A DNA stretch of 63,343 bases, the filler included, from Sphacelaria rigidula (taxonomy: Eukaryota), in NCBI GenBank assembly GCA_964200075.2. It is 7 parts of 7 records of this genome, joined end to end, with 100 filler letters (N's around TTAATTAATTAA, not from the genome) between each part and the next. Parts side by side here need not be neighbours in the genome. Positions count along the whole stretch, not along the records: positions 36,256 to 45,218 come from CAXNAA020009633.1; 6 more parts are not named here. The stretch is one strand, 5' to 3'. Under the pieces are notes generated by a model. That model was not told the origin of the DNA and did not search any database. It saw only the letters and a list, made by a program, of their open reading frames with translations. Position numbers and translations under genes: made by a program. Below, piece after piece: positions 1-63,343 of this stretch (positions are counted from its first letter, which is position 1; every line of letters begins with the position of its first letter).

Positions 1-1972
1 TTTTTTTTTTTTTTGTTGGGGGTGGCGGGGTCAAGGGACAAACAAACAAGCCAGGAAAACAAAGGCCCCCCCCCCCCCCCCCCCCCCCCCCACTCCCACT
101 CCCACCCACCCCCGAGAAACTCCAGGATTCCAAAAACGGGCATAGGATCTCTGGATGTTTTTGGGCACTCTCGGGTGCACCCTTGAGGACAAGGCAACGG
201 TCGGCTGGTGATAATGAAAATGCACAAGAGGCGTTTTGTGCGGGAAAATATCCCGCTTACCCCAGTACACGACGTTGCTCTTCGTTGGTTTGCAACTCCT
301 CCGCTGGCGTCGTGTGTGCGAAGTGTTGGTGCATATATGATACCGCTTTTTGTCATGAAGGTTCACCAATTTGTGGGTGTTTCTTATTTTCGTCGGGTTT
401 CGAACCACTAACTAGGAAGTTGGGAGGGACACGTGAACGACAGCAGCAGTGGTCGAAGCCCAGTTTCGGGACGCGTGGTCGCTGTTTGCACTCCACGCTT
501 GGGCTGAACGTTGCACTCATATTCTTGTGTTGAAGTTAGCAATTCGTAAATATGCATGAAAGCGTAATACACTCGTCTCACGCTCAAAGTCGAAGTACCC
601 TTGACCCTGCTGTCAACGTGTGGGGGAAGAAGCAAAAAAGCGTACGTACCGGCCAAGTCTCTCACGAATTGTACTATGAGTAGCATCCGCTAACTCGAGT
701 ATCCCCGTTATCGCAGATGGTGAGCATGTGTGGGTAATCGTTTGATGAAGTTACGACGCCGCCCCCGACTAGACCCCAGCCACCCTGTTACAAGCAACAG
801 TTATATTCGGTTGGTTAGATTGAGTGTGGCACAACTAGGGATCCCCAAGGGATGCAGTCGTCATAACATGGCTGTACACAAGGTGAACAAATCGGAACAC
901 TTCCGGAAGGAAGAAGTGCGAAATATATGCTACAGTGAACTGAAATGAAAATAAAAGGAAAAAATAGTCGGTCACGATGAACGTTGATCAAAGAGGAAGC
1001 AAGAAATGACCGGCCCATGAAGCGTTGCTTCACGTGTATTGGGCCGTTCGCGAAATGCACAACGAAATAGGCTGGGCCGGCCAGAAAGAAACGTTTTACA
1101 GTAGTATCTGTACGTTTGACACGCGATCGACGAGGTGATTCGCGACGACACATTGTCTCGAAACCCTGAGCTTGGCTTCGTTGAGATGCGACAAATCATG
1201 ATGACGAATTCGAGTGATCGATCGGTTTTCGACGGATCGAAGCAACTCAGGGTTACAAGCCAAGAATCGGAAAGTAAGTTGCCTATGACGCTTCGAATAT
1301 TGAGGTTCCAAGTCGAGAGGGTCGATTCCGCGTGACGATGTCGGCCAATACCCAAGCTCTAGCCCGGCTCATCTTTGTACATGAAACACAAACAATAGCC
1401 GGTTGGAGCAGACTGCGGCTCCGCTATCCTAGAGTCATACTATTTGGCACGAGGTCTCACCCACCATGCCCACGGAAGCGGAGCACAAACACTGCTGGAG
1501 TGCAACATGATGATATATAAAGAACGTCAAACTGGGCGCACGAAAGATTGAAGAACTGTGCGGAACTATTTTCGGAGAGTGCAGCAAGTCTTTCCGAGGC
1601 GCGTGTAGATAACATCTTATGTACGTGTTTGATCATCCTCACTAGGCTCCCTTGGCGGAACTGTTCGATATTGAAATATGTTGGGGCGGGCGAAAGGATT
1701 TGAGTCCCGGCAGACACCTTTCTTGGTGAAAATGTGTATGCTTTGTGCCGTTGAGAACAGGACGCGAGTAACGAAAACAAGTTTGCCGTTGAGAGTCAAT
1801 CCAATGCGAGAGTGGTGATGGTCATAATCCCATCCGTGATACCAGACAGACAACACTAGGGTGATAAAGGGGCATACCTGACCCGCGCGCAAGAACTGAT
1901 GTCTGTTGTTGAGGGATGATAAACGGTGCGTTTGCCTTGGTCCCTTTTGCATGATGTCCTTTCTTCGCTCAG

Positions 1973-2044
1973 GCGCCATCCCCTCTGAGCTCGGCCGTCT
2001 AGGTCGTCTTCAAGTACTGCAGCTGGGCGGAAACGAACTGTCAG
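1973..2044 (+). CDS. 72-nt leucine-rich-repeat exon of a multi-exon LRR protein (ROCO/LRR-GTPase- or LRR-receptor-like), partial gene
   Basis: Pyrimidine tract plus AG (tcctttcttcgctcAG), then phase-1 exon encoding (G)AIPSELGRLGRLQVLQLGGNELS(G), a 24-aa plant-type LRR. Donor is G|GCAAGT. Confidence 0.88.
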
Positions 2045-2420
2045 GCAAGTAAAATATCAGAGAGTGATGGGTGCAGGGAAGGATTGATTCGTTTTTCCTG
2101 ATTTGTAGTGTCATGAGCTACTTCAGTGTCCAACATGAGTGATGACTTTTGTTCTTCACTTCTGTCGACACTACACTACTCGGAGACGACAGTCGTTGTG
2201 TAACATGTGCGTCGATTCACCTTATCTGTCGAGTGCGTTAGTTCTGGTGGGTCGCGTCAAAGCGAGTCGTCCCTGTTGCATGCACGTGTTTCATTTGACC
2301 ACAGCCGGATGCCTCCGTGGCATTGGCTTTTCGGCGTTTACGAAGCAGACCAGATATCGCGATCATGATAAATGTTGTGGGTCCTTGCGTGACCCCATGT
2401 GACGTTCATTTGACTTGGAG

Positions 2421-2464
2421 TTAGGGTTAGGGACCTAACCCTAACCCTAACCCTAACCCTAACC
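2421..2464. repeat. Short interstitial telomere-like tract, (TTAGGG)2 followed by about 5 CCCTAA units
   Basis: ttagggttagggAcctaaccctaaccctaaccctaaccctaacc, followed by a duplicated tttttgttgaacctaccgccc (about 2470 and 2525) with more CCCTAA-like units between the copies. Confidence 0.85.
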
Positions 2465-5400
2465 AATGATTTTTGTTGAACCTACCGCCCTTACCCTAAC
2501 CCCAACCCTAAGCTGTGCCAGCATTTTTTGTTGAACCTACCGCCCGTAGCAACGTCGAGCGTTCGTTGCAATAAGTTGTGCATGTCGGATTGTTGGCGAT
2601 AGTAGGCCGCGTCTAATGTAATTGCTTTCTTGTCACAGTGTCGTATCGTTCAATGTTTTAGTGCGGTGAAGCATGCTGAGTTGGAGAAATTTCCGTTTTT
2701 GGTGGCTCCTTGTTGGGGGCAAAACAGCAAGCTGCGGTGCTTTGTCCGATACGAGGTCTGCATGAACGTAGGCGGAGAAGGTGGCGAAGTGCATGCGTCT
2801 CTGAAGCTCATTTTTTTATTGCAGACTTTCTGCCCTCGTCAGTGCAGATGAATCAAACCGAGCACCTTTTTGGCGTTGTCGCTAGGTATACTGTGGCTCC
2901 ACGTTTCATAACCGTGTTGGACGAAAACACTGGGGACGGGCGAAAAAATGTGGGACAGGACGGTGCAATTTCATCGTTATCCCCAAAATAAGTAGCGATG
3001 CTGAAAGCTGGAAACAGGCTAGTTCACCCGTTTTGGCTGCTCAATAACAATCATTCTCGCAGAGAACACCCTCACATGGCCGTCTTCCTAACGGTCGGTC
3101 CCGGTAGGACAAAAGAAAAATGCAGCACTTCACCCGAGGTTTAATCGCCTCGAAAGTGTGTAACGATCCCGTCATGAAGGAAAGCGTGCCGATCACAAAG
3201 GAGAGTCCTATGCACGAGGAGAAAGAAAGTATGTTTGTCTCGTACATGCTTCGTGTTCCACGGCGGCACAGCATACCTTCACGCGTTCGATATTGGTTTC
3301 GTGGTTCACCTGGTGTCCACCGATCATATATACATATTTCCGGCTACGAGATGTTGGAGTTATGCGATTCAGAAAATGAGCAGACTCGGGTATTGGCGCT
3401 GGAAGGTTCAGAAAGAAGTACAGGCCGCGTCGTCTTCATTTGCGATTGCCACCCAATACTAGGTTATCTTGTTTTAACGATCCCACGTGGGTACGTTTTG
3501 TCAGACAATTTAGATACGAGCTAGGCCGGCCTCAAAACTGAAATTCCTTTCACCGAACATATCTCGAGAACCGCGGCATGTCGCAAAGTGAACGTATCCC
3601 TTTGATCGGTAGATAGCCACGCGTGTGGTTGGACAGCTCTTAGTATACTTGATGGTGTTGATATAAGGGCAAAAGTGGTGTCCCAAAATATCCTGTTACG
3701 TGTATGAGTGGATGCCGTTTTTGGGTACTCTTGTTGCGGTATGTTGTGCCAATATTTCAATGCGGTTATCTCGGCAATGAAGCGGAGGATTGGACTGCGG
3801 TTTGTTGCGTGCGCTTTCCACACACTCAATCTAGGTTGCGTCGTTCCGCGATTGCCTTCGTGGGTGATACTAAGCTGCACCGAATTAAAATGTACACGAA
3901 ACGTTTTTTTCAGTTTGTGGGGCTCTTCGGATCCGCTGTAGCGAATTGAGCAAAGGGGTAACGGCTTGACCTACCTGGCTTTTGGTTGTATGCGGTCGGC
4001 TGTGCAGCGCCGCGAGCCGGTATGCTTCCTTTGTCGAGAAACTCGCGATACAAAGTGCTACAGCTGTCGCATACTAGACCAAGTTGTTAAGGGATGAAGC
4101 GTGTATTATTTTCGTGTTCTGCTTGGCAGAGATGTGATCCCGTGATGACGTGTTCATTACTTCTCCGTGTTTTGTTTGATTATTTCCGGAGAAGGTTTGT
4201 TGAGCCTTGAGGGCCCCTCTGACACCCACAACTTTTTTGAGTGCAGGGCAAAACGGTGGTCTGATGGTCAGACCGTTATCGTCAGGGTGCAGAGGACAAG
4301 GGTTCGCTTTCGGTCAGACACGTTGTTCTCCCTTCTTCGAAATACATGGTTTCCATCGGCGTATCAATCGTGAGTACGTGAGGAGACATGGATTGATCCC
4401 TTAAGACCAGTAAACCACTAGACCATGGACTCATCGCGTGTGTCAAAAGAGAGTGGAAAATACAAGGGGTCTCGTGCCGTAATAAACTACGTTTAATGAA
4501 GCACGTGCCTAAACATTCGCCAGGAGAAATATGCTCGCGATTCTGCCGCGTATGATCGCAATGATATGGCGATTAAATATCTTGGACGTATACGCAGAGT
4601 GAGTTTACCCGCTGGGTCTGCGGTATCCACATGCGCGCGTCCCACATTTCTACCATGTGCCTTGTACTTCCTGTACTACACACAGCATTCGCTTGGCTGC
4701 TGACACTCTCTTCGGACCAATATTCTTGTTGGAACGTCATCGTCACATCAAAGCTGTCGTGGTACGGGTATCAAGTTTCAAGGAGAGAACAGGGAGGTTG
4801 CAGATGTTACTCGCCGGGCGATATATCACGGTTAAGACGAATCATCGCCGGTTCGAACCACAAAATCCACCATTTCCTAGGCCTGATTGGTTGAAAGAGG
4901 AGAAAAGATTGACCGCTGGTAAAAAAAGGTCTCCACGCAATTTTTGTGCCATTCCACGCGCCTGGGCTGCGCATACCTAGGTTGCAACGCTGAAAATAAG
5001 GCGTAAGGATTGATTCGTACTGTATGAATCAGTCGCACTATACTCAAGTAATTTCCAGACGAATGGTAAATTCGTCCGACTCTTGCAATAGATTTCTCTT
5101 CGATGATCGAAATAGTGCTCTATTGGAAGTCTCCGGCGACATTTTTGCGACGACCAAAAGAGCATGCACTTTTATCCACAAAATATACGGAAGAGTTTCG
5201 AAAATTCGCCCTCCTGTGAGTTCAATTTTGCCAGGCTGTACATATCTCGTGAATTTGACATTTGGAAACTTGCTGCAAATCTTTACCATTTTTAGTTCAA
5301 CATGTGTGTTGTGGGGGGAAGGTAGTGTTGCGAAAGTGTCGATGCAAAATCAAAATGTGTTTCCGAAACTCCATTACGTTTGTGTGGATTCAACTGAACG

Positions 5401-7098
5401 TACTCTTGGTCGTGGCGAAAACGTCGCCCGACATTTCCTGAAGTTCCAGCACTTTCCATCATCGGAGGGTAATGGCCATAAAGAGTGCATCCCCCCCCCC
5501 ATGATTTGACGGCGCCGCCCAGTATCATTTACATTTATCGGTGCCTCGCGGTGAAAAATGGCTGGGAGACGCACATCAGATCACCCTGTACCGACCGTCA
5601 TCGATACATGAAAGCAGTCGGGGTCATTGATTTCTGGTACTCAGGAGGAAACAGACTGGTGGTACACATCCGCCTTCACGTATCAACATTGATGAACCCT
5701 TCGACCGGCAGGGTTGATCTCCTGTTGAATTGGCAATTTAGCTCGAGGAATGAAGACAAGACGTAAAGGTTAATGCACAGCTCTCGCTAGTGCAATCAAG
5801 TTCCGATCATGTGTTTGATCCGGCTGTCAAATAGGAGCATGCATAGCCTAGTCTCCGCATCCTCCAGGTTCGTCGTATGTTCAGTCGTCCAGCCAGTAGT
5901 CGTAGGACGTAAGGTTGGGCTGCCTTTCTCGACAGAGTGCATGGATTTCAAACAGGAAGAAGAGAGAATGAAGAAAAACAGGGAGGGGACGAAGAAGAAA
6001 AAACAGAAAATTGCCCTGTTTGGGGTGTTTTTGTTTTTGGCACACGGGGAGGACAAGATGATTCCAGATGCACCAGGTGACATGTGTTGGCTCTGCATAC
6101 GAAATGCATTACTGCTGTTCCTCGCGCGTTGTGGGGAAACATCGATACATCTTGTGCCCACCTCCGCAGTGGTGTCCGTAGTGTGTAATACTACCTACAA
6201 TCGGGACGGCTTCATTGTTCGCGGGCTGTTGTTATTTTGGTGCCACATGGTGAGGCATTATACGCACATTGTTTGTGGAGTACAGTACATGCATGAGATG
6301 CTACTCGCGATCAATGGGCTATTTCGAAGGCACCTCGATGCTTCGCAAGTTTCTTCGTCAAACACAACATCTACGGGTTTACATCTTCAGTGAAGCGCAG
6401 GTGCCTTTGTACCAGAAATGTTCGATCCTATGGGGGTTTGGGGGGTTTTCCGGTCACCACGTCTGCATCACGGCTTCTGTTGATCCCAAACTCTGAGAAT
6501 TAAGAAGCGCAAGGACTCGATACAAAATCGGGGAGAAATATATGACCTGCGACCAACTTTGAACGACATACGGGCTCACCAGTCTTCGAGCGTCCTACGA
6601 GTGTACACTGGTACAGCCCCTAACCCTCACCAAAAACCGTGTGTTCTGGGCCATGTGCGGTCAATGACACCCCCTCGATAAACGGGGTTTTACTTCGTAT
6701 CGTTCCGACACAACAAAATGTCCTGAACACGATCTTCTGTCCTGAACACGATCTTCTTCTTCTTTCAACGTTTACCCACTCTCAAACTCTCGAGTGAAAG
6801 CGACAAATTGTCTTTGAAATATAACACAATGTAGTGATTACCATAATCAAAGTTTGATCACTGCAGCGCAGATTGCGCCACGTTTTACTTATTGTGTCAC
6901 TCTCGTGCTTCACTCCGCTATGGAGAAGAAGCCCAGCGCGTAGCCGAGGAACAGGTATACCCGCGACGTTCACAGCGGCCACTGACTACGAGGTGAAGCA
7001 ACGGCGGCAGTCCACACGGCTTACAAGTATTACTTGCGGATGGTTAATGATCCGTTAAGCTAGTCATTTTTCCGCGCTGCCCCTTTCGTTCGGCATAG

Positions 7099-7170
7099 GT
7101 GGTATCCCCAAAGAGCTCGGACTACTTACTGCTCTAAAGGTGCTGAACCTGACGGGAAACCGGCTGACAG
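7099..7170 (+). CDS. Second 72-nt LRR exon, probably the same gene
   Basis: cggcatAG|GT GGT ATC CCC...CTG ACA G|GTGAGC, phase 1-1, encoding (G)GIPKELGLLTALKVLNLTGNRLT(G). Confidence 0.9.
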
Positions 7171-7549
7171 GTGAGCTACTTGAACGATGTCTCGCCAGTA
7201 TGGGGTCATTGCCGGAAGCTACCATGCAAGTAATGTGTCTTTATCGTAGACGTCGCTGCCTCGCCGAGTGCGAGGCGTGGTATCATGTACCTGGCCAGGT
7301 ACTTATCTTCTGGTATTTGTGCGGTGCCCGTGGTTGCTTTTGGGGAATAAAGTATCAGGATGAGCTGGGCCCGCCAGGCATTGTCTGTCTTTCATCTTTC
7401 TGCTGTGGTAAACCATCCCTTCCGTGTGACGTACATGTCGGAGCACTTGCCGTTCGACGAGCCTGTTTTTGTGCTGTCTGCCGACTTGAAACGTACGGAG
7501 CCTTCTCATCGAGCCCCACAATACGTAGACCCCAACCCGGTCCCGGAGA

Positions 7550-8600
7550 ACCCCCTCTACTTTTTTTATTTAACCTACTATAACACAGCCCGGACATGGA
7601 CATGAAATAGAGCAGCTAACCCTCCTTTTTATTTTACCTACTATAACACAATCCGGACATAGGCATGGAATAAAGAATGTAACCCTCCTTTTTCTTTAAC
7701 CTAGCATAACACAGCCGGACATGGACATGAAGTGAAGAAGATAACCCTCCTTTTTCTTCAGCCTACCATAGCTCAGCCCGGACCTAGACATGAAATACAG
7801 AAGCTGATCCTCCTTTTTCTTCAGCCTACCATAGCACAACCCGGACAAAGACATGGAATGAAGAAGCTAACTCTCCTTTTTCTTTTACCCACCATAGCAC
7901 AGCACGGACATAGACATGAAATAAATAAGCTAACCCTTCTTTTTCTTCAACCTACCATAGCACAGCCCGGACATATACGTGAAATGAAGAAGATGACCCT
8001 CCTTTTTCTTTAACCCACCATAGCACAGCCCGGACATGGACATGGACATGAAATAAAGAAGCTAACCCTCCTTCTTCTTCAACTTACCAGATCACAGTCC
8101 AGACATAGGCATGAAATAGAGGAGCTAACCCTCCTTCCTCTTTTTCTCACTATAGCACAGCCCGAACATAGACATGAAATAGAGAGGCTAACCCTCCTGT
8201 TTCTTCAACCTACCAACACACAGTCCGGATGTAGACATGAAACAGAGAAGCTAACCACCCTCCGTTTTCTTCAACCTACCAACACACAGTCCGGACATAG
8301 ACATGAAACAGAGAAGCTAACTGTAATGCGTGAGAGGACCGCGTGCTTAGAGGACCGCCCCGTAGTTCAAAACACCTCAGGATTGATGTTTATCAAAACC
8401 ATTCGGGCCAGTCCTTGCAGGTTCCACGCCCCCGACCATAAACCCAACACTAACCCTAACCCTAACCCTAACCCTAACCATGGAGATGTTCAAATTCCGA
8501 TGCGGTCCTCTAATCACGCGGTCCTCTCACGCATTACACTAACCACGCTCCTTTTTCTTCAACCTACCAAAACACAACCCAAACATCAACGTGGAATCGC
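7550..8600. repeat. Intronic minisatellite, unit about 60 bp, about 14 diverged copies, interrupted by a MITE
   Basis: Repeated unit like aaccctcctttttcttcaacctaccatagcacagcccggacatagacatgaaatagagaagct, recurring at about 60-bp spacing. Confidence 0.92.
8322..8538 (+). mobile_element. 217-bp MITE with TGT...ACA ends, 37-bp TIRs, 5-bp TSD and internal (CCCTAA)n
   Basis: TIR TGTAATGCGTGAGAGGACCGCGTG(C/A)TTAGAGGACCGC at both ends. TSD CTAAC at 8317-8321 and 8539-8543. A second copy lies at 31297-31513. Confidence 0.93.
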
Positions 8601-8964
8601 CAAGAACAAATCTATTACACCATATCAAGTCGGAAAATAACTGAGGTTCTTCCCCATCATACCATACCAAACGTAAGACAATAATAAATCCAAAACCTAG
8701 ACATGGAAACAACAGCGTTCAGGTTGACCACCTTGCATGCAAATCGAAAGTATAGGAGGTATAACCAGTACGGATAGGGTAGGGTCATCACCCCCTCCAT
8801 GTCAAAGTCACATGGAGGTTGGGGTCTCGTCGTGAGATACTCGTGAAACCTCACCGGTTTCCAGCAACCGGTGGAAGTCTGGTCAGTCATTACCAGAAAT
8901 TTCCGACATTAGGTGCAAAAAGCGCCTACTGAAGGGAAGGGGTGGACAATGCATGGCATAAATG

Positions 8965-9064
8965 NNNNNNNNNNNNNNNNNNNNNNNNNNNNNNNNNNNN
9001 NNNNNNNNTTAATTAATTAANNNNNNNNNNNNNNNNNNNNNNNNNNNNNNNNNNNNNNNNNNNN
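8965..9064. other. Artificial contig spacer N44-TTAATTAATTAA-N44
   Basis: The identical 100-bp linker, with stops in all six frames, recurs six times in the window. Confidence 0.98.
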
Positions 9065-9278
9065 CCCTGCTCCTCCCTTACCCCTCCAACAAACACAGCC
9101 CGTAAGTCTCTCAATTTTGAGTACAGATGCTTTTTTTTTTTGGAATGTGGAGCTGATACAAATATCTTCAGATCCCCAATGTGATGAGCGGTGGCAAGCG
9201 AAAAGAGCCCAAGGAAACCGCCAATGACGAAGAAATCACAAAATGCCTCAAAATGAATAGTGAGATCGCCCACTACTG

Positions 9279-9382
9279 CAGGTCGAGTACGGCGTTCAGT
9301 ACTTTACTCAAGTTTTGAGTACTAAAAGTATGACTCTTCAAGAATACTGAGTATTGAGTATACTCTCGTCGAACTACCCTTG
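9279..9382 (+). mobile_element. Isolated degenerate right end of the CAAGGGCAGG-type hAT family
   Basis: Aligns with about 14480-14580 (ttgagtactaaaagtatgactct...ctgagtattg.gtatactct..tcga.ct.cccttg). Confidence 0.8.
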
Positions 9383-10268
9383 AAGATGCGTGCACTGTCG
9401 GCGCACCCGAATGAAGCATACAATAATTAAACAGTATCCAGTTGTGCCAGCGGCTGTATGGACGACTGTTATCGTATTTTTATGTGTACACTCATGCGCG
9501 GCGGAAAAAAAAACAAAAACATACAGCCATATGCCCGATTTGTTCATCATGACGTTCGGCCGGCGTCAGACGGAAATTTCCGGAGAAGGGTCATTGACGT
9601 GTACATTGCCGGTGTTGAAGGGCACGGGTATATCTCCCGCAAGCCTGCTCGATCATCATCAGCTGAGTGACCTCTGCGACCCGTTTAATCTGTTGACATT
9701 TCTCGTGTGGTAACCTGTACACACACCCGCTTGCTCTGCACACATGGCGTGATGACTGACCTGCATGACCCGTGCGATCCGTACATATCTGTCTGATGAT
9801 GATATGTATGACCCGTGTGATCCGAACATGATGTCCTTGGGCGCACCTATGTAATCCGAATCAGATGTACACGAAACGTCCAGGAGAACCTGTCATGTAT
9901 CCTTATTATACTGTAACCCATACAAGATACCTCCCTCTTGATCGATGAGATCCGGATCGCGAGGACCGTTTCATAACTAGTTGAACTTCATCACCCGAAT
10001 CGGGTATACATGTTCGTTCACATTTGAGCTGTATGACCCGGATCCTGTAGAAAGTGATCCGCACGATGTGTGACAGCTTTTCGTGATTGGATACGACAAG
10101 ACTACAGATTCGGTGCCCTCCGTGCCGGAAAATGGCCAGCGATTTATATCATTTAATTCAAGGTGATAAATATAATTCAACCAACAGGTCACCACCGTAT
10201 GAGCTAGGAGCCGGTGTCGTGCGCTCGCCTCTCCATCTATCTGCTCAAGTCCTGTGCATGACTGCACT

Positions 10269-10452
10269 ATGCAGATTTTAGGTTTCGCCGTCTTAGCTTT
10301 GTTTTTCCCTCAGGGGTACCGGGTGTTGGCATTCGCAGCAACAGCAGCAGCATCGACGTCCGGCGATGTCTTCATGTTCGCCCCCACTCCGAATTCAACG
10401 AAACTGCGGTGTCAGCTTTGCGATAGGCACCAGCGGAGGTCCCATGCCGCAG
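10269..10452 (+). CDS. Putative exon 1 of an uncharacterised protein with a signal peptide and transit-peptide-like region
   Basis: ATG...GCA G|GTGCAT. MQILGFAVLALFFPQGYRVLA-FAATAAASTSG... has a hydrophobic N-terminus, Phe after the predicted cleavage site and then a Ser/Thr/Arg-rich stretch. Its phase-1 end matches the exon at 14976. Confidence 0.5.
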
Positions 10453-10976
10453 GTGCATGCAAATAGGAGTAGCATGGCTAGGCTTGTACTGAACTGTAGC
10501 AGCATATCGGCAACGAGATTCAGTGGTATTGCGTTGCGTGCTCGGCGTCGGTCGTCTTCTGATATATATGATCTTCTCATGAACGTCGTCATGGATCCCA
10601 ACTCCGAATTGCAGCAGATACAAACCGCACGGACAGTGATTTCGATTGTCGCACCTCGACTGATTCCCCAACAAGGATCCAGCCGTCGTCACATGATAGA
10701 CGTACCCGAGATGAAAATGAAACGGAAACACACGCCGAAAAAAATGTGCACAGACAGTTTAACTCCTTGGCCACCGGGCCTCGTTTCGGTACAATATATT
10801 GTAAATCGATATTTTGACGGACAGCCCCGCAGGAATTGTGCAACCATGCAAGGGCAGGTCGAGTAGAGTATGTACTTTTGACTGCTTGAGTAGAATACTC
10901 AAGTATTTACTCTGCTCATATTTCGAGTAGGTCGAGTACGGCCTCAAATACTCTGCTCAAAATTTGAGTAGATTGA

Positions 10977-11090
10977 GTGTGTGTGTGTTGCCGTCCCGTC
11001 TATTCTGGACGCCGGTGTACACCTTTCGGTGCATGTGAGCGCACCAGCCGGGGTCACACAGGAGGGAGGTCAACACAGGAGCTTTTTTTT
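10977..11090 (-). mobile_element. 3' fragment of the (CA)n-tailed SINE family
   Basis: Reverse complement of about 55800-55894 (ctcctgtgtgaccccggctggtgcgc...gaaaggtgta.accggcgtccagaataga.gggacg.caacacacac). Confidence 0.85.
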
Positions 11091-12629
11091 GTTTATTTGT
11101 TTTCCGGCAATATAAGCAAGGTTTCTATGATATTGAGAGAAGGGTATCATTTGGGCACGGTGGACGTCGGACAACTCTGGCATACGAACACATATCACAT
11201 TGGAGAGCAAAAAACGAATCCGCTCGATGGGAGGGGAGGGTGCGTTCCCATCCCCTGATCGGGGAAATGGCGGAAATCTGGCGTGATTGTACCCAGCGAC
11301 GTGACAAACAGACTAAATGCCAATTTTGATAGAGGTACTCCGAAGAGCTGAAATTGGGTTAGACATTAGATGCGAAAAACAAGTGCCCCGTCGAAAAGGG
11401 AGAGAAAAAATTGTCTTCATCCCCGGGTTGGCGTTATCATAGAAAACGCCGCCGAACTCCTCTCTTGCTGCCGGCGAGCAGATAGCGAACCACCTCTTCT
11501 CTCTCCGAAACGTTGAAATTCTTGCGTTTCTACCCCCCACCAGCAGATGGGAAGGCGTTTGACCGGAGCTTCAAAGTTGGGATGGTGAAATCGGGCGCCG
11601 TCTGCTGGGGTGGAACACACTTTTTTTTATGTGATTTGAAAAAAGCAGCAGTTCTGCGCGCTGCGCGCCAGCGTGGCAGAACCAACAAAAAAAACTGTTC
11701 GGAAAAAGAGTTCTGCACACCCGAGTTAGACAGTTTTTGTCCAAATCTTGCTGAGATTCTCGGCCGGAGGGAGTATTAAGTAGGCACTCTCAGTAATACT
11801 CGAGTATAGAGTATCGCTTGGGTATGACCTCAATATTCTACTCAAATTTTGACTAGGTGGAGTACGCCTAAAATTCTCCACTCAATCTTTGAGTAGATTG
11901 AGTACGGCCTCAAATACTCTACTCAATTTTAGAGTACGTCGAGTACGGTCTCGAATACTCTACTCAAATATTGAGTAAGCACTCTCAGTAATACTTGAGC
12001 ATAGGGTTTATCACTTGGGTATCATGAGCAACCGTGACCGGTGACCTTCGTGACGTCACTTCACAGACTATGTCGAATACATGGGCGAACGATGGTCATC
12101 AACTAGATGAGTGACGGTACGTCGCGGGCTACAATGAGTATAAGCGAATAATGGCCATCAAGAACCAAAGAAAAATCGTGCAGGTGAATGAACCTATCTG
12201 CCCAAGCTCTCCTGCCCCCACCCATGGCAGTACATACTCGATACCTCTCAACCCCTTTGATATCACTTTCATTACAGAGCGCTACTCATCATTATTGAGT
12301 AATCGAGTAGACGGGTTGTCGGATAGGTATTATCATGAAAATGAGCGACTCTACTGGCCGCACATGTGACTCCTCCATGGGAAAGTCAGCGGTAGGGCAT
12401 CGGGTCCAGCCTCAGGTACTCCACCCAACTTTCGGGTATATTGAGTATGACCTCAAATACTCTACTCAAATTTTGAGTAGGTCGAGTACGGCCTCAAATA
12501 CTCTACTCAATTTTTGAGTACGTCGAGTACGGTCTCAAATACTCTACTCAAATATCTAGAATGCACTCTCAGTAATACTTGAGTATAGAGTATCACTTGG
12601 CTATGAACGTGACACTCTACTCAAATTTT

Positions 12630-14383
12630 CAAGGTTGTGTTCTGTAAGGTACGGGTACGTTCTGTAGGGTATGAGATCCCTTACAGAACTTACAGAACCG
12701 TCGGGTACCGGAATAAAATCTTAACAGAGCCTACATAACTATCGGGAACCGGCGTGAAACTCTTACAGAATTGATAGGACCTGTCGGGTACGGTACGGGA
12801 GGCTTACAGAAAACCGGTACCGGCAATCGGGTACTCGTAACTCCTTTAGGGTATACCCGCCCCTCGGGTTAGGGTAAAGCTTCTGCACAAAACTCACAGA
12901 ACTGTCGGGTAAGGGTATGAAAGGCATGCAGAACTCACAGAAACTTTCAGGTAGGGTATGGAGGTTGCACAGAAAACCGTACCCGCATCCGGGTATCTTA
13001 TCAAGAGCATACCCGTCCCCCCTCGGTAACGTTACGGGAGGCTTACATAACTCACAGAATTATCGGGTACGGGTATGAAGGTCTTACAGAGATTACAGAA
13101 CTGTCGGGTACCGGTATGGAAATCTTACAGAGTTTACAGAACTGTCGGGTACGGTAAGTACCCGGGAAAATGCCCCGGGTATACAAAAGAACGTACCCTA
13201 CAAAACACGACCTTGGTATTATCATCACCCCTGTGGTGGGACCTACGTCACTACCACAGTGGCGAAATACAGATGACACTTCATGAGAACTCTGAACGGC
13301 TTCACGGGGTTAAGAGAGAAAGACTGCATAAACAATCGCAGTAGTACATGTGCACGGGATCGCCAACATCTATCGGTTTCACATACACTCCCAGAGAGTA
13401 CATGACGAGCATTCACGGCTGCCCGTTCTCTGGGAGCCCTTCGGCACGCGACGAAATCGCCGACGCCCTCTACGACTTTCGGTGGCAGCTCATACTCCGT
13501 GCTGTACATGTCTCTAACAGCCTGGGGTTTGATGACCATGTTACAACCACCATTAACCTCGACGACGTGCGTCTTGCTACTTCATCCTCTAGTGGCGCAA
13601 ATTAACCGGCCCCGCTCGAGCCACCACTCGAGTCTGGGGGTAATCCATCTTGACGGTCTGCAGTGCTGCTCATGTTTCGTGTTCCCACTTAGCGATACCT
13701 TGTATCCTGTCACATCTCAAACTAAAGAACTTTTCAACATTGATTTATTGTTGGTGTGCAGTTTTGAATGAAAGAGTTGGGTGGGTTGATCGATGAGAGG
13801 TACATGTTCAGGTCATGAGGTTGTGTTCGGATTGAACCTATATCCGTACTTCCCCAAAAAAGTATATACCTGTGCTCATACCTACAATCGGGTATATCTA
13901 TAACGGTACTCCCTAACCCCGGGTAGGGGTATGGAAGGCTTACAGAGCTCACAGAACTGTTGGGTACCGGTACTGGATGAAAGTCTTACAGAAGTTACAG
14001 ATCTTGTCGGGTACAGTACGGGAGGCTCACAAAAACCGGCAATCGGGTATTTTTTCAAGGGCATTCCCGCGCTCCGGGTACAGGTAAACGTTCCGTACAG
14101 AACTCACAGAACTGTTGGGTAAGGGTATGGAAGGCTAACAGAACTCACAGAAACTGTCGGGTAGGGTATGCAGGTTGCACAGAAAACCGTACACGCAATC
14201 AGGTATCTAATCAAGAGCGTACCCGCCGCCCCCGGTAATCGTACGGGAATCTTACAGAGATTACAGAACTGTCGGGTAAGGGTATGGAGGGCTTACAGAT
14301 GTCACAGAACTGTCGGGTACGGTAAATACCCGGCAAAATACCCCGGGTATACACAAAGCCGTACCCTACAGAACACAACCTTG
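12630..14383 (+). mobile_element. Second non-autonomous hAT element nested in the first, composite with two right ends
   Basis: TIR CAAGGTTGTGTTCTGTA(A/G)GGTACGG. 8-bp TSD CAAATTTT/CAACTTTT with one mismatch. An extra internal right end finishes at 13215. Many acagaactgtcgggta subrepeats. Confidence 0.88.
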
Positions 14384-14662
14384 CAACTTTTGGGTAGGTC
14401 GAGTACGGTTTCAAATACTCTACTCAAATTTTGAGTAGGTTGAGTACGGCCTCAAATACTCTACTCAAATTTTGAGTAGATTGAGTACGGCCTCAAATAC
14501 TCCACTCAAAATTTGAGTACTAAAAGTATGACTCTTTGAAAACACTGAGTATTGGGTATACTCTACTCGACCTGCCCTTGCAACCATGTACTTTAGTATC
14601 TAGTGAACAAGATTCGAACAACGAGCAGTACATACGATTCCCATAACTTATTCCCATAATAC

Positions 14663-14755
14663 TTTTTTTGTTGGGTGCGTCCATCATGAGACCACGGCTG
14701 GACCCCTGGGGGGTCAGTTAAAGTGCGACAATCAATCAATCAATCAATCAATCAA
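14663..14755 (+). mobile_element. 5'-truncated non-LTR retroelement 3' end with (CAAT)n tail
   Basis: catg.gaccacggctgga...ggggtcagttaaagtgcgacaatcaatcaatc is shared with 16935-17024 and, more diverged, with the minus strand at about 59145-59290. Confidence 0.75.
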
Positions 14756-14975
14756 CACTGCTTTCTGCACTGCCTCCATTCACGAGGATGTAAAAAGATT
14801 CGATCACCGTGCAGTATACAGACTGGACTACAGTCTGAACGCATTAGGCCACCTCTCATGTGTCAAAGATATATATATTTTTGAAACCTGGCTCTTTGGC
14901 CCTTCTGCGTCATTTTACGCCAGACTGACACCCCCTTTTCGCTGCGCTTTGTACCCAAACATGTCCACAACACAG

Positions 14976-15287
14976 CTTACGGGCGCCACTGGCGTCGCCC
15001 ACATCGTCATGCCAAGCAACCCGACAGAGAGTTGGGGCCACGACATGCCGTGCGCATGTCATCGGCCATGGCCAGCGGTACCGTGCTGTTAACATCAGCC
15101 GCAGCTACACTAACATCGAAACTGCCTGCTTGGACGTGGGTGCCGTCGTCGCTCATTGCCGCGCTAGTGGGAGCCTCCGTTATCCACGCACTGCAGGGTG
15201 GTGTGCGGGGATACCGGGGTCGGAGCCAAGAGGACGTGCTTGGTGTTCCAACCGAGAAGGCTACGGCAGAAGATGTAGCTGCGCTTG
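14976..15287 (+). CDS. Putative exon 2 of the uncharacterised protein (one hydrophobic segment)
   Basis: acacAG|CT TAC...GCG CTT G|GTGAGT, a 312-nt open phase 1-1 exon encoding ...WTWVPSSLIAALVGASVIHALQGGVRGYRGRSQEDVLGVPTEKATAEDVAAL. Confidence 0.6.
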
Positions 15288-15462
15288 GTGAGTCCACACA
15301 GCCTGGAAAATTCAGCGGTGTGACTGGTGGTCATGTCTTGCTCCGATTTCTAGTGGTACATTTTTCATGGCGTGTTTTGAAATGAATGTGCTTTCGTGAC
15401 GAATGCCCACCCGGACTACTGAACTGAGGTTGGTCCCGGCTGGCGGAAACAATCCGGGTAAT

Positions 15463-15718
15463 GAGCAATGCTACGGTAGGAGTGCACTTTTTGCGCGATA
15501 TCTTGTCTGGTTCAGGGGCTTCTAACAATTCTAGATGCACAAGAACACGGATCAGGGGACCCCCATTTGCGAATTCATTCGGGATATCCCAGCACATTTG
15601 AGTGGTAGTTCTGGCGTACTCTCACATGTCTTCATAGGTCGTGTTTTGCATGAGATAAAGAGCTCCTGACAATTCTAGCCCCAGAAAATATTTGTGCACC
15701 CCTACCGTAGCACCACTC
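15463..15718 (+). mobile_element. 256-bp MITE with GAG...CTC ends and a probable 4-bp TSD (Sola-like)
   Basis: TIR GAGCAATGCTACGGTAGG(A/G)GTGCAC, flanks TAAT/TACT, homologous copy at 35414-35745. Confidence 0.85.
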
Positions 15719-15764
15719 TACTCCTGTAACGAGGTGTGATTTCTTGGTAAACGGACCGGGTATA

Positions 15765-16357
15765 GCGTAAGTATGCACGTCATCGCACCCGTGTGTAATC
15801 GTATTTTTGTCATAATTTGACTTTTTTTTGTGTGCACCTATGTGCGATGACGCCGATCCGTGCGATCGCTAGAATTAAATCAAATCATTGCTTCGTGTAT
15901 TTTAACTACACCCCCTTGTGATACCGCTGATGCGTGTGATGCTGGAATCTCTTGCTGTGTACAGACTCCGCCAGCATTTTAGCCCACCATTGCTCAGGTG
16001 TAGAAGAGAGAAGAGTGTTCGTACGGCAAAAGCACATATAGTGTACGTAGCACATTCGCGATTCAACACATGGCGGGCCATGCATCATCACCGGAGCCCC
16101 GAAAATAGATATCGCGATCAAGCAGTAGTACCGCAACAAACTGTGTGTTTTTCTTGTTGTCGCTCAATACGTTTCGCAGAGCCACTCACGATAGCAAGCA
16201 ACCTCGTGCCTGAAGTGAAGTTTTCCATAGATTAGCACACCCCCGTGCGATAACACCGATTCCCGTGCGAAAATTCAGTCAAATTATTTCGTATTTTTTC
16301 ATTTTGCGTACACCCTCGCGATGACGCCGATCGGTGTGATGACGCCCGTACTTACGG
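15765..16357. mobile_element. Degenerate Tc1/mariner-type non-autonomous element (TA flanks)
   Basis: Left TA-gcgtaagtatgcacgtcatcgcacc versus reverse complement of the right end TA-ccgtaagtacgggcgtcatcacacc. Repeated gtgcgatgacgccgatc motifs near both ends. Confidence 0.55.
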
Positions 16358-16699
16358 TACACCAGACAGAAGTTTCACCTCAAGTGCCCGGGGTAATCGA
16401 GTACTTGGCGATTTTCTGGCACTGGCGGGCTACAGGAGACCCCCAGCACAGAGAGCAGGCGAACCAGTTGACATCCAATCCGGTCCAATGTGATTCAGGA
16501 TATTTCGGTCGTTACCCCTCTTTGACAATCGGCACTCGAGATCAGTGCTGTTGAGAGGTAGAGCAAATGGTGCCCACAGCGTCCGACGTAGATGGAGGGT
16601 CTATTAATATTAAGGCAGACTATGCGCACTCACTTAACCCCAGATACGTTTGTGGGAAGGTACTTCGTATTTATATTTGTCGAGATTTGACCTGTAGTC

Positions 16700-17024
16700 G
16701 GCGACGTCGTCTTCTTATCTTGTTCCCTCTTTTTTTTTTGCTCTTTTCTTCCCTCTTCTTTTCCTTTTTTCTTGTTTTAGGTCGGCCATTTCTTTCTGTG
16801 CTTTGCTTTTGTTGACTTTATTATTATTAATTTTTTCGTGATTACTGTTCACGTCTTAGTCTACTATGTCGTTTTGTTCGACTTTTTTTCTGTCCGTTGT
16901 TTTCTTCAGCGAGTGGTTCAGTTTTGTTTTGTCTTGGGTACGTCTATCATGTGACCACGGCTGGATCATGACCACGGCTGGAAGGGGGTCAGTTAAAGTG
17001 CGACAATCAATCAATTAATCAATC
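16700..17024 (+). mobile_element. Non-LTR retroelement 3' end: T-rich 3' UTR, conserved terminal motif and (CAAT)n tail
   Basis: Same terminal motif as 14663-14755, preceded by a long pyrimidine-rich tract. The 5' boundary is approximate. Confidence 0.7.
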
Positions 17025-18028
17025 GATATCGAGACGGAAACATGAGAATAGCGTTGTGGCAATGGAGAATGAACGTGAAAAGGATCCAAGTGTATCGAGC
17101 GTTTCACGTTCCGTTTCGCATGTCCATTCTTGTTGTCATCAAATTTAATTTTGAAAGATTTTTTGTGGGAACGGATAAAGAATCTGACGAGAAAGCGAAA
17201 GGGGACATTGAACGGTTGCCACCCGTGGGCTGTTCATCACTCTTACTCTCATGCTCACGATGTCATCAACCTTAAGACCGCGAGCGTAGTTCATCTAGAT
17301 CATGCATACTGTTTCCAAATGAAATTGGTGCCGATTCAACACATGGCCTACTCTCCTGGTCTAAGGGTTAACCTTTGGTGGTGACCTGGGTAAGACATGG
17401 CCAAATGGTCGCACCCGTACATTTGCCTCTCACCTATGGACATCGCGGCCAACCTGCTCTGCTACCTGGGCTGTCGCGGGTTTGCGCACGAGTGTGATGT
17501 GTCGTGCGCAGTTGATTTTTTGTTTCGACTTCTCTGATGCGGGAGATAAAAGTCACGACGCCTTTCCAATGCTCACGAAAGCGCGAGGGAAATAGGGCGG
17601 ATAACGCTTCATTTCCCCCACAGTCATCCTGCAGAAGTGCGCCAGTACCTGAGTACCCGATTTGTACCCGATGCTTTACTGAGGCAACGTTTTTTTCAAG
17701 GAATCGGGCAGTGCAATCGCCCACCCGAAGCGGGTACTGTACCCGAGTACCAAAACACAACCGCCGGCCGGGATTACTGAGCGGCTATATAGTGAGGCAA
17801 CGGCAAGGAAACTGGTCAGTGAATGGTGGGGATATAGTAGCAGGACGACCTGGACCATACCGCGGTATTTATTACTCGGTGGTTTGGAAAAGTCATTCTT
17901 TTCTTGTGCGATCATTTTGGTTTCTGAGCACGGGCAGGTATGCAAGAATCCACGTTTACCCCCCCCCCCCATTGCTGCCTCTGTAAGTGGCGATACCAGA
18001 AAATAAAGCAACTCATTTGACGCTGTCA

Positions 18029-18128
18029 NNNNNNNNNNNNNNNNNNNNNNNNNNNNNNNNNNNNNNNNNNNNTTAATTAATTAANNNNNNNNNNNNNNNN
18101 NNNNNNNNNNNNNNNNNNNNNNNNNNNN
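18029..18128. other. Artificial contig spacer
   Basis: N44-TTAATTAATTAA-N44. Confidence 0.98.
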
Positions 18129-18131
18129 CAT

Positions 18132-18173
18132 CTAGACTACTGGCCAGTCAGCGCTGACTGGTCAGTAGTCTAG
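18132..18173. repeat. 42-bp spacerless palindrome with one mismatch at the contig start
   Basis: ctagactactggccagtcagc|gctgactggtcagtagtctag. Confidence 0.9.
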
Positions 18174-18665
18174 TTGGTTGTCTCTTAAACCGTCACAACC
18201 CCAAAAAAATGGTTATCGGAATCCAAATTTATGTGTCGCGTAGTGGTTGTCGATAGCTATCAGGTGGTGAGTAATGCAAAAATATTACAAAGAATTGATG
18301 TGGATACGAAGGTTTAATTTTCCGAGTTATCATCCTCAATGAAAAGCTCCATCCTCAATTCTGATAATCGATCATGTGAGGCGAGACATGATTCTACCAC
18401 GAGCAAGGGCGTTCTAGTAACATATGGACCTCCTGCCGCTTCATTTGTGGCCATCGCCATCGAGCGCTGACCAAACAAGTCTCGTCTATAAGATAGCTTA
18501 GGTTAGGTTTCAAGGAGCCTGCAGCAGCCAGCCCAGTGTTGTTATTCCCTCCGCTGAAGCTCGTATGATTCATCATGACTGGGTAGTGTAGCCAGCTGAT
18601 GTGCACATGTCGAAATGTTTGTGTGTGTGAAGGAACAAAGAAAGGATGGAATTTCAAATAAATGA

Positions 18666-18862
18666 AGAGTTTCGGGAAACGATTTTTTGTCATTTCAGAG
18701 TGCGAATATCTCAGGATCAGAGGGTAACGGAAAATTGTTTCCCTCTCCTTCAAACGTGGTATCCCCTCAGCTTTTTTTTGACGAGGTATTCTTTTCATTT
18801 TGCACTCTGGTCCTGAGATGCTTGCACTCTGAAATGACAAGAAAACGTTTTCCGAAACTCTC
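18666..18862. mobile_element. MITE of about 200 bp with imperfect TIRs of about 55 bp
   Basis: agagtttcgggaaacgattttttgtcatttcagagtgcgaatatctcaggatcagag is mirrored at the right end. The same terminus aaaacgttttccgaaactctcta recurs at about 57114-57136. Confidence 0.8.
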
Positions 18863-19583
18863 TAATAAGGCTACTTTGATAGCCTCACAACGGGTGCCAA
18901 AAGCTGACGGAAGGCACTTTCTTCGACTTCCCACCGGCGTGAAGAAACACGATGCTATAGTTTTACCAAGCATGTCTGGAAATGATATACTGTATGGGGA
19001 ATAGTATGTAAGATAACTAGTCTATAGAGTGCACCTGGTGTGTTTCGGAATCGGAATTTCGTTGCCGGAAATGTTCAATAAAGGTGGAGACGGAGAATTT
19101 GATTCATGGAAAGGTATCCATCCTTTACGATTGTTTCTAGGGGCTTGAAAAACTGTAGTATCGTTCTTCTTCACGCCCAGCTTAGCTCTCCGAAGTGCTG
19201 CGTCGCAGTCCGAGGTTTCGGATTTCTTCAAATATTAGGCTTCGGAGAAAAAATTGAAAATCAACCCGCTTCGTTTAGGATTTTGAAAAAAATGGTGCCG
19301 ATTACAATGGGTCTCAGGGTTGCTTCGTGATGAGATTGGGTGAAAGCTGAGTCGGGAATTCGTATGTTGAGAAAAATCTGGCCATTTCACACTGCTCGCT
19401 TGCTCGTGGTGGTCACTATGATACCAAATTTATTTCTATCGGGTCAGTTGTTCGTTCTGTACCGCATCTAGTGGGGAATAAGTTTTGGGCATTCACCGTG
19501 AGCCAGCCAGCACCATCCATCACAATGAAAGTATTTGAATATAGTGTGCTCGGCTGCCGCATGCACACTACAGAATGGCCCAC

Positions 19584-20966
19584 CTGTATTGACTGCATGT
19601 AAAGGTTTCTCAGCATCAGCTGACAGTTCTTCCATCCGCTTCCCCCCTCCGCATCTCCGTTCAGCTGTGGTCCTTCATCCGTGCAGAATGTGCGCACTCG
19701 CACAGCTCGCCCGGCCCTGAGAGCATGCCGAACATCCCGCACCAACCTCACCCGGTACAAGTCATCCCGAAGAGCCTCGCTCACGTTGATGTTATCGAAT
19801 AAGCAACAAGATTCCCGTGCTGAGGCATATCGTGCTTCTTGGGCATTGTCAGTGGCTTTATGCACTGGGTGATCGCTGTTAATAGTGGGCATCATGAATC
19901 CACTATTGTCAAAAATGCCGCTCCCCCTTGTTGGCCTGTTGGTTTCCTCGTCCCTGCTGCTTTCTTGACCAATGGATTCGTCTCTCGACCTATCATCGAG
20001 TTGAACGATCCCGCCATCCTTCACCGCCTCGGCTTCGTGAGACGTATCAGGCATCTCCGGATTGCGGGTGCTACACGGTGTCTTCGGTTTTCGTAGAAAC
20101 TCGTGGATGTCGTGAAGCGCTTTGGCTCTTGCATCTCTGTGCTGTGTCTGCTTGTGTTTAATAGCATCTTGCTGCTGCTTTATTCGACGTTCTCGGCAAA
20201 TGTTTCGTACCGCCGACGCGCTTAGTCCTCGACCTCCTCGTCCTTTGCGGTCAAGATCAAAAGCAATCGCCATAGCGGTTTTCAGGTTCAGGGATGTCAT
20301 TGCGTCTACCTTCCCGCGACCCAGCCCCCCTTCTCCATCACCATCACCTCGGTGAACGCGATTCACATGTGATACTCGCTGGGATGTGTTTCTACTATTT
20401 TTTTGTTGGCGGCGGCATCGGCGGCGGCCGGGTGCACTCGTGCCCTCGGGACGCAGCAGAGGTGTAGTGCGATCAGAGTCATTTTTACTGTTTCGAGGTG
20501 GACCGCATGCAGTCATAGCGCCGCTTACTCTTGCTGAACAGTAAATAGCGCTGCGTCGCTGTGCTCTCCATTGTTGCGGTGATGATCGTGGTTGATTCGG
20601 GCTGTTCGATGACGCAAATTTCGAGTTTCGCTGTTGGGAATCTCCGGTGGTACGTGAATCAGACTCCAACGCCTGTGGTTCGTCGGAGTATTTGTCTAGG
20701 TGAGCTGCTGCTGGTGCCGTTACTTCTGTCCCTGTTTTGACTTCCGGCGAGTTGACACCGTTGCTCAGAATGCTCGTGGCCTGTTGAGATAGAGAGGGGG
20801 TCACGTCAATCGTGCAAGGAGGTCCACTCTCACGGTGCTGTGACTTCGGTGTTGATCGGACAATACTTCGCAACTCCCGGAACTGCTTCGCCAAGCGACA
20901 GAACTCCGCATAGGGGTCTTCTTCATGTACCACCGTTGTGGCGGATGCTCGGGGCTTGCTGCTCAT
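19584..20966 (-). CDS. Large probable first coding exon (461 codons) of an uncharacterised, mostly low-complexity protein
   Basis: Lies within the 540-aa ORF 19416-21038. First in-frame ATG at 20966 and candidate donor CAG|GTGGGC at 19584/19583. No recognisable domain, and downstream exons are unresolved. Confidence 0.6.
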
Positions 20967-23217
20967 ACTGCCACACACAGTAAGTGCCGCGCACAATCTT
21001 CGATTGCTTTTACAGAATCTATTTCTCTGGATTTGCACTAGTCATCCGTCAGCCCAAGGTCAGCCTGTATCTAGGTTGTGTGCTCTGGCCTGCATGACCC
21101 GCGATCGATCCAGCGGCCCTGTTCGATTGGATCAGCCCAAATGCTTGTTAAAAAAAAGGTCGAAAGCTGCGTGTCCTAGGAATGTTCCACGATCCCACCA
21201 TGCAGCTGCGATACTTCACGAACTGCGTGTTTACTGGTCACTGCGTGATACACTCCGGGCCTGCGTGCACCAGCCTCCACACGCACGATTTTGTTGTCCC
21301 GTCGGCGCAATACTCCTTCCATTTGATTGCGTGTTGGAAACTGTCTGGCAGGCAGGCGTGAGTGACACAAACGTTGGAACAACGTCCACTCTGACGGACC
21401 GCATACATATATCCGCCCTTTTTTTACGGGATTTCACCACCAACGGAAGAAAGATTGGATGGAAATAATGATTTGATTGGTCTTTTTTTGGTCAAACTTT
21501 GAACCCCCTGCGTTCTCAAGGGATCAACTCATCTCCCCCTGGAATACGCCTTGCATTTTGGTCTCGCGGATTGGGTCATGACCAGCACTCCCGTACCGCG
21601 TCAACTCTCGTCAAACGAACTCAGTCGACTACTTTTTGTTTGGTCGCGTTTTTACAGGCTTTCGACGGCGGAATCAGGCACTCCGAAGAAGAAACCCAAC
21701 GCATCGGCATTCGAACCCAGGTTCTCCCCACCCCATCGGTGACAATGGGAACCATTAGACCACCGGGGCGCCGCAATACTGGAGTGCCAATATTTTTTCA
21801 AAATAAGAAAAAGGAAAGAATAGCAAATCAAACAATAACGGCGAGAAACTGCTGAGCTTTCACCCTTTCCTACTGCCGTTTTTGCCTCGCCCTCTCACGT
21901 CGTTCTCGTGAAACACTTTACCCGCCCTCCGTCAACGAGGAGTGCTTTCTCCTCGTCATCATGTCGACGCAGCAAATGGAGTGAGATCAGCTCGATATCA
22001 AGAGTAGATCGAACACACCGCACTCTGAATCTGGCCCACAATAACCACTACGTACAGACACCGAGCAGCTTTTCTTTCCCGGTCAAGTGAGACAAGTAGC
22101 TTGCACACACATGATGAAAGAAAAAGTACGCATTTGAAAGAAATACAAGAAACAAAAACAAAAATCATCCCTCCCTGTACCCTCCCCCCTCCACCCCCCT
22201 CGCCGCTGCGATACTCGTGACGGAGTCACCACCAAACGCCGACATGATACTTTAATGTACATTGCAACCCCCCAAGATGACAGAATCGAGCGCCGGTACA
22301 AACCAGCCGCGTACGTCACCGCTCGACAGATATATATCCATGTATTCTAAGCGGGAGCGCGGTTTCGTCCCAAGGAACCAACTACCTCTGACTCGTCGAT
22401 AAAAAAACTCGTGTAGGAGTACACAAATCAATACACCAGCACTACGATACAGCATCGACTCTACTACATTAGATTTGCGTTTGTTTATGTACACTCACCT
22501 CTAGTCATCGCGGAGACGACATTCAGCCAGCACACCCAACACGAACACACGCACGTACGTACGCGCAACAAAAGCGCGCACACGCTACAACTAACGTCAT
22601 TTCACGCACACGGATCTGAAAACCTGAGAAACATCATAACATCGCCTTGTCGAAAAGCACCAGCCCGAATCCATGAGAGATTGACGCGTAGCGGCGAATC
22701 GTGCAATAACACAAATATCTAGCCTTTTTTTTCGACATGAAACGAAAACAGCGGGACACGAGAAAAACAGTTTTATCATAAGCTCAGCTCCTCTTGCCCA
22801 CCCCTGAATGCGCTTTTTTTTTTTTCAAAACGAATTTACGGCTTACGTCTGTTGAAGGAATAGTCGGTCGGCACTGCATCCACGCATACGACACCATCTT
22901 GCTTGATTATTTTTTTCCTTCCAAGCACGGAACACAAGACACGCTGACATATCTCGACATCAAGAAACAAAGAAGCAAAAAAGATGAAAATCTTGGACCT
23001 ACCGCTGTCTGCTGCTGCAGCTGTCTAGCTTTCTGCTGCAGCTGTTTCATCGCACACAAATACACACACGCACGGCGTCCTCTGCCTATGTAAACCTCAG
23101 TAAGCCCCTGCCAGATCCATCGCTGTACCCTCAATAATCACTTCATTCGTCTGTGATCCCACCAAGGCTTCGCGTTATAAATTATCACCGTCGCTATGGC
23201 ATTCACTTCGCGTTTTA

Positions 23218-23631
23218 TCAAGGCTTGTAAGGCCTTTGAGGGTTCTCCATCACAACCGGGCGCTGTACCGGAGGGTTGTGTCCGCTGAATCCCGTACGAT
23301 CGTAACTACCGCTCGGGGGCGCAGAAGGGAGAGCAGATACCTTGTCCGCCCTTGGCGGGGAAGGCGCTCGGCCTGTCGTAACCGGATAATGTCCTGAGGT
23401 GAAACGACCAGATGTCGTGGGGTCCGCGACAGCGTAACGACCGGACGCGGAGGGATTGGTGGGGCCGCGGGCTGATGACCGGGGGGGGGGAGCGTTAGCT
23501 GATGATCGGGAGGCCCCACCGAAACGTCCGGATACCCATGCTGACATCGATGCGCGTCTTCTGTTTTCTTGGACCTGCTCGAAGTCCTTGTCCGTCCTCC
23601 GTGCCCGAAGCATGAGGCCCCAAAGAACAGC
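23218..23631 (-). CDS. TTYH: Tweety (TTYH)-like membrane protein, last exon (end of TM helix and Ser/Pro/Arg-rich tail)
   Basis: gatcAG|GCT GTT CTT TGG... to TGA, 138 codons, phase 0, continuing the hydrophobic helix of the previous exon. Confidence 0.75.
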   Translation of the reverse strand, partial: AVLWGLMLRARRTDKDFEQVQENRRRASMSAWVSGRFGGASRSSANAPPPRSSARGPTNPSASGRYAVADPTTSGRFTSGHYPVTTGRAPSPPRADKVSALPSAPPSGSYDRTGFSGHNPPVQRPVVMENPQRPYKP

Positions 23632-24765
23632 CTGATCCATGGTTTGTGGGTCAACAGGAATTTTGTGGTGAGTGCATACATGCGAAACTATAGTAGGGTT
23701 TTGGGGAGCGGTAGGAGTAGATGTGCACCAGGAGGCCGACGCGACACCATATTCACCCTCGGATAATGACACATACACATGGTGGTACAGAGGTTCCTAA
23801 GCCACCTCTATCTCACCACATATCCACTTCACACCAATGTCGACTGGTGCATACGTATGTCCCATCAATGCGCCTGGCTAAGGCGTTTACTTTATAAATA
23901 TCCGTAGCCCATATAAATTAGAAGCCTGCAGCACCGCACGTGATGTAGGGTGAATTACAGTCAGTAAATGTACACCCTTCCAACGCAAATAGCCCAGATG
24001 AACACCTTTTCAACGCACACAACGATGTCATTGCTGTGGGTTTAGGGTTGGGCTCAGGGTTAGCGATTTGAGGTCGAGGGTTGGGTGGGGTGGTGCGTGC
24101 TACGAACCATAAATACGCATGCGTAACACGCACAATTGGTGGAAATCTCTGGGTATACATCAGGATACAAGGGTGCAGGTGGTGTTGCATCGGCACACGG
24201 GTGTAGATCAGATATCGATTTTTTCGGTTTTGGAGGGGGACGAGGGGGGTAACAGCCAGGTGTTCGACTGCCAAGTGATCCAATGAGAGTGCTAGCGCTA
24301 CCATCGACATGACATGAGATCACGCCTCCTGTCAATAGAAACAACGGTACAGTGCACATAACACGAGGTGAACCTCCCTGTCCAAACGACAGAGAGGATG
24401 TACTCCAAAACAGTCACCGCGGAGAGGCACAATGTGAGATGCGATTTCTCGAGGGGTTCCTCTCTTCACCTTGCGACGAGAAGCTTTTATGCAAATATTC
24501 TGCTAGCCCAATCATGAAAAAAAAAAATGCCTTAAAAGCATCCTGACAAGAAACACACACACACACACACATGCCCACAAAACCCCGCAATACGTCCCAT
24601 ATGGGACCACTGTACCCCGTGGCTAAGCAGCCGGCGGAAACCCTACACTATCTCACCATTCTATTTGCCGGAAGCTCCAACACAGCCACAGACTGCTCGC
24701 CCACTAAACCTCGTGAATCAGTAAATGCAAATACTACGTCGTAGAATCGGATACACGAGCCTCAC

Positions 24766-24990
24766 CAAGAGCAGAAGCAGCACCGTTAGGAACACGCCTG
24801 AAACCCACAAACCGAGCAGTCCCTCGGGCAGCTTCTCGCACAGCTGGTCGTACACTGCCGCCTGGTACAAGGAGTTGATATTTCTGCAGGATGTTACGAC
24901 CGCCGCTTCGTCCAAGAGATTCCACGCCGTTTCCATGTCATTGTCGATGCTCACCACCGAATCTTCCAGGTCACTGCAAACTCCCACCGC
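24766..24990 (-). CDS. TTYH: Tweety (TTYH)-like membrane protein, penultimate exon
   Basis: tcgcAG|GCG...TTG|GTGAGG, 75 codons. TSCRNINSLYQAAVYDQLCEKLPEGLLGLW resembles the Tweety C-x6-Y-x-C-x4-GL pattern before the last TM helix. Confidence 0.8.
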
Positions 24991-25789
24991 CTGCGATAAG
25001 TGTTCATGGGTTGCGCATGAACGGGAGAGATGTTGACGAAACATGACATCGGGTGATGTGATCGAGGTGGTCCACGGAGGAGACTGACGAATCTCCCGCA
25101 CTTTCATACACCCGCAGGTAAAGTCACGCCATTTTCATATAGTGCCGGGTGTGCGCTTGGGACTCGTATGGTTGATACCATATCAAGCGGAACTCGATGT
25201 CTGTCCGTCAAAAATCTTGCGGACAGCAGCGGAGATCTACTCAAGGACCGGGAAACACCGCCCACAGGCATAAGGTATATATCCTTTGGTGACTGACTCA
25301 GCACAGGAAGCAGGTACATGGCGATGAGGTTATTGTAGAAACGGAGACAAGCACGAGTACCCCAAAACATTTCAAAATTTCGAGCCAATGTTTCGTGTAC
25401 ACAACAGGTTGCGGTATATGCTCGGGGTGAATTACACAACATTTAGGATTTTCTAGTCGACGGCCAGACGAACGCCAACTTACACTACTCGAAAACTAAG
25501 GGGAGGGGGGAGACATAACCTCCGGTCGATATACAAGCAATTTGGATTGTTGAAGCGTAGCTATCCACTAGTACGGCCAGACATATAAATCGGACTGTCC
25601 ACACAGGAGCGGTAGTTAAGAGTGTCGGCAACGGAAGTGAAAACAAGACGAATCACTACCAGCATGATATGTCCCCAAGGCGTGTCGCCGTTAGAACGAT
25701 TCCTGGATCGGACGGCAGAAGTTATCTATATTGTGGCTGTGCTGCCATGGGCCAAAGAAAAAAGCAGGGCAACCGGGAAAAAAACTCAC

Positions 25790-25992
25790 ATTATACAGCA
25801 TGGGCAGCGCAGATGGGATTACTTCCACCACCGTTTCCTGGGCCGAGGCAATCATATCTACGGCGGTGTTCTCCGTCGTGCAGTTCCCAGTGTAGTAAAG
25901 CAACAGCTCTTCCACGGCGTCACCAGAGTTGCTGTTGATGATAACTTCATTCGCATTTGCGTCTGGCGAGATGCAGAAGTCTCCAGACAGGG
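25790..25992 (-). CDS. TTYH: Tweety (TTYH)-like membrane protein, internal exon (upstream exons not found in this contig)
   Basis: tcgtAG|CC CTG...AAT|GTGAGT, encoding SGDFCISPD...LLYYTGNC, the Tweety DFCxxP...YYxxC signature. Phase 0 joins the next exon. Confidence 0.8.
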
Positions 25993-27092
25993 CTACGATT
26001 CGCAGACACAAGAAAAAAAACATGCGGGTGGGAGGGTGTCGAGGGGGAGGTTAAGAAAACCCGGAGGTGGGGAAAGGTAATATATATATATACACCGTAA
26101 AGCTCTTCAGCTGGTCTGTGGGGCGTGCTGTAGGAAGTGCCTGGCGCACGTAAGAGAACGGTCGACGACTACATTCACTCAGCTGCAGTACACGCAAACC
26201 AAAAACCAAAAATGACTGGGTGCGAGGAACAAAAAATTTCGCAAAAAAAAAACGTCGCGTCGATGCGAACGATTTCGAATGAGCAGTGCAGGTACACCGA
26301 CCCTTTGACCTCTAGCACCATTGCAGAACAATTTCACCCGCTAACAGTCCAGGGGTTTCACTGTCTTTGACGGGGGCACGGGGGGGGGGGGGGGGGGGGC
26401 ATGGAGGCGCCCCGCTCGTCGGGGCGCCCCCCCCGCAACAACACCTTTTTTTTCCGCGTTTTCTGTGGGGGGGCCAGCAGGCCTGAAGAGAATGGGGTAA
26501 ACGTTTTGATATGTGTAGGTTGCTGGGACGGTGCAAGTTCCCCTACAAGTTGCCGAATATCGCCCACCTGGGGGTGAAGCTGGGTTTCACCATTCGAACA
26601 TCAACCAGACAAACACACACAAAAAAAGGGTGCCTCTGTTCTCTACACATTTTTGCCAGCCACCTACCCCCTCCTCTGTTGTCAAGAGGTGCGCACTCTT
26701 GTCGCACAACACTGAGTAGAGATAGAACCACAGTATAATGTTGTACTGCCTGTGCGTGCAACGGAGAGCAAGGGTACTAGACCATTGCCTGTAGTGTTAC
26801 AAGACGGCCCCAAGAAAACACAAAACAGCAAGGCGGCGTGAAAGTATGAAATATATACAGTATGTACCCGGTATATAGCAACAGACCAAACCAAGGAAAC
26901 GTTATCGTATAACGTAGGCTTCCCGATGCGAAATACGAAAAGTACGTACGAGTACGGAATGAGGTAAACAAACGAAAAAAGTACCCCTGAAACGCCACCG
27001 ACAGTCATGGACAAAAACAGGTTTAAAAGGGAGGAGAGGGGGGGGGGGGGGGGGGGCTACTTTTTTTTTTTTTTCTTTTGTTTTTTGCCCAT

Positions 27093-27192
27093 NNNNNNNN
27101 NNNNNNNNNNNNNNNNNNNNNNNNNNNNNNNNNNNNTTAATTAATTAANNNNNNNNNNNNNNNNNNNNNNNNNNNNNNNNNNNNNNNNNNNN
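27093..27192. other. Artificial contig spacer
   Basis: N44-TTAATTAATTAA-N44. Confidence 0.98.
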
Positions 27193-29395
27193 GTACTCCA
27201 GAAAAACTCAGAAAAAAGGACGACTACGAATTCTGAAAACTTCTGACGCTGACTACTATAGAGGTGATGGACAGATCTGGGGTATGGTTCCACGTATCAT
27301 GTTCCTGTGCGAAAAGAACAATTTTGGACAATCCTCACCTGGATCAAACCAATTTTTTCGTCAGAACTTTCTTCACCCCCCCAAGTGGTAACCTCGGTGC
27401 AGTTGCTGCTGGATCCTTGTGGGCAACTCAAATTGGATCTCGGGACATATGGAACATGCACCCCGTGCTCAGGTGTTCAGACACTAATGGATAATGTGCA
27501 CATTGTGGGAAAGGTCGCGAGTGTGCGAGCATCCTCTTGCTTTTGCCACTGTCGTGTCCGAAGAGCGGAACTTCGCACTAGTGGGGCCTGAGCACCGCCA
27601 CAGAGAAGCAGCGTGCGAATAAATATATATGTTCGTTCGCTGCAAAGCTGTTTGCTCGAAGGAAACATAACCATATCATTTCAAGAGTAACCGCAGGGAC
27701 GCATGCAGAGGTTTGAGACACAATTCAATACGAGAGCACATGAAACTGGGAGCCCCACTGCCCCCGCGAACGAATAGCTGCTGATCAGCTGTGCACGTGA
27801 TCGTAACATATGCGTTGCCTTGGTCGAGTATAGGTTGAGAATTGAACGAGAGAAACAACAGCAGCGTGTCTCAGACGCGCGTCGGAAGCACGAATAAGAC
27901 GTGAGGGCCAGCAGCGACACATTTTCGCTTGAAATTGGCACGCACTCAGGCACCCTGCCCCAAACACTGAACAGATTTCCGCCAGGCTATAGGGCTATAT
28001 AGCGGCAAAGATACTGCGCATGATCAGTCGGCGTCTGTATGTGATTTTTTTCGAGTGCCGATGTGCACGTGGCGTGCTTTCTTGTCATGTCTTCCCTGTA
28101 CGAGAACAGAGATGTTCGACCGACGGTCACCACACTGTGATACTGGAACCGCGGCATTTTTATTGAACCGGCACGCAGACGACCTGGCTCGAGCAGACAC
28201 GACGCAACCACCGACAGTCCATGGGAAATCGTGTGTGTTGCAAGAGAGGGCAGCTCCAATTGGTGCTGAAGATTCTGAGCTGAGCAAAATGTACTGCGCC
28301 TATAGCACTGTAGACATTCGGGATTGCCAGGGCCTTGACGCCCTGTCTTTCGAGACAGCAATGGAAATGCCAAGAGCAAAGCAGGGGCGTCGAAAAGCAT
28401 TTTTGTGCATCACCGCAACCAGAGCGCCGGGCTTATGGTTGCGGCGGCCAACCAACATGCTTTTATCGACGCTTGCTTGGTCTCCGGTTCTTTCGCTGTC
28501 GATCGGCATCATTTCACTCCTAGTTTCTGTTTACTAATTGCTTCCGTTTCGTTTTTCCGTCGTTTCAATTGGAAATTCTTCCGATTCCACAAATAAATGA
28601 ACACCTCCGGCACCAAATGGGTTTACCGCCTTTGATCGCCGGAGGCGTTATTCATTTTGTTGTTATCGCCGTCGTGTTCACGTTGAAAACCAGGCTCATC
28701 TCTTCGCAGTACTTTGTACCATCATCTGCACTGACCCATCTATCTGATTCGGACGCTTTCCGAGTTGGATCGGCGTTATCGTGACGGAGATAAAAAGTCT
28801 TACTTGCATCCAAAAAGATCAAGGCTTGCCACAGCAGTGGCGACCCGTGTATACATATATTCAAGATTGTTTCGAACTCGGGTGCAGACTCTTCTACTGG
28901 TCGCGGAAGAATGTCAAAATTCGCCAAGGGAAGTGAATCGCCACAGTTCAGGTATATGAATGTGGCAAAAAAGATGACGAAAACGGTTATTCATTCATGA
29001 CATTTTGTCGCCACCAGCAGCCATTACCCTGGCTGCAGCCACTCACGTGACCGGCTTTGCATGTGTTGATGGCTCAATTAATTACAGTACGTAAATATTC
29101 GAGGTTCACAAGATGAAAAACGAATGAACGTTGGTTTTCTACTGCGTGGTGCAGTTTTTGGGGCGAAGTGCCCAGGCCAACCTGAAACTATCGTTTGCCT
29201 TCCCTCTAGAAAAAAAAGATTTTCAAACGAAAAAACAAGTGCCGACCGCATGTAGTCTGTTTGTGGTCGCTTGACCCCCCCCCCCCCTCCGCCCCCCTTC
29301 CTCTACGATCAGTCACAAATATTGGTCGCCACCTTCATCATCGCCTCACAAGCATCAGCAGCAACAACAAGCTAGGGTGTCGCCAACTCATCGCC

Positions 29396-29476
29396 ATGTC
29401 TTCTAGCAAGATTAACTGCGGAGCAGCAGCGTTGGGTCTCTTGTTCAGCGTTGGAATCGTGAAGGCTGTTCCCACG
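29396..29476 (+). CDS. Alpha-carbonic anhydrase exon 1 (signal peptide)
   Basis: gccATG...ACG|GTGAGA, MSSSKINCGAAALGLLFSVGIVKAVPT. Confidence 0.75.
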
Positions 29477-30420
29477 GTGAGATGGTGGAGAAAAACGTTG
29501 CCCAGCATTTTCCCGAGACGATTTCACGTTGGGGCAATCGTATCCCGAAGTACTTTTCGCCCTGATTGCAAGGCTGTCAACTCTTACGTTGCATAATTCC
29601 GTGATGAAGCCCCGTCTCCCGCCCCGTCTCCCGTGCCTGTCTGTATGTCCCCCACGCTCGCTCGCTTGCTCGCGATTGACATCATTTCGTGCGACCATCC
29701 ATGGCACTCACCGCGGCACGGCCACGCCAAACTTTATGCGCATGATTCGATCTGTTACTGCGCAAAAAAAAAGAGCCTGACCAAGAACAAGTTCCCAGAA
29801 CACACCATCCTTTCTGCAGATGCAGGTACTGTATGTACCGTGTATTTGAAGCAGTGCGTTGCGTTTCTTTCGCTTGGGGTCGCCAAATGCTATTATTGGC
29901 ATTCACGTCTGGGTTCCTTGGGAACCGCTCCAGACTAGTGCATATATATTGACATGAGAGTTGTTCAGCATGTCTACTTCCGTACTTTATCAGATGTTAG
30001 TGCAGAAATTGTCCTGTGCGCCCGGCGACGGCATCTCGGGTATTTCTGGAGGGCCCGTAACGAGTGCTGGCCGCATGTCCACTTTTTGCGAGTAGTGTTT
30101 GTTGCGTGGGGATGCGTCTCTATACGTCGATATCTTCATCGAAGTTGCAAATCAAGTACATACTGTCAAATCAGGTAGTTGCTCGTGGCTTCCTGTAAAC
30201 CTGAGGTGGTGATTGAGTGAGAGTAGACCATGTTGACGTTGTTTTGGCAGGCTGGTCGGTCCTTCCTTCAACTGTTCTCGCTGCACGCGGTGTGCCGTCG
30301 CGGTGCTGCTTGCCCATATTTTTAGTCGTACTCTTGAGTGCAAACGGCAGCAGCGGTGGAGGGGGTGCCGGGCGTTTCAAATGTGCCACGGACACGCCTC
30401 AAAATGGGTTGACATTGCAG

Positions 30421-30478
30421 ATTGTTTATGAGCTTATCCCTGACGAGGATCGAATACCTCGAGAGGTCGGCGACGAGA
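30421..30478 (+). CDS. Alpha-carbonic anhydrase exon 2
   Basis: ttgcAG|ATT...GAG A|GTAAGA, IVYELIPDEDRIPREVGDE. It supplies the phase 0 to 1 change needed between exons 1 and 3. Confidence 0.65.
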
Positions 30479-31296
30479 GTAAGAAGATATCATGATGGGA
30501 TATACAACCTACAAAAATATAGAGAACAGAGATGGAGACATGGCTAAAACGAACGATTCTGTGTGTGTTGAGAATGGAAATCTTCCTCGAAAACACCTGT
30601 TGTGGCGGCCCGGCGCCAATTTTTACGCGACAAGAATAGACACTGGACCCGACGGACCATCATCCCACCTGTACTTGTGGTACGCTTCCGGGAGGACCCC
30701 ACCTCAATTTTTCTCCGATCCCGGTTCGAGTTTGACCAAACTTTTAAAAAAGCAGCAGAGTTTTATACTCCGAAATACAGAACAACTCATTTTTTGCATA
30801 TATGTTTCATATCCGCATGAAGCCTGCTACAAGTCCATAAAACCATCGCGGGAAAATGTTGGGCAGGGACCTTTTCCGGGAGCCCTTTTTCGACGACAGC
30901 GGGGGAAGATCATAGCTAGTCCTACACACGGCATGCTGGTGAATTTCACCCCATCTCTGCGAAAATTAGCCATGCATGGTCGGATATATGCCCATTTCTT
31001 GCTTTAAGCGATCTTTGAATAAGGGTCAGGGGCGTGGTCATTCCACGGACTGGCTCGAATGGCTTTGAATAACATCGACCCTGAGGTGTCTTGAACTACT
31101 TAGCGGTCCCATGGGCACGCGGTCCCCCCACGCATCACATTATTAGTATAAAAACGTGTTTTGGATGCGTTCAACGTCAAGACGAGAAAAACCAACTGTA
31201 TGAGGTTTTCGAGTTTCTCCACCAGCTTCGTACGTTGTTCCTTGGACTACCCTGCAACGCATCATTTTTTTCTCTTTTGATGCATTTTGTACCGCC

Positions 31297-31513
31297 TGTA
31301 ATGCGTGAGAGGACCGCGAGCTTCGAGGATCGCATCGGAATTTGAACATCCCTATGGTTAGGGTTAGGGTTAGTGTTAGTGTTAGTGTTAGGGTTGTGGT
31401 CAGGGGCGTGGTACCTGCAGGGACTGGCCCGATTGGTTTTGAAAGACGTCGATCCTGGGGTGTTTTGAACTACGGCGCGGTCCTCTAAGCACGCGGTCCT
31501 CTCACGCATTACA
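31297..31513 (-). mobile_element. Second copy of the 217-bp telomere-repeat MITE, in carbonic anhydrase intron 2
   Basis: Same TIRs and length as 8322-8538 in the opposite orientation. TSD CCGCC at 31292-31296 and 31514-31518. Internal ggttagggttagggttagtgttagtgttagtgttagggtt. Confidence 0.93.
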
Positions 31514-32759
31514 CCGCCTTCCAGAGGTATTCACACTGGGACTCCCGGAATGTGGTACAGAACGGAGCAACCTTGGAATATGGTCAATGATATGTGAAGA
31601 ATCAATTTGTTACTTTTATGTACTTCCATTCGGAGCATCAGTACGTACGGAACTGTCAAGCTTGAGGGTGAACTTATTTATCTACAGCACACACACATAT
31701 ATACATATGTCCGGGAAACCGTCAAGGCGCCCCCTGGGTCTTCGTGCGCATTAGATGGGCTACGCCAAAACCCCACATCACCGAAAAAACACCATGTAGT
31801 CATGCTACAATACAGGGCGGGAGGGGGGGGTGTTCGATTCCACGAAAAAATGGGCTCATGGGTGCTTCAGACGACTTAACACACTCGCGGTGCGCTTGTA
31901 TTCGGGTAGGAACGGTGTCGAGACGTACAAATAAGCTTCGTTTATCGGGAGCAAGCGCGTTCGAACAAACGTTACTGCCATCAGCGACGATTGCAAGTAG
32001 AATTTCATGGAAGAAAACGATCCAAAACACCCCTATCGTGGTATGACTCAACGTTTTCGGGTATATTATCCGACCTCGGTGTAACATTTTTTCCATCTTG
32101 TTTTTTAGGGTAGAATGTCCAGCTGATGACGGTTACAACGATTTGAAGCACGTGGAGATCAGGTGAAAACTGGGCTTGAAATCCTTATTTTCGATGTCAC
32201 AACAAATTGAAGGGCGCTGATCCCGGCCGAGGTACCTTTTCGTCCTTGACGCCACCATAGCCTTAAGCACAAATCTGGCTGTGCCGCGCTCTTCAGCTGT
32301 CCAAACCGGTCAGTAAGATATCATGTATGCGGCAAATGGGAAGGAATTGCGAAATGGATTTACTTATAAAAAACAATTTTGGGTGATGGCCGTGAACCAG
32401 CCTGTACTGTAGATGAAATCGATACGGAAAGAGCACGACGTTTTCCGCTACCCTTGATCTGCACGAAACGACTCTTCAACTCTCTCCTGGTTTGTGATTC
32501 ATACATTTATACCGCCTTTCCCACTTGCTCCCCAACTTCGATCCGTACGACACGATTCTTACGCACTTCCTCGACTTGTTATTTGAATGAGAAAAGTGAA
32601 CGGTAACTCCCATTATTCATTTCGTGCAGGAGGTGTGCGTGCATGAGGTGATTTATGCTGCGTCTTACTCAGCCTAGTTCAATACCGTGGCGACTGTTTC
32701 CCACCGTTGAGCCACGTGTCATGCATTCTTCCCCCTTGGGCATGTTACACGACTCGCAG

Positions 32760-32814
32760 GCCCGGCGTATACCTACCGCTCTACGCATGACGGGATCGAT
32801 CCCTACGGACCCAG
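32760..32814 (+). CDS. Alpha-carbonic anhydrase exon 3
   Basis: cgcAG|GC CCG...CCC AG|GTGTGT, PAYTYRSTHDGIDPYGP(S), the YxY...GPxxW N-terminal motif. Confidence 0.85.
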
Positions 32815-32969
32815 GTGTGTGTGCACAAGACGGTACACACTCGGCTATTTGGATACCCCAAAATTCCTCCAGACAGAGAGGCCAATTTTCGAGCCTCCCG
32901 AGGGTTTGAGGGCCTCCAGGAGAATCAAACGCCTCCAGAGGCGGACTCCTTGGCTTCGTCCAAAGAGAT

Positions 32970-33090
32970 TCAACAAGCCCGTTCGAAAAAACGTCGCTGC
33001 TTTCAACGACGATTTGACTTGGAATTTCGTACAGGAAGTGGACCAAAATGTCCCCCCACCCCCCCCCCCCCCATCGTAGGATGGCTTTCG
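32970..33090 (-). mobile_element. Partial diverged copy of the MITE family at 44072-44315
   Basis: gatttgacttggaatttcgtacaggaagtggaccaaaatgtccccc...atcgtaggatg aligns to the reverse complement of about 44075-44170. Confidence 0.65.
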
Positions 33091-33286
33091 TACAAGCCCG
33101 AAGGGCCCCGTTGTGGCGCAGGAGCTTGTAACTCTACACGACCCTGGAGTACCTCATGAAAACAATCGCGGAAACTTGTGTTGCGAGGTGAAATAGCCAT
33201 CGAGTTCACACCAGATTCGTAATTCGTTCGTGATTTTCCCTCCATCCCCCCCCCCCTTGTCGATTACCCGCCTCATCCGCGTCCAG

Positions 33287-33371
33287 CGAGTGGTACTTGG
33301 GATACCCGGAGTGCGGTGGTGAAGAACAGAGCCCGATCAACCTCTCCCTTGCAATGGAGGAAGCTGCGACG
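33287..33371 (+). CDS. Alpha-carbonic anhydrase exon 4
   Basis: gtccAG|C GAG TGG...ACG|GTCAGT, EWYLGYPECGGEEQSPINL (C-G-x-QSPIN motif). Confidence 0.92.
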
Positions 33372-33706
33372 GTCAGTCGTGGTAGTACCGCAAGACGTAT
33401 TTCATGTACCGAAGTTGTAGTCTCTCTTTCACATGCCAAAACAGAGTAAGTAGGTACTTTCTCCGTACTTATATGTTGCTGCGAAAAAATATTCCCGCGT
33501 AGTAAATGGTATAGCTCGTCGTTGCCTTACGTCACCGCCTGTTTACTCAATACTTGAGTTCTCACGTCACGAAGCACAACAGCATTTTTTCCCTGTCGAC
33601 CCATCTTGCGTCTTCTTTATCCCCGTGTTTTTTCCTCTCGCTCTGGGATATCCGCGCGCTATCGTCCCCTCACGACATGCCATGAACTGCTGAACAACAA
33701 AAACAG

Positions 33707-33790
33707 CCGGAACAGTATGGCCTTCACTTCACTCCAACAACGTGTCAGTCTACTGACCTCATCTACGAGGTCGACGGTGACTCCTACAAG
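33707..33790 (+). CDS. Alpha-carbonic anhydrase exon 5
   Basis: aaacAG|CCG...AAG|GTCTGA, PEQYGLHFTPTTCQSTDLIYEVDGDSYK, phase 0-0. Confidence 0.8.
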
Positions 33791-34154
33791 GTCTGAAACT
33801 TGTGTATCCCACGACGTGTTGGACACGCACACCCAGCAAAAACACGTGATACTTCGGCAGTTGTGTGTTACGTCACTTCGTCTAGTCATTCTTTTCAAGG
33901 TCACCGTCACATCGACACAGGAGGAGAGTACGGCAGGCTACTGTACAACGGCGTGGACGGAGATGATCAGACGATAAGAATATACCCGCAGGTATAGCGG
34001 ATGTGGAAGAAACACTTGCGTGCTGTGTTGGGTACTTTTTGCAATGGAACACCTGCTCACCCTCTGAAATAAAGTACCGTCGCGCCCCGTCTCTCATCCT
34101 GTCCATGGCCGATCACCCGGCTTGTTGTTGATGTTGCAATGCGGAAATCAACAG

Positions 34155-34253
34155 GTGGATTACTCTGGGTGTGCAGCACCGCCCTTCTTGTCTTTCCAGG
34201 ATCAAACCTATACGTTCCTACAGCTGCACATACATTCCGTCTCCGAGCACAGG
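34155..34253 (+). CDS. Alpha-carbonic anhydrase exon 6 (Zn ligands HxH)
   Basis: caacAG|GTG...AGG|GTAAGC, VDYSGCAAPPFLSFQDQTYTFLQLHIHSVSEHR. Confidence 0.92.
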
Positions 34254-34801
34254 GTAAGCCCCAACACCTGTATTACCCATGTATTGTTGGTCATCCCCTT
34301 GAATACATGGATGCTCGTCTCCCTACAGCTGCGCAAATATTGTACCTGCTTCACGTTTTCATCTATCCGATTGGCGTTCTGCACTGTCCACAGAGGATGG
34401 ATCTTTCAAGAACGATGTTGAGGAGAGCCCTCGTTTCGACTCGTATCCGAATGTAACTGAAATGGTGGGGGTAATGTTTCCAGTAGCTCCTATCCCGAGC
34501 GCGCCGGAAAATGTTGCCCCCACTCGTTTATTGATGTAGGGCTTGTGATATAGGGGTGGACTGCAACGTTTCGCGCCACGGCTAGGATCACTCTTGCTTG
34601 TTGGTGACCATAGGTGCAGGTCGATCATCGCGTGTTCCATGTTTGCTTAGTTGACGGAGGCACCAAACCTCGGGGCTGTGACCCTAGACAGCTGCCAAAA
34701 TTCCTCGGGGGTAAGGGGCAAGCGAGTCAGTACATTACCGTACATGTCACATTTTGGAAGAGTTTAATGTCGCCCAACTCTCCCATGACAAAAATGAACA
34801 G

Positions 34802-34921
34802 ATCGGCTCCACCCACCATGATGCTGAAATCCACCTTGTGCACCTTCAAGATGGAACAGACAGCTCGCTGTTGGTGGTGGGCATTCTCATTGACTCGTCC
34901 GAGTATGGAGACAACGAGGAG
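34802..34921 (+). CDS. Alpha-carbonic anhydrase exon 7 (third Zn ligand)
   Basis: gaacAG|ATC...GAG|GTGAGA, IGSTHHDAEIHLVHLQDGTDSSLLVVGILI. Confidence 0.93.
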
Positions 34922-35413
34922 GTGAGACGAAGTATGTGGCCATCTGTGGGTGCACACTAGCTTGCATGAATCCTTGTCATATCCCGAAGGCAGCGCAAAA
35001 CTAGCCACACCGATGAACAGAGTGGGCCGAAAAGTTTCAGGAGAAGGAGGGGGGCGGGGGGGTGGGGAGGGGATATAACTGTGCTTAACTTGAGGTGGGT
35101 CGACGAAGCTCGTATCAACACACGTGCAGTGTCGGTAGAGCGGAGTGCGTACTTTGCCGAGATTCTTGGACTCTCATCTCCCTCCTCTCCCCCCTGCCCC
35201 ACCTCCCCGAAAGTACCTCCCCATTGATGGAGTAATTTGATATTTTAATCGTGGGATATGCGGGCGAGTATGCGCAAATATTGTACCTGCTGAGTGAATA
35301 GTGGTTTTTGTTCATGCGAAGCAGATTTTTACGGAGACCAAGATTCCGAATGCGGGTTGTGTTCCTGCTGCGCAGTGTCGGTCGTTTCCATAACTGTCGA
35401 AGCGTCGGCTCAC

Positions 35414-35745
35414 GAGCAATTCTACGGTAGGGGTGCACCTTTAGCACGAAATCTTGTCTGGTTCAGGGGCTCCTGAAGATTCCAGAGCGATGCTCTACGG
35501 TAGGGGTGCACTTTTTGCGCGAAATCGTGTCTGGTTCAGGGGCCCCGAACGATTCTAGATGCACAAGAATATGGGTCAGGGCATCCCCGTTTGCAAATCC
35601 AGCGGGGATATCTCCAGCACACTGGAGTAGTAGTTCTAGCGTACTCTCACACACCTTCATAAGTCGTGTTTTGCATGAGATGAAGGGCTCCTAATAATTC
35701 TAGCCCCAGAATATAGTTGTGTGCACCCCTACCGTAGCATCTCTC
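35414..35745 (+). mobile_element. Second copy of the GAG-ended MITE with a tandem duplication of its first 70 bp or so
   Basis: Homologous to 15463-15718. The left end is present twice (35414 and 35485), and the outer flanks are TCAC/TTAC. Confidence 0.85.
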
Positions 35746-35885
35746 TTACGTACGTGCTGGGGAGCTAGCTGCACGAGAACGTCCATCAAACGTACTCGGG
35801 TAAATCGTTTTTGAATTCAACTTTTCATCTCATGTTCCCACCCCCCACTTTCTATTGATATCGAAACACTATGCGCTTGGAGCAG

Positions 35886-36029
35886 ATCGAGAACCTGTGG
35901 TCGGTCCTCAACGTCGGTGACCGTAATACAACCGAGGAGGCCTTCGCATCTGATGTGTACGCCATGCTTCCGGCTACCCCATCTTACGCTCACTACACCG
36001 GCTCCCTGACCACCCCGCCGTGCTCAGAG
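35886..36029 (+). CDS. Alpha-carbonic anhydrase exon 8 (gene truncated by the contig end)
   Basis: gagcAG|ATC...GAG|GTGAGA, ...MLPATPSYAHYTGSLTTPPCSE. Confidence 0.95.
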
Positions 36030-36155
36030 GTGAGACAGCTCATGAACGTTTGCCTCGGGAGTTTTGTTGCAGTAAACCTTGAACGCACTTTGATACTGTT
36101 GGAAATATTGGTGGCTCGTGGCGTTTGGTACTGTTCTCGAAACAGACCGACTACT

Positions 36156-36255
36156 NNNNNNNNNNNNNNNNNNNNNNNNNNNNNNNNNNNNNNNNNNNNT
36201 TAATTAATTAANNNNNNNNNNNNNNNNNNNNNNNNNNNNNNNNNNNNNNNNNNNN
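36156..36255. other. Artificial contig spacer
   Basis: N44-TTAATTAATTAA-N44. Confidence 0.98.
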
Positions 36256-39200
36256 CCGGTCCCGCGGTCGAAGAATCAACCGTTCCACTTCGGCGATAGT
36301 CCAGTACGTGTCACACACAGCCATACCCAGTGGCACAGCGGGCACGCGGCTGGAATGATACGCAAAACCATTGTCGGTCAACGTGCCCAGCGCCTCCCAC
36401 GACGGCTGACGACGGCTCTCCAGCCGCGGGCAAAGGGTTTATCCTCAGACCGCGGTGCGGGTAGTCCGTCTCGATCACGCGTACCGTTTCGTGTGAAATT
36501 GATGCCGACCGAGCGGGTGACCTACCCTGGCGGACAAAGCGTAGCCCGTCCGACTGCGGGGGTCGGTCATCCGAATCAAGCATCGTCCTTTACGTGGAAT
36601 CCATGCCCACTCAACAGATGACCTACTCTCGCCGTCTAGGGGTGAACCGCTTGACCGCGGCGGTAGGTCATTACGGGTCTGTGTTATGTTGGTGAACCTG
36701 TCGTCTGGCTTTCTCGTGAACCCCAATTTATCCATGTGAACATCGTGGGACGCACCGGATCGCCCGCCCTTACAGGACATTTTCTGGTCGAATCGCTCAA
36801 ACCTGACCAGTCACAGGGTCGTCAGGTCGAGCAGACCAAAGTATTTGTTCGTGAAGGTCGGTAGGCCATTCACCTCACGTCCCCTGTATGTTTCGATATA
36901 CTTAACGGACAGTTGTTGGGTTATGCTGAGGCGCCTTCCCTACGAACTTCCTTATCAGATGCGTGCCCCCTGCAGAAACCAACTCGTTAACCGACCCCCC
37001 GCAAACCACGGGCCCCCCTCCGCTACACATGCCTGATCCCGTGGTGGTGACAAATCCACTAGATGCGCCTGAACCTAAACCCCCAACTGCAGTACTGGAC
37101 AGAAACCCCTGGAACAACGCGCCAATTTCCAAACGTTGTGGGATGACATTCCCCAACAGTTGCGGCATATTGTTTTTGATCTATCCGGCGATGGTTGGAT
37201 ACCCACTGTAATCGATAGATTGTGATCCATTTTGATTTGATATTCTGGACGGTTTTCTACTGCACCGTTGGATTTAGGTCGATGTACCACGACACCGTTC
37301 AAAATCAAAATCCCTGATGGCATTCCGCCTATCGCTATGCGTCCGTACCGTACGAACCCCCTCTTGGCGGATAAGTTCCAAGTAACCCTCGATAGTTACT
37401 TATCCGCCTGTTTAATTCGGCACTCGACGGCTCCGTGGGCCTCGCCTTTAGCAGTCGTCCGCAAGAAGAATGGCAAAATCAGGCTGACGGTAAATTATCA
37501 ACGATTGAACGCTGTCACCAAAATCGCCCGGCTGCCTCCTCCACGGATTGATGAAATTATCGACCCTCTTGGCGGGGGGAAGGTATTTTCGAACTTCGAC
37601 ATGCAGTCCGATTACCATCAACTCATGATGGATCCGAAGTCCATTGAACTGACGGCGTTTTGCACGCTATCAGGTTTGTACAAGTGGCTGGTTACACCAC
37701 AAGGTGCCGCCGTAGCCCCAGGTACGTTTCAACGTGTAATGTTCCGTGTGACTGATGGATTTCCCAAATGTCAGTGTACCTTGATGATGCATTGTGCCAC
37801 GACTGCACACCGGCCGAACACGTCGAACAATTGGCATCACTCTTTGGTCAGTTTGAACAACACAACTTGAAACTCGTCCCCTCCAAATCCCCCATTGGCG
37901 CCACGAGGATTGAGTTTCTGGGTGACTGCATCCCCCCCGAAGGTCGTAGTCCAAACCTCAACAAGGTCGCCGCACTCGCCGATATGCCCATGCCACGGGA
38001 CATTTCTCAACTGCGTTCCTTGTTGGGGAGGTCTAAGCTACTACAGACTGTACTTGCCAAACCTTGCCCGAACGCTCAGACCCCTCACCACCCTCCTCAA
38101 AAAGGGGGTGAAATTTGTGTTCACATCGGAAATGAAAAAAATCGTCCGCCATCTTCTTGACACCCTTTCGCGCCCGACGATTCTCGTCTTCCCCGACTGG
38201 TCGGCAGCGGAATATGGTTCCCGCCTTTCCGTCTCCACACAGGTTCTTCCAAAATTGGGCTTGGCTGCGTATTAGAACAGGAGCACGACGATGCTACTGT
38301 TCGTCCCATTGTATATCTGAGTCGCATCACTTTTCCAAATGAACAGAATTGGTCTGTCATGGAATAATAGGCCAGCGCAGTTATTTGGGGCGTGCGACGT
38401 CTGCGTCAGTATTTGTATGACATCCCGTGTGTGATGTATACGGATCATAAGTCTTTGGAAAGCCTCGCCAAAATGGCGGAACACAACGCTAGGGTACAAC
38501 GCTGGTTCGAAATTCTGTCGTCTTACAACTTCCAGTTGAAATATCGCACAGGTCCGCAAAATGCAAACGCCGACTTCCTGTCACGCTTGCCCGCACCGGC
38601 TCAACCTATCGATGAATCCCCCATGGGACGTATCACCGATCCCACCGAAGACGTTGTATATTTCATTAGCAAGAATGGACATAGAGGTCTCTACACACCG
38701 CTCTCACTGAGAAAACACCGGCTTTAGGCATGGGTGGGCTGACTTCCACAGCCCACGCATCAGTGCTGGGCAGCTTGCAACCTCAATCGTTGTAGTCAGT
38801 CTGGAGTGGACTGTCTACGGATGCTGTTGGCTATGATCATTTTCGTGCAACTGGCCAACGCATGGTTTTCGCAGCAGGTGTAGAACCGCCCTTTGCTGAC
38901 TCCGTCTCACGAGTTCAAGTTCGAGATTAGATTTCGAGTAGGACTCGTGGACGGCGGACGGCCGAAACGGCCACCGAATTAGCCGTATCTGGTCCTGACC
39001 TTCCCCTACCTGCCCCCACCCCGGTCCCCCATAGTTTCCTTGCGCTCCTCAACCTCCACGACGCAAGGCACCCAGAAACTCGATCCCGACCGTGTCTCCC
39101 TTGCCAACCATAGCCGAAACCACAGCTGTGCCCCCCTCCCTTGGCGATGATACTGACAAAACCACCACGAAACCCACCACGCTAATCGACGCAGGAGTAG

Positions 39201-42065
39201 ATGTTAGCGTTCCGCCTGAGAATACACCACCTGGTAGGCTCATCCTTGAGTCCGACATCACCGCTTCTTGTCACCCCCGCTCCGAACCGACCCAACGCGA
39301 AGTAGACGCTTCAACAGATAGCGCATTCATGGAACGTTTGACGCTCTTCTCCCACGCCGATTGGGCCCGGAAACAACATGCACAACCTGCTTTTAAATCG
39401 GCTATCCATTATCTATCCAAAGGTTGCCCGTGTCCATTCTCCGAAATCGAGTTCCTTTTGCCCGTCGGGAACCTCAAAGCCCCCACACAGGATGAAGTTA
39501 CTGAACTTTCGCGGAAAGGTATGCTGCATACGGATGATGATGGTGCAGTTCTGTTAGTTCACCGGCCCACAGCGGCCCTCCCCAGGGGGAAGCCTACAGG
39601 TTGACATGCCCACTTGCTAGGTGATGAACTCATCCGAATATATGTCCTGATGCTCCTGCGCCCATGGGTTCTACGCGAATGCGATTCATAGGCATCGACT
39701 CATTTGGGACCTCCCAGATGGTGTAACGTTTTTATTGGTGGATTAGCATGGATCAGTGTCCTCGTTGGTGGGTTCGGCGTTGTCTCTTGTTCCGAGCGCA
39801 AGACTTCACGTCAAGCAGTTCGTTGGCTGATTGTTTTCATGCCACTCCGAATCGGGCCTGGTGAAGTAGTTTCGTGGGACTATTTTGGTCCTTTGCCCCT
39901 GATGGATAGTGGTAATAAGTATATTTCGTTGTATACAGATAGATTTAGTCGACACGCGGAGATGCACGCTGTCCCGACCAGTAGCTATAACGCGGAAGGT
40001 ACCGCCAATATTCTTGTTTACATGTACATCCTACAGTGGGGCGTGCCCAAACGATTACTGTCTGACAACGGCCCGCATGTTTCAGGCAAACTTGCGGCCG
40101 CAGTCAGTGACCTTTTTGGTGCCCACCGCATTTTCACTAGTTCGTATCATCCTTCCACCAATGGTGGAACGGAACGAGTGAACCATACGATGGCACAGAT
40201 GCTTGCTGCTGTGGCGAATGACAGACAGATGGAGTGGGATCTTCATCTTCCCCTCGTCCAAATGAACCATAACAATTCAGTCAATGCCGCGACGGGATTG
40301 GCACCGAATGAAATTCATATTGGTCGCATGCCTAGGTTGCCTTTGACGGTGTTTGGACACAAAAATATGGTGGGCATCAGAGTCTGGATCGTGATGTTGT
40401 CGAGTATTATTTGTCGGTTAGCAATCGTCTTCGTCTTGCATATGAAGTGATACGAGGACAGTACCAAATCAAGATGTCCAAGGTGGCCAGGGCGAACTCG
40501 GTGTTGGATGATGTGGTACATATCCGCCCGGTGTGGAAGGTAGGCCAATGGGCATGGGTATATAACGATGTGAAGACCATCAATCATGGGGCTAGCTCAA
40601 AATCAACCTCTTTGGACAAGGTGTTGAAGGCGAAACCTCCCTTAAACTGGACTGGTCCTTGGGAAATTTTGGCTGTTGGTCCAAGCGCTACCGCACCCGA
40701 CAAACGTCCGGTGGGAGCGAAACGTTGGTATTTAGATTTCCCACGGATGAACCTGGTTTGAAGCCGAAAAATCGCGTCTCGATACTACGATGTAAAACGT
40801 GTATCCCCCCTCATGACTCCTCGGCCATGCCCAGACTACTGCCGCTGGGGCTAAGCCAGTATATGTTGATCAAGTATGCGATCAAAACTCCGCCGGATCA
40901 TATGACGGTCGAGGATGCGGACAGACCCTTGGAACGTGTTGCGGTAGATAAGAGTTCGGGCCATTAACTGGTCCGCGGCCGTGGTAGTAAGATAGCGGGA
41001 ATATATCAAACACAGTGTAAGGGTATCATGCGTGTCACATGGGAGCGTGAAGTTGACTTGCGTCATTTTCGTCGGGGAATACTGATGTACGTGGTACGAG
41101 ATGCCGTCCAATACCGCCCGTTGAATAAGAGATATAGGTCTATGCGCAAGGGAGCTGCCGCTCGGGAACTGGTGCGTGAGCACTCAGCGCGGTTTGTCGT
41201 AGCAGGGTGTAGCCTTCTTTCGCGTTCGCAATACATGCAGTCTTTTCACAGACAACGTTTGCCAAATGGGGCGTACTTTTGGTATAAGGCTTTGGATTTA
41301 CCGTGGTGGTTGAGTAAGATTCACTTGGTCGACCCTGCCTCTGACAACTCCTACTTTATTCGTTCCCTCCATGACCCGAACCCCCTTGAGATTCGCTTGG
41401 ATGATGCCTACTTCACCGAGGTGCCGACCGCTCGCCGGGGATCCTTGTTCCTCCAACGACATGACCAAGGTGATCTCGACACAGCCGTTCTACGCAACAC
41501 GGACACCGGTTGGGATGCAGAAGACTCATGATGCCGCATCCGAGTCTGCTTCCCCATTCACGTTGCTTAGTGTACCATGTTCGAGTCGCTTGTCTTGAGC
41601 CGTAGCGTCGTTAGAAAACCACGTGTGCCCCCCCTCCCCCCCCTTCATTTTTTTTTCGTACTGCTGTAGCCCCCGTCCTTGCAGTGGTTGTATCTTGTAT
41701 CTTGTATTCTGTATTTTGTATTTGTTTTCTTTTTTTTTTGTCTTGGACCCTGTCTTTGTGTTTTGTTTTGTCTTGTCTTGTGTTGTTTTGTTTCTTCTTT
41801 TCGACTCGTGTTTTGTATTTTTGCTTTGTGTTTGATGCATATATTTTTTTTCTGGTTATTTCTGGGTGCATATGTCAAAGTATTACGTGACGACCGTTAC
41901 GTGACGACCGTCCCACATTCCTGATCCCGAGTCTGGAGCACTTGAACTTTCGTTTCCGCGCCGTACACTCGCGACCATTCCGTATACTGGAACAGTTACC
42001 ACGAGTTGTTTTTCTTTCCTTTCTTCGTTGTACGCACCTTTTGTCTTGTTTTGTTTATTATCTGT

Positions 42066-42327
42066 GACTGCTGCCGAGATAGCCCCCCCCCAAACCAGCC
42101 AAAAACGTGCACGGGGGCGATACTCATAAATGCCCTTAGAGCCGGTTTCTTGCTGCCCGACGCGACTCATTTGGGGGTCGAAGCTGATTTCGTCCTCGCT
42201 ACACGCCTCTCATGTGGGCGAAGTTGCTGTAAACGAGCCCAACAGTGGAATCGCAGCCGGTTTGCCGGGCTATCCCGGCATTAGTCTCCGGTGCACTTTT
42301 TGTAGGGGGGCTATCCCGGCATTAGTC
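42066..42327 (+). mobile_element. 262-bp MITE with GAC...GTC ends and perfect 4-bp TSD CTGT
   Basis: TIR GACT(GC/AA)TGCCG(A/G)GATAGCCCCCC. TSD at 42062-42065 and 42328-42331. Confidence 0.88.
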
Positions 42328-42574
42328 CTGTTTTCTTTTTGTTGTTTGTCTCATCGGTCGAGAGTTTCCGGAGCGTGCGCTAGACATACCTGACCGCCCG
42401 ATTGCTCTTCCGGAACTGACGGTTCCACCATATCGATATTCGATCACTGGTACAGCCTACAGGCTCAGAGCCCTCCACTCGCTACTTTTCTTGTCACTGC
42501 TTACACCAGTTATTTGCGTACGGTTACCCGCCCATGAAATCAGTCGGTGGTGTTTTGTTTTCATCAGGGGCTAT

Positions 42575-42917
42575 TGGACGAAGTAACGTGACGGCACGAC
42601 CGGCTGTGGTTTTTGCTTTAGTTTGTGTGCGAGCCAATCTCGTTTTAGCCCGAACGGACAAATACCCGTGAGGAGTGGACTGCGTTGGCCCTCTCTCTCC
42701 CGTGTATTTGTCGTGGTTCAGAAATGTACGGGTGGCCGCTGGGGTGCCTGCAACCTCAATTCTGGACGTTACAGACGTTGCATAAGGTCTGCAACGTCCA
42801 GAATTGAGGTTGCAGGCACCCCAGTGGCCACCCGTGTGTGTTGGACGATCCGCCTCGGAACTACGTAGTAGCTCCAATGGTTGTGTATTGACTCAAATAC
42901 ATTTCCTTTGACGTGCA
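42575..42917 (+). repeat. Putative 3' LTR of the contig-5 Gypsy
   Basis: Follows a short purine tract (aggggctat). TGGACG...CGTGCA ends, with aataca near the 3' end. The partner LTR is absent, so the boundaries are tentative. Confidence 0.5.
42728..42835. repeat. Long inverted repeat: 49-bp arms, 2 mismatches, 10-nt loop
   Basis: acgggtggccgctggggtgcctgcaacctcaattctggacgttacagac-gttgcataag-gtctgcaacgtccagaattgaggttgcaggcaccccagtggccacccgt. Confidence 0.95.
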
Positions 42918-44071
42918 CGGATGCCCGACCTCACAAACCGGCCGGCTGTTTCCATATCTCGTCGTGTGAGAAAAAACAAATGCTGTACGGCTGGATTATC
43001 ACTCAGACGTACTTGGCAACACGTTGCTCTCACGAACATGAACCGACAATTAACTCACGACGACCGGGTTGATTTGTCCGTATCATGCGTATTTCGCTGT
43101 TTTGAACGTATGGTTTTCGCGGGAAACCACCTTTTTCGCGACGAAATCGGATGTACGTTGTTGGCTTTTGCTGATTGACTGGGACGAGTGATTAGCATAA
43201 AATTGGTTACCGAAGTGATATAATGCCTTGACGGGCTTGCTTGTCTTTCTACCAATGAAACTGAAAACAACGCGAACTTCCGGGAAAGAGTGAACTATTA
43301 TATTTATGATATAGTTATTACAGTGTAGGATGATCGTTTTAATGATGGACCTCTGATTTCCTGTGACTATCCCGGAAATGCTCGCGCCATTTTTGAGGAC
43401 ACTGCATTGTTTTGGCACAGTATATCGGTTTGATTTTCTCGTGTTTGCTATTTTTTTATTCTTGGACTTTCCATAATTCCCCCTGAAATGCTCACGGAAT
43501 TTTAGGACACTGCATTCTTGTATCGGTTCGATGTTTTTCCTTTTGCTTTGTTTTTGTGTCTGTTCTTTTTCTGTTTTTTGTTGTGTTGGTCGTACCTTAT
43601 CGCTCCCCGTACCAAAGAATACTTGATCTTTAAAATGAGTCTCAGCTTTTTGTGGTGTGGGAGTGGTGTGTCTCGATGCAAGTTTGTCCCTTCTGAAAAG
43701 GAACTGCACTTGTCCAGTGGGCTATTGTGATGGTATATAACCGCGTGCGAGAATTGAACTAGCACAGTGGGATATCACGATCGTTTCACAAACGATCGGC
43801 GGGTATGAAAATATTCTAGTCGAATGTGTGCCTGCAAAGTGAATATATAAGTGGTGGGTTTTGGATATCACTGCTCGTTTTGAGGAACTTGTAGACTGGT
43901 CTGCGTATTTTTGGCCGTGCAAATACTCTCCTGCTAGTAGAGCTTTGATCGGCTGAAGGCACGCGCCAGTCTTGAAGGCACGCATCAGGCTGATTTTGAA
44001 ATATGGCAGATGTACGCGAGGCGGCAGGATGCGGTTTTCGAACACCGCCGTCCCCCCCACCGCCCCTTGAA

Positions 44072-44315
44072 GAGTCATCCTACGATAGGGGGGATATTTT
44101 GGGCCACTTCTTACACGAAATTTCAAGGCAAATCGCCGTGAAATCAGCAACGGTTGCTCGAACGAGCTCGCTAGATACAAAACGCTCATTCATACCGATT
44201 GACACCGTTTTGAACGAAATACAAGCGCATCGCGAGTGTTGCAGGTCATCTGACACACTTATCAGCCTTTTTTTTCGTGCAATCGAATACCCCCCCCCCT
44301 CTTGTAGGATGACTC
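44072..44315 (+). mobile_element. 244-bp MITE with GAG...CTC ends and a probable 4-bp TSD
   Basis: TIR GAGTCATCCTAC(G/A)A(T/G)AGGGGG, flanks TGAA/CGAA. Confidence 0.8.
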
Positions 44316-45218
44316 CGAAGTCACTTTGTGTTCACCGACCATCGAGCCGACATCTTTTGGATATAGGGTTACGTAGAAACACTAATTCGAGAAGGGTCTC
44401 CTGCTATCCCCTGCGCAACTGGCTCCTGACATCCTCTGGTCTACAAGTCCGTGACTTGACTAACGTAAGTCACGTGTACCATAATCCCTCGCTTATATTG
44501 TGTCTATCATTTGTATGCACAAGCGTGTCGTCTGGTGTAATTCCCCACACAACAGCTACTTTGTTGTGCGTTGAGATTGAGAACCTCCAGCTTTGACATT
44601 ACGAGCCGAGCACAGGATAAGCTTGTCACATCCCTCCCTTGGGGTACGGCTTGCTGTTGCTGCTGCTTTCATGTAGCAGTTGTGTTCCATAGTGACGAAC
44701 GTAATAACAATAACGCGACGCACGTAGCCCCAGCGGAGACCAAACCGTGCTCGCCAAGGTCTAAACGCACACATCACAGCACAGTGACAGCTACAGCACA
44801 TAAGAATGGGCGTGGGTGTGTTGATGCTGCAGCACAATGAACGAAACAGGATATGTCCCATGTAATAGTTCTTCCCCTAATTCCAGATGGGTCCTCTGTA
44901 TTCGCGGAGTACCGATTTTGAAACCTTCGGCGAGAATCACGCTTCGCACAAAAGTATTTTCATTCACTTTGAGTTAGCCTTATCTGTCGGAGGTGAGCGT
45001 AATATTGTACGACTTACGTGCTGAGTTGACAAGGGGTGTCATTGAGTGATCTTGCTCGAAAATTACTTTTCTTCGGGCTCTAGTGCGCTAAACACGCAAA
45101 AATCAAGAGTAAGTGTAAAGTATTTCACGAGAGCGATCGGGATTGGTTCACCCCCCCCCCCCCCCCCCCCCGCCCCCCGCGAGAGGGGGGGCGGGCGGCA
45201 CCCGCACCCCACTCCGAC

Positions 45219-45318
45219 NNNNNNNNNNNNNNNNNNNNNNNNNNNNNNNNNNNNNNNNNNNNTTAATTAATTAANNNNNNNNNNNNNNNNNNNNNNNNNN
45301 NNNNNNNNNNNNNNNNNN
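45219..45318. other. Artificial contig spacer
   Basis: N44-TTAATTAATTAA-N44. Confidence 0.98.
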
Positions 45319-45481
45319 GGTCCGGCGAAAACCCGGCGTGCTCCGTCGCGGCTTTGTAGGGATGCGAGGTCAATGGTCTTATGACTATGGTATGCATGAT
45401 CATGAGTGCACCCTCCCTGTGCGCGCCTCCACACCCCGCCCGTCCCCCACCTCACGACGTTGACAAACGTTCTATGAACAG

Positions 45482-47410
45482 ACGCTTGGCCGTCTCTGTG
45501 CGCGTGCCCTCCAACTCCACCCTCGTAACGCGGGGCTGTGGATCAAAGCCGCCAGTTGGGAGTTTTTCGAGGTGGGGAACACATCGTCCGCGCGCTCTCT
45601 CATGCAGCGCGGCCTGCGCATCAACCCCGACGCGCGCAAGCTCTGGCTCCAGTACTTCCGTTTGGAGTTCTACTACGTCGAGAAGATCATGGGTCGGCGA
45701 GAGCTGCTCGGTTTGGAGGGCGATGGGGACGGTGGCGGAGCATCCACGGAGAGAGACGGTGGCGATGCCGTCGTGGGGTCTACCCGGGAGGGACCGAGAG
45801 AAAGCGAGGCCATGGATATCCCGCAACTTGAGGGCGAGGGAGAAGGCAACGACGCAGCTGAAAGGAGACCGAGTTTCAAGGGTGTCCGGAAAGCGGCTTC
45901 TGCCGAGCGAGAGGAAGCCGCACAAACGGCAGGCTCTGTGATGAACGATACGGTGCGGCGATTCTACAGGGGCGCGGTCCCGCTCGCCGTTTATCGAGCG
46001 GCTGTCAAAGCGGTTCCGGATGACGTCGAATTTCGAGCCGGGTTTTTGCGGTGCTGCGCGCTGGACTTCCCTGCACTCGGGGCCGAGGTGGCGCAGGCCA
46101 TACTGACCTCCATCGCCGAGGATTTTTCCGAGAATTGCGATGCATGGGAGTTGCGGGCGTCGTACCCGTTATTGGTGGCTGAAGGGTCCGGCGAAGCTGG
46201 GGGAGAGGCGGGAGAGGGGGTCGGGGGCGAGGGCGAGGGCAAGGGCGTGACTAGTGCACCGAGCCATTCAGGATCAGCATTTGGCGAGAGCGTGAAAATA
46301 TTCGAGCGAGCGGTGGAGGAGATCGGTAACCGCGGGCCGGAGATATGGATGCGGTACGCGATGTTTTTGCAGAGGATGGTAGTAGCGTCGGGCGAGGGGA
46401 GGCGCCGGAGAAAGAGTGATGCTAGATCGAAGGCAGCGCTACGGACGGAAACGCGTGAACTCGTCCAACTCATGCAGGAAGTGCTCATGAAGGCGGTCGA
46501 GATGCACGTCGACAAGAATCACAAGAATTTTGTTGTGGCCGCTGCAGTTGGTGGCGGTGTGGAGGCCGCGGTGAGCGAGGCTGCCGCGGCGGAGCGCCGG
46601 AAAATTGCGACTGGTAAGGAAGCAGACCCCGAGGAGATGGATAAGATCCGAGCGGATGCTCAGGAGGCCCTCGGCGTTGGACTGGCGGACGTGTCCCTGA
46701 TGCTCGATGAACCCGAGGCGGCTCTTGCTGCGCTTCGTGCTACGGCGAACTGCCTCCCCACTCGACCAGGCCCGTGGCTTCGTCTGTCTTCCTTGGAACG
46801 CCGGGCAAAAACTCTGAGAGGGGAAGCTATGGAAGACAACCTGGGGAAAGTCGCGGAAACGGCGTCTCGTGATACTAGTCGTCAAGAGGAGATAACGCCC
46901 ACAGCACAGAGCGATGGACAGATGATCATAGGTTGCAAGAAGGGCACTAGGAGGAGAAAGGCCCGGGATCAAAGTGTGGACACCCTCCGACGAGCTTTGA
47001 AAGCCGTTCCGGCCACCGATCTCGGGTACCCTACGCTGTGGCGGGAGTTGCTGGGATCTTTAGTGGCCGGCGGCGCCGGCAAAAAAGCAATCACCGCCGC
47101 TTTTCGAGGCGCCATCGAGGGATGCAATCCTTCCGGGGCGGATCCCGGAGACGCCCAGGGGGAGTTTTTGACGGGGTACATTAGGTGGAGCGCCGCGGTT
47201 GAGGGTGTGGAAGGGGCCCGAAGTGCCCTGCAGTGGGCCAGGCGGTCGTTTTTGCTGTCGGGCGCCGGGGCGGCGCCGGCCTACTTGGCGGCGATTGAAC
47301 TGGAGCGGATGCTCGGCGAGGAGGGCGGAGGGGGGGTTGCGGGCGGTGCTCGTACGGGTGCGGGGCGTCAAGCGGAAGGAAGGTCGAAGCGTGTCCGAGA
47401 ATTATTTGAG
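45482..47410 (+). CDS. UTP6: U3 snoRNA-associated protein 6 homolog (HAT repeats), one large internal exon
   Basis: gaacAG|ACG...GAG|GTGAGA, 643 codons. ALQLHPRNAGLWIKAASWEFFEVGNTSSARSLMQRGLRINPDARKLWLQYFRLEFYY is the characteristic UTP6 HAT region. Confidence 0.9.
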
Positions 47411-48262
47411 GTGAGAGCATTCATGACTTGGGGTGTCGTCAGACTACATGAGTTGTGATCGTGTACGTGTTTGTTTTTTTCTCGCTCGGAGACACTTTGT
47501 GTGTGAAGTGCAGCAGTGTCAGTGCGATCTGTCCGTCTGTCTGTCCGTCTGTCTTGGGTTGTGGTTTTTCTCCGTCCGGATGTACGATTTCATTCGTGTC
47601 GGCCCGAGCTTGACGGGGAATAATCGTCGTCGCTCACGAAGCGGCGTTACGTCGGACAAGAGTTTTGTTACACTGTTGCTCCCCGATCGAGGCCCTTCGC
47701 CGGTGCCAGCTTGTCGATGGCGGTAGGCTCCACAAAGCTGCAGTTGCTGCTTGATATGCGTGCGCGTGGGTCCTAGGAATCCAAAGTAGAGCTGCACCAA
47801 GTACCACCACACCGCTCGTGATCCAAGACGCTGTGCGTTTCAAGTCCGCCACGTGGTAGTTTATTCATGTACTGCCTCGCGGTCATATCCTTGGCGCTTG
47901 CGTGTTAGCTGGAGTTTAGATGTAATGGCGCTGGAACTACGTTTGACGACATTACTCTTTACAGCGGGTACCTCTGGAAATTGGAAATACAAACGTGTCG
48001 ATGGCAGCTGCTTGTTGCCATCTTCGTGTACCCGTATCAATCATACTACATACGTAGGCTCTGCAGTTTTTTTGTCTCACAATGTCATCAAAATTCACAT
48101 CAGAAGGACCGAGGATGCCCCAATGTCCACTTGCCACATGCACCTGACGTGAGATACTACGGTACGCCCCCTCCCCCTCTGGTGACATGACGATAGCAAG
48201 ATCATTAGTACTGTAGACTTGTCTGAAACCATAGTATTGCTCCAGAGGCTTCCTCCCAGGGC

Positions 48263-48460
48263 TGCAGAGACTTCAAGACTCCAGCAGTTACACAAACAGC
48301 TATCTTCGTTGAGATTACAAATGATCACTGTTTTGCTCTCCCTGTAGACACAATATGTTACGCATCCGATGATCATCCTCCACCCCATTGTCACAAGATC
48401 CAACTTGATATCCACCTGCTACTGTACTCATGCTAGAGGTGCTACTGTACTTTCTCTGCA
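48263..48460 (-). repeat. 3' LTR (198 bp) of the contig-6 Gypsy
   Basis: TGCAGAGA...TCTCTGCA terminal inverted repeat, preceded on the minus strand by the purine tract tagggggtac (48461-48470). Confidence 0.75.
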
Positions 48461-48738
48461 GTACCCCCTAGCTACGTTCTACTAAACGGTAGGAAGCGAG
48501 CTGGATCACCAGTAGACACCGACAAAAAATCTGGGATGTCAACAAAGAACAATCATGCAATACCATACTGCATTAGTGAAACCTTGGTGACGCTCAGTTT
48601 CTCTTGCCCGCACCAATTTCAAATCACTACCCCTTGCCAGTACAATTGAAAAACAGCAGCACGAGCTACGCGTAATTTACATGCAAACGAGAACGAAGCG
48701 GTATACTCGACGAACACCAATCGCATGATACAATCCAT

Positions 48739-49000
48739 GACACTTTCTACGATAGCCCCCCCCCCCAAAAAAAACAAACCCAGCCAAAAGTGTCACAAAA
48801 AAAATGAGCATACAGCGCCTGATGTTTGGGTTCAGGCTGGTGCATGAAGCGCCTCATGTTGGCAGCACTGGCTAGAACGAACTCAATCGTGAGAATTCCC
48901 AGCTGCTCGTTGTGCTCGCTCTCCCATTTCGATTTTCGTGAAGATTTCGCCTCCCAAAACCATGCACTTTTGGAGGGGGGGGGCTATCGTGGAAAGTGTC
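48739..49000 (+). mobile_element. 262-bp MITE with GAC...GTC ends and perfect 4-bp TSD CCAT
   Basis: TIR GACACTTTC(T/C)ACGATAGCCCCCC. TSD at 48735-48738 and 49001-49004. Subterminal motifs (aaacc.agccaaaa and tgcactttt.g.agggggg) are shared with 42066-42327. Confidence 0.9.
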
Positions 49001-52000
49001 CCATCCACGAAGTACTCGTACAACCAGTCACAGCTTAATACCATACTTGGCCTTCAGACGCGCCCGTACCTGCTTATTCAATTTCAACCTCCACGGTTCA
49101 GATCGTACAAACTGCGGCGCTCCTCTTCAAATGGCATCCTACGGCTCCCACGAACTCTCGTCCTCGTCGAAATCTACCCATTTCACACGTATATGGTAGC
49201 CATCTCCTTCGTGAGCCTCAGATATACCGACGATGGCTTCCATCTCGAATTCTCCTCAAGCATATACATACTGGAACACCTCCTTCAGATCCACGGCGAC
49301 CTCCAGTTCGTTGTCCGCGTATTACGGAAGACGTGCGATATGCGCGTCCTTCATCTCGCCATTCGCAATATCGTGAACCTCGTAGACATTTTTTTGCTCC
49401 GCTGCCGCGATCCTTCAAGGCCCTGTCCACGTACCTACGAGTTTCTGCGTTGTTTCTGAGCGCCTCACCCTCGCAGCCAACACATGATCGCCCATCATGA
49501 TATTTGGCAACTGTCCCTTACTGGCAACACGTCGTTGCAGTTCACGAGTCTTCTCAACACGCTGCGTCACCTCCTTGTGCAACTCTTGCTGCGCCTCCAC
49601 CACTGATCCCACCTGCTCCGGCAGCATGTCTTCATCCAGCATATCAGGCCGCCATTCGCCGCCGGTCGACGATGCCAGGGTCGAAAGACCCGTGCGCCGC
49701 GCACGTCCAAACATCACATGGTATAGCGTACTGGCGTAGCGCTTGCGGAATGCCGTATTCAACGCCCACTGCACGGCAGGCACCAGTCCCACCCAGTCAC
49801 GAATATCGCGCTTCTTTTCTTGCAGCATGGCCTTCAGAGTACGGACAACCTTTCGCATCATCCTTTCACACGTACCATTTGACCACGGCGAGTTTGGAAC
49901 CGCAAACCTTCTGTCCAGCTTCAGCGCCTTCTCCAGTGCTCGCATCACCCGGTTCTTGAAATGCGATGCGGTGTCACTGACCCAAACCTTCGGCAGACCC
50001 AACGTTTTGCACCACGTCAACAGGTGCTGCACCGTCGCTGCAGCTCTACAAGACTCGGTGGGCTTCAACCACACGAAATTGCTCAGATCATCCATTATTA
50101 CTAAATGTACTTGTACCCGCCGCCTTCATCCAGGCCGCTCTCGCCCAGCAGACCACTCTTCCCAACGTACACATGATCAAAATGCATCACCTGGCCGGGC
50201 CATGTGCCATGGACGTCTCCCCTAGTGGCCGCGGGACCGTCTCACCCGCTTTCGAGTCCACACGATGCAAGCATGTCCTCACAAAATCTGTCACGTGAGC
50301 TTCCATCCGAAACCAACAGCGATACCCTTGCAGCCGCTGCCGTGTCGCCACAACACCCCGGTGACCGGCTCATTTCATGTGAGCACACACCATCAAGCGT
50401 GTTGCAGCTCTTTGGCTTGCGGCGGGATCCACAACACATTCCGCCCTGCTACATGCACAAGAAATAAACCCCCACCGTCTTCCGGAACTCGACCAACAGC
50501 TGCTGCAAAAGAAGGGGCTCCAGCAACCATCTCTCCGAACCCTGCTTGAGCCTGCTCTTGGGCCTCACGAATAGCGTCCTTCGACGGTAGCGTTTCATCA
50601 CGCTGACCGCTCGCAAACACGACCACAGCACGCATAGACACCGCCGGAACGTTCACCCACCTTGACAGGAACCCCCCCGAACAGTTGCGCTCACCAGCAA
50701 TATGCCTGATGGTGTAATCGTACTGCCCGAGCACAGCCTTTCATTGCTTGAGCCTCTGGGCAGCAGTCTTGAACACGGATGCCACGCACGCCTCCGGGTC
50801 GAAAATATATGCTAGGTTACGATGATCGGTGAAAATATGTACCCCACCCCATAAAAGATACTCCAACCTACGGAAAGTACTTACGATGGCATAGCCTCCC
50901 TTGTCCACCGTAGCCCAACAAACCTGCGTTCCACGAAAAAATCCGCTGATAAACCCCATCGGCTCATGGCTCATGTCTTCCACCGCCAATGTACCACCAA
51001 GCTCATCCTCCGACACCTGCGTAAGAAACCCCCCCCCCCCCCCCCCCCCACCCCCCACCCGCCCCCCCGCACCTGAAGACCACCCCACCCCCCCCCGGCG
51101 CAGGTGGCGGAACGGCAGCGCGCGCNNNNNNNNNNCCCCCCCCGCCGAAAAAACCCCCCCCCCCCCCCCCCAGAGTAGATCCGGTACGCCTGGAAACATA
51201 AGCACCTCATACCCTTGCTTGGGGTATGGCGAAGCGACAGCATGCGCCACCAAATCTTGAGCATCGTGCCTCGCCTGAGCACGCCTGAACGTTCATGCCG
51301 ACTCCTCGATTGTCCGGTTTGACGCCACTCGCTTGGTACGGCGCACGTTCTCGCATGTGCTCCTCCAGTAATGCACGCAGCGGCTCCACCACCTCCTCCA
51401 AACGCGGCAGGGACGTCCTCAGTCAGTTTACCGCCTGCAGAAACTGCATTAGTTCGCCTGCTGTGCGCTGGCGCCTACGATTGGCCAGCCCGCTCAGTCT
51501 CTCGCGGTCATGAGCCACTTGATCACCTGAAAAGACCTTCCCGCACCACGTGATCTATGTGTCGTAGAACATGCACTTGTGCGCACGCCGCAAACAGGCC
51601 AGCGTCCTCTAAACGGCCCGAAATCGCGTCCAGTGTACACGACAGATCGTCCTGGTCTTTACCCCACCACAAGAAATCATCCACCCATTCTTTGCACTGA
51701 CGTCCGGCCAAAACCCCTGTCATGACGCCTTGAAAATACCCCGTAGCATTCAACACACCTTGCGTCCCCTTTGTGGGGGTAAACAGACCTTCGGGAGTCG
51801 CGATCGTGAATATTTGATGAGTATTAGCCGCCAACGGCATCTGCCAGTAACCTTGCAGCGTATCAATCTTGCCAGAACAAATAACTCCTAGCAAATCGAC
51901 CATCTCCGCCTCGTTGTTAGGTATGACATCGGGAACCTTCTCAATCTGCTTGTGTACCGTGCAATATTCACTCACCGATCGATAACCGCCCTTCTTCGGC

Positions 52001-54186
52001 GTCGCCACAGCCGCACTCCCTCACACTGGCTGTAAGCTGCGAAATACGAGCCCGAACGCCACCAGCGTCGCCATACACCCCGCCAACCATGTCTTTGCAG
52101 GAGAATACACCCGCGGGCTCGCCTTGACTGCTTTAGCCCCAGGTTTGAATATCACCTTGAATGGCTCTACACGAGCTGGCGGATCACCGCACAGCGCTCG
52201 CCGAAGAGCGTTGGTACGGCGCCCGACAACCTCCCGAAGCTTACCACCGCCGCTCGCCGACATACCCTCATCTGCGGCCGCCTCGCATGACCCAGTGCAA
52301 CACGACGCTCTGCCAGCTCCTCCTCTCGAGTCATGTTGATCTCGGGACCACGCGACATCAATCGCTCAACGGAGGGATCCACAGACTCCCCTTGTCCACC
52401 TTGATCCTGTAACGCCCCAATCGCAATGCTTACACGCCTACATTCTCGGATTTCAGGCGTATCCACACCTGTCAAAAACGCGTTTATTGACCGTGCGCAT
52501 GCGTCCAGCCCACTAAACACGTCAACGCCCATGGCCTCCGGCGTATCGCCCCCGATGATCACCACATCATCGGTACCTAGCATAACCACATGATGACACG
52601 GGTCCAACACCACCGGCCCCCAGCTGTTTTGCAGAGCAGTGTGCACTAGGCACGTTTTCGACCTCATACTCCGCACATTACCATCGGCTAGTTTCACCGA
52701 GTGCGCACGAGCCATGCTCGTGACAACGTGCACATCAGGAAACACTGCTTGCAACTCGGCCGCCACTTTTTCAGACATGATAGTGATGCCAGCCCCCGAG
52801 TCCAAAACTAGGGCAAACGTTCCTGGCTGCGGAACCAGGAACAGATGGGTCCTCTCGGCAGCATCGCTGCTTGCTGTCAACGACCACACCCTCAGCCTGT
52901 AAACCTGCAACCTCAGCAGCAAGCCCCGCCATACCGGCACTGTCTGAGACGTCCACTCCTGAACCGGTCCCGCCGGCAGTGAGGTTAAGCTGCAGGAGCT
53001 GGAGCAGAAGGCTGGGGCGGCAACCTACTATCCGCACTGTTAGCACCCCCCTTGCGTTCCATCCCCTGGGAAAACAGCCCGTGTGGGAGCAGAACCTTTA
53101 CTGCCCCCCCCCGTTGACAATGAACCTGTTGCTGTTGCTGCTGATGCTGCTGCTGCTGCTGCTGCGGCGGCGGCAACTTTGCTTGCGCACCTCACGCACT
53201 CACCGTGGCCGCAGGTGTGCTCTGTCTCTTACGGTCCTCCTTGTAGTGATCCTTCTCGCCACACTCGAAGCAGCCTGCGTAGCTAGGACCAGGTGCGTGA
53301 GGCCTTTTCGAGCTAGAACCGCCACCACCCGCTGCGGCGGCCGCAGCCGCTGAGGCAGCCTGCGATGTCCGTTTTTCAAACCTTGTAAACAGCTCTTTTG
53401 CCCAAGTTGCGGCTGCTGGCGGCGTTGTTTGGTCTTTTCCACAGTCTTCCATGTTTCTGCCAAGTCATGAGCTACCTCATACACCGATCTCGGGCTCTCT
53501 TTCCAGTCCCCTTTTATATGGAGTATATTTTGAACTTTATTCTCGAACTCAGGTGGAGTCAGGCCGGCGAGCATAGCTCTGGTAATTATGTGTGCTGGAC
53601 CAGCCTTAAACGCACGGTGAGATTCAACGAAAACGCACCCCGCACCCACATTCTCCGCAAAGTACTCTTGTAACGAACTAACTCCATTGCCCTTCTACTC
53701 GACTCATTGCAGTTGTTTCAGATCTTGCAGCAAGCGCCTTTTTTACGCCTGCTGCAGCTCCGAAGGATTGATTTTCATATCAGTCCAGCATTTCGCGTGG
53801 CGTGCAATCCCTCGCTGCAGTTCGTCTTCTGCGAGTGCCAGCCAGTCAAAAATGGTGTCAGATATGCGATTCTGAATGTGCTTGGGCACCAACTCTTGCA
53901 TGGTTAACAGTGCGCAATTAAGCGTCTAGGCTTGATTACTCCTTACCACCGCCTCCTCGTGGTCTCGATATTTTCGATAAAAACGTCTTGAGGCCTGATC
54001 ACGAAACACTCGTCCATATTTGGGCACTTTCAACGCTTCACTCAGAGTCAACTCGGTTACTCGAAACCTCACCTTATCAACCTTCTCGCTGGTGCCACCT
54101 CCCCTTCACGATGCCATCCTTCCAACAGCCTCATGTCACCGCAGTCGCCTTGGATTTGTGTGGCCTGCGCCTCTCTCTCCGCCGCT

Positions 54187-54223
<37 letters not shown>

Positions 54224-54281
54224 CCCCCCCGCTCTCCCCCAATTAACCACCGTCGGGCGGCGCAAACAAAAATACACAACA

Positions 54282-54381
54282 NNNNNNNNNNNNNNNNNNN
54301 NNNNNNNNNNNNNNNNNNNNNNNNNTTAATTAATTAANNNNNNNNNNNNNNNNNNNNNNNNNNNNNNNNNNNNNNNNNNNN
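54282..54381. other. Artificial contig spacer
   Basis: N44-TTAATTAATTAA-N44. Confidence 0.98.
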
Positions 54382-55557
54382 GCGTGGAGAGAACGAGGGT
54401 TCGATTCGCGAGGCGTTGGGGTGTGGGGTGGTGATGTGTGAGGGGGACGGTGGAGACCTACTCATTTGTTGCTTGTCTTAGTCGTTTGACCATTGACCAC
54501 GCATCCCTTTCGAGACGAAGCGCGCGGGGGGGGACGCTAGAGAGCATGCAAGGACCCCAGCGACAGTTTTTCTCCATGGTGGGTCGAGGACACGTCCCCT
54601 GAGCCCATCGAATTCCCTGCAAATTTTCCGTTGTGAGCAAAATGTTTGGTTTGGTGACGGATCGAGCGATATATATACTACGGAGTATGTATTAGAGAGA
54701 GAAAAAGAGGTGAAAAGCACAGGTCAACCGCGGAATAGTATGCCACTAAAAACTGACACCAACTTGTTTGTGTAACGTACTAAATCGTCTGTGTACGGCA
54801 AGCATTACCCGGTGAAGAGAAACTACCATCGTGTTCACCTCCATGCCCATGCGGACGCGTTCGAGCAGTGCTGTCACCGCTGACAGTCCTGTGCTCTCCT
54901 GCCTGCGCAGATGCAAACAAAACACAAGATCACCCACGCAAGGAAGAAGGAACGGAAACTCTTCGTGAGTGAAGGCGTTCAAGCGATTTGATCCGGAAGT
55001 AAGGTTGCTATACTTCACTGCATTATAGGTTGCATGGCACTTCGTGAGCTTAGACCGTTTGATCAAGTGGTGCTTCCAATACATATAAATTGATGGTGTG
55101 TACGGTATTGTTCAGAATCTGCATCTGTTGGCTGCCATTCTAGAACAGTTTCCGTCGCTGCGTTTTGGGTCAGATAACCCCTTTCCGTCGGACGCTTCTA
55201 GCGTCTTCATCGCGGGATGATCCACGTATTTTACTCAAACAAATCCCTGACATATCCATTATACCAAAATAACACCAGTCGCGCTCCGAGAATGACACCG
55301 GCTCTACTGGAAGCCGTTCAAAGTTCTACTTTCGAAAAAAAATTAACAGGTGGTAAAAAGAAGCACTTTTGTCGAACAAACTCATGGCGATTTTGAATAA
55401 AAGTGACCCCAAAGAAATTGAACAGGCCCTAAATTTCGGTTGGGCGCTCGAAATCAGGAGACGATTCTGAACGCTTGACGACCTGTTCAAAATTGGCACA
55501 AGAAAAAAACATAGGACATGTCATGTTTTACTGACTGTACTACAACCGGAACCGGTC

Positions 55558-55894
55558 GCCCCGGTGGCTCAGTTGGGAACCTCGAAACCTTCCGACGATC
55601 GGGTCGTGGGTTCAATTCTCGGAGTGATATGGGATTTTTTCTCACACCATGCCCAACAGTGGAGAGCGACTATGTCGTGGGTACACAAAATTCGACTTAA
55701 CCATCGACGAGGGAAAGGGAGTACTGAACCCCTCTCGCGATAAAAATAAATGCAAGCACCGCAGAAGGACGGTGGGGAACTAGAAAAAATAATAATAAAA
55801 GCTCCTGTGTGACCCCGGCTGGTGCGCCCACTTATACCGAAAGGTGTAGACCGGCGTCCAGAATAGAGGGGACGACAACACACACACACACACA
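55558..55894 (+). mobile_element. tRNA-derived SINE with (CA)n tail
   Basis: Pol III A box TGGCTCAGTTGG (55565) and B box GGTTCAATTC (55609) without a full cloverleaf. The body ends in (CA)n, and the 3' part is repeated at 10977-11090. Confidence 0.82.
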
Positions 55895-58800
55895 ACTCTC
55901 TCATGTGCTGCATCTGTCACCGCACTGTCGTGTGCTCAGACCTTGCAAAAACTGCCTGGCCTCTGCTAGAATTTCCGGAGCTGCTGTACTGCTTCTGTGT
56001 TTCGAACATCTACAGTCGACAGGCAGTGCTATCTAGTTCAAGTTGAAAATGCTCTACAGTAGAGAGTTCCGGAAGATGTTTCTTTTCATCATAGAGTCAG
56101 AGTGCAGAGTGGAAGCTTCGAATCTTCAAAATGGACGTTAAAAGTTCACAGCGGAAGTCGATGTTACGTGGTTTGGCGTGATTTGTTTTGTCGCAGTGAT
56201 TGACCGCAGTGCCCCGCCAAATGTACGATCGACCAGCGTCCAGTTTAAAAGTGCATAGACCGGCACAACACTGACTGTGTCGTACACTGCGGCATCGTAC
56301 GCACCGTACACCACGCTTCTTCACTGCACCTGCAGTATTTCAATCCACTACGGCGCACTACACGACACTGTAGTGCTGTGCAGCGTGGAGTACAGCGCAT
56401 TACAGAGAGTGCAACACAGAACCCTACAACAGTGCATTGAGATGCGGTGTACTTCTGTACAGCGATACCGTGGAGAGGGTCAGTTGTACAAACAGTTGCA
56501 CATATAGTACGTTACGCAGCACTTTCAAACAGCAGACCTCGGTCGTATGGCAATGATTTCTCCACATGCCACCCACAACGGTGGCGCAAGACGTCATGAT
56601 CTCTCACGGGATGGGAATACAGCCAGGTGTAGTAATGCTTGCGCGCTGTAGACTACGAATCGTTCCCACCGTCTTCTTCCGGCTGAAGCTGGCAAGAGTG
56701 AGGAATTGCACCCAAGGCAGCGTGTATCCGTCGAGTAATTGAATTTTCACGCAAAGCAAGCAAGCGAATGCTGATACCATGGCGGCATCAGGGAGGGCTT
56801 GTGATTGCGATGCCAAGATTTTCTACTTCGTGGATGGCCCATTGTGATGAGTATGGTAGTTTTGATGGATGATGAATGTCCCACTTTGCTTGTTAGGGTG
56901 TATTGACTTTGGACTGGACATGGCCATGGTGGTAAAGGTGGGCGCGATTCTTTTTCATTCCGCTGTGAGCGCTGAAGAGGAACAACGGTAATCAGAGTGA
57001 AGTGGTGCAAACGGCACTACCAGTCTGAAAAAATCCCCGTGAAAAAAACTTCAGAGCGGAAAGTGCACCGTCACCGGCTATTTTTTCTTTCACTCTGACT
57101 CTTAGATGAGAAAAAAACGTTTTCCGAAACTCTCTAGTATGCCTTTCGCGTTGGATGTTGTGTCGATCGCAACGAACAAGGTTCTCGGTGCGCAGACCCA
57201 GCATTCTTGTCCTCTAGCTGCCACGGTAGCGTGTTGCCCTGCGAAGACGGTTTGATCTGTGCAGAGGATTGTTTGAACTGCTGTACTGTTGTTGAGTCCC
57301 GGTCGGTACACAAGTCTAGACACCGCCGAAAGTGCCAAAATCATGGTGTGTTGGATGCGTTGTGTCGCTTGAAAAATGAACACCGCGATTTGTGCTCAAA
57401 TCCATCATTTCTATGCTGTATTTGTCGTTGTACCCTTCAACCACGGTTTGATCTAAGCTCGAGATTGTCTGAGATGCTGTACTGCCGCTGGTCTGGCCTG
57501 TACAGAATTTAGGTAGGAGTAAAATGCTATTGACACAAAGTTGGAGAAGCCACGTGATCGATATGCAGTCGTTATGCATTCTTTGGGTGTTGTTGTACAG
57601 GTGCACAACTCCTGGGTCACGCCAACTTCAGTATACCTTGTATATGTACAAATCCAACTCTATGCCATAAAAGAGTGTTTTCTGGTCCCCGTCCAGAACT
57701 GCGGCAGGCAAAAAACGGCGATGATTTGAAAAAACAATAATTTTGAACGGCTCCAATTAGAGTTGGCCTGAATAATAACAGCTGTGATGATTTTCGGAGC
57801 AGTTTGAAATGGAGTAGTCACGTGCCCGGTGGTCGTGTACTGCATCACATAAGCCCCGTTGAAGTGAGAGGACGGCAGCGAAGCCTTGGTCAACTCCCGT
57901 TACTGCACTGGCCAAAATACCGCGTTTGGTGAATCATTCATTACACATGCTGTTTCGCAGGATGTGAACGGGATCGAGATGATCCCTTTTACAGTACTCG
58001 TATTCTAGGCGCCACAACATGACGATGCACGTCGCTGCCAGCATGCGCAACCGACGCACTCAGTGCCTGGTGTATCGACACAGACAGTCTGCAGGATCAA
58101 GGTTACGGTTAAGATCAGGCAACACGCAGAGGTATTAACAACAAGGCAATACCAGAGGTACACTGACGTATGTTAGGACGAATACCTAAGACCTATGCAC
58201 GGCACCTGAGGGTAGCTTTTCCCTGCACTCTCTACCGTGCCCAGATGACGAGGTATAGCACCCAGGGTGATCGGAATTTCAACATGTTATTCTTCGAGAG
58301 GGGACAACCTTCATCCGCAGAGAAGTCCGTACCAGAGCATATATCAAAGATATTTTTGGAATATCTCATACTTCGGTGGCGTTGTACTTCATGGGCACAT
58401 CGACCTCGAGCTTAGACAAGCGAAAATCCTTATCCCTGTGTGGGGGGAGGGGGTGTTATCCTACGTCATTTGCAATAGGAGATTCCCGCCAAAATCATGA
58501 ACGCCTGACCTCACACCCCAACCGAGAGCATATACAAGACCAGTCGATGTATAACGAGTCCTTTACAAGTCTCAAACGCCAAAAAGTAGCTGCAACATAC
58601 CCAAGCTCTACCATGCACAAATTTGCGTTGATCGAAAAATATGCGGCGTAACCTCATGGTCGACTTTTTGAAATGTTGAATGGCAAAGCATAGTACCGTG
58701 AGACACTAAGTGCAATGCTGTCACCTCAAGAGTTGAGTGCACAACCCCACAGCATCCGCTGCCGTTGCACTATTAACGACCACTTCCAGCATGAAATCAC

Positions 58801-59143
58801 TCTCCATCCTGCCTTTTTGCTGCTCCGAGAAACTACCAGCTAGCAACTGTCAGCTGCAGACTCAAACTAGCCCACGGTTACCGCGACATCGCAGACCCGT
58901 AGGTCACAACTAGAACAGCGGCCCTGCTGGTTTGCAGCTCAAACGTAGCCGCGTACGATAACTGTCCTGACACCAGTGCAAAGCAAGCACAGTTGTGGAG
59001 GAATTAATCGCGATTTTTAGCAAGGCATGCTCCTAATCGTATCGGTCGCGTAATTTCACTCATTGGGCACAGCAGTCCAGGATACATTATTTTTGTTGTT
59101 CGAGATCGCAGAAAACAACACGAACGGAGCGAATCCATACGAG

Positions 59144-59243
<100 letters not shown>

Positions 59244-62200
59244 ATCTCACATTAGCTGATTGCAACAATCCAGCCCGTAGTCAGGAGCAGCAAAAAAAAG
59301 AACAGAATAATGAAAGAGAAGAAAAGGGAAGGAACAGAAAAGGACAGAAGCAGCGGCCTCAGAACGGAAAGAAGAAAGGCAGCAGCGATAACGACAAAAA
59401 CACCACCACCACCAACAACAACAACAACAAAAAACAAGAAGAGCAGGAACAAACAACAATAGCAATGACGACAACATAACAACAAATATGTGTACCCGTT
59501 TCAGGTAGGTTGTGCTTTGAATGTGCAATATCAGGTACGGTAGCTGGATGAAATGGGAGATGCTTGTCTTACTTGAGGGATAGTGGATGGAGGTTGTACT
59601 CCCCTTTCTCCTTCCCCTCTCTGCTTAGTGTGTTTGCTGCCCCCTTGTGCTGGTGCTATCGGGCGAAATTATCAAGAAAACCTATACAACTTCGTATGTG
59701 ACTTCCACCGCGACAGTCGGTGTTGTGTGAGTTTGTCTCACGGCGTCTTGGTTGAGCAGATGGTGCGGTTTGAACTAGAGATAGATGGGTATCGTATCCC
59801 AAATCTCGATATACTTACCTCAATATATCCGGGATATGTCGCACGATTTATCACCTGAAATCGCACGATAACGTCGTGCGTATCCCGCGATAAATCGTGC
59901 AATACGTGATATCGCTGTATAAAAAATACGATATGTAACAGCGGATCCTAATTTGCGGGGTTGGTATCAAAATTGAGGTTCACGTGGCATATCTTTTTTG
60001 CAGGGATGACGCGAAACAGTTACGCAGAGCGAAACCATCTTACCCCCCAAAAGTCTGCAGCAGTTGAGCAGCTGTGGCTGGGTGCACCGAACAAATGAGG
60101 TATACACGCGTGTCGATGGCGATATCACCAGAGAGAGAAGCAACGACAGAGAGGAAGCTCCTCATCCGTGTCCTTTGTCTGTCCTCGCTCGGCGATTACC
60201 AATCGCTCGAGAGACTGGCATCATGCATCTCATACATGTTACCAGCATGTGCCCAATTTCTCATGTGGCGGTAGGCATGTTATCATGTTGCTGTGCACAG
60301 CCCCCCAAAGAACATCGAGCTGCGGAGGGATGTCGTCTCCTCTTGTCTGTGGAGCTCACCAATGCGAAGATCGATTTTTCTGTGCCTCTCTTTTTGGACA
60401 TAACGCGCCTCTGTGCGCTGAGAAACATGTCGTTGAAAAACAGGGCAATGTTCCCGTCACCGCTACTACTGTTCTCTGCCATACACATGCCAGCAAGGAT
60501 GGGGCGCTACGGCAATAATTACAGATCCAATTTGAACTCAGGGGGTGTTATCCATCGTTGATTTTACCCGACATATGACCCTCTGGGTGCACGACCACAA
60601 GAGCGTGCGATACGCCAGTTGGGGGGGGGGGGGGTATGAGACATCAAACACGTGTGGAGACCTTCTTGACATGCGGAGTGAAAAAAGATACCTACGGTGG
60701 TGACCTAACCGTTGCTAGCGTGGCGCAGAGGCGTGTGTCCATGCTGCAATCTGGAGCACACACTGGCTGCTTAAACACCTCGGTACAGTAGCTTTCAAGA
60801 ATTGACTTCGATGTGAGGAGGTCATGCATTACAATCTGGGACGAGATATGACCCCATGAGGAACAATAGTGCTCTATGATTAACCCCTTGCCGTTGTAAT
60901 TTGACACCCACGCCATCAACCGCTGATCGCAAAGGCCTTGAAGCTAGCTTTCGTCGCTCTACTGTACTGTCTGACGTCTGCACAAATATCACCCGCCGCA
61001 ACAACATGTACGGAATTTTGCAACAGTTGTAAGAACAAAACAGTTCGATTTCCCCAACTACATCCACATGATTGAAAGTACTCTTGTTACCTGAGTAACT
61101 GTGGCTTCCCCGTCCCCCCGCCAGGTATAAACAAACGACGACAGAGTTTTTGCAAGCGCATGTAACACTCGCGGGGGAACGTAGAATTTCTCCTCTATGA
61201 AATCCGCGTTTTCCAACCTGCAAACCGTTTCATGCCCGTTGCTTTCTAATAAGAACGTTAAACTGTCGATTTCTGTTCCGTTCTGTACTGATTGCCGTAA
61301 ATCAATGCTAGCAAAGTTTGGTCTTGTGTTCGATAGTATCTTCGCACGTTTGGCCGGACCCAAAGCGGCCACTTTCTCTCTTGGCACCTACACGGGCATT
61401 GGGGTTGTTTTGCTGATCTTCGTCACATTCCGACGTGATATCGTGGATCAACCGCGATGGTGGTACCACATCCATGCGGCGGTATCAGTGGATTGTTGTA
61501 GGCGCGCTCAGCGTGTTCATGATCTGCGACAATACAGTAGCTGAGTTCTTGACGTATTAATAGTGTATGAGTCGAACTCCAAAACCTACAGGGTGACCTG
61601 TGCCGTGTTGGGGGACGTTCCCTACTGTGGCCACCGGTGTCCATAAGGAGCTGATACGATGACGAAAGCTCAACTAGGAAGGCCTTCAGGCCAACGCATC
61701 GTTCACACAAACCGCACGTCGACCATTCGGACTCTCACGCTGCAGCTGTGCGGCTATTCCGTGTTTTCTCCTCCTTTGTTCGTGGTTGCCCCCCTCCGAG
61801 TTTTTCGTATCGCTTTTTGATTTTCCTGCGGAGACATTACGATACATGAAAACAGCCCAAGGTCTCGGTGGTAGAGCCGGCCAGTAGATGATACTCCACT
61901 TCCCTGAGCTTGGGGAAGAGAGCGATGAAGACCATCGAGGCCCCGGTACCACGAAATTAGAGTAGAGAGCTAAGCCCTCCGTCTTGTCCAAATTTGTCGT
62001 TGACACGTGGTCCGCTACGCCCATTCCGGCGAAGGTCCGCTTGATATCGTGAGGTGTTGGAATCGAGGGAGGTGCAATCGAAGGAAAAGCGCGTGCAGGT
62101 TGTCGGGTTGTACTTGCGCTTTTGTTTTCGGGATTGTCTGTGTAAGTTACGTGTGGTAAATGCGAGCGTTGTACTGGAAGCACGCCGTCTCGATGGGGCG

Positions 62201-63343
62201 AGAGTTGTGAGTATTATGACCTCAGACGCAACATGCCGTCAAGACTACTGTTTACATCGGAATCGACTTGTAACGTACGCTTGTCCATGATTGGGTTGGT
62301 AATCTTTGCCCATCATTAGGGGTTGATAATCCACGGTGCTAGTGTTGGTTACTTGAAAGCATCTCGATCAGCAGAAGCATGAACTACTTAAATCAGTCAC
62401 TCTCGGCCGGGTGCCGTGTACCTATTGCTGTGCTTTCCCCAATATGGATACTGCAGGTGATCAAAGAACAGGCTATCAAACCGTATCGTCTTTGAACAAA
62501 TTTTGCATGCCACAATACGTAGATCAAGAGCCTCCCTCGTCCAGCATCCCGTTGTTTCCCTCTTATTATTTTTACCTGGTTAAAAGGTTACACACGTTTA
62601 CACTCGGACAAATTATTCGTGGCAATATTCCCCAAACAAGGTAATTTGGAATAGCCACCGTACACACCCGTGTCACGTGTTCACTCGGAGTGACTGGTCG
62701 TTGGAGACTGCACACAGATACCCTTTGACCCAGCTGGACAGCGGCAGTTGCTCCGGACAACAAGTCCATCACAATTGTTTTTCCTCGAACATGGAGAGAT
62801 AGACATCTATCCACGATGTCCGGTATCCGTCCGTTGAGAAGGTGATGGGAAAGGCCTCCTCCGAAAGCTGGGTGCTGTCCAGGCTCTTGTACCTGCTGTA
62901 GATGTACGTTGGACCGCCGGTTCCCTGCTTCATTTCACCATGGGACGGAAAAAGAAGGCGATTGATCCGGGGGGAGCATGCAGATACTGCGTGGAAATCG
63001 TTCTTCACGCGAGTCTCAAGCGTCATAAGCACATTGCCCAGGTCACCGTTCACGGTGCCTTGCGGGTAGCGCATTTACGTTTGCAGACATGACACGGAAT
63101 GTTTGGAAGTACATATTTTAGGGGAAATCAACGCTGTTCATCGTTGTTGTCGTGCCCCCCTTGCACGCGCAAACGTGCCTCACGTGAAACGTAGACGTCC
63201 ATCTCCAAGAAGATTGAAGCAACAAACGCAGTAAGCATACTGCACAACGAATCCCCCATTACAGCAATAACAGCTGGTTAGACACCCATGAGGCAGTGTA
63301 TAAGCTGTGGCTGTCTCTGGGAGTGGCAATACCACAGAATAAA

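Follow-up and report, generated by a model that had tools for sequence, protein, structure and literature searches.

A decayed Gypsy copy in Sphacelaria rigidula points to integrases predicted to end in a chromodomain and a Tudor-like barrel

Among mobile elements, those whose integrase is fused to a reader domain are the clearest case of self-encoded target choice. To our knowledge, the readers known on integrases until 2025 were essentially single chromodomains; PHD fingers are present in other transposable-element fusions. One case of a Tudor domain on an integrase has since been described, according to the portion of the source used here (PMC12477816). The tail of a Gypsy element in the genome of Sphacelaria rigidula raises the question of whether an integrase can end in two such domains in tandem and, if so, what the tandem would do. 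We analyzed the 63,343-nucleotide stretch of joined genome parts that contains this element (the window). Our preferred reading, to which we assign a probability of roughly 55%, is that the window holds a dead, decayed copy, that the integrase of its intact relatives ends in a chromodomain followed by a Tudor-like barrel, and that this tandem would tether the integrase to chromatin and bias insertion. The anatomy taken by itself (domain order, predicted folds, linkage to integrase, and purifying selection) is very probably correct.

A decayed Gypsy copy in the window

Positions 36679-41531 of the window (plus strand) held a 5'-truncated, frameshifted copy of a Ty3/Gypsy LTR retrotransposon with at least five frame changes. 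Pfam domains occurred in the order expected for Gypsy pol, RVT_1 followed by RT_RNaseH and rve, and the tail was colinear behind them. RVT_1 matched at 37241-37870 (E 1.1e-11) and 37756-38160 (E 1.1e-4), RT_RNaseH at 38371-38727 (E 1.6e-12), and rve at 39692-40450 (E 1.4e-7, with 32.2 bits lying slightly below the 32.6 cut-off). In tblastn searches with the pol protein of L001, a related metagenome locus, residues 680-760, 837-1207, and 1053-1355 matched positions 36679-36945, 37112-38224, and 37759-38667, respectively. Homology to the pol of relatives thus started at L001 residue 680, and residues 1-679, which cover the NADAR domain and the protease region, had no tblastn match in the window. 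The pol remnant was colinear with the pol of both L001 and a second locus, L004. The features of the element, all on the plus strand, are as follows.

36679..38727, +, pol remnant in several frames: pre-RT region, RT, and RNase H (Pfam; tblastn of L001 pol)
39206..40934, +, integrase: zinc-binding region, catalytic core, GPY/F-type C-terminal region, and Cys-containing 'RCKxC' stretch (rve; tblastn)
40935..41096, +, chromodomain remnant, with its first strand broken by TAA 40965-40967 (translation; model of a relative; sub-cut-off Pfam Chromo)
41097..41258, +, Arg-rich helical linker 'Y..MR.GAA.REL.R', then, ahead of the barrel, a helix preceded by the short strand 'GY.LV' (window model; column conservation)
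41259..41465, +, second module, predicted to be a five-stranded, Tudor-like barrel of SH3 type (window model; Foldseek; VIA; family profile)
41466..41531, +, the short C-terminal tail that follows the barrel, with the TGA stop at 41529-41531 (translation; relatives)

The integrase was broken twice by a change of frame, around 40370 and again around 40713-40750, and tblastn matches of four related proteins (P0152-P0155) were colinear across the breaks in frames 2, 1, and 3 (39206-40375, 40369-40848, and 40713-41525). A single frame spanned 40596-41531, which is the C-terminal tail of Ty3/Gypsy pol, and its sole internal stop was TAA 40965-40967. The 187-residue ORF downstream of this stop ran from 40968 to 41528 and was terminated by the TGA codon, with the peptide 'LPNGAYFWYK...' beginning at 41259. 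The peptides quoted in an earlier note made from the DNA alone were present at the positions given there, with the one in-frame stop that it had described. Among columns conserved at 75% or more in the family, the window copy retained 15 of 19 in the chromodomain, all nine in the linker, and 15 of 21 in the barrel; relatives close with a conserved 'RG.LRN.D.SRG' ending. An LTR search revealed no flanking direct repeats of at least 80 nucleotides within 30000-48000, no LTR pair was found within L001, L002, or L004 (all short contigs), and the window contained no second copy of the tail. Judged from its sequence, the window copy is a dead, non-functional pseudogene that matters only as a pointer to its family.

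Intact relatives and selection on the tail

When compared with 1.84 billion representative proteins, the 187-residue ORF matched 235 at E ≤ 1e-3, 74 at E ≤ 1e-10, and five at E ≤ 1e-30. Intact relatives matched positions 40713-41504 of the window with 46% identity (E 2.7e-63). Related loci were retrieved with a 10-row alignment (A3), and in-frame conservation with the integrase in intact copies, on which the earlier note had placed weight, was looked for and found in P0152-P0155, L001, and L004: four long proteins, and two metagenome loci whose pol ORFs are intact, had the tail in frame behind the integrase. P0152-P0155 combined Integrase_H2C2, rve, and the tail in one ORF, and the tail was likewise linked to integrase in P0007 and P0006. 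L001 consisted of a single 2386-residue ORF with the order NADAR-RT-RNaseH-IN-tail, and L004 contained a 1636-residue RT-RNaseH-IN-tail ORF with a natural stop; in both, Pfam identified RVT_1, RT_RNaseH, Integrase_H2C2, and rve, and pol carried a NADAR domain towards its N-terminus (E 1.9e-45 in L001 and 1.8e-52 in L004). In these relatives, the ORF extended ~140 residues past the chromodomain, through the linker and the second barrel. The 235 matches together with the linkage to integrase show that the tail is no chance similarity. A search for longer homologous proteins with the read-through tail gave no match.

Many diverged copies of the family are present in alga-labeled sequencing runs: 684-2830 contigs per run fell on positions 39200-41600, and 30 of 30 bins were covered in each of four runs. 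One of the run labels reads 'algae metagenome'.

Purifying selection acts on the chromodomain, linker, and barrel of the intact copies. Among three such copies, pN was 0.10-0.22 in the chromodomain, 0.16-0.30 in the linker, and 0.26-0.30 in the barrel, against pS values of 0.50-0.85 (pN 0.10-0.30 throughout), and dN/dS was 0.11-0.32 where computable. We considered and dropped the idea that the C-terminal motif overlaps a polypurine tract, as the ORF ends of L004, L002, and the window copy were without a purine tract; the regions downstream of these ends were barely similar.

The barrel also ends three non-integrase proteins, P0066, P0069, and P0070; the N-terminus of P0070, used as a protein query, matched itself alone. 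In a barrel tree calculated by a quick method from 57 rows that each filled 90% or more of 87 columns, P0069, P0070, and P0031 formed a clade (support 98), the window copy grouped with P0002, P0003, P0004, P0010, and P0030 (support 95), and 32 of 54 inner branches were unresolved. This poor resolution makes the tree too weak for a call of donor or recipient with respect to the non-integrase proteins.

Predicted folds of the two domains

At the level of predicted fold, a chromodomain lies at the integrase's C-terminal end. The AlphaFold model of the intact relative P0006 (pLDDT 81.4, with residues 80-260 mostly above 90) consisted of a strand-strand-strand-helix unit, then helices, and then a five-strand barrel. 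The helical linker that the earlier note had placed between the two domains was conserved and appeared in the models of both the window copy and the relative. By VIA, residues 73-130 of the relative's model superposed on the chromodomains of Chp1 (Z 7.2, 1.4 Å, 53 aligned of 55) and HP1 (Z 6.9, 1.4 Å, 51 aligned), and chromodomain matches overall had Z-scores of 7.2-6.1 and rmsd values of 1.4-1.5 Å; here and below, all VIA Z-scores were less than 8, a range that, according to the tool, can mean a common arrangement only. The chromodomain part of the window's own model was weak (pLDDT 48-55 for residues 1-30). Pfam placed Chromo below cut-off at the same position in five of five long relatives (E 0.005-0.031), with the gathering cut-off of 25.1 bits for Chromo (PF00385) unreached (17.1 bits for P0007), and at E ≤ 0.1 in 13 of 128 family members (best E 1.7e-4). 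In the window tail, Pfam gave no chromodomain at E ≤ 1 and no Tudor-type domain either. The family profile for the upstream domain, searched against PDB sequences, gave the MPP8 and Swi6 chromodomains at E 0.8-1.1.

The HP1 cage is built from three aromatics, Tyr, Trp, and Tyr. Family columns aligned with the MPP8/HP1 cage were Leu (44%), Trp (80%), and Leu (67%), aromatic at one position of three, and a complete HP1-type cage is thus absent; the cage Trp column was also altered in the window copy. Cage columns of this Leu/Trp/Leu type correspond to the 'group II' pattern as defined previously, for which the ligand is not established (PMC3605345).

The second domain is predicted to be a five-stranded SH3-like barrel of the Royal family, about 55-60 residues long. 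In the window model, its strands comprised residues 103-107, 113-121, 128-133, 140-143, and 160-165 with pLDDT above 90, and upstream elements (helix 54-71, strand 81-83, helix 86-93) were modeled with pLDDT of about 83-95. Foldseek matched the window model to the Tudor domains of PHF1 (probability 0.99, TM(target) 0.65, rmsd 2.5 Å over 49 columns) and PHF19 (probability 0.99, TM 0.63-0.64), as well as to PWWP and TDRD3, and matched the relative's model to PHF19 and PHF1 Tudor domains with probability 1.0, TM(target) 0.60-0.64, rmsd 1.9-2.3 Å, and 27-32% identity. The Tudor rows were local matches (E 0.01-0.17, probability 0.97-1.0), and whole models gave no Foldseek row at E ≤ 0.001; whole-model rows to Spindlin, retroviral integrases, and TraI were disregarded, as their rmsd was 15-23 Å. 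The earlier note's suggestion that AlphaFold and Foldseek be applied to 41259-41460 thus yielded a predicted SH3/Tudor-type barrel with PHF19 and PHF1 closest. By VIA, the relative's model matched Spindlin, the UHRF1 tandem Tudor, Agenet, PWWP, TDRD3, and PHF19 with Z-scores of 5.0-5.8, and the superposition on PHF19 gave Z 5.3 and 2.1 Å for 55/57 residues with the relative and Z 5.1 and 2.5 Å for 56/57 with the window copy. By title, 33 of 50 VIA rows for the window model were Tudor, Agenet, PWWP, MBT, chromo-barrel, SAWADEE, or Spindlin proteins; the top row was the TraI translocation-signal domain (Z 6.5), which is not a chromatin reader.

Profile searches of PDB sequences also returned the PHF19 Tudor domain (E 0.003-0.005), with a weaker match for the smaller linker-plus-barrel profile A4 (E 0.028-0.035). 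No curated Pfam Tudor, Agenet, PWWP, or MBT match was obtained at cut-off strength: neither Tudor nor PWWP was among the families listed for 128 members, Agenet appeared in six (best E 0.0083) and SH3_VIII-1_N in 12 (best E 0.0054), and the individually listed matches to these last two scored 13.1-16.5 bits, below their 27-bit cut-offs. The chromodomain and barrel are recognizable only via family profiles and predicted structure.

The Tudor domains of the Polycomb-like (PCL) proteins PHF1, PHF19, and MTF2 were the best profile and Foldseek matches (E 0.003, probability 0.97-1.0, rmsd 1.9-2.7 Å, 19-32% identity), and they share with the barrel the pattern '..G..V....DG.(Y/W)(Y/W)LGKI....V.F.D(D/N)'. 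The barrel is set apart from PCL Tudor domains by a strand-helix added at its N-terminus, by a long excursion before the last strand ('GSWCLQ.H'), and by a small residue (Ala/Ser/Gly) in place of the cage tryptophan. With the residues that we take to form the PHF1/PHF19 cage, the column at the tryptophan of PHF19 'RW' was Ala, Ser, or Gly (45/17/17%), those at 'YY' were Trp and Trp (82/85%), and that at 'VTF' was Phe (75%). Two of the three alignable cage positions were thus aromatic in the family (Trp 85%, Phe 75%), and the fourth fell outside the alignment. H3K36me3 binding by the barrel cannot be assumed.

Known elements and possible roles of the tandem

The earlier note had put the two-domain arrangement forward as a candidate for an undescribed integration-targeting system. 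We found no report of a chromodomain and Tudor-like tandem on an integrase in the literature searched, and to that extent the description stands; in 2025, however, a Gypsy integrase bearing a Tudor domain was published for a different lineage. That element, Gypsy-10_Ec32 of Ectocarpus, which has a homologue in Tribonema minus, belongs to Gypsy and has a Tudor domain at its C-terminus, and its authors call it the first transposable element reported with one, in the part of the paper drawn on here (PMC12477816). The family in the window resembles it in fusing a Tudor-type fold to the C-terminus of Gypsy pol and differs in having a chromodomain ahead of the barrel within one protein; compared by description alone, Gypsy-10_Ec32 belongs to a lineage separate from the chromodomain-bearing ones, and the consulted passages mention no chromodomain for it (PMC12477816). 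A second Ectocarpus Gypsy lineage, exemplified by Gypsy-12_Ec32, combines a YbiA-type NADAR domain at the N-terminus with a chromodomain at the C-terminus, and this NADAR-bearing stramenopile lineage is placed outside the chromoviruses by its describers, again according to those passages (Genome Biol 2025, PMC12477816). L001 and L004 likewise have NADAR in N-terminal pol and a chromodomain behind the integrase, whereas truncation has removed the NADAR region from the window copy. Compared by description alone, the Gypsy-12_Ec32 lineage has only the chromodomain mentioned in these passages and no second barrel (PMC12477816). As far as these excerpts describe it, the NADAR domain of the relatives points to this stramenopile lineage rather than to the chromovirus clade. 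Group II chromodomains had previously been detected in plants only (PMC3605345); compared with chromoviruses that bear them, the ORF studied here continues ~140 residues beyond the chromodomain. The central proposal of the earlier note, a lineage in which a chromodomain and, after it, a Tudor-like barrel close the integrase, was supported by intact ORFs, predicted folds, and selection.

In intact family members, one ORF leads from the GPY/F region and Cys-containing stretch of the integrase into the chromodomain, the Arg-rich linker, the predicted barrel, and a short conserved tail. The tandem would act as a chromatin-tethering module that keeps the integration complex on nucleosomes and, by analogy, could thereby bias the landing sites of new copies; chromovirus chromodomains reportedly direct integration, which is said to be established for MAGGY and Tf1-type elements. 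Two readers in series might bind bivalently or more selectively. Because both aromatic cages are incomplete, we infer rather than observe histone-mark reading and targeting, and the ligands may not be classical trimethyl-lysine marks.

How else might the tail be explained? That the second domain is an artefact, either a resemblance that a decayed pseudogene shows by chance or an over-prediction by AlphaFold, is very improbable. Pfam found nothing in the window tail, six of 21 conserved barrel columns are lost in the window copy, and Atlas look-ups were weak (0.84 with no family; 0.79 to Chromo clusters), as such an origin would allow; against it, profile and fold searches agree on one family, and two independent models gave the barrel pLDDT values above 90. 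For the family, the artefact reading is already refuted by the 235 relatives, the intact ORFs on independent contigs, and pN far below pS. A less easily dismissed alternative, which we nevertheless consider unlikely, is that the barrel is a generic SH3-like domain for nucleic-acid binding or multimerization, comparable to the DNA face of PWWP or the C-terminal domain of retroviral integrases, that would stabilize the intasome on target DNA, leaving at most the chromodomain to read chromatin. The incomplete cage at the PHF19-tryptophan position, the Arg-rich linker, the modest Z-scores, and the presence of DNA-bound PWWP domains and retroviral integrases among the fold matches are consistent with this idea. 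However, a GPY/F-type integrase C-terminal region already lies upstream, two conserved tryptophans and a phenylalanine occupy cage-aligned columns, and the top sequence and Foldseek matches were consistently to histone-binding PCL-type Tudor domains.

The tail could instead provide a docking site, in place of histones, for a chromatin protein of the host, methylated or unmodified; that protein would then do the targeting, a role that Sir4 has for Ty5 and LEDGF for HIV. We rate this as improbable. Degeneracy of both cages, a conserved extreme C-terminal motif (Arg in 93% of 30 sequences at P0006 position 264), and the terminal barrels of P0066, P0069, and P0070 would fit a docking role, but direct nucleosome tethering is a simpler account of Royal-family folds fused to an integrase.

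Direct tethering by the tandem, our preferred reading, can be extended more speculatively. In this tentative extension, which we regard as possible but doubtful, a widespread marine-algal Gypsy lineage would use a rigid cassette of group-II-like chromodomain, Arg-rich helix, and PCL-like Tudor to read combined chromatin features and steer integration in hosts where DNA methylation may mark transposable elements little, and the barrel, with or without the chromodomain, would have passed between the retroelement and the non-integrase coiled-coil or Ser-Arg-rich proteins P0066, P0069, and P0070. If true, the barrel would be a mobile chromatin-binding module and not a one-off fusion.

Because Pfam misses both domains at its cut-offs, routine annotation of transposable elements will overlook this architecture. 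Two different Royal-family folds, conserved in tandem on a single integrase, would form a natural bivalent reader, and they offer a way to ask which algal chromatin states serve as safe havens.

Anatomy of the window copy

Translation of window positions 40596-41531 (+ strand) gave a single frame with a lone internal stop (TAA, 40965-40967) and a closing TGA (41529-41531). This frame contains the peptides quoted in an earlier note, which had proposed from sequence alone that a chromodomain and a Tudor-like module follow a Gypsy integrase; 'LPNGAYFWYK...' starts at 41259. The Pfam domains upstream of this tail sit in changing frames, and positions 36679-41504 aligned colinearly with the pol proteins of intact relatives, with at least five frame changes.

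Pol domains (Pfam) and frame changes of the window copy
37241-37870, + strand: RVT_1, E 1.1e-11
38371-38727, + strand: RT_RNaseH, E 1.6e-12
39692-40450, + strand: rve, E 1.4e-7 (32.2 bits, slightly under the 32.6-bit cut-off)
between 36945 and 37112: frame change 1
within 37760-38220: frame change 2
between 38680 and 39185: frame change 3
near 40370: frame change 4
near 40713-40750: frame change 5

Residues 1-679 of pol from L001, a metagenome locus carrying a relative, aligned nowhere in the window, and the sequence immediately 5' of the truncated element contains exons of an alpha-type carbonic anhydrase (34000-36152, +; Pfam Carb_anhydrase on 35859-36152 with E 5e-7, and further exon-like ORFs at 34068-34960). 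These observations and the frame changes indicate that the window copy is 5'-truncated and dead; this specific copy is a fossil. A search of 30000-48000 for flanking direct repeats of at least 80 nt found no LTR for the element, and a search of the window found no second copy of the tail. With the threshold relaxed to E<=1, Pfam still detected neither a chromodomain nor any domain of Tudor type in the tail of the window copy. Among columns at least 75% conserved in the family, the window copy keeps 15 of 19 in the chromodomain, all nine in the linker, and 15 of 21 in the barrel.

The window's parts are joined by filler and need not be neighbors in the genome. Paired 44-base N runs recur every ~9064 bases (8965-9064, 18029-18128, 27093-27192, 36156-36255, 45219-45318, and 54282-54381; N's also occupy 51126-51135) and have the appearance of masked sequence, not of gaps in the assembly; the retroelement's 5' junction is hidden under one such pair. 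Downstream of the pol stop, the window (41600-41800) and metagenome loci L002 and L004 all have T/G-rich simple sequence ('TTGTTTTG'-like); neither a polypurine tract nor the start of an LTR was recognized there. A different, second Gypsy remnant lies at 49415-52164 (- strand; rve 49418-50125, RNase H 50744-51292); its integrase ORF ends just past a 'WTGP' motif, with no chromodomain or barrel tail detected downstream. An open frame of 664 aa at 45464-47455 (+), in a stretch rich in G+C (0.59), encodes TPR/HAT repeats (TPR_14, E 3.3e-10).

Conservation of the tail in frame with integrase

A search of 1.84 billion representatives with the 187-aa window ORF (40968-41528, +) gave 235 protein matches at E<=1e-3, including 74 at <=1e-10 and 5 at <=1e-30. 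We removed one spurious entry from the 150 matches listed, the repeat protein P0111, which aligned in 11 stretches; short fragments made up most of the remainder. In two relatives, P0007 (402 aa) and P0006 (273 aa), one ORF spans the C-terminal region of integrase and the entire tail. A length-shifted search returned five proteins, of which P0152-P0155 (716-947 aa) contain Integrase_H2C2 and rve followed by the full tail, whereas the fifth, P0156, is a model that includes RT but just a portion of the chromodomain. A metagenome scan yielded five loci. L001 encodes NADAR, RVT_1, RNase H, Integrase_H2C2, rve, and the tail in one unbroken 2386-aa ORF that is open at the contig end, and L004 has a NADAR ORF followed by a 1636-aa ORF (RT-RNaseH-IN-tail) with a natural stop 16 residues past the barrel region. 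The YbiA-type NADAR domain lies in the N-terminal part of pol (L001:190-7347, E 1.9e-45; L004:1382-2998, E 1.8e-52). The L002 tail is intact; L003, nearly identical to L002, carries a stop, and L005 has decayed. Thus, as the one-ORF proteins P0006, P0007, and P0152-P0155 and the ORFs of L001 and L004 establish, intact copies keep the tail in frame with integrase, a point on which the earlier note's proposal depended.

Among the three intact metagenome tails (L001, L002, and L004), synonymous sites were close to saturation (pS 0.50-0.85), non-synonymous differences amounted to 0.10-0.22 for the chromodomain, 0.16-0.30 for the linker, and 0.26-0.30 for the barrel, and dN/dS was 0.11-0.32 where computable. 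Positions 39200-41600 were also compared with contigs from two studies comprising four public runs, one of them labeled 'algae metagenome'; the best-matching run may be the window's own source. Each run gave 684-2830 contigs, with likeness from <90% to >99%, and every one of the 30 bins was covered in each run, indicating that the family is present there in many diverged copies. At the two integrase frame breaks of the window copy, some of these copies are one letter longer or shorter than the window.

About 30 of the 150 listed matches begin exactly at the conserved linker-helix Met ('MR.GAA'; e.g. P0004, P0008, P0010, P0020, P0024, and P0031). These starts probably reflect ORF-calling in decayed copies and, less probably, a separately made linker+barrel product. 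The same barrel also forms the C-terminal end of three proteins other than integrases. P0069 (828 aa) and P0070 (612 aa), homologous over ~650 residues (29% identity, E 5e-62), have a coiled-coil region, a Ser/Arg-rich stretch, and 'GY.LV' plus the barrel, without a chromodomain; P0066 (626 aa) combines a chromodomain with the barrel, preceded by an N-terminus that looks unrelated. A weak tree grouped P0069, P0070, and P0031 in one clade (support 98) among the tails linked to integrase. P0066, P0069, and P0070 may be encoded by the host, by a second ORF of the element, or by deletion derivatives. P0032 (a TIMP + WSC protein fused to linker+barrel) and P0152 (a membrane-protein-like N-terminus fused to integrase+tail) are chimeric gene models with nearly identical tails.

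Predicted folds and conserved residues

An AlphaFold model of P0006 was built on a 128-row family alignment comprising the window ORF, four long proteins from the length-shifted search, and 123 of the 150 listed matches; P0111 and 26 short or low-scoring fragments were left out. The model (mean pLDDT 81.4, pTM 0.72; residues 80-260 mostly >90) has three predicted segments.

Predicted structure of P0006
78-128: three strands and a helix
139-156: long helix, then a short strand and a helix (166-178)
188-249: five strands

In structure comparisons with VIA, residues 73-130 resembled the chromodomains of Chp1 (Z 7.2, rmsd 1.4 Å, 53 of 55 aligned), HP1 (Z 6.9, 1.4 Å, 51 aligned), and Polycomb (Z 6.1, 1.5 Å, 49 aligned), and residues ~178-250 resembled Spindlin-4 (Z 5.8), the UHRF1 tandem Tudor (5.6), the AGDP3 Agenet (5.5), PWWP (5.4), and the Tudor domains of TDRD3 (5.4) and PHF19 (5.3; 2.1 Å, 55 of 57 aligned). 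All VIA Z values fall below 8, a range where a match can reflect mere common arrangement; with 55-residue domains covering nearly the whole target, they suggest fold-level support, not proof of homology. Foldseek gave no whole-model match for P0006 at E<=0.001; its local matches were to PHF19/PHF1 Tudor (probability 1.0, TM(target) 0.60-0.64, rmsd 1.9-2.3 Å over 43-46 columns, 27-32% identity). A model of the window ORF from the same alignment (pLDDT 82.1) placed linker and barrel at >90 and the beheaded chromodomain remnant at 48-55. Foldseek matched it to PHF1 Tudor (probability 0.99, TM 0.65) and also to PHF19, PWWP, and TDRD3. Its top VIA row was the TraI translocation-signal domain (Z 6.5), followed by Spindlin-4 (5.7), PWWP (5.4), UHRF1 (5.3), PHF20L1 and RDM15 (both 5.2), and AGDP3 and PHF19 (both 5.1); by entry titles, 33 of 50 rows were Royal-family.

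Profile searches pointed to the same domains. Against all PDB sequences, the 128-row profile matched 12 at E<=10, all PHF19/PHF1 Tudor (barrel; PHF19 E 0.003-0.005, PHF1 E 1-1.9) or MPP8/Swi6 chromodomains (upstream domain; E 0.8-1.1), and PHF19 was again top for a 30-row linker+barrel profile (E 0.028-0.035). Searched one by one against Pfam at E<=0.1, 13 of the 128 members gave Chromo, 12 gave SH3_VIII-1_N, and 6 gave Agenet; all matches with a stated bit score fall under the curated cut-off, so routine annotation would overlook both domains.

In the MPP8 alignment, the Y-W-Y cage of HP1-type chromodomains corresponds to family columns with L (44%), W (80%), and L (67%). By sequence, these columns fit the 'group II' pattern, described in the accessible part of PMC3605345 as missing the first and third cage aromatics. 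Strongly conserved features elsewhere in the family are the Arg-rich linker helix 'Y..MR.GAA.REL.R', 'DDPGP' past the third strand, 'GSWCLQ.H' in the last strand, and the C-terminal 'RG.LRN.D.SRG'. For PHF1/PHF19, we take the cage to comprise the 'RW' tryptophan, one residue of the 'YY' pair, the 'VTF' phenylalanine, and a fourth residue. The corresponding PHF19-aligned columns in the family are A/S/G (45/17/17%), W/W (82/85%), and F (75%), and the fourth lies beyond the alignment.

Relation to known elements and possible function

According to the available portion of an Ectocarpus TE paper (Genome Biol 2025, PMC12477816), reader domains occur in four Gypsy lineages. Three bear C-terminal chromodomains and, per the authors, sit outside chromoviruses; one of these also has an N-terminal YbiA-type NADAR (e.g. 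Gypsy-12_Ec32). The Gypsy-10_Ec32 lineage has a Tudor domain, and the authors name it the first TE with one. Because NADAR occurs in L001 and L004, the present family looks like the NADAR + chromodomain lineage. Compared by description only, the two have NADAR and chromodomain in common, whereas the barrel behind the chromodomain here goes unmentioned in that portion's description of the Gypsy-12_Ec32 lineage; a Tudor-type domain on a Gypsy element is likewise common, by description, to Gypsy-10_Ec32. A survey of reader-TE fusions (bioRxiv 10.1101/2021.11.30.470311) reports, in the part available, chiefly Chromo and PHD fusions. Integrase-reader fusions are already known, and the chromodomain + Tudor-like arrangement is a variant on them; a full-text search of a limited collection of papers found no description of a chromodomain-plus-Tudor integrase.

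The architecture proposed in the earlier note holds: the tandem follows integrase, both folds are predicted, and intact copies are in frame; the function it assigned is putative. Chromovirus chromodomains tether the integration complex to chromatin and bias target choice. By analogy, the chromodomain-barrel tandem may do the same, a reading to which we give about even odds. It is rather unlikely that the barrel instead serves DNA binding or multimerization, and docking of a host factor by the tail is less probable still; for the family, there is almost no chance that the second domain is an artefact.

In this family, integrase is extended by a chromodomain, a linker, and a Tudor-like barrel, with folds as predicted, and the extension is conserved under selection. 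As a chromatin tether, the tandem would bias the choice of integration targets, and its two modules in series would allow bivalent or more selective recognition.
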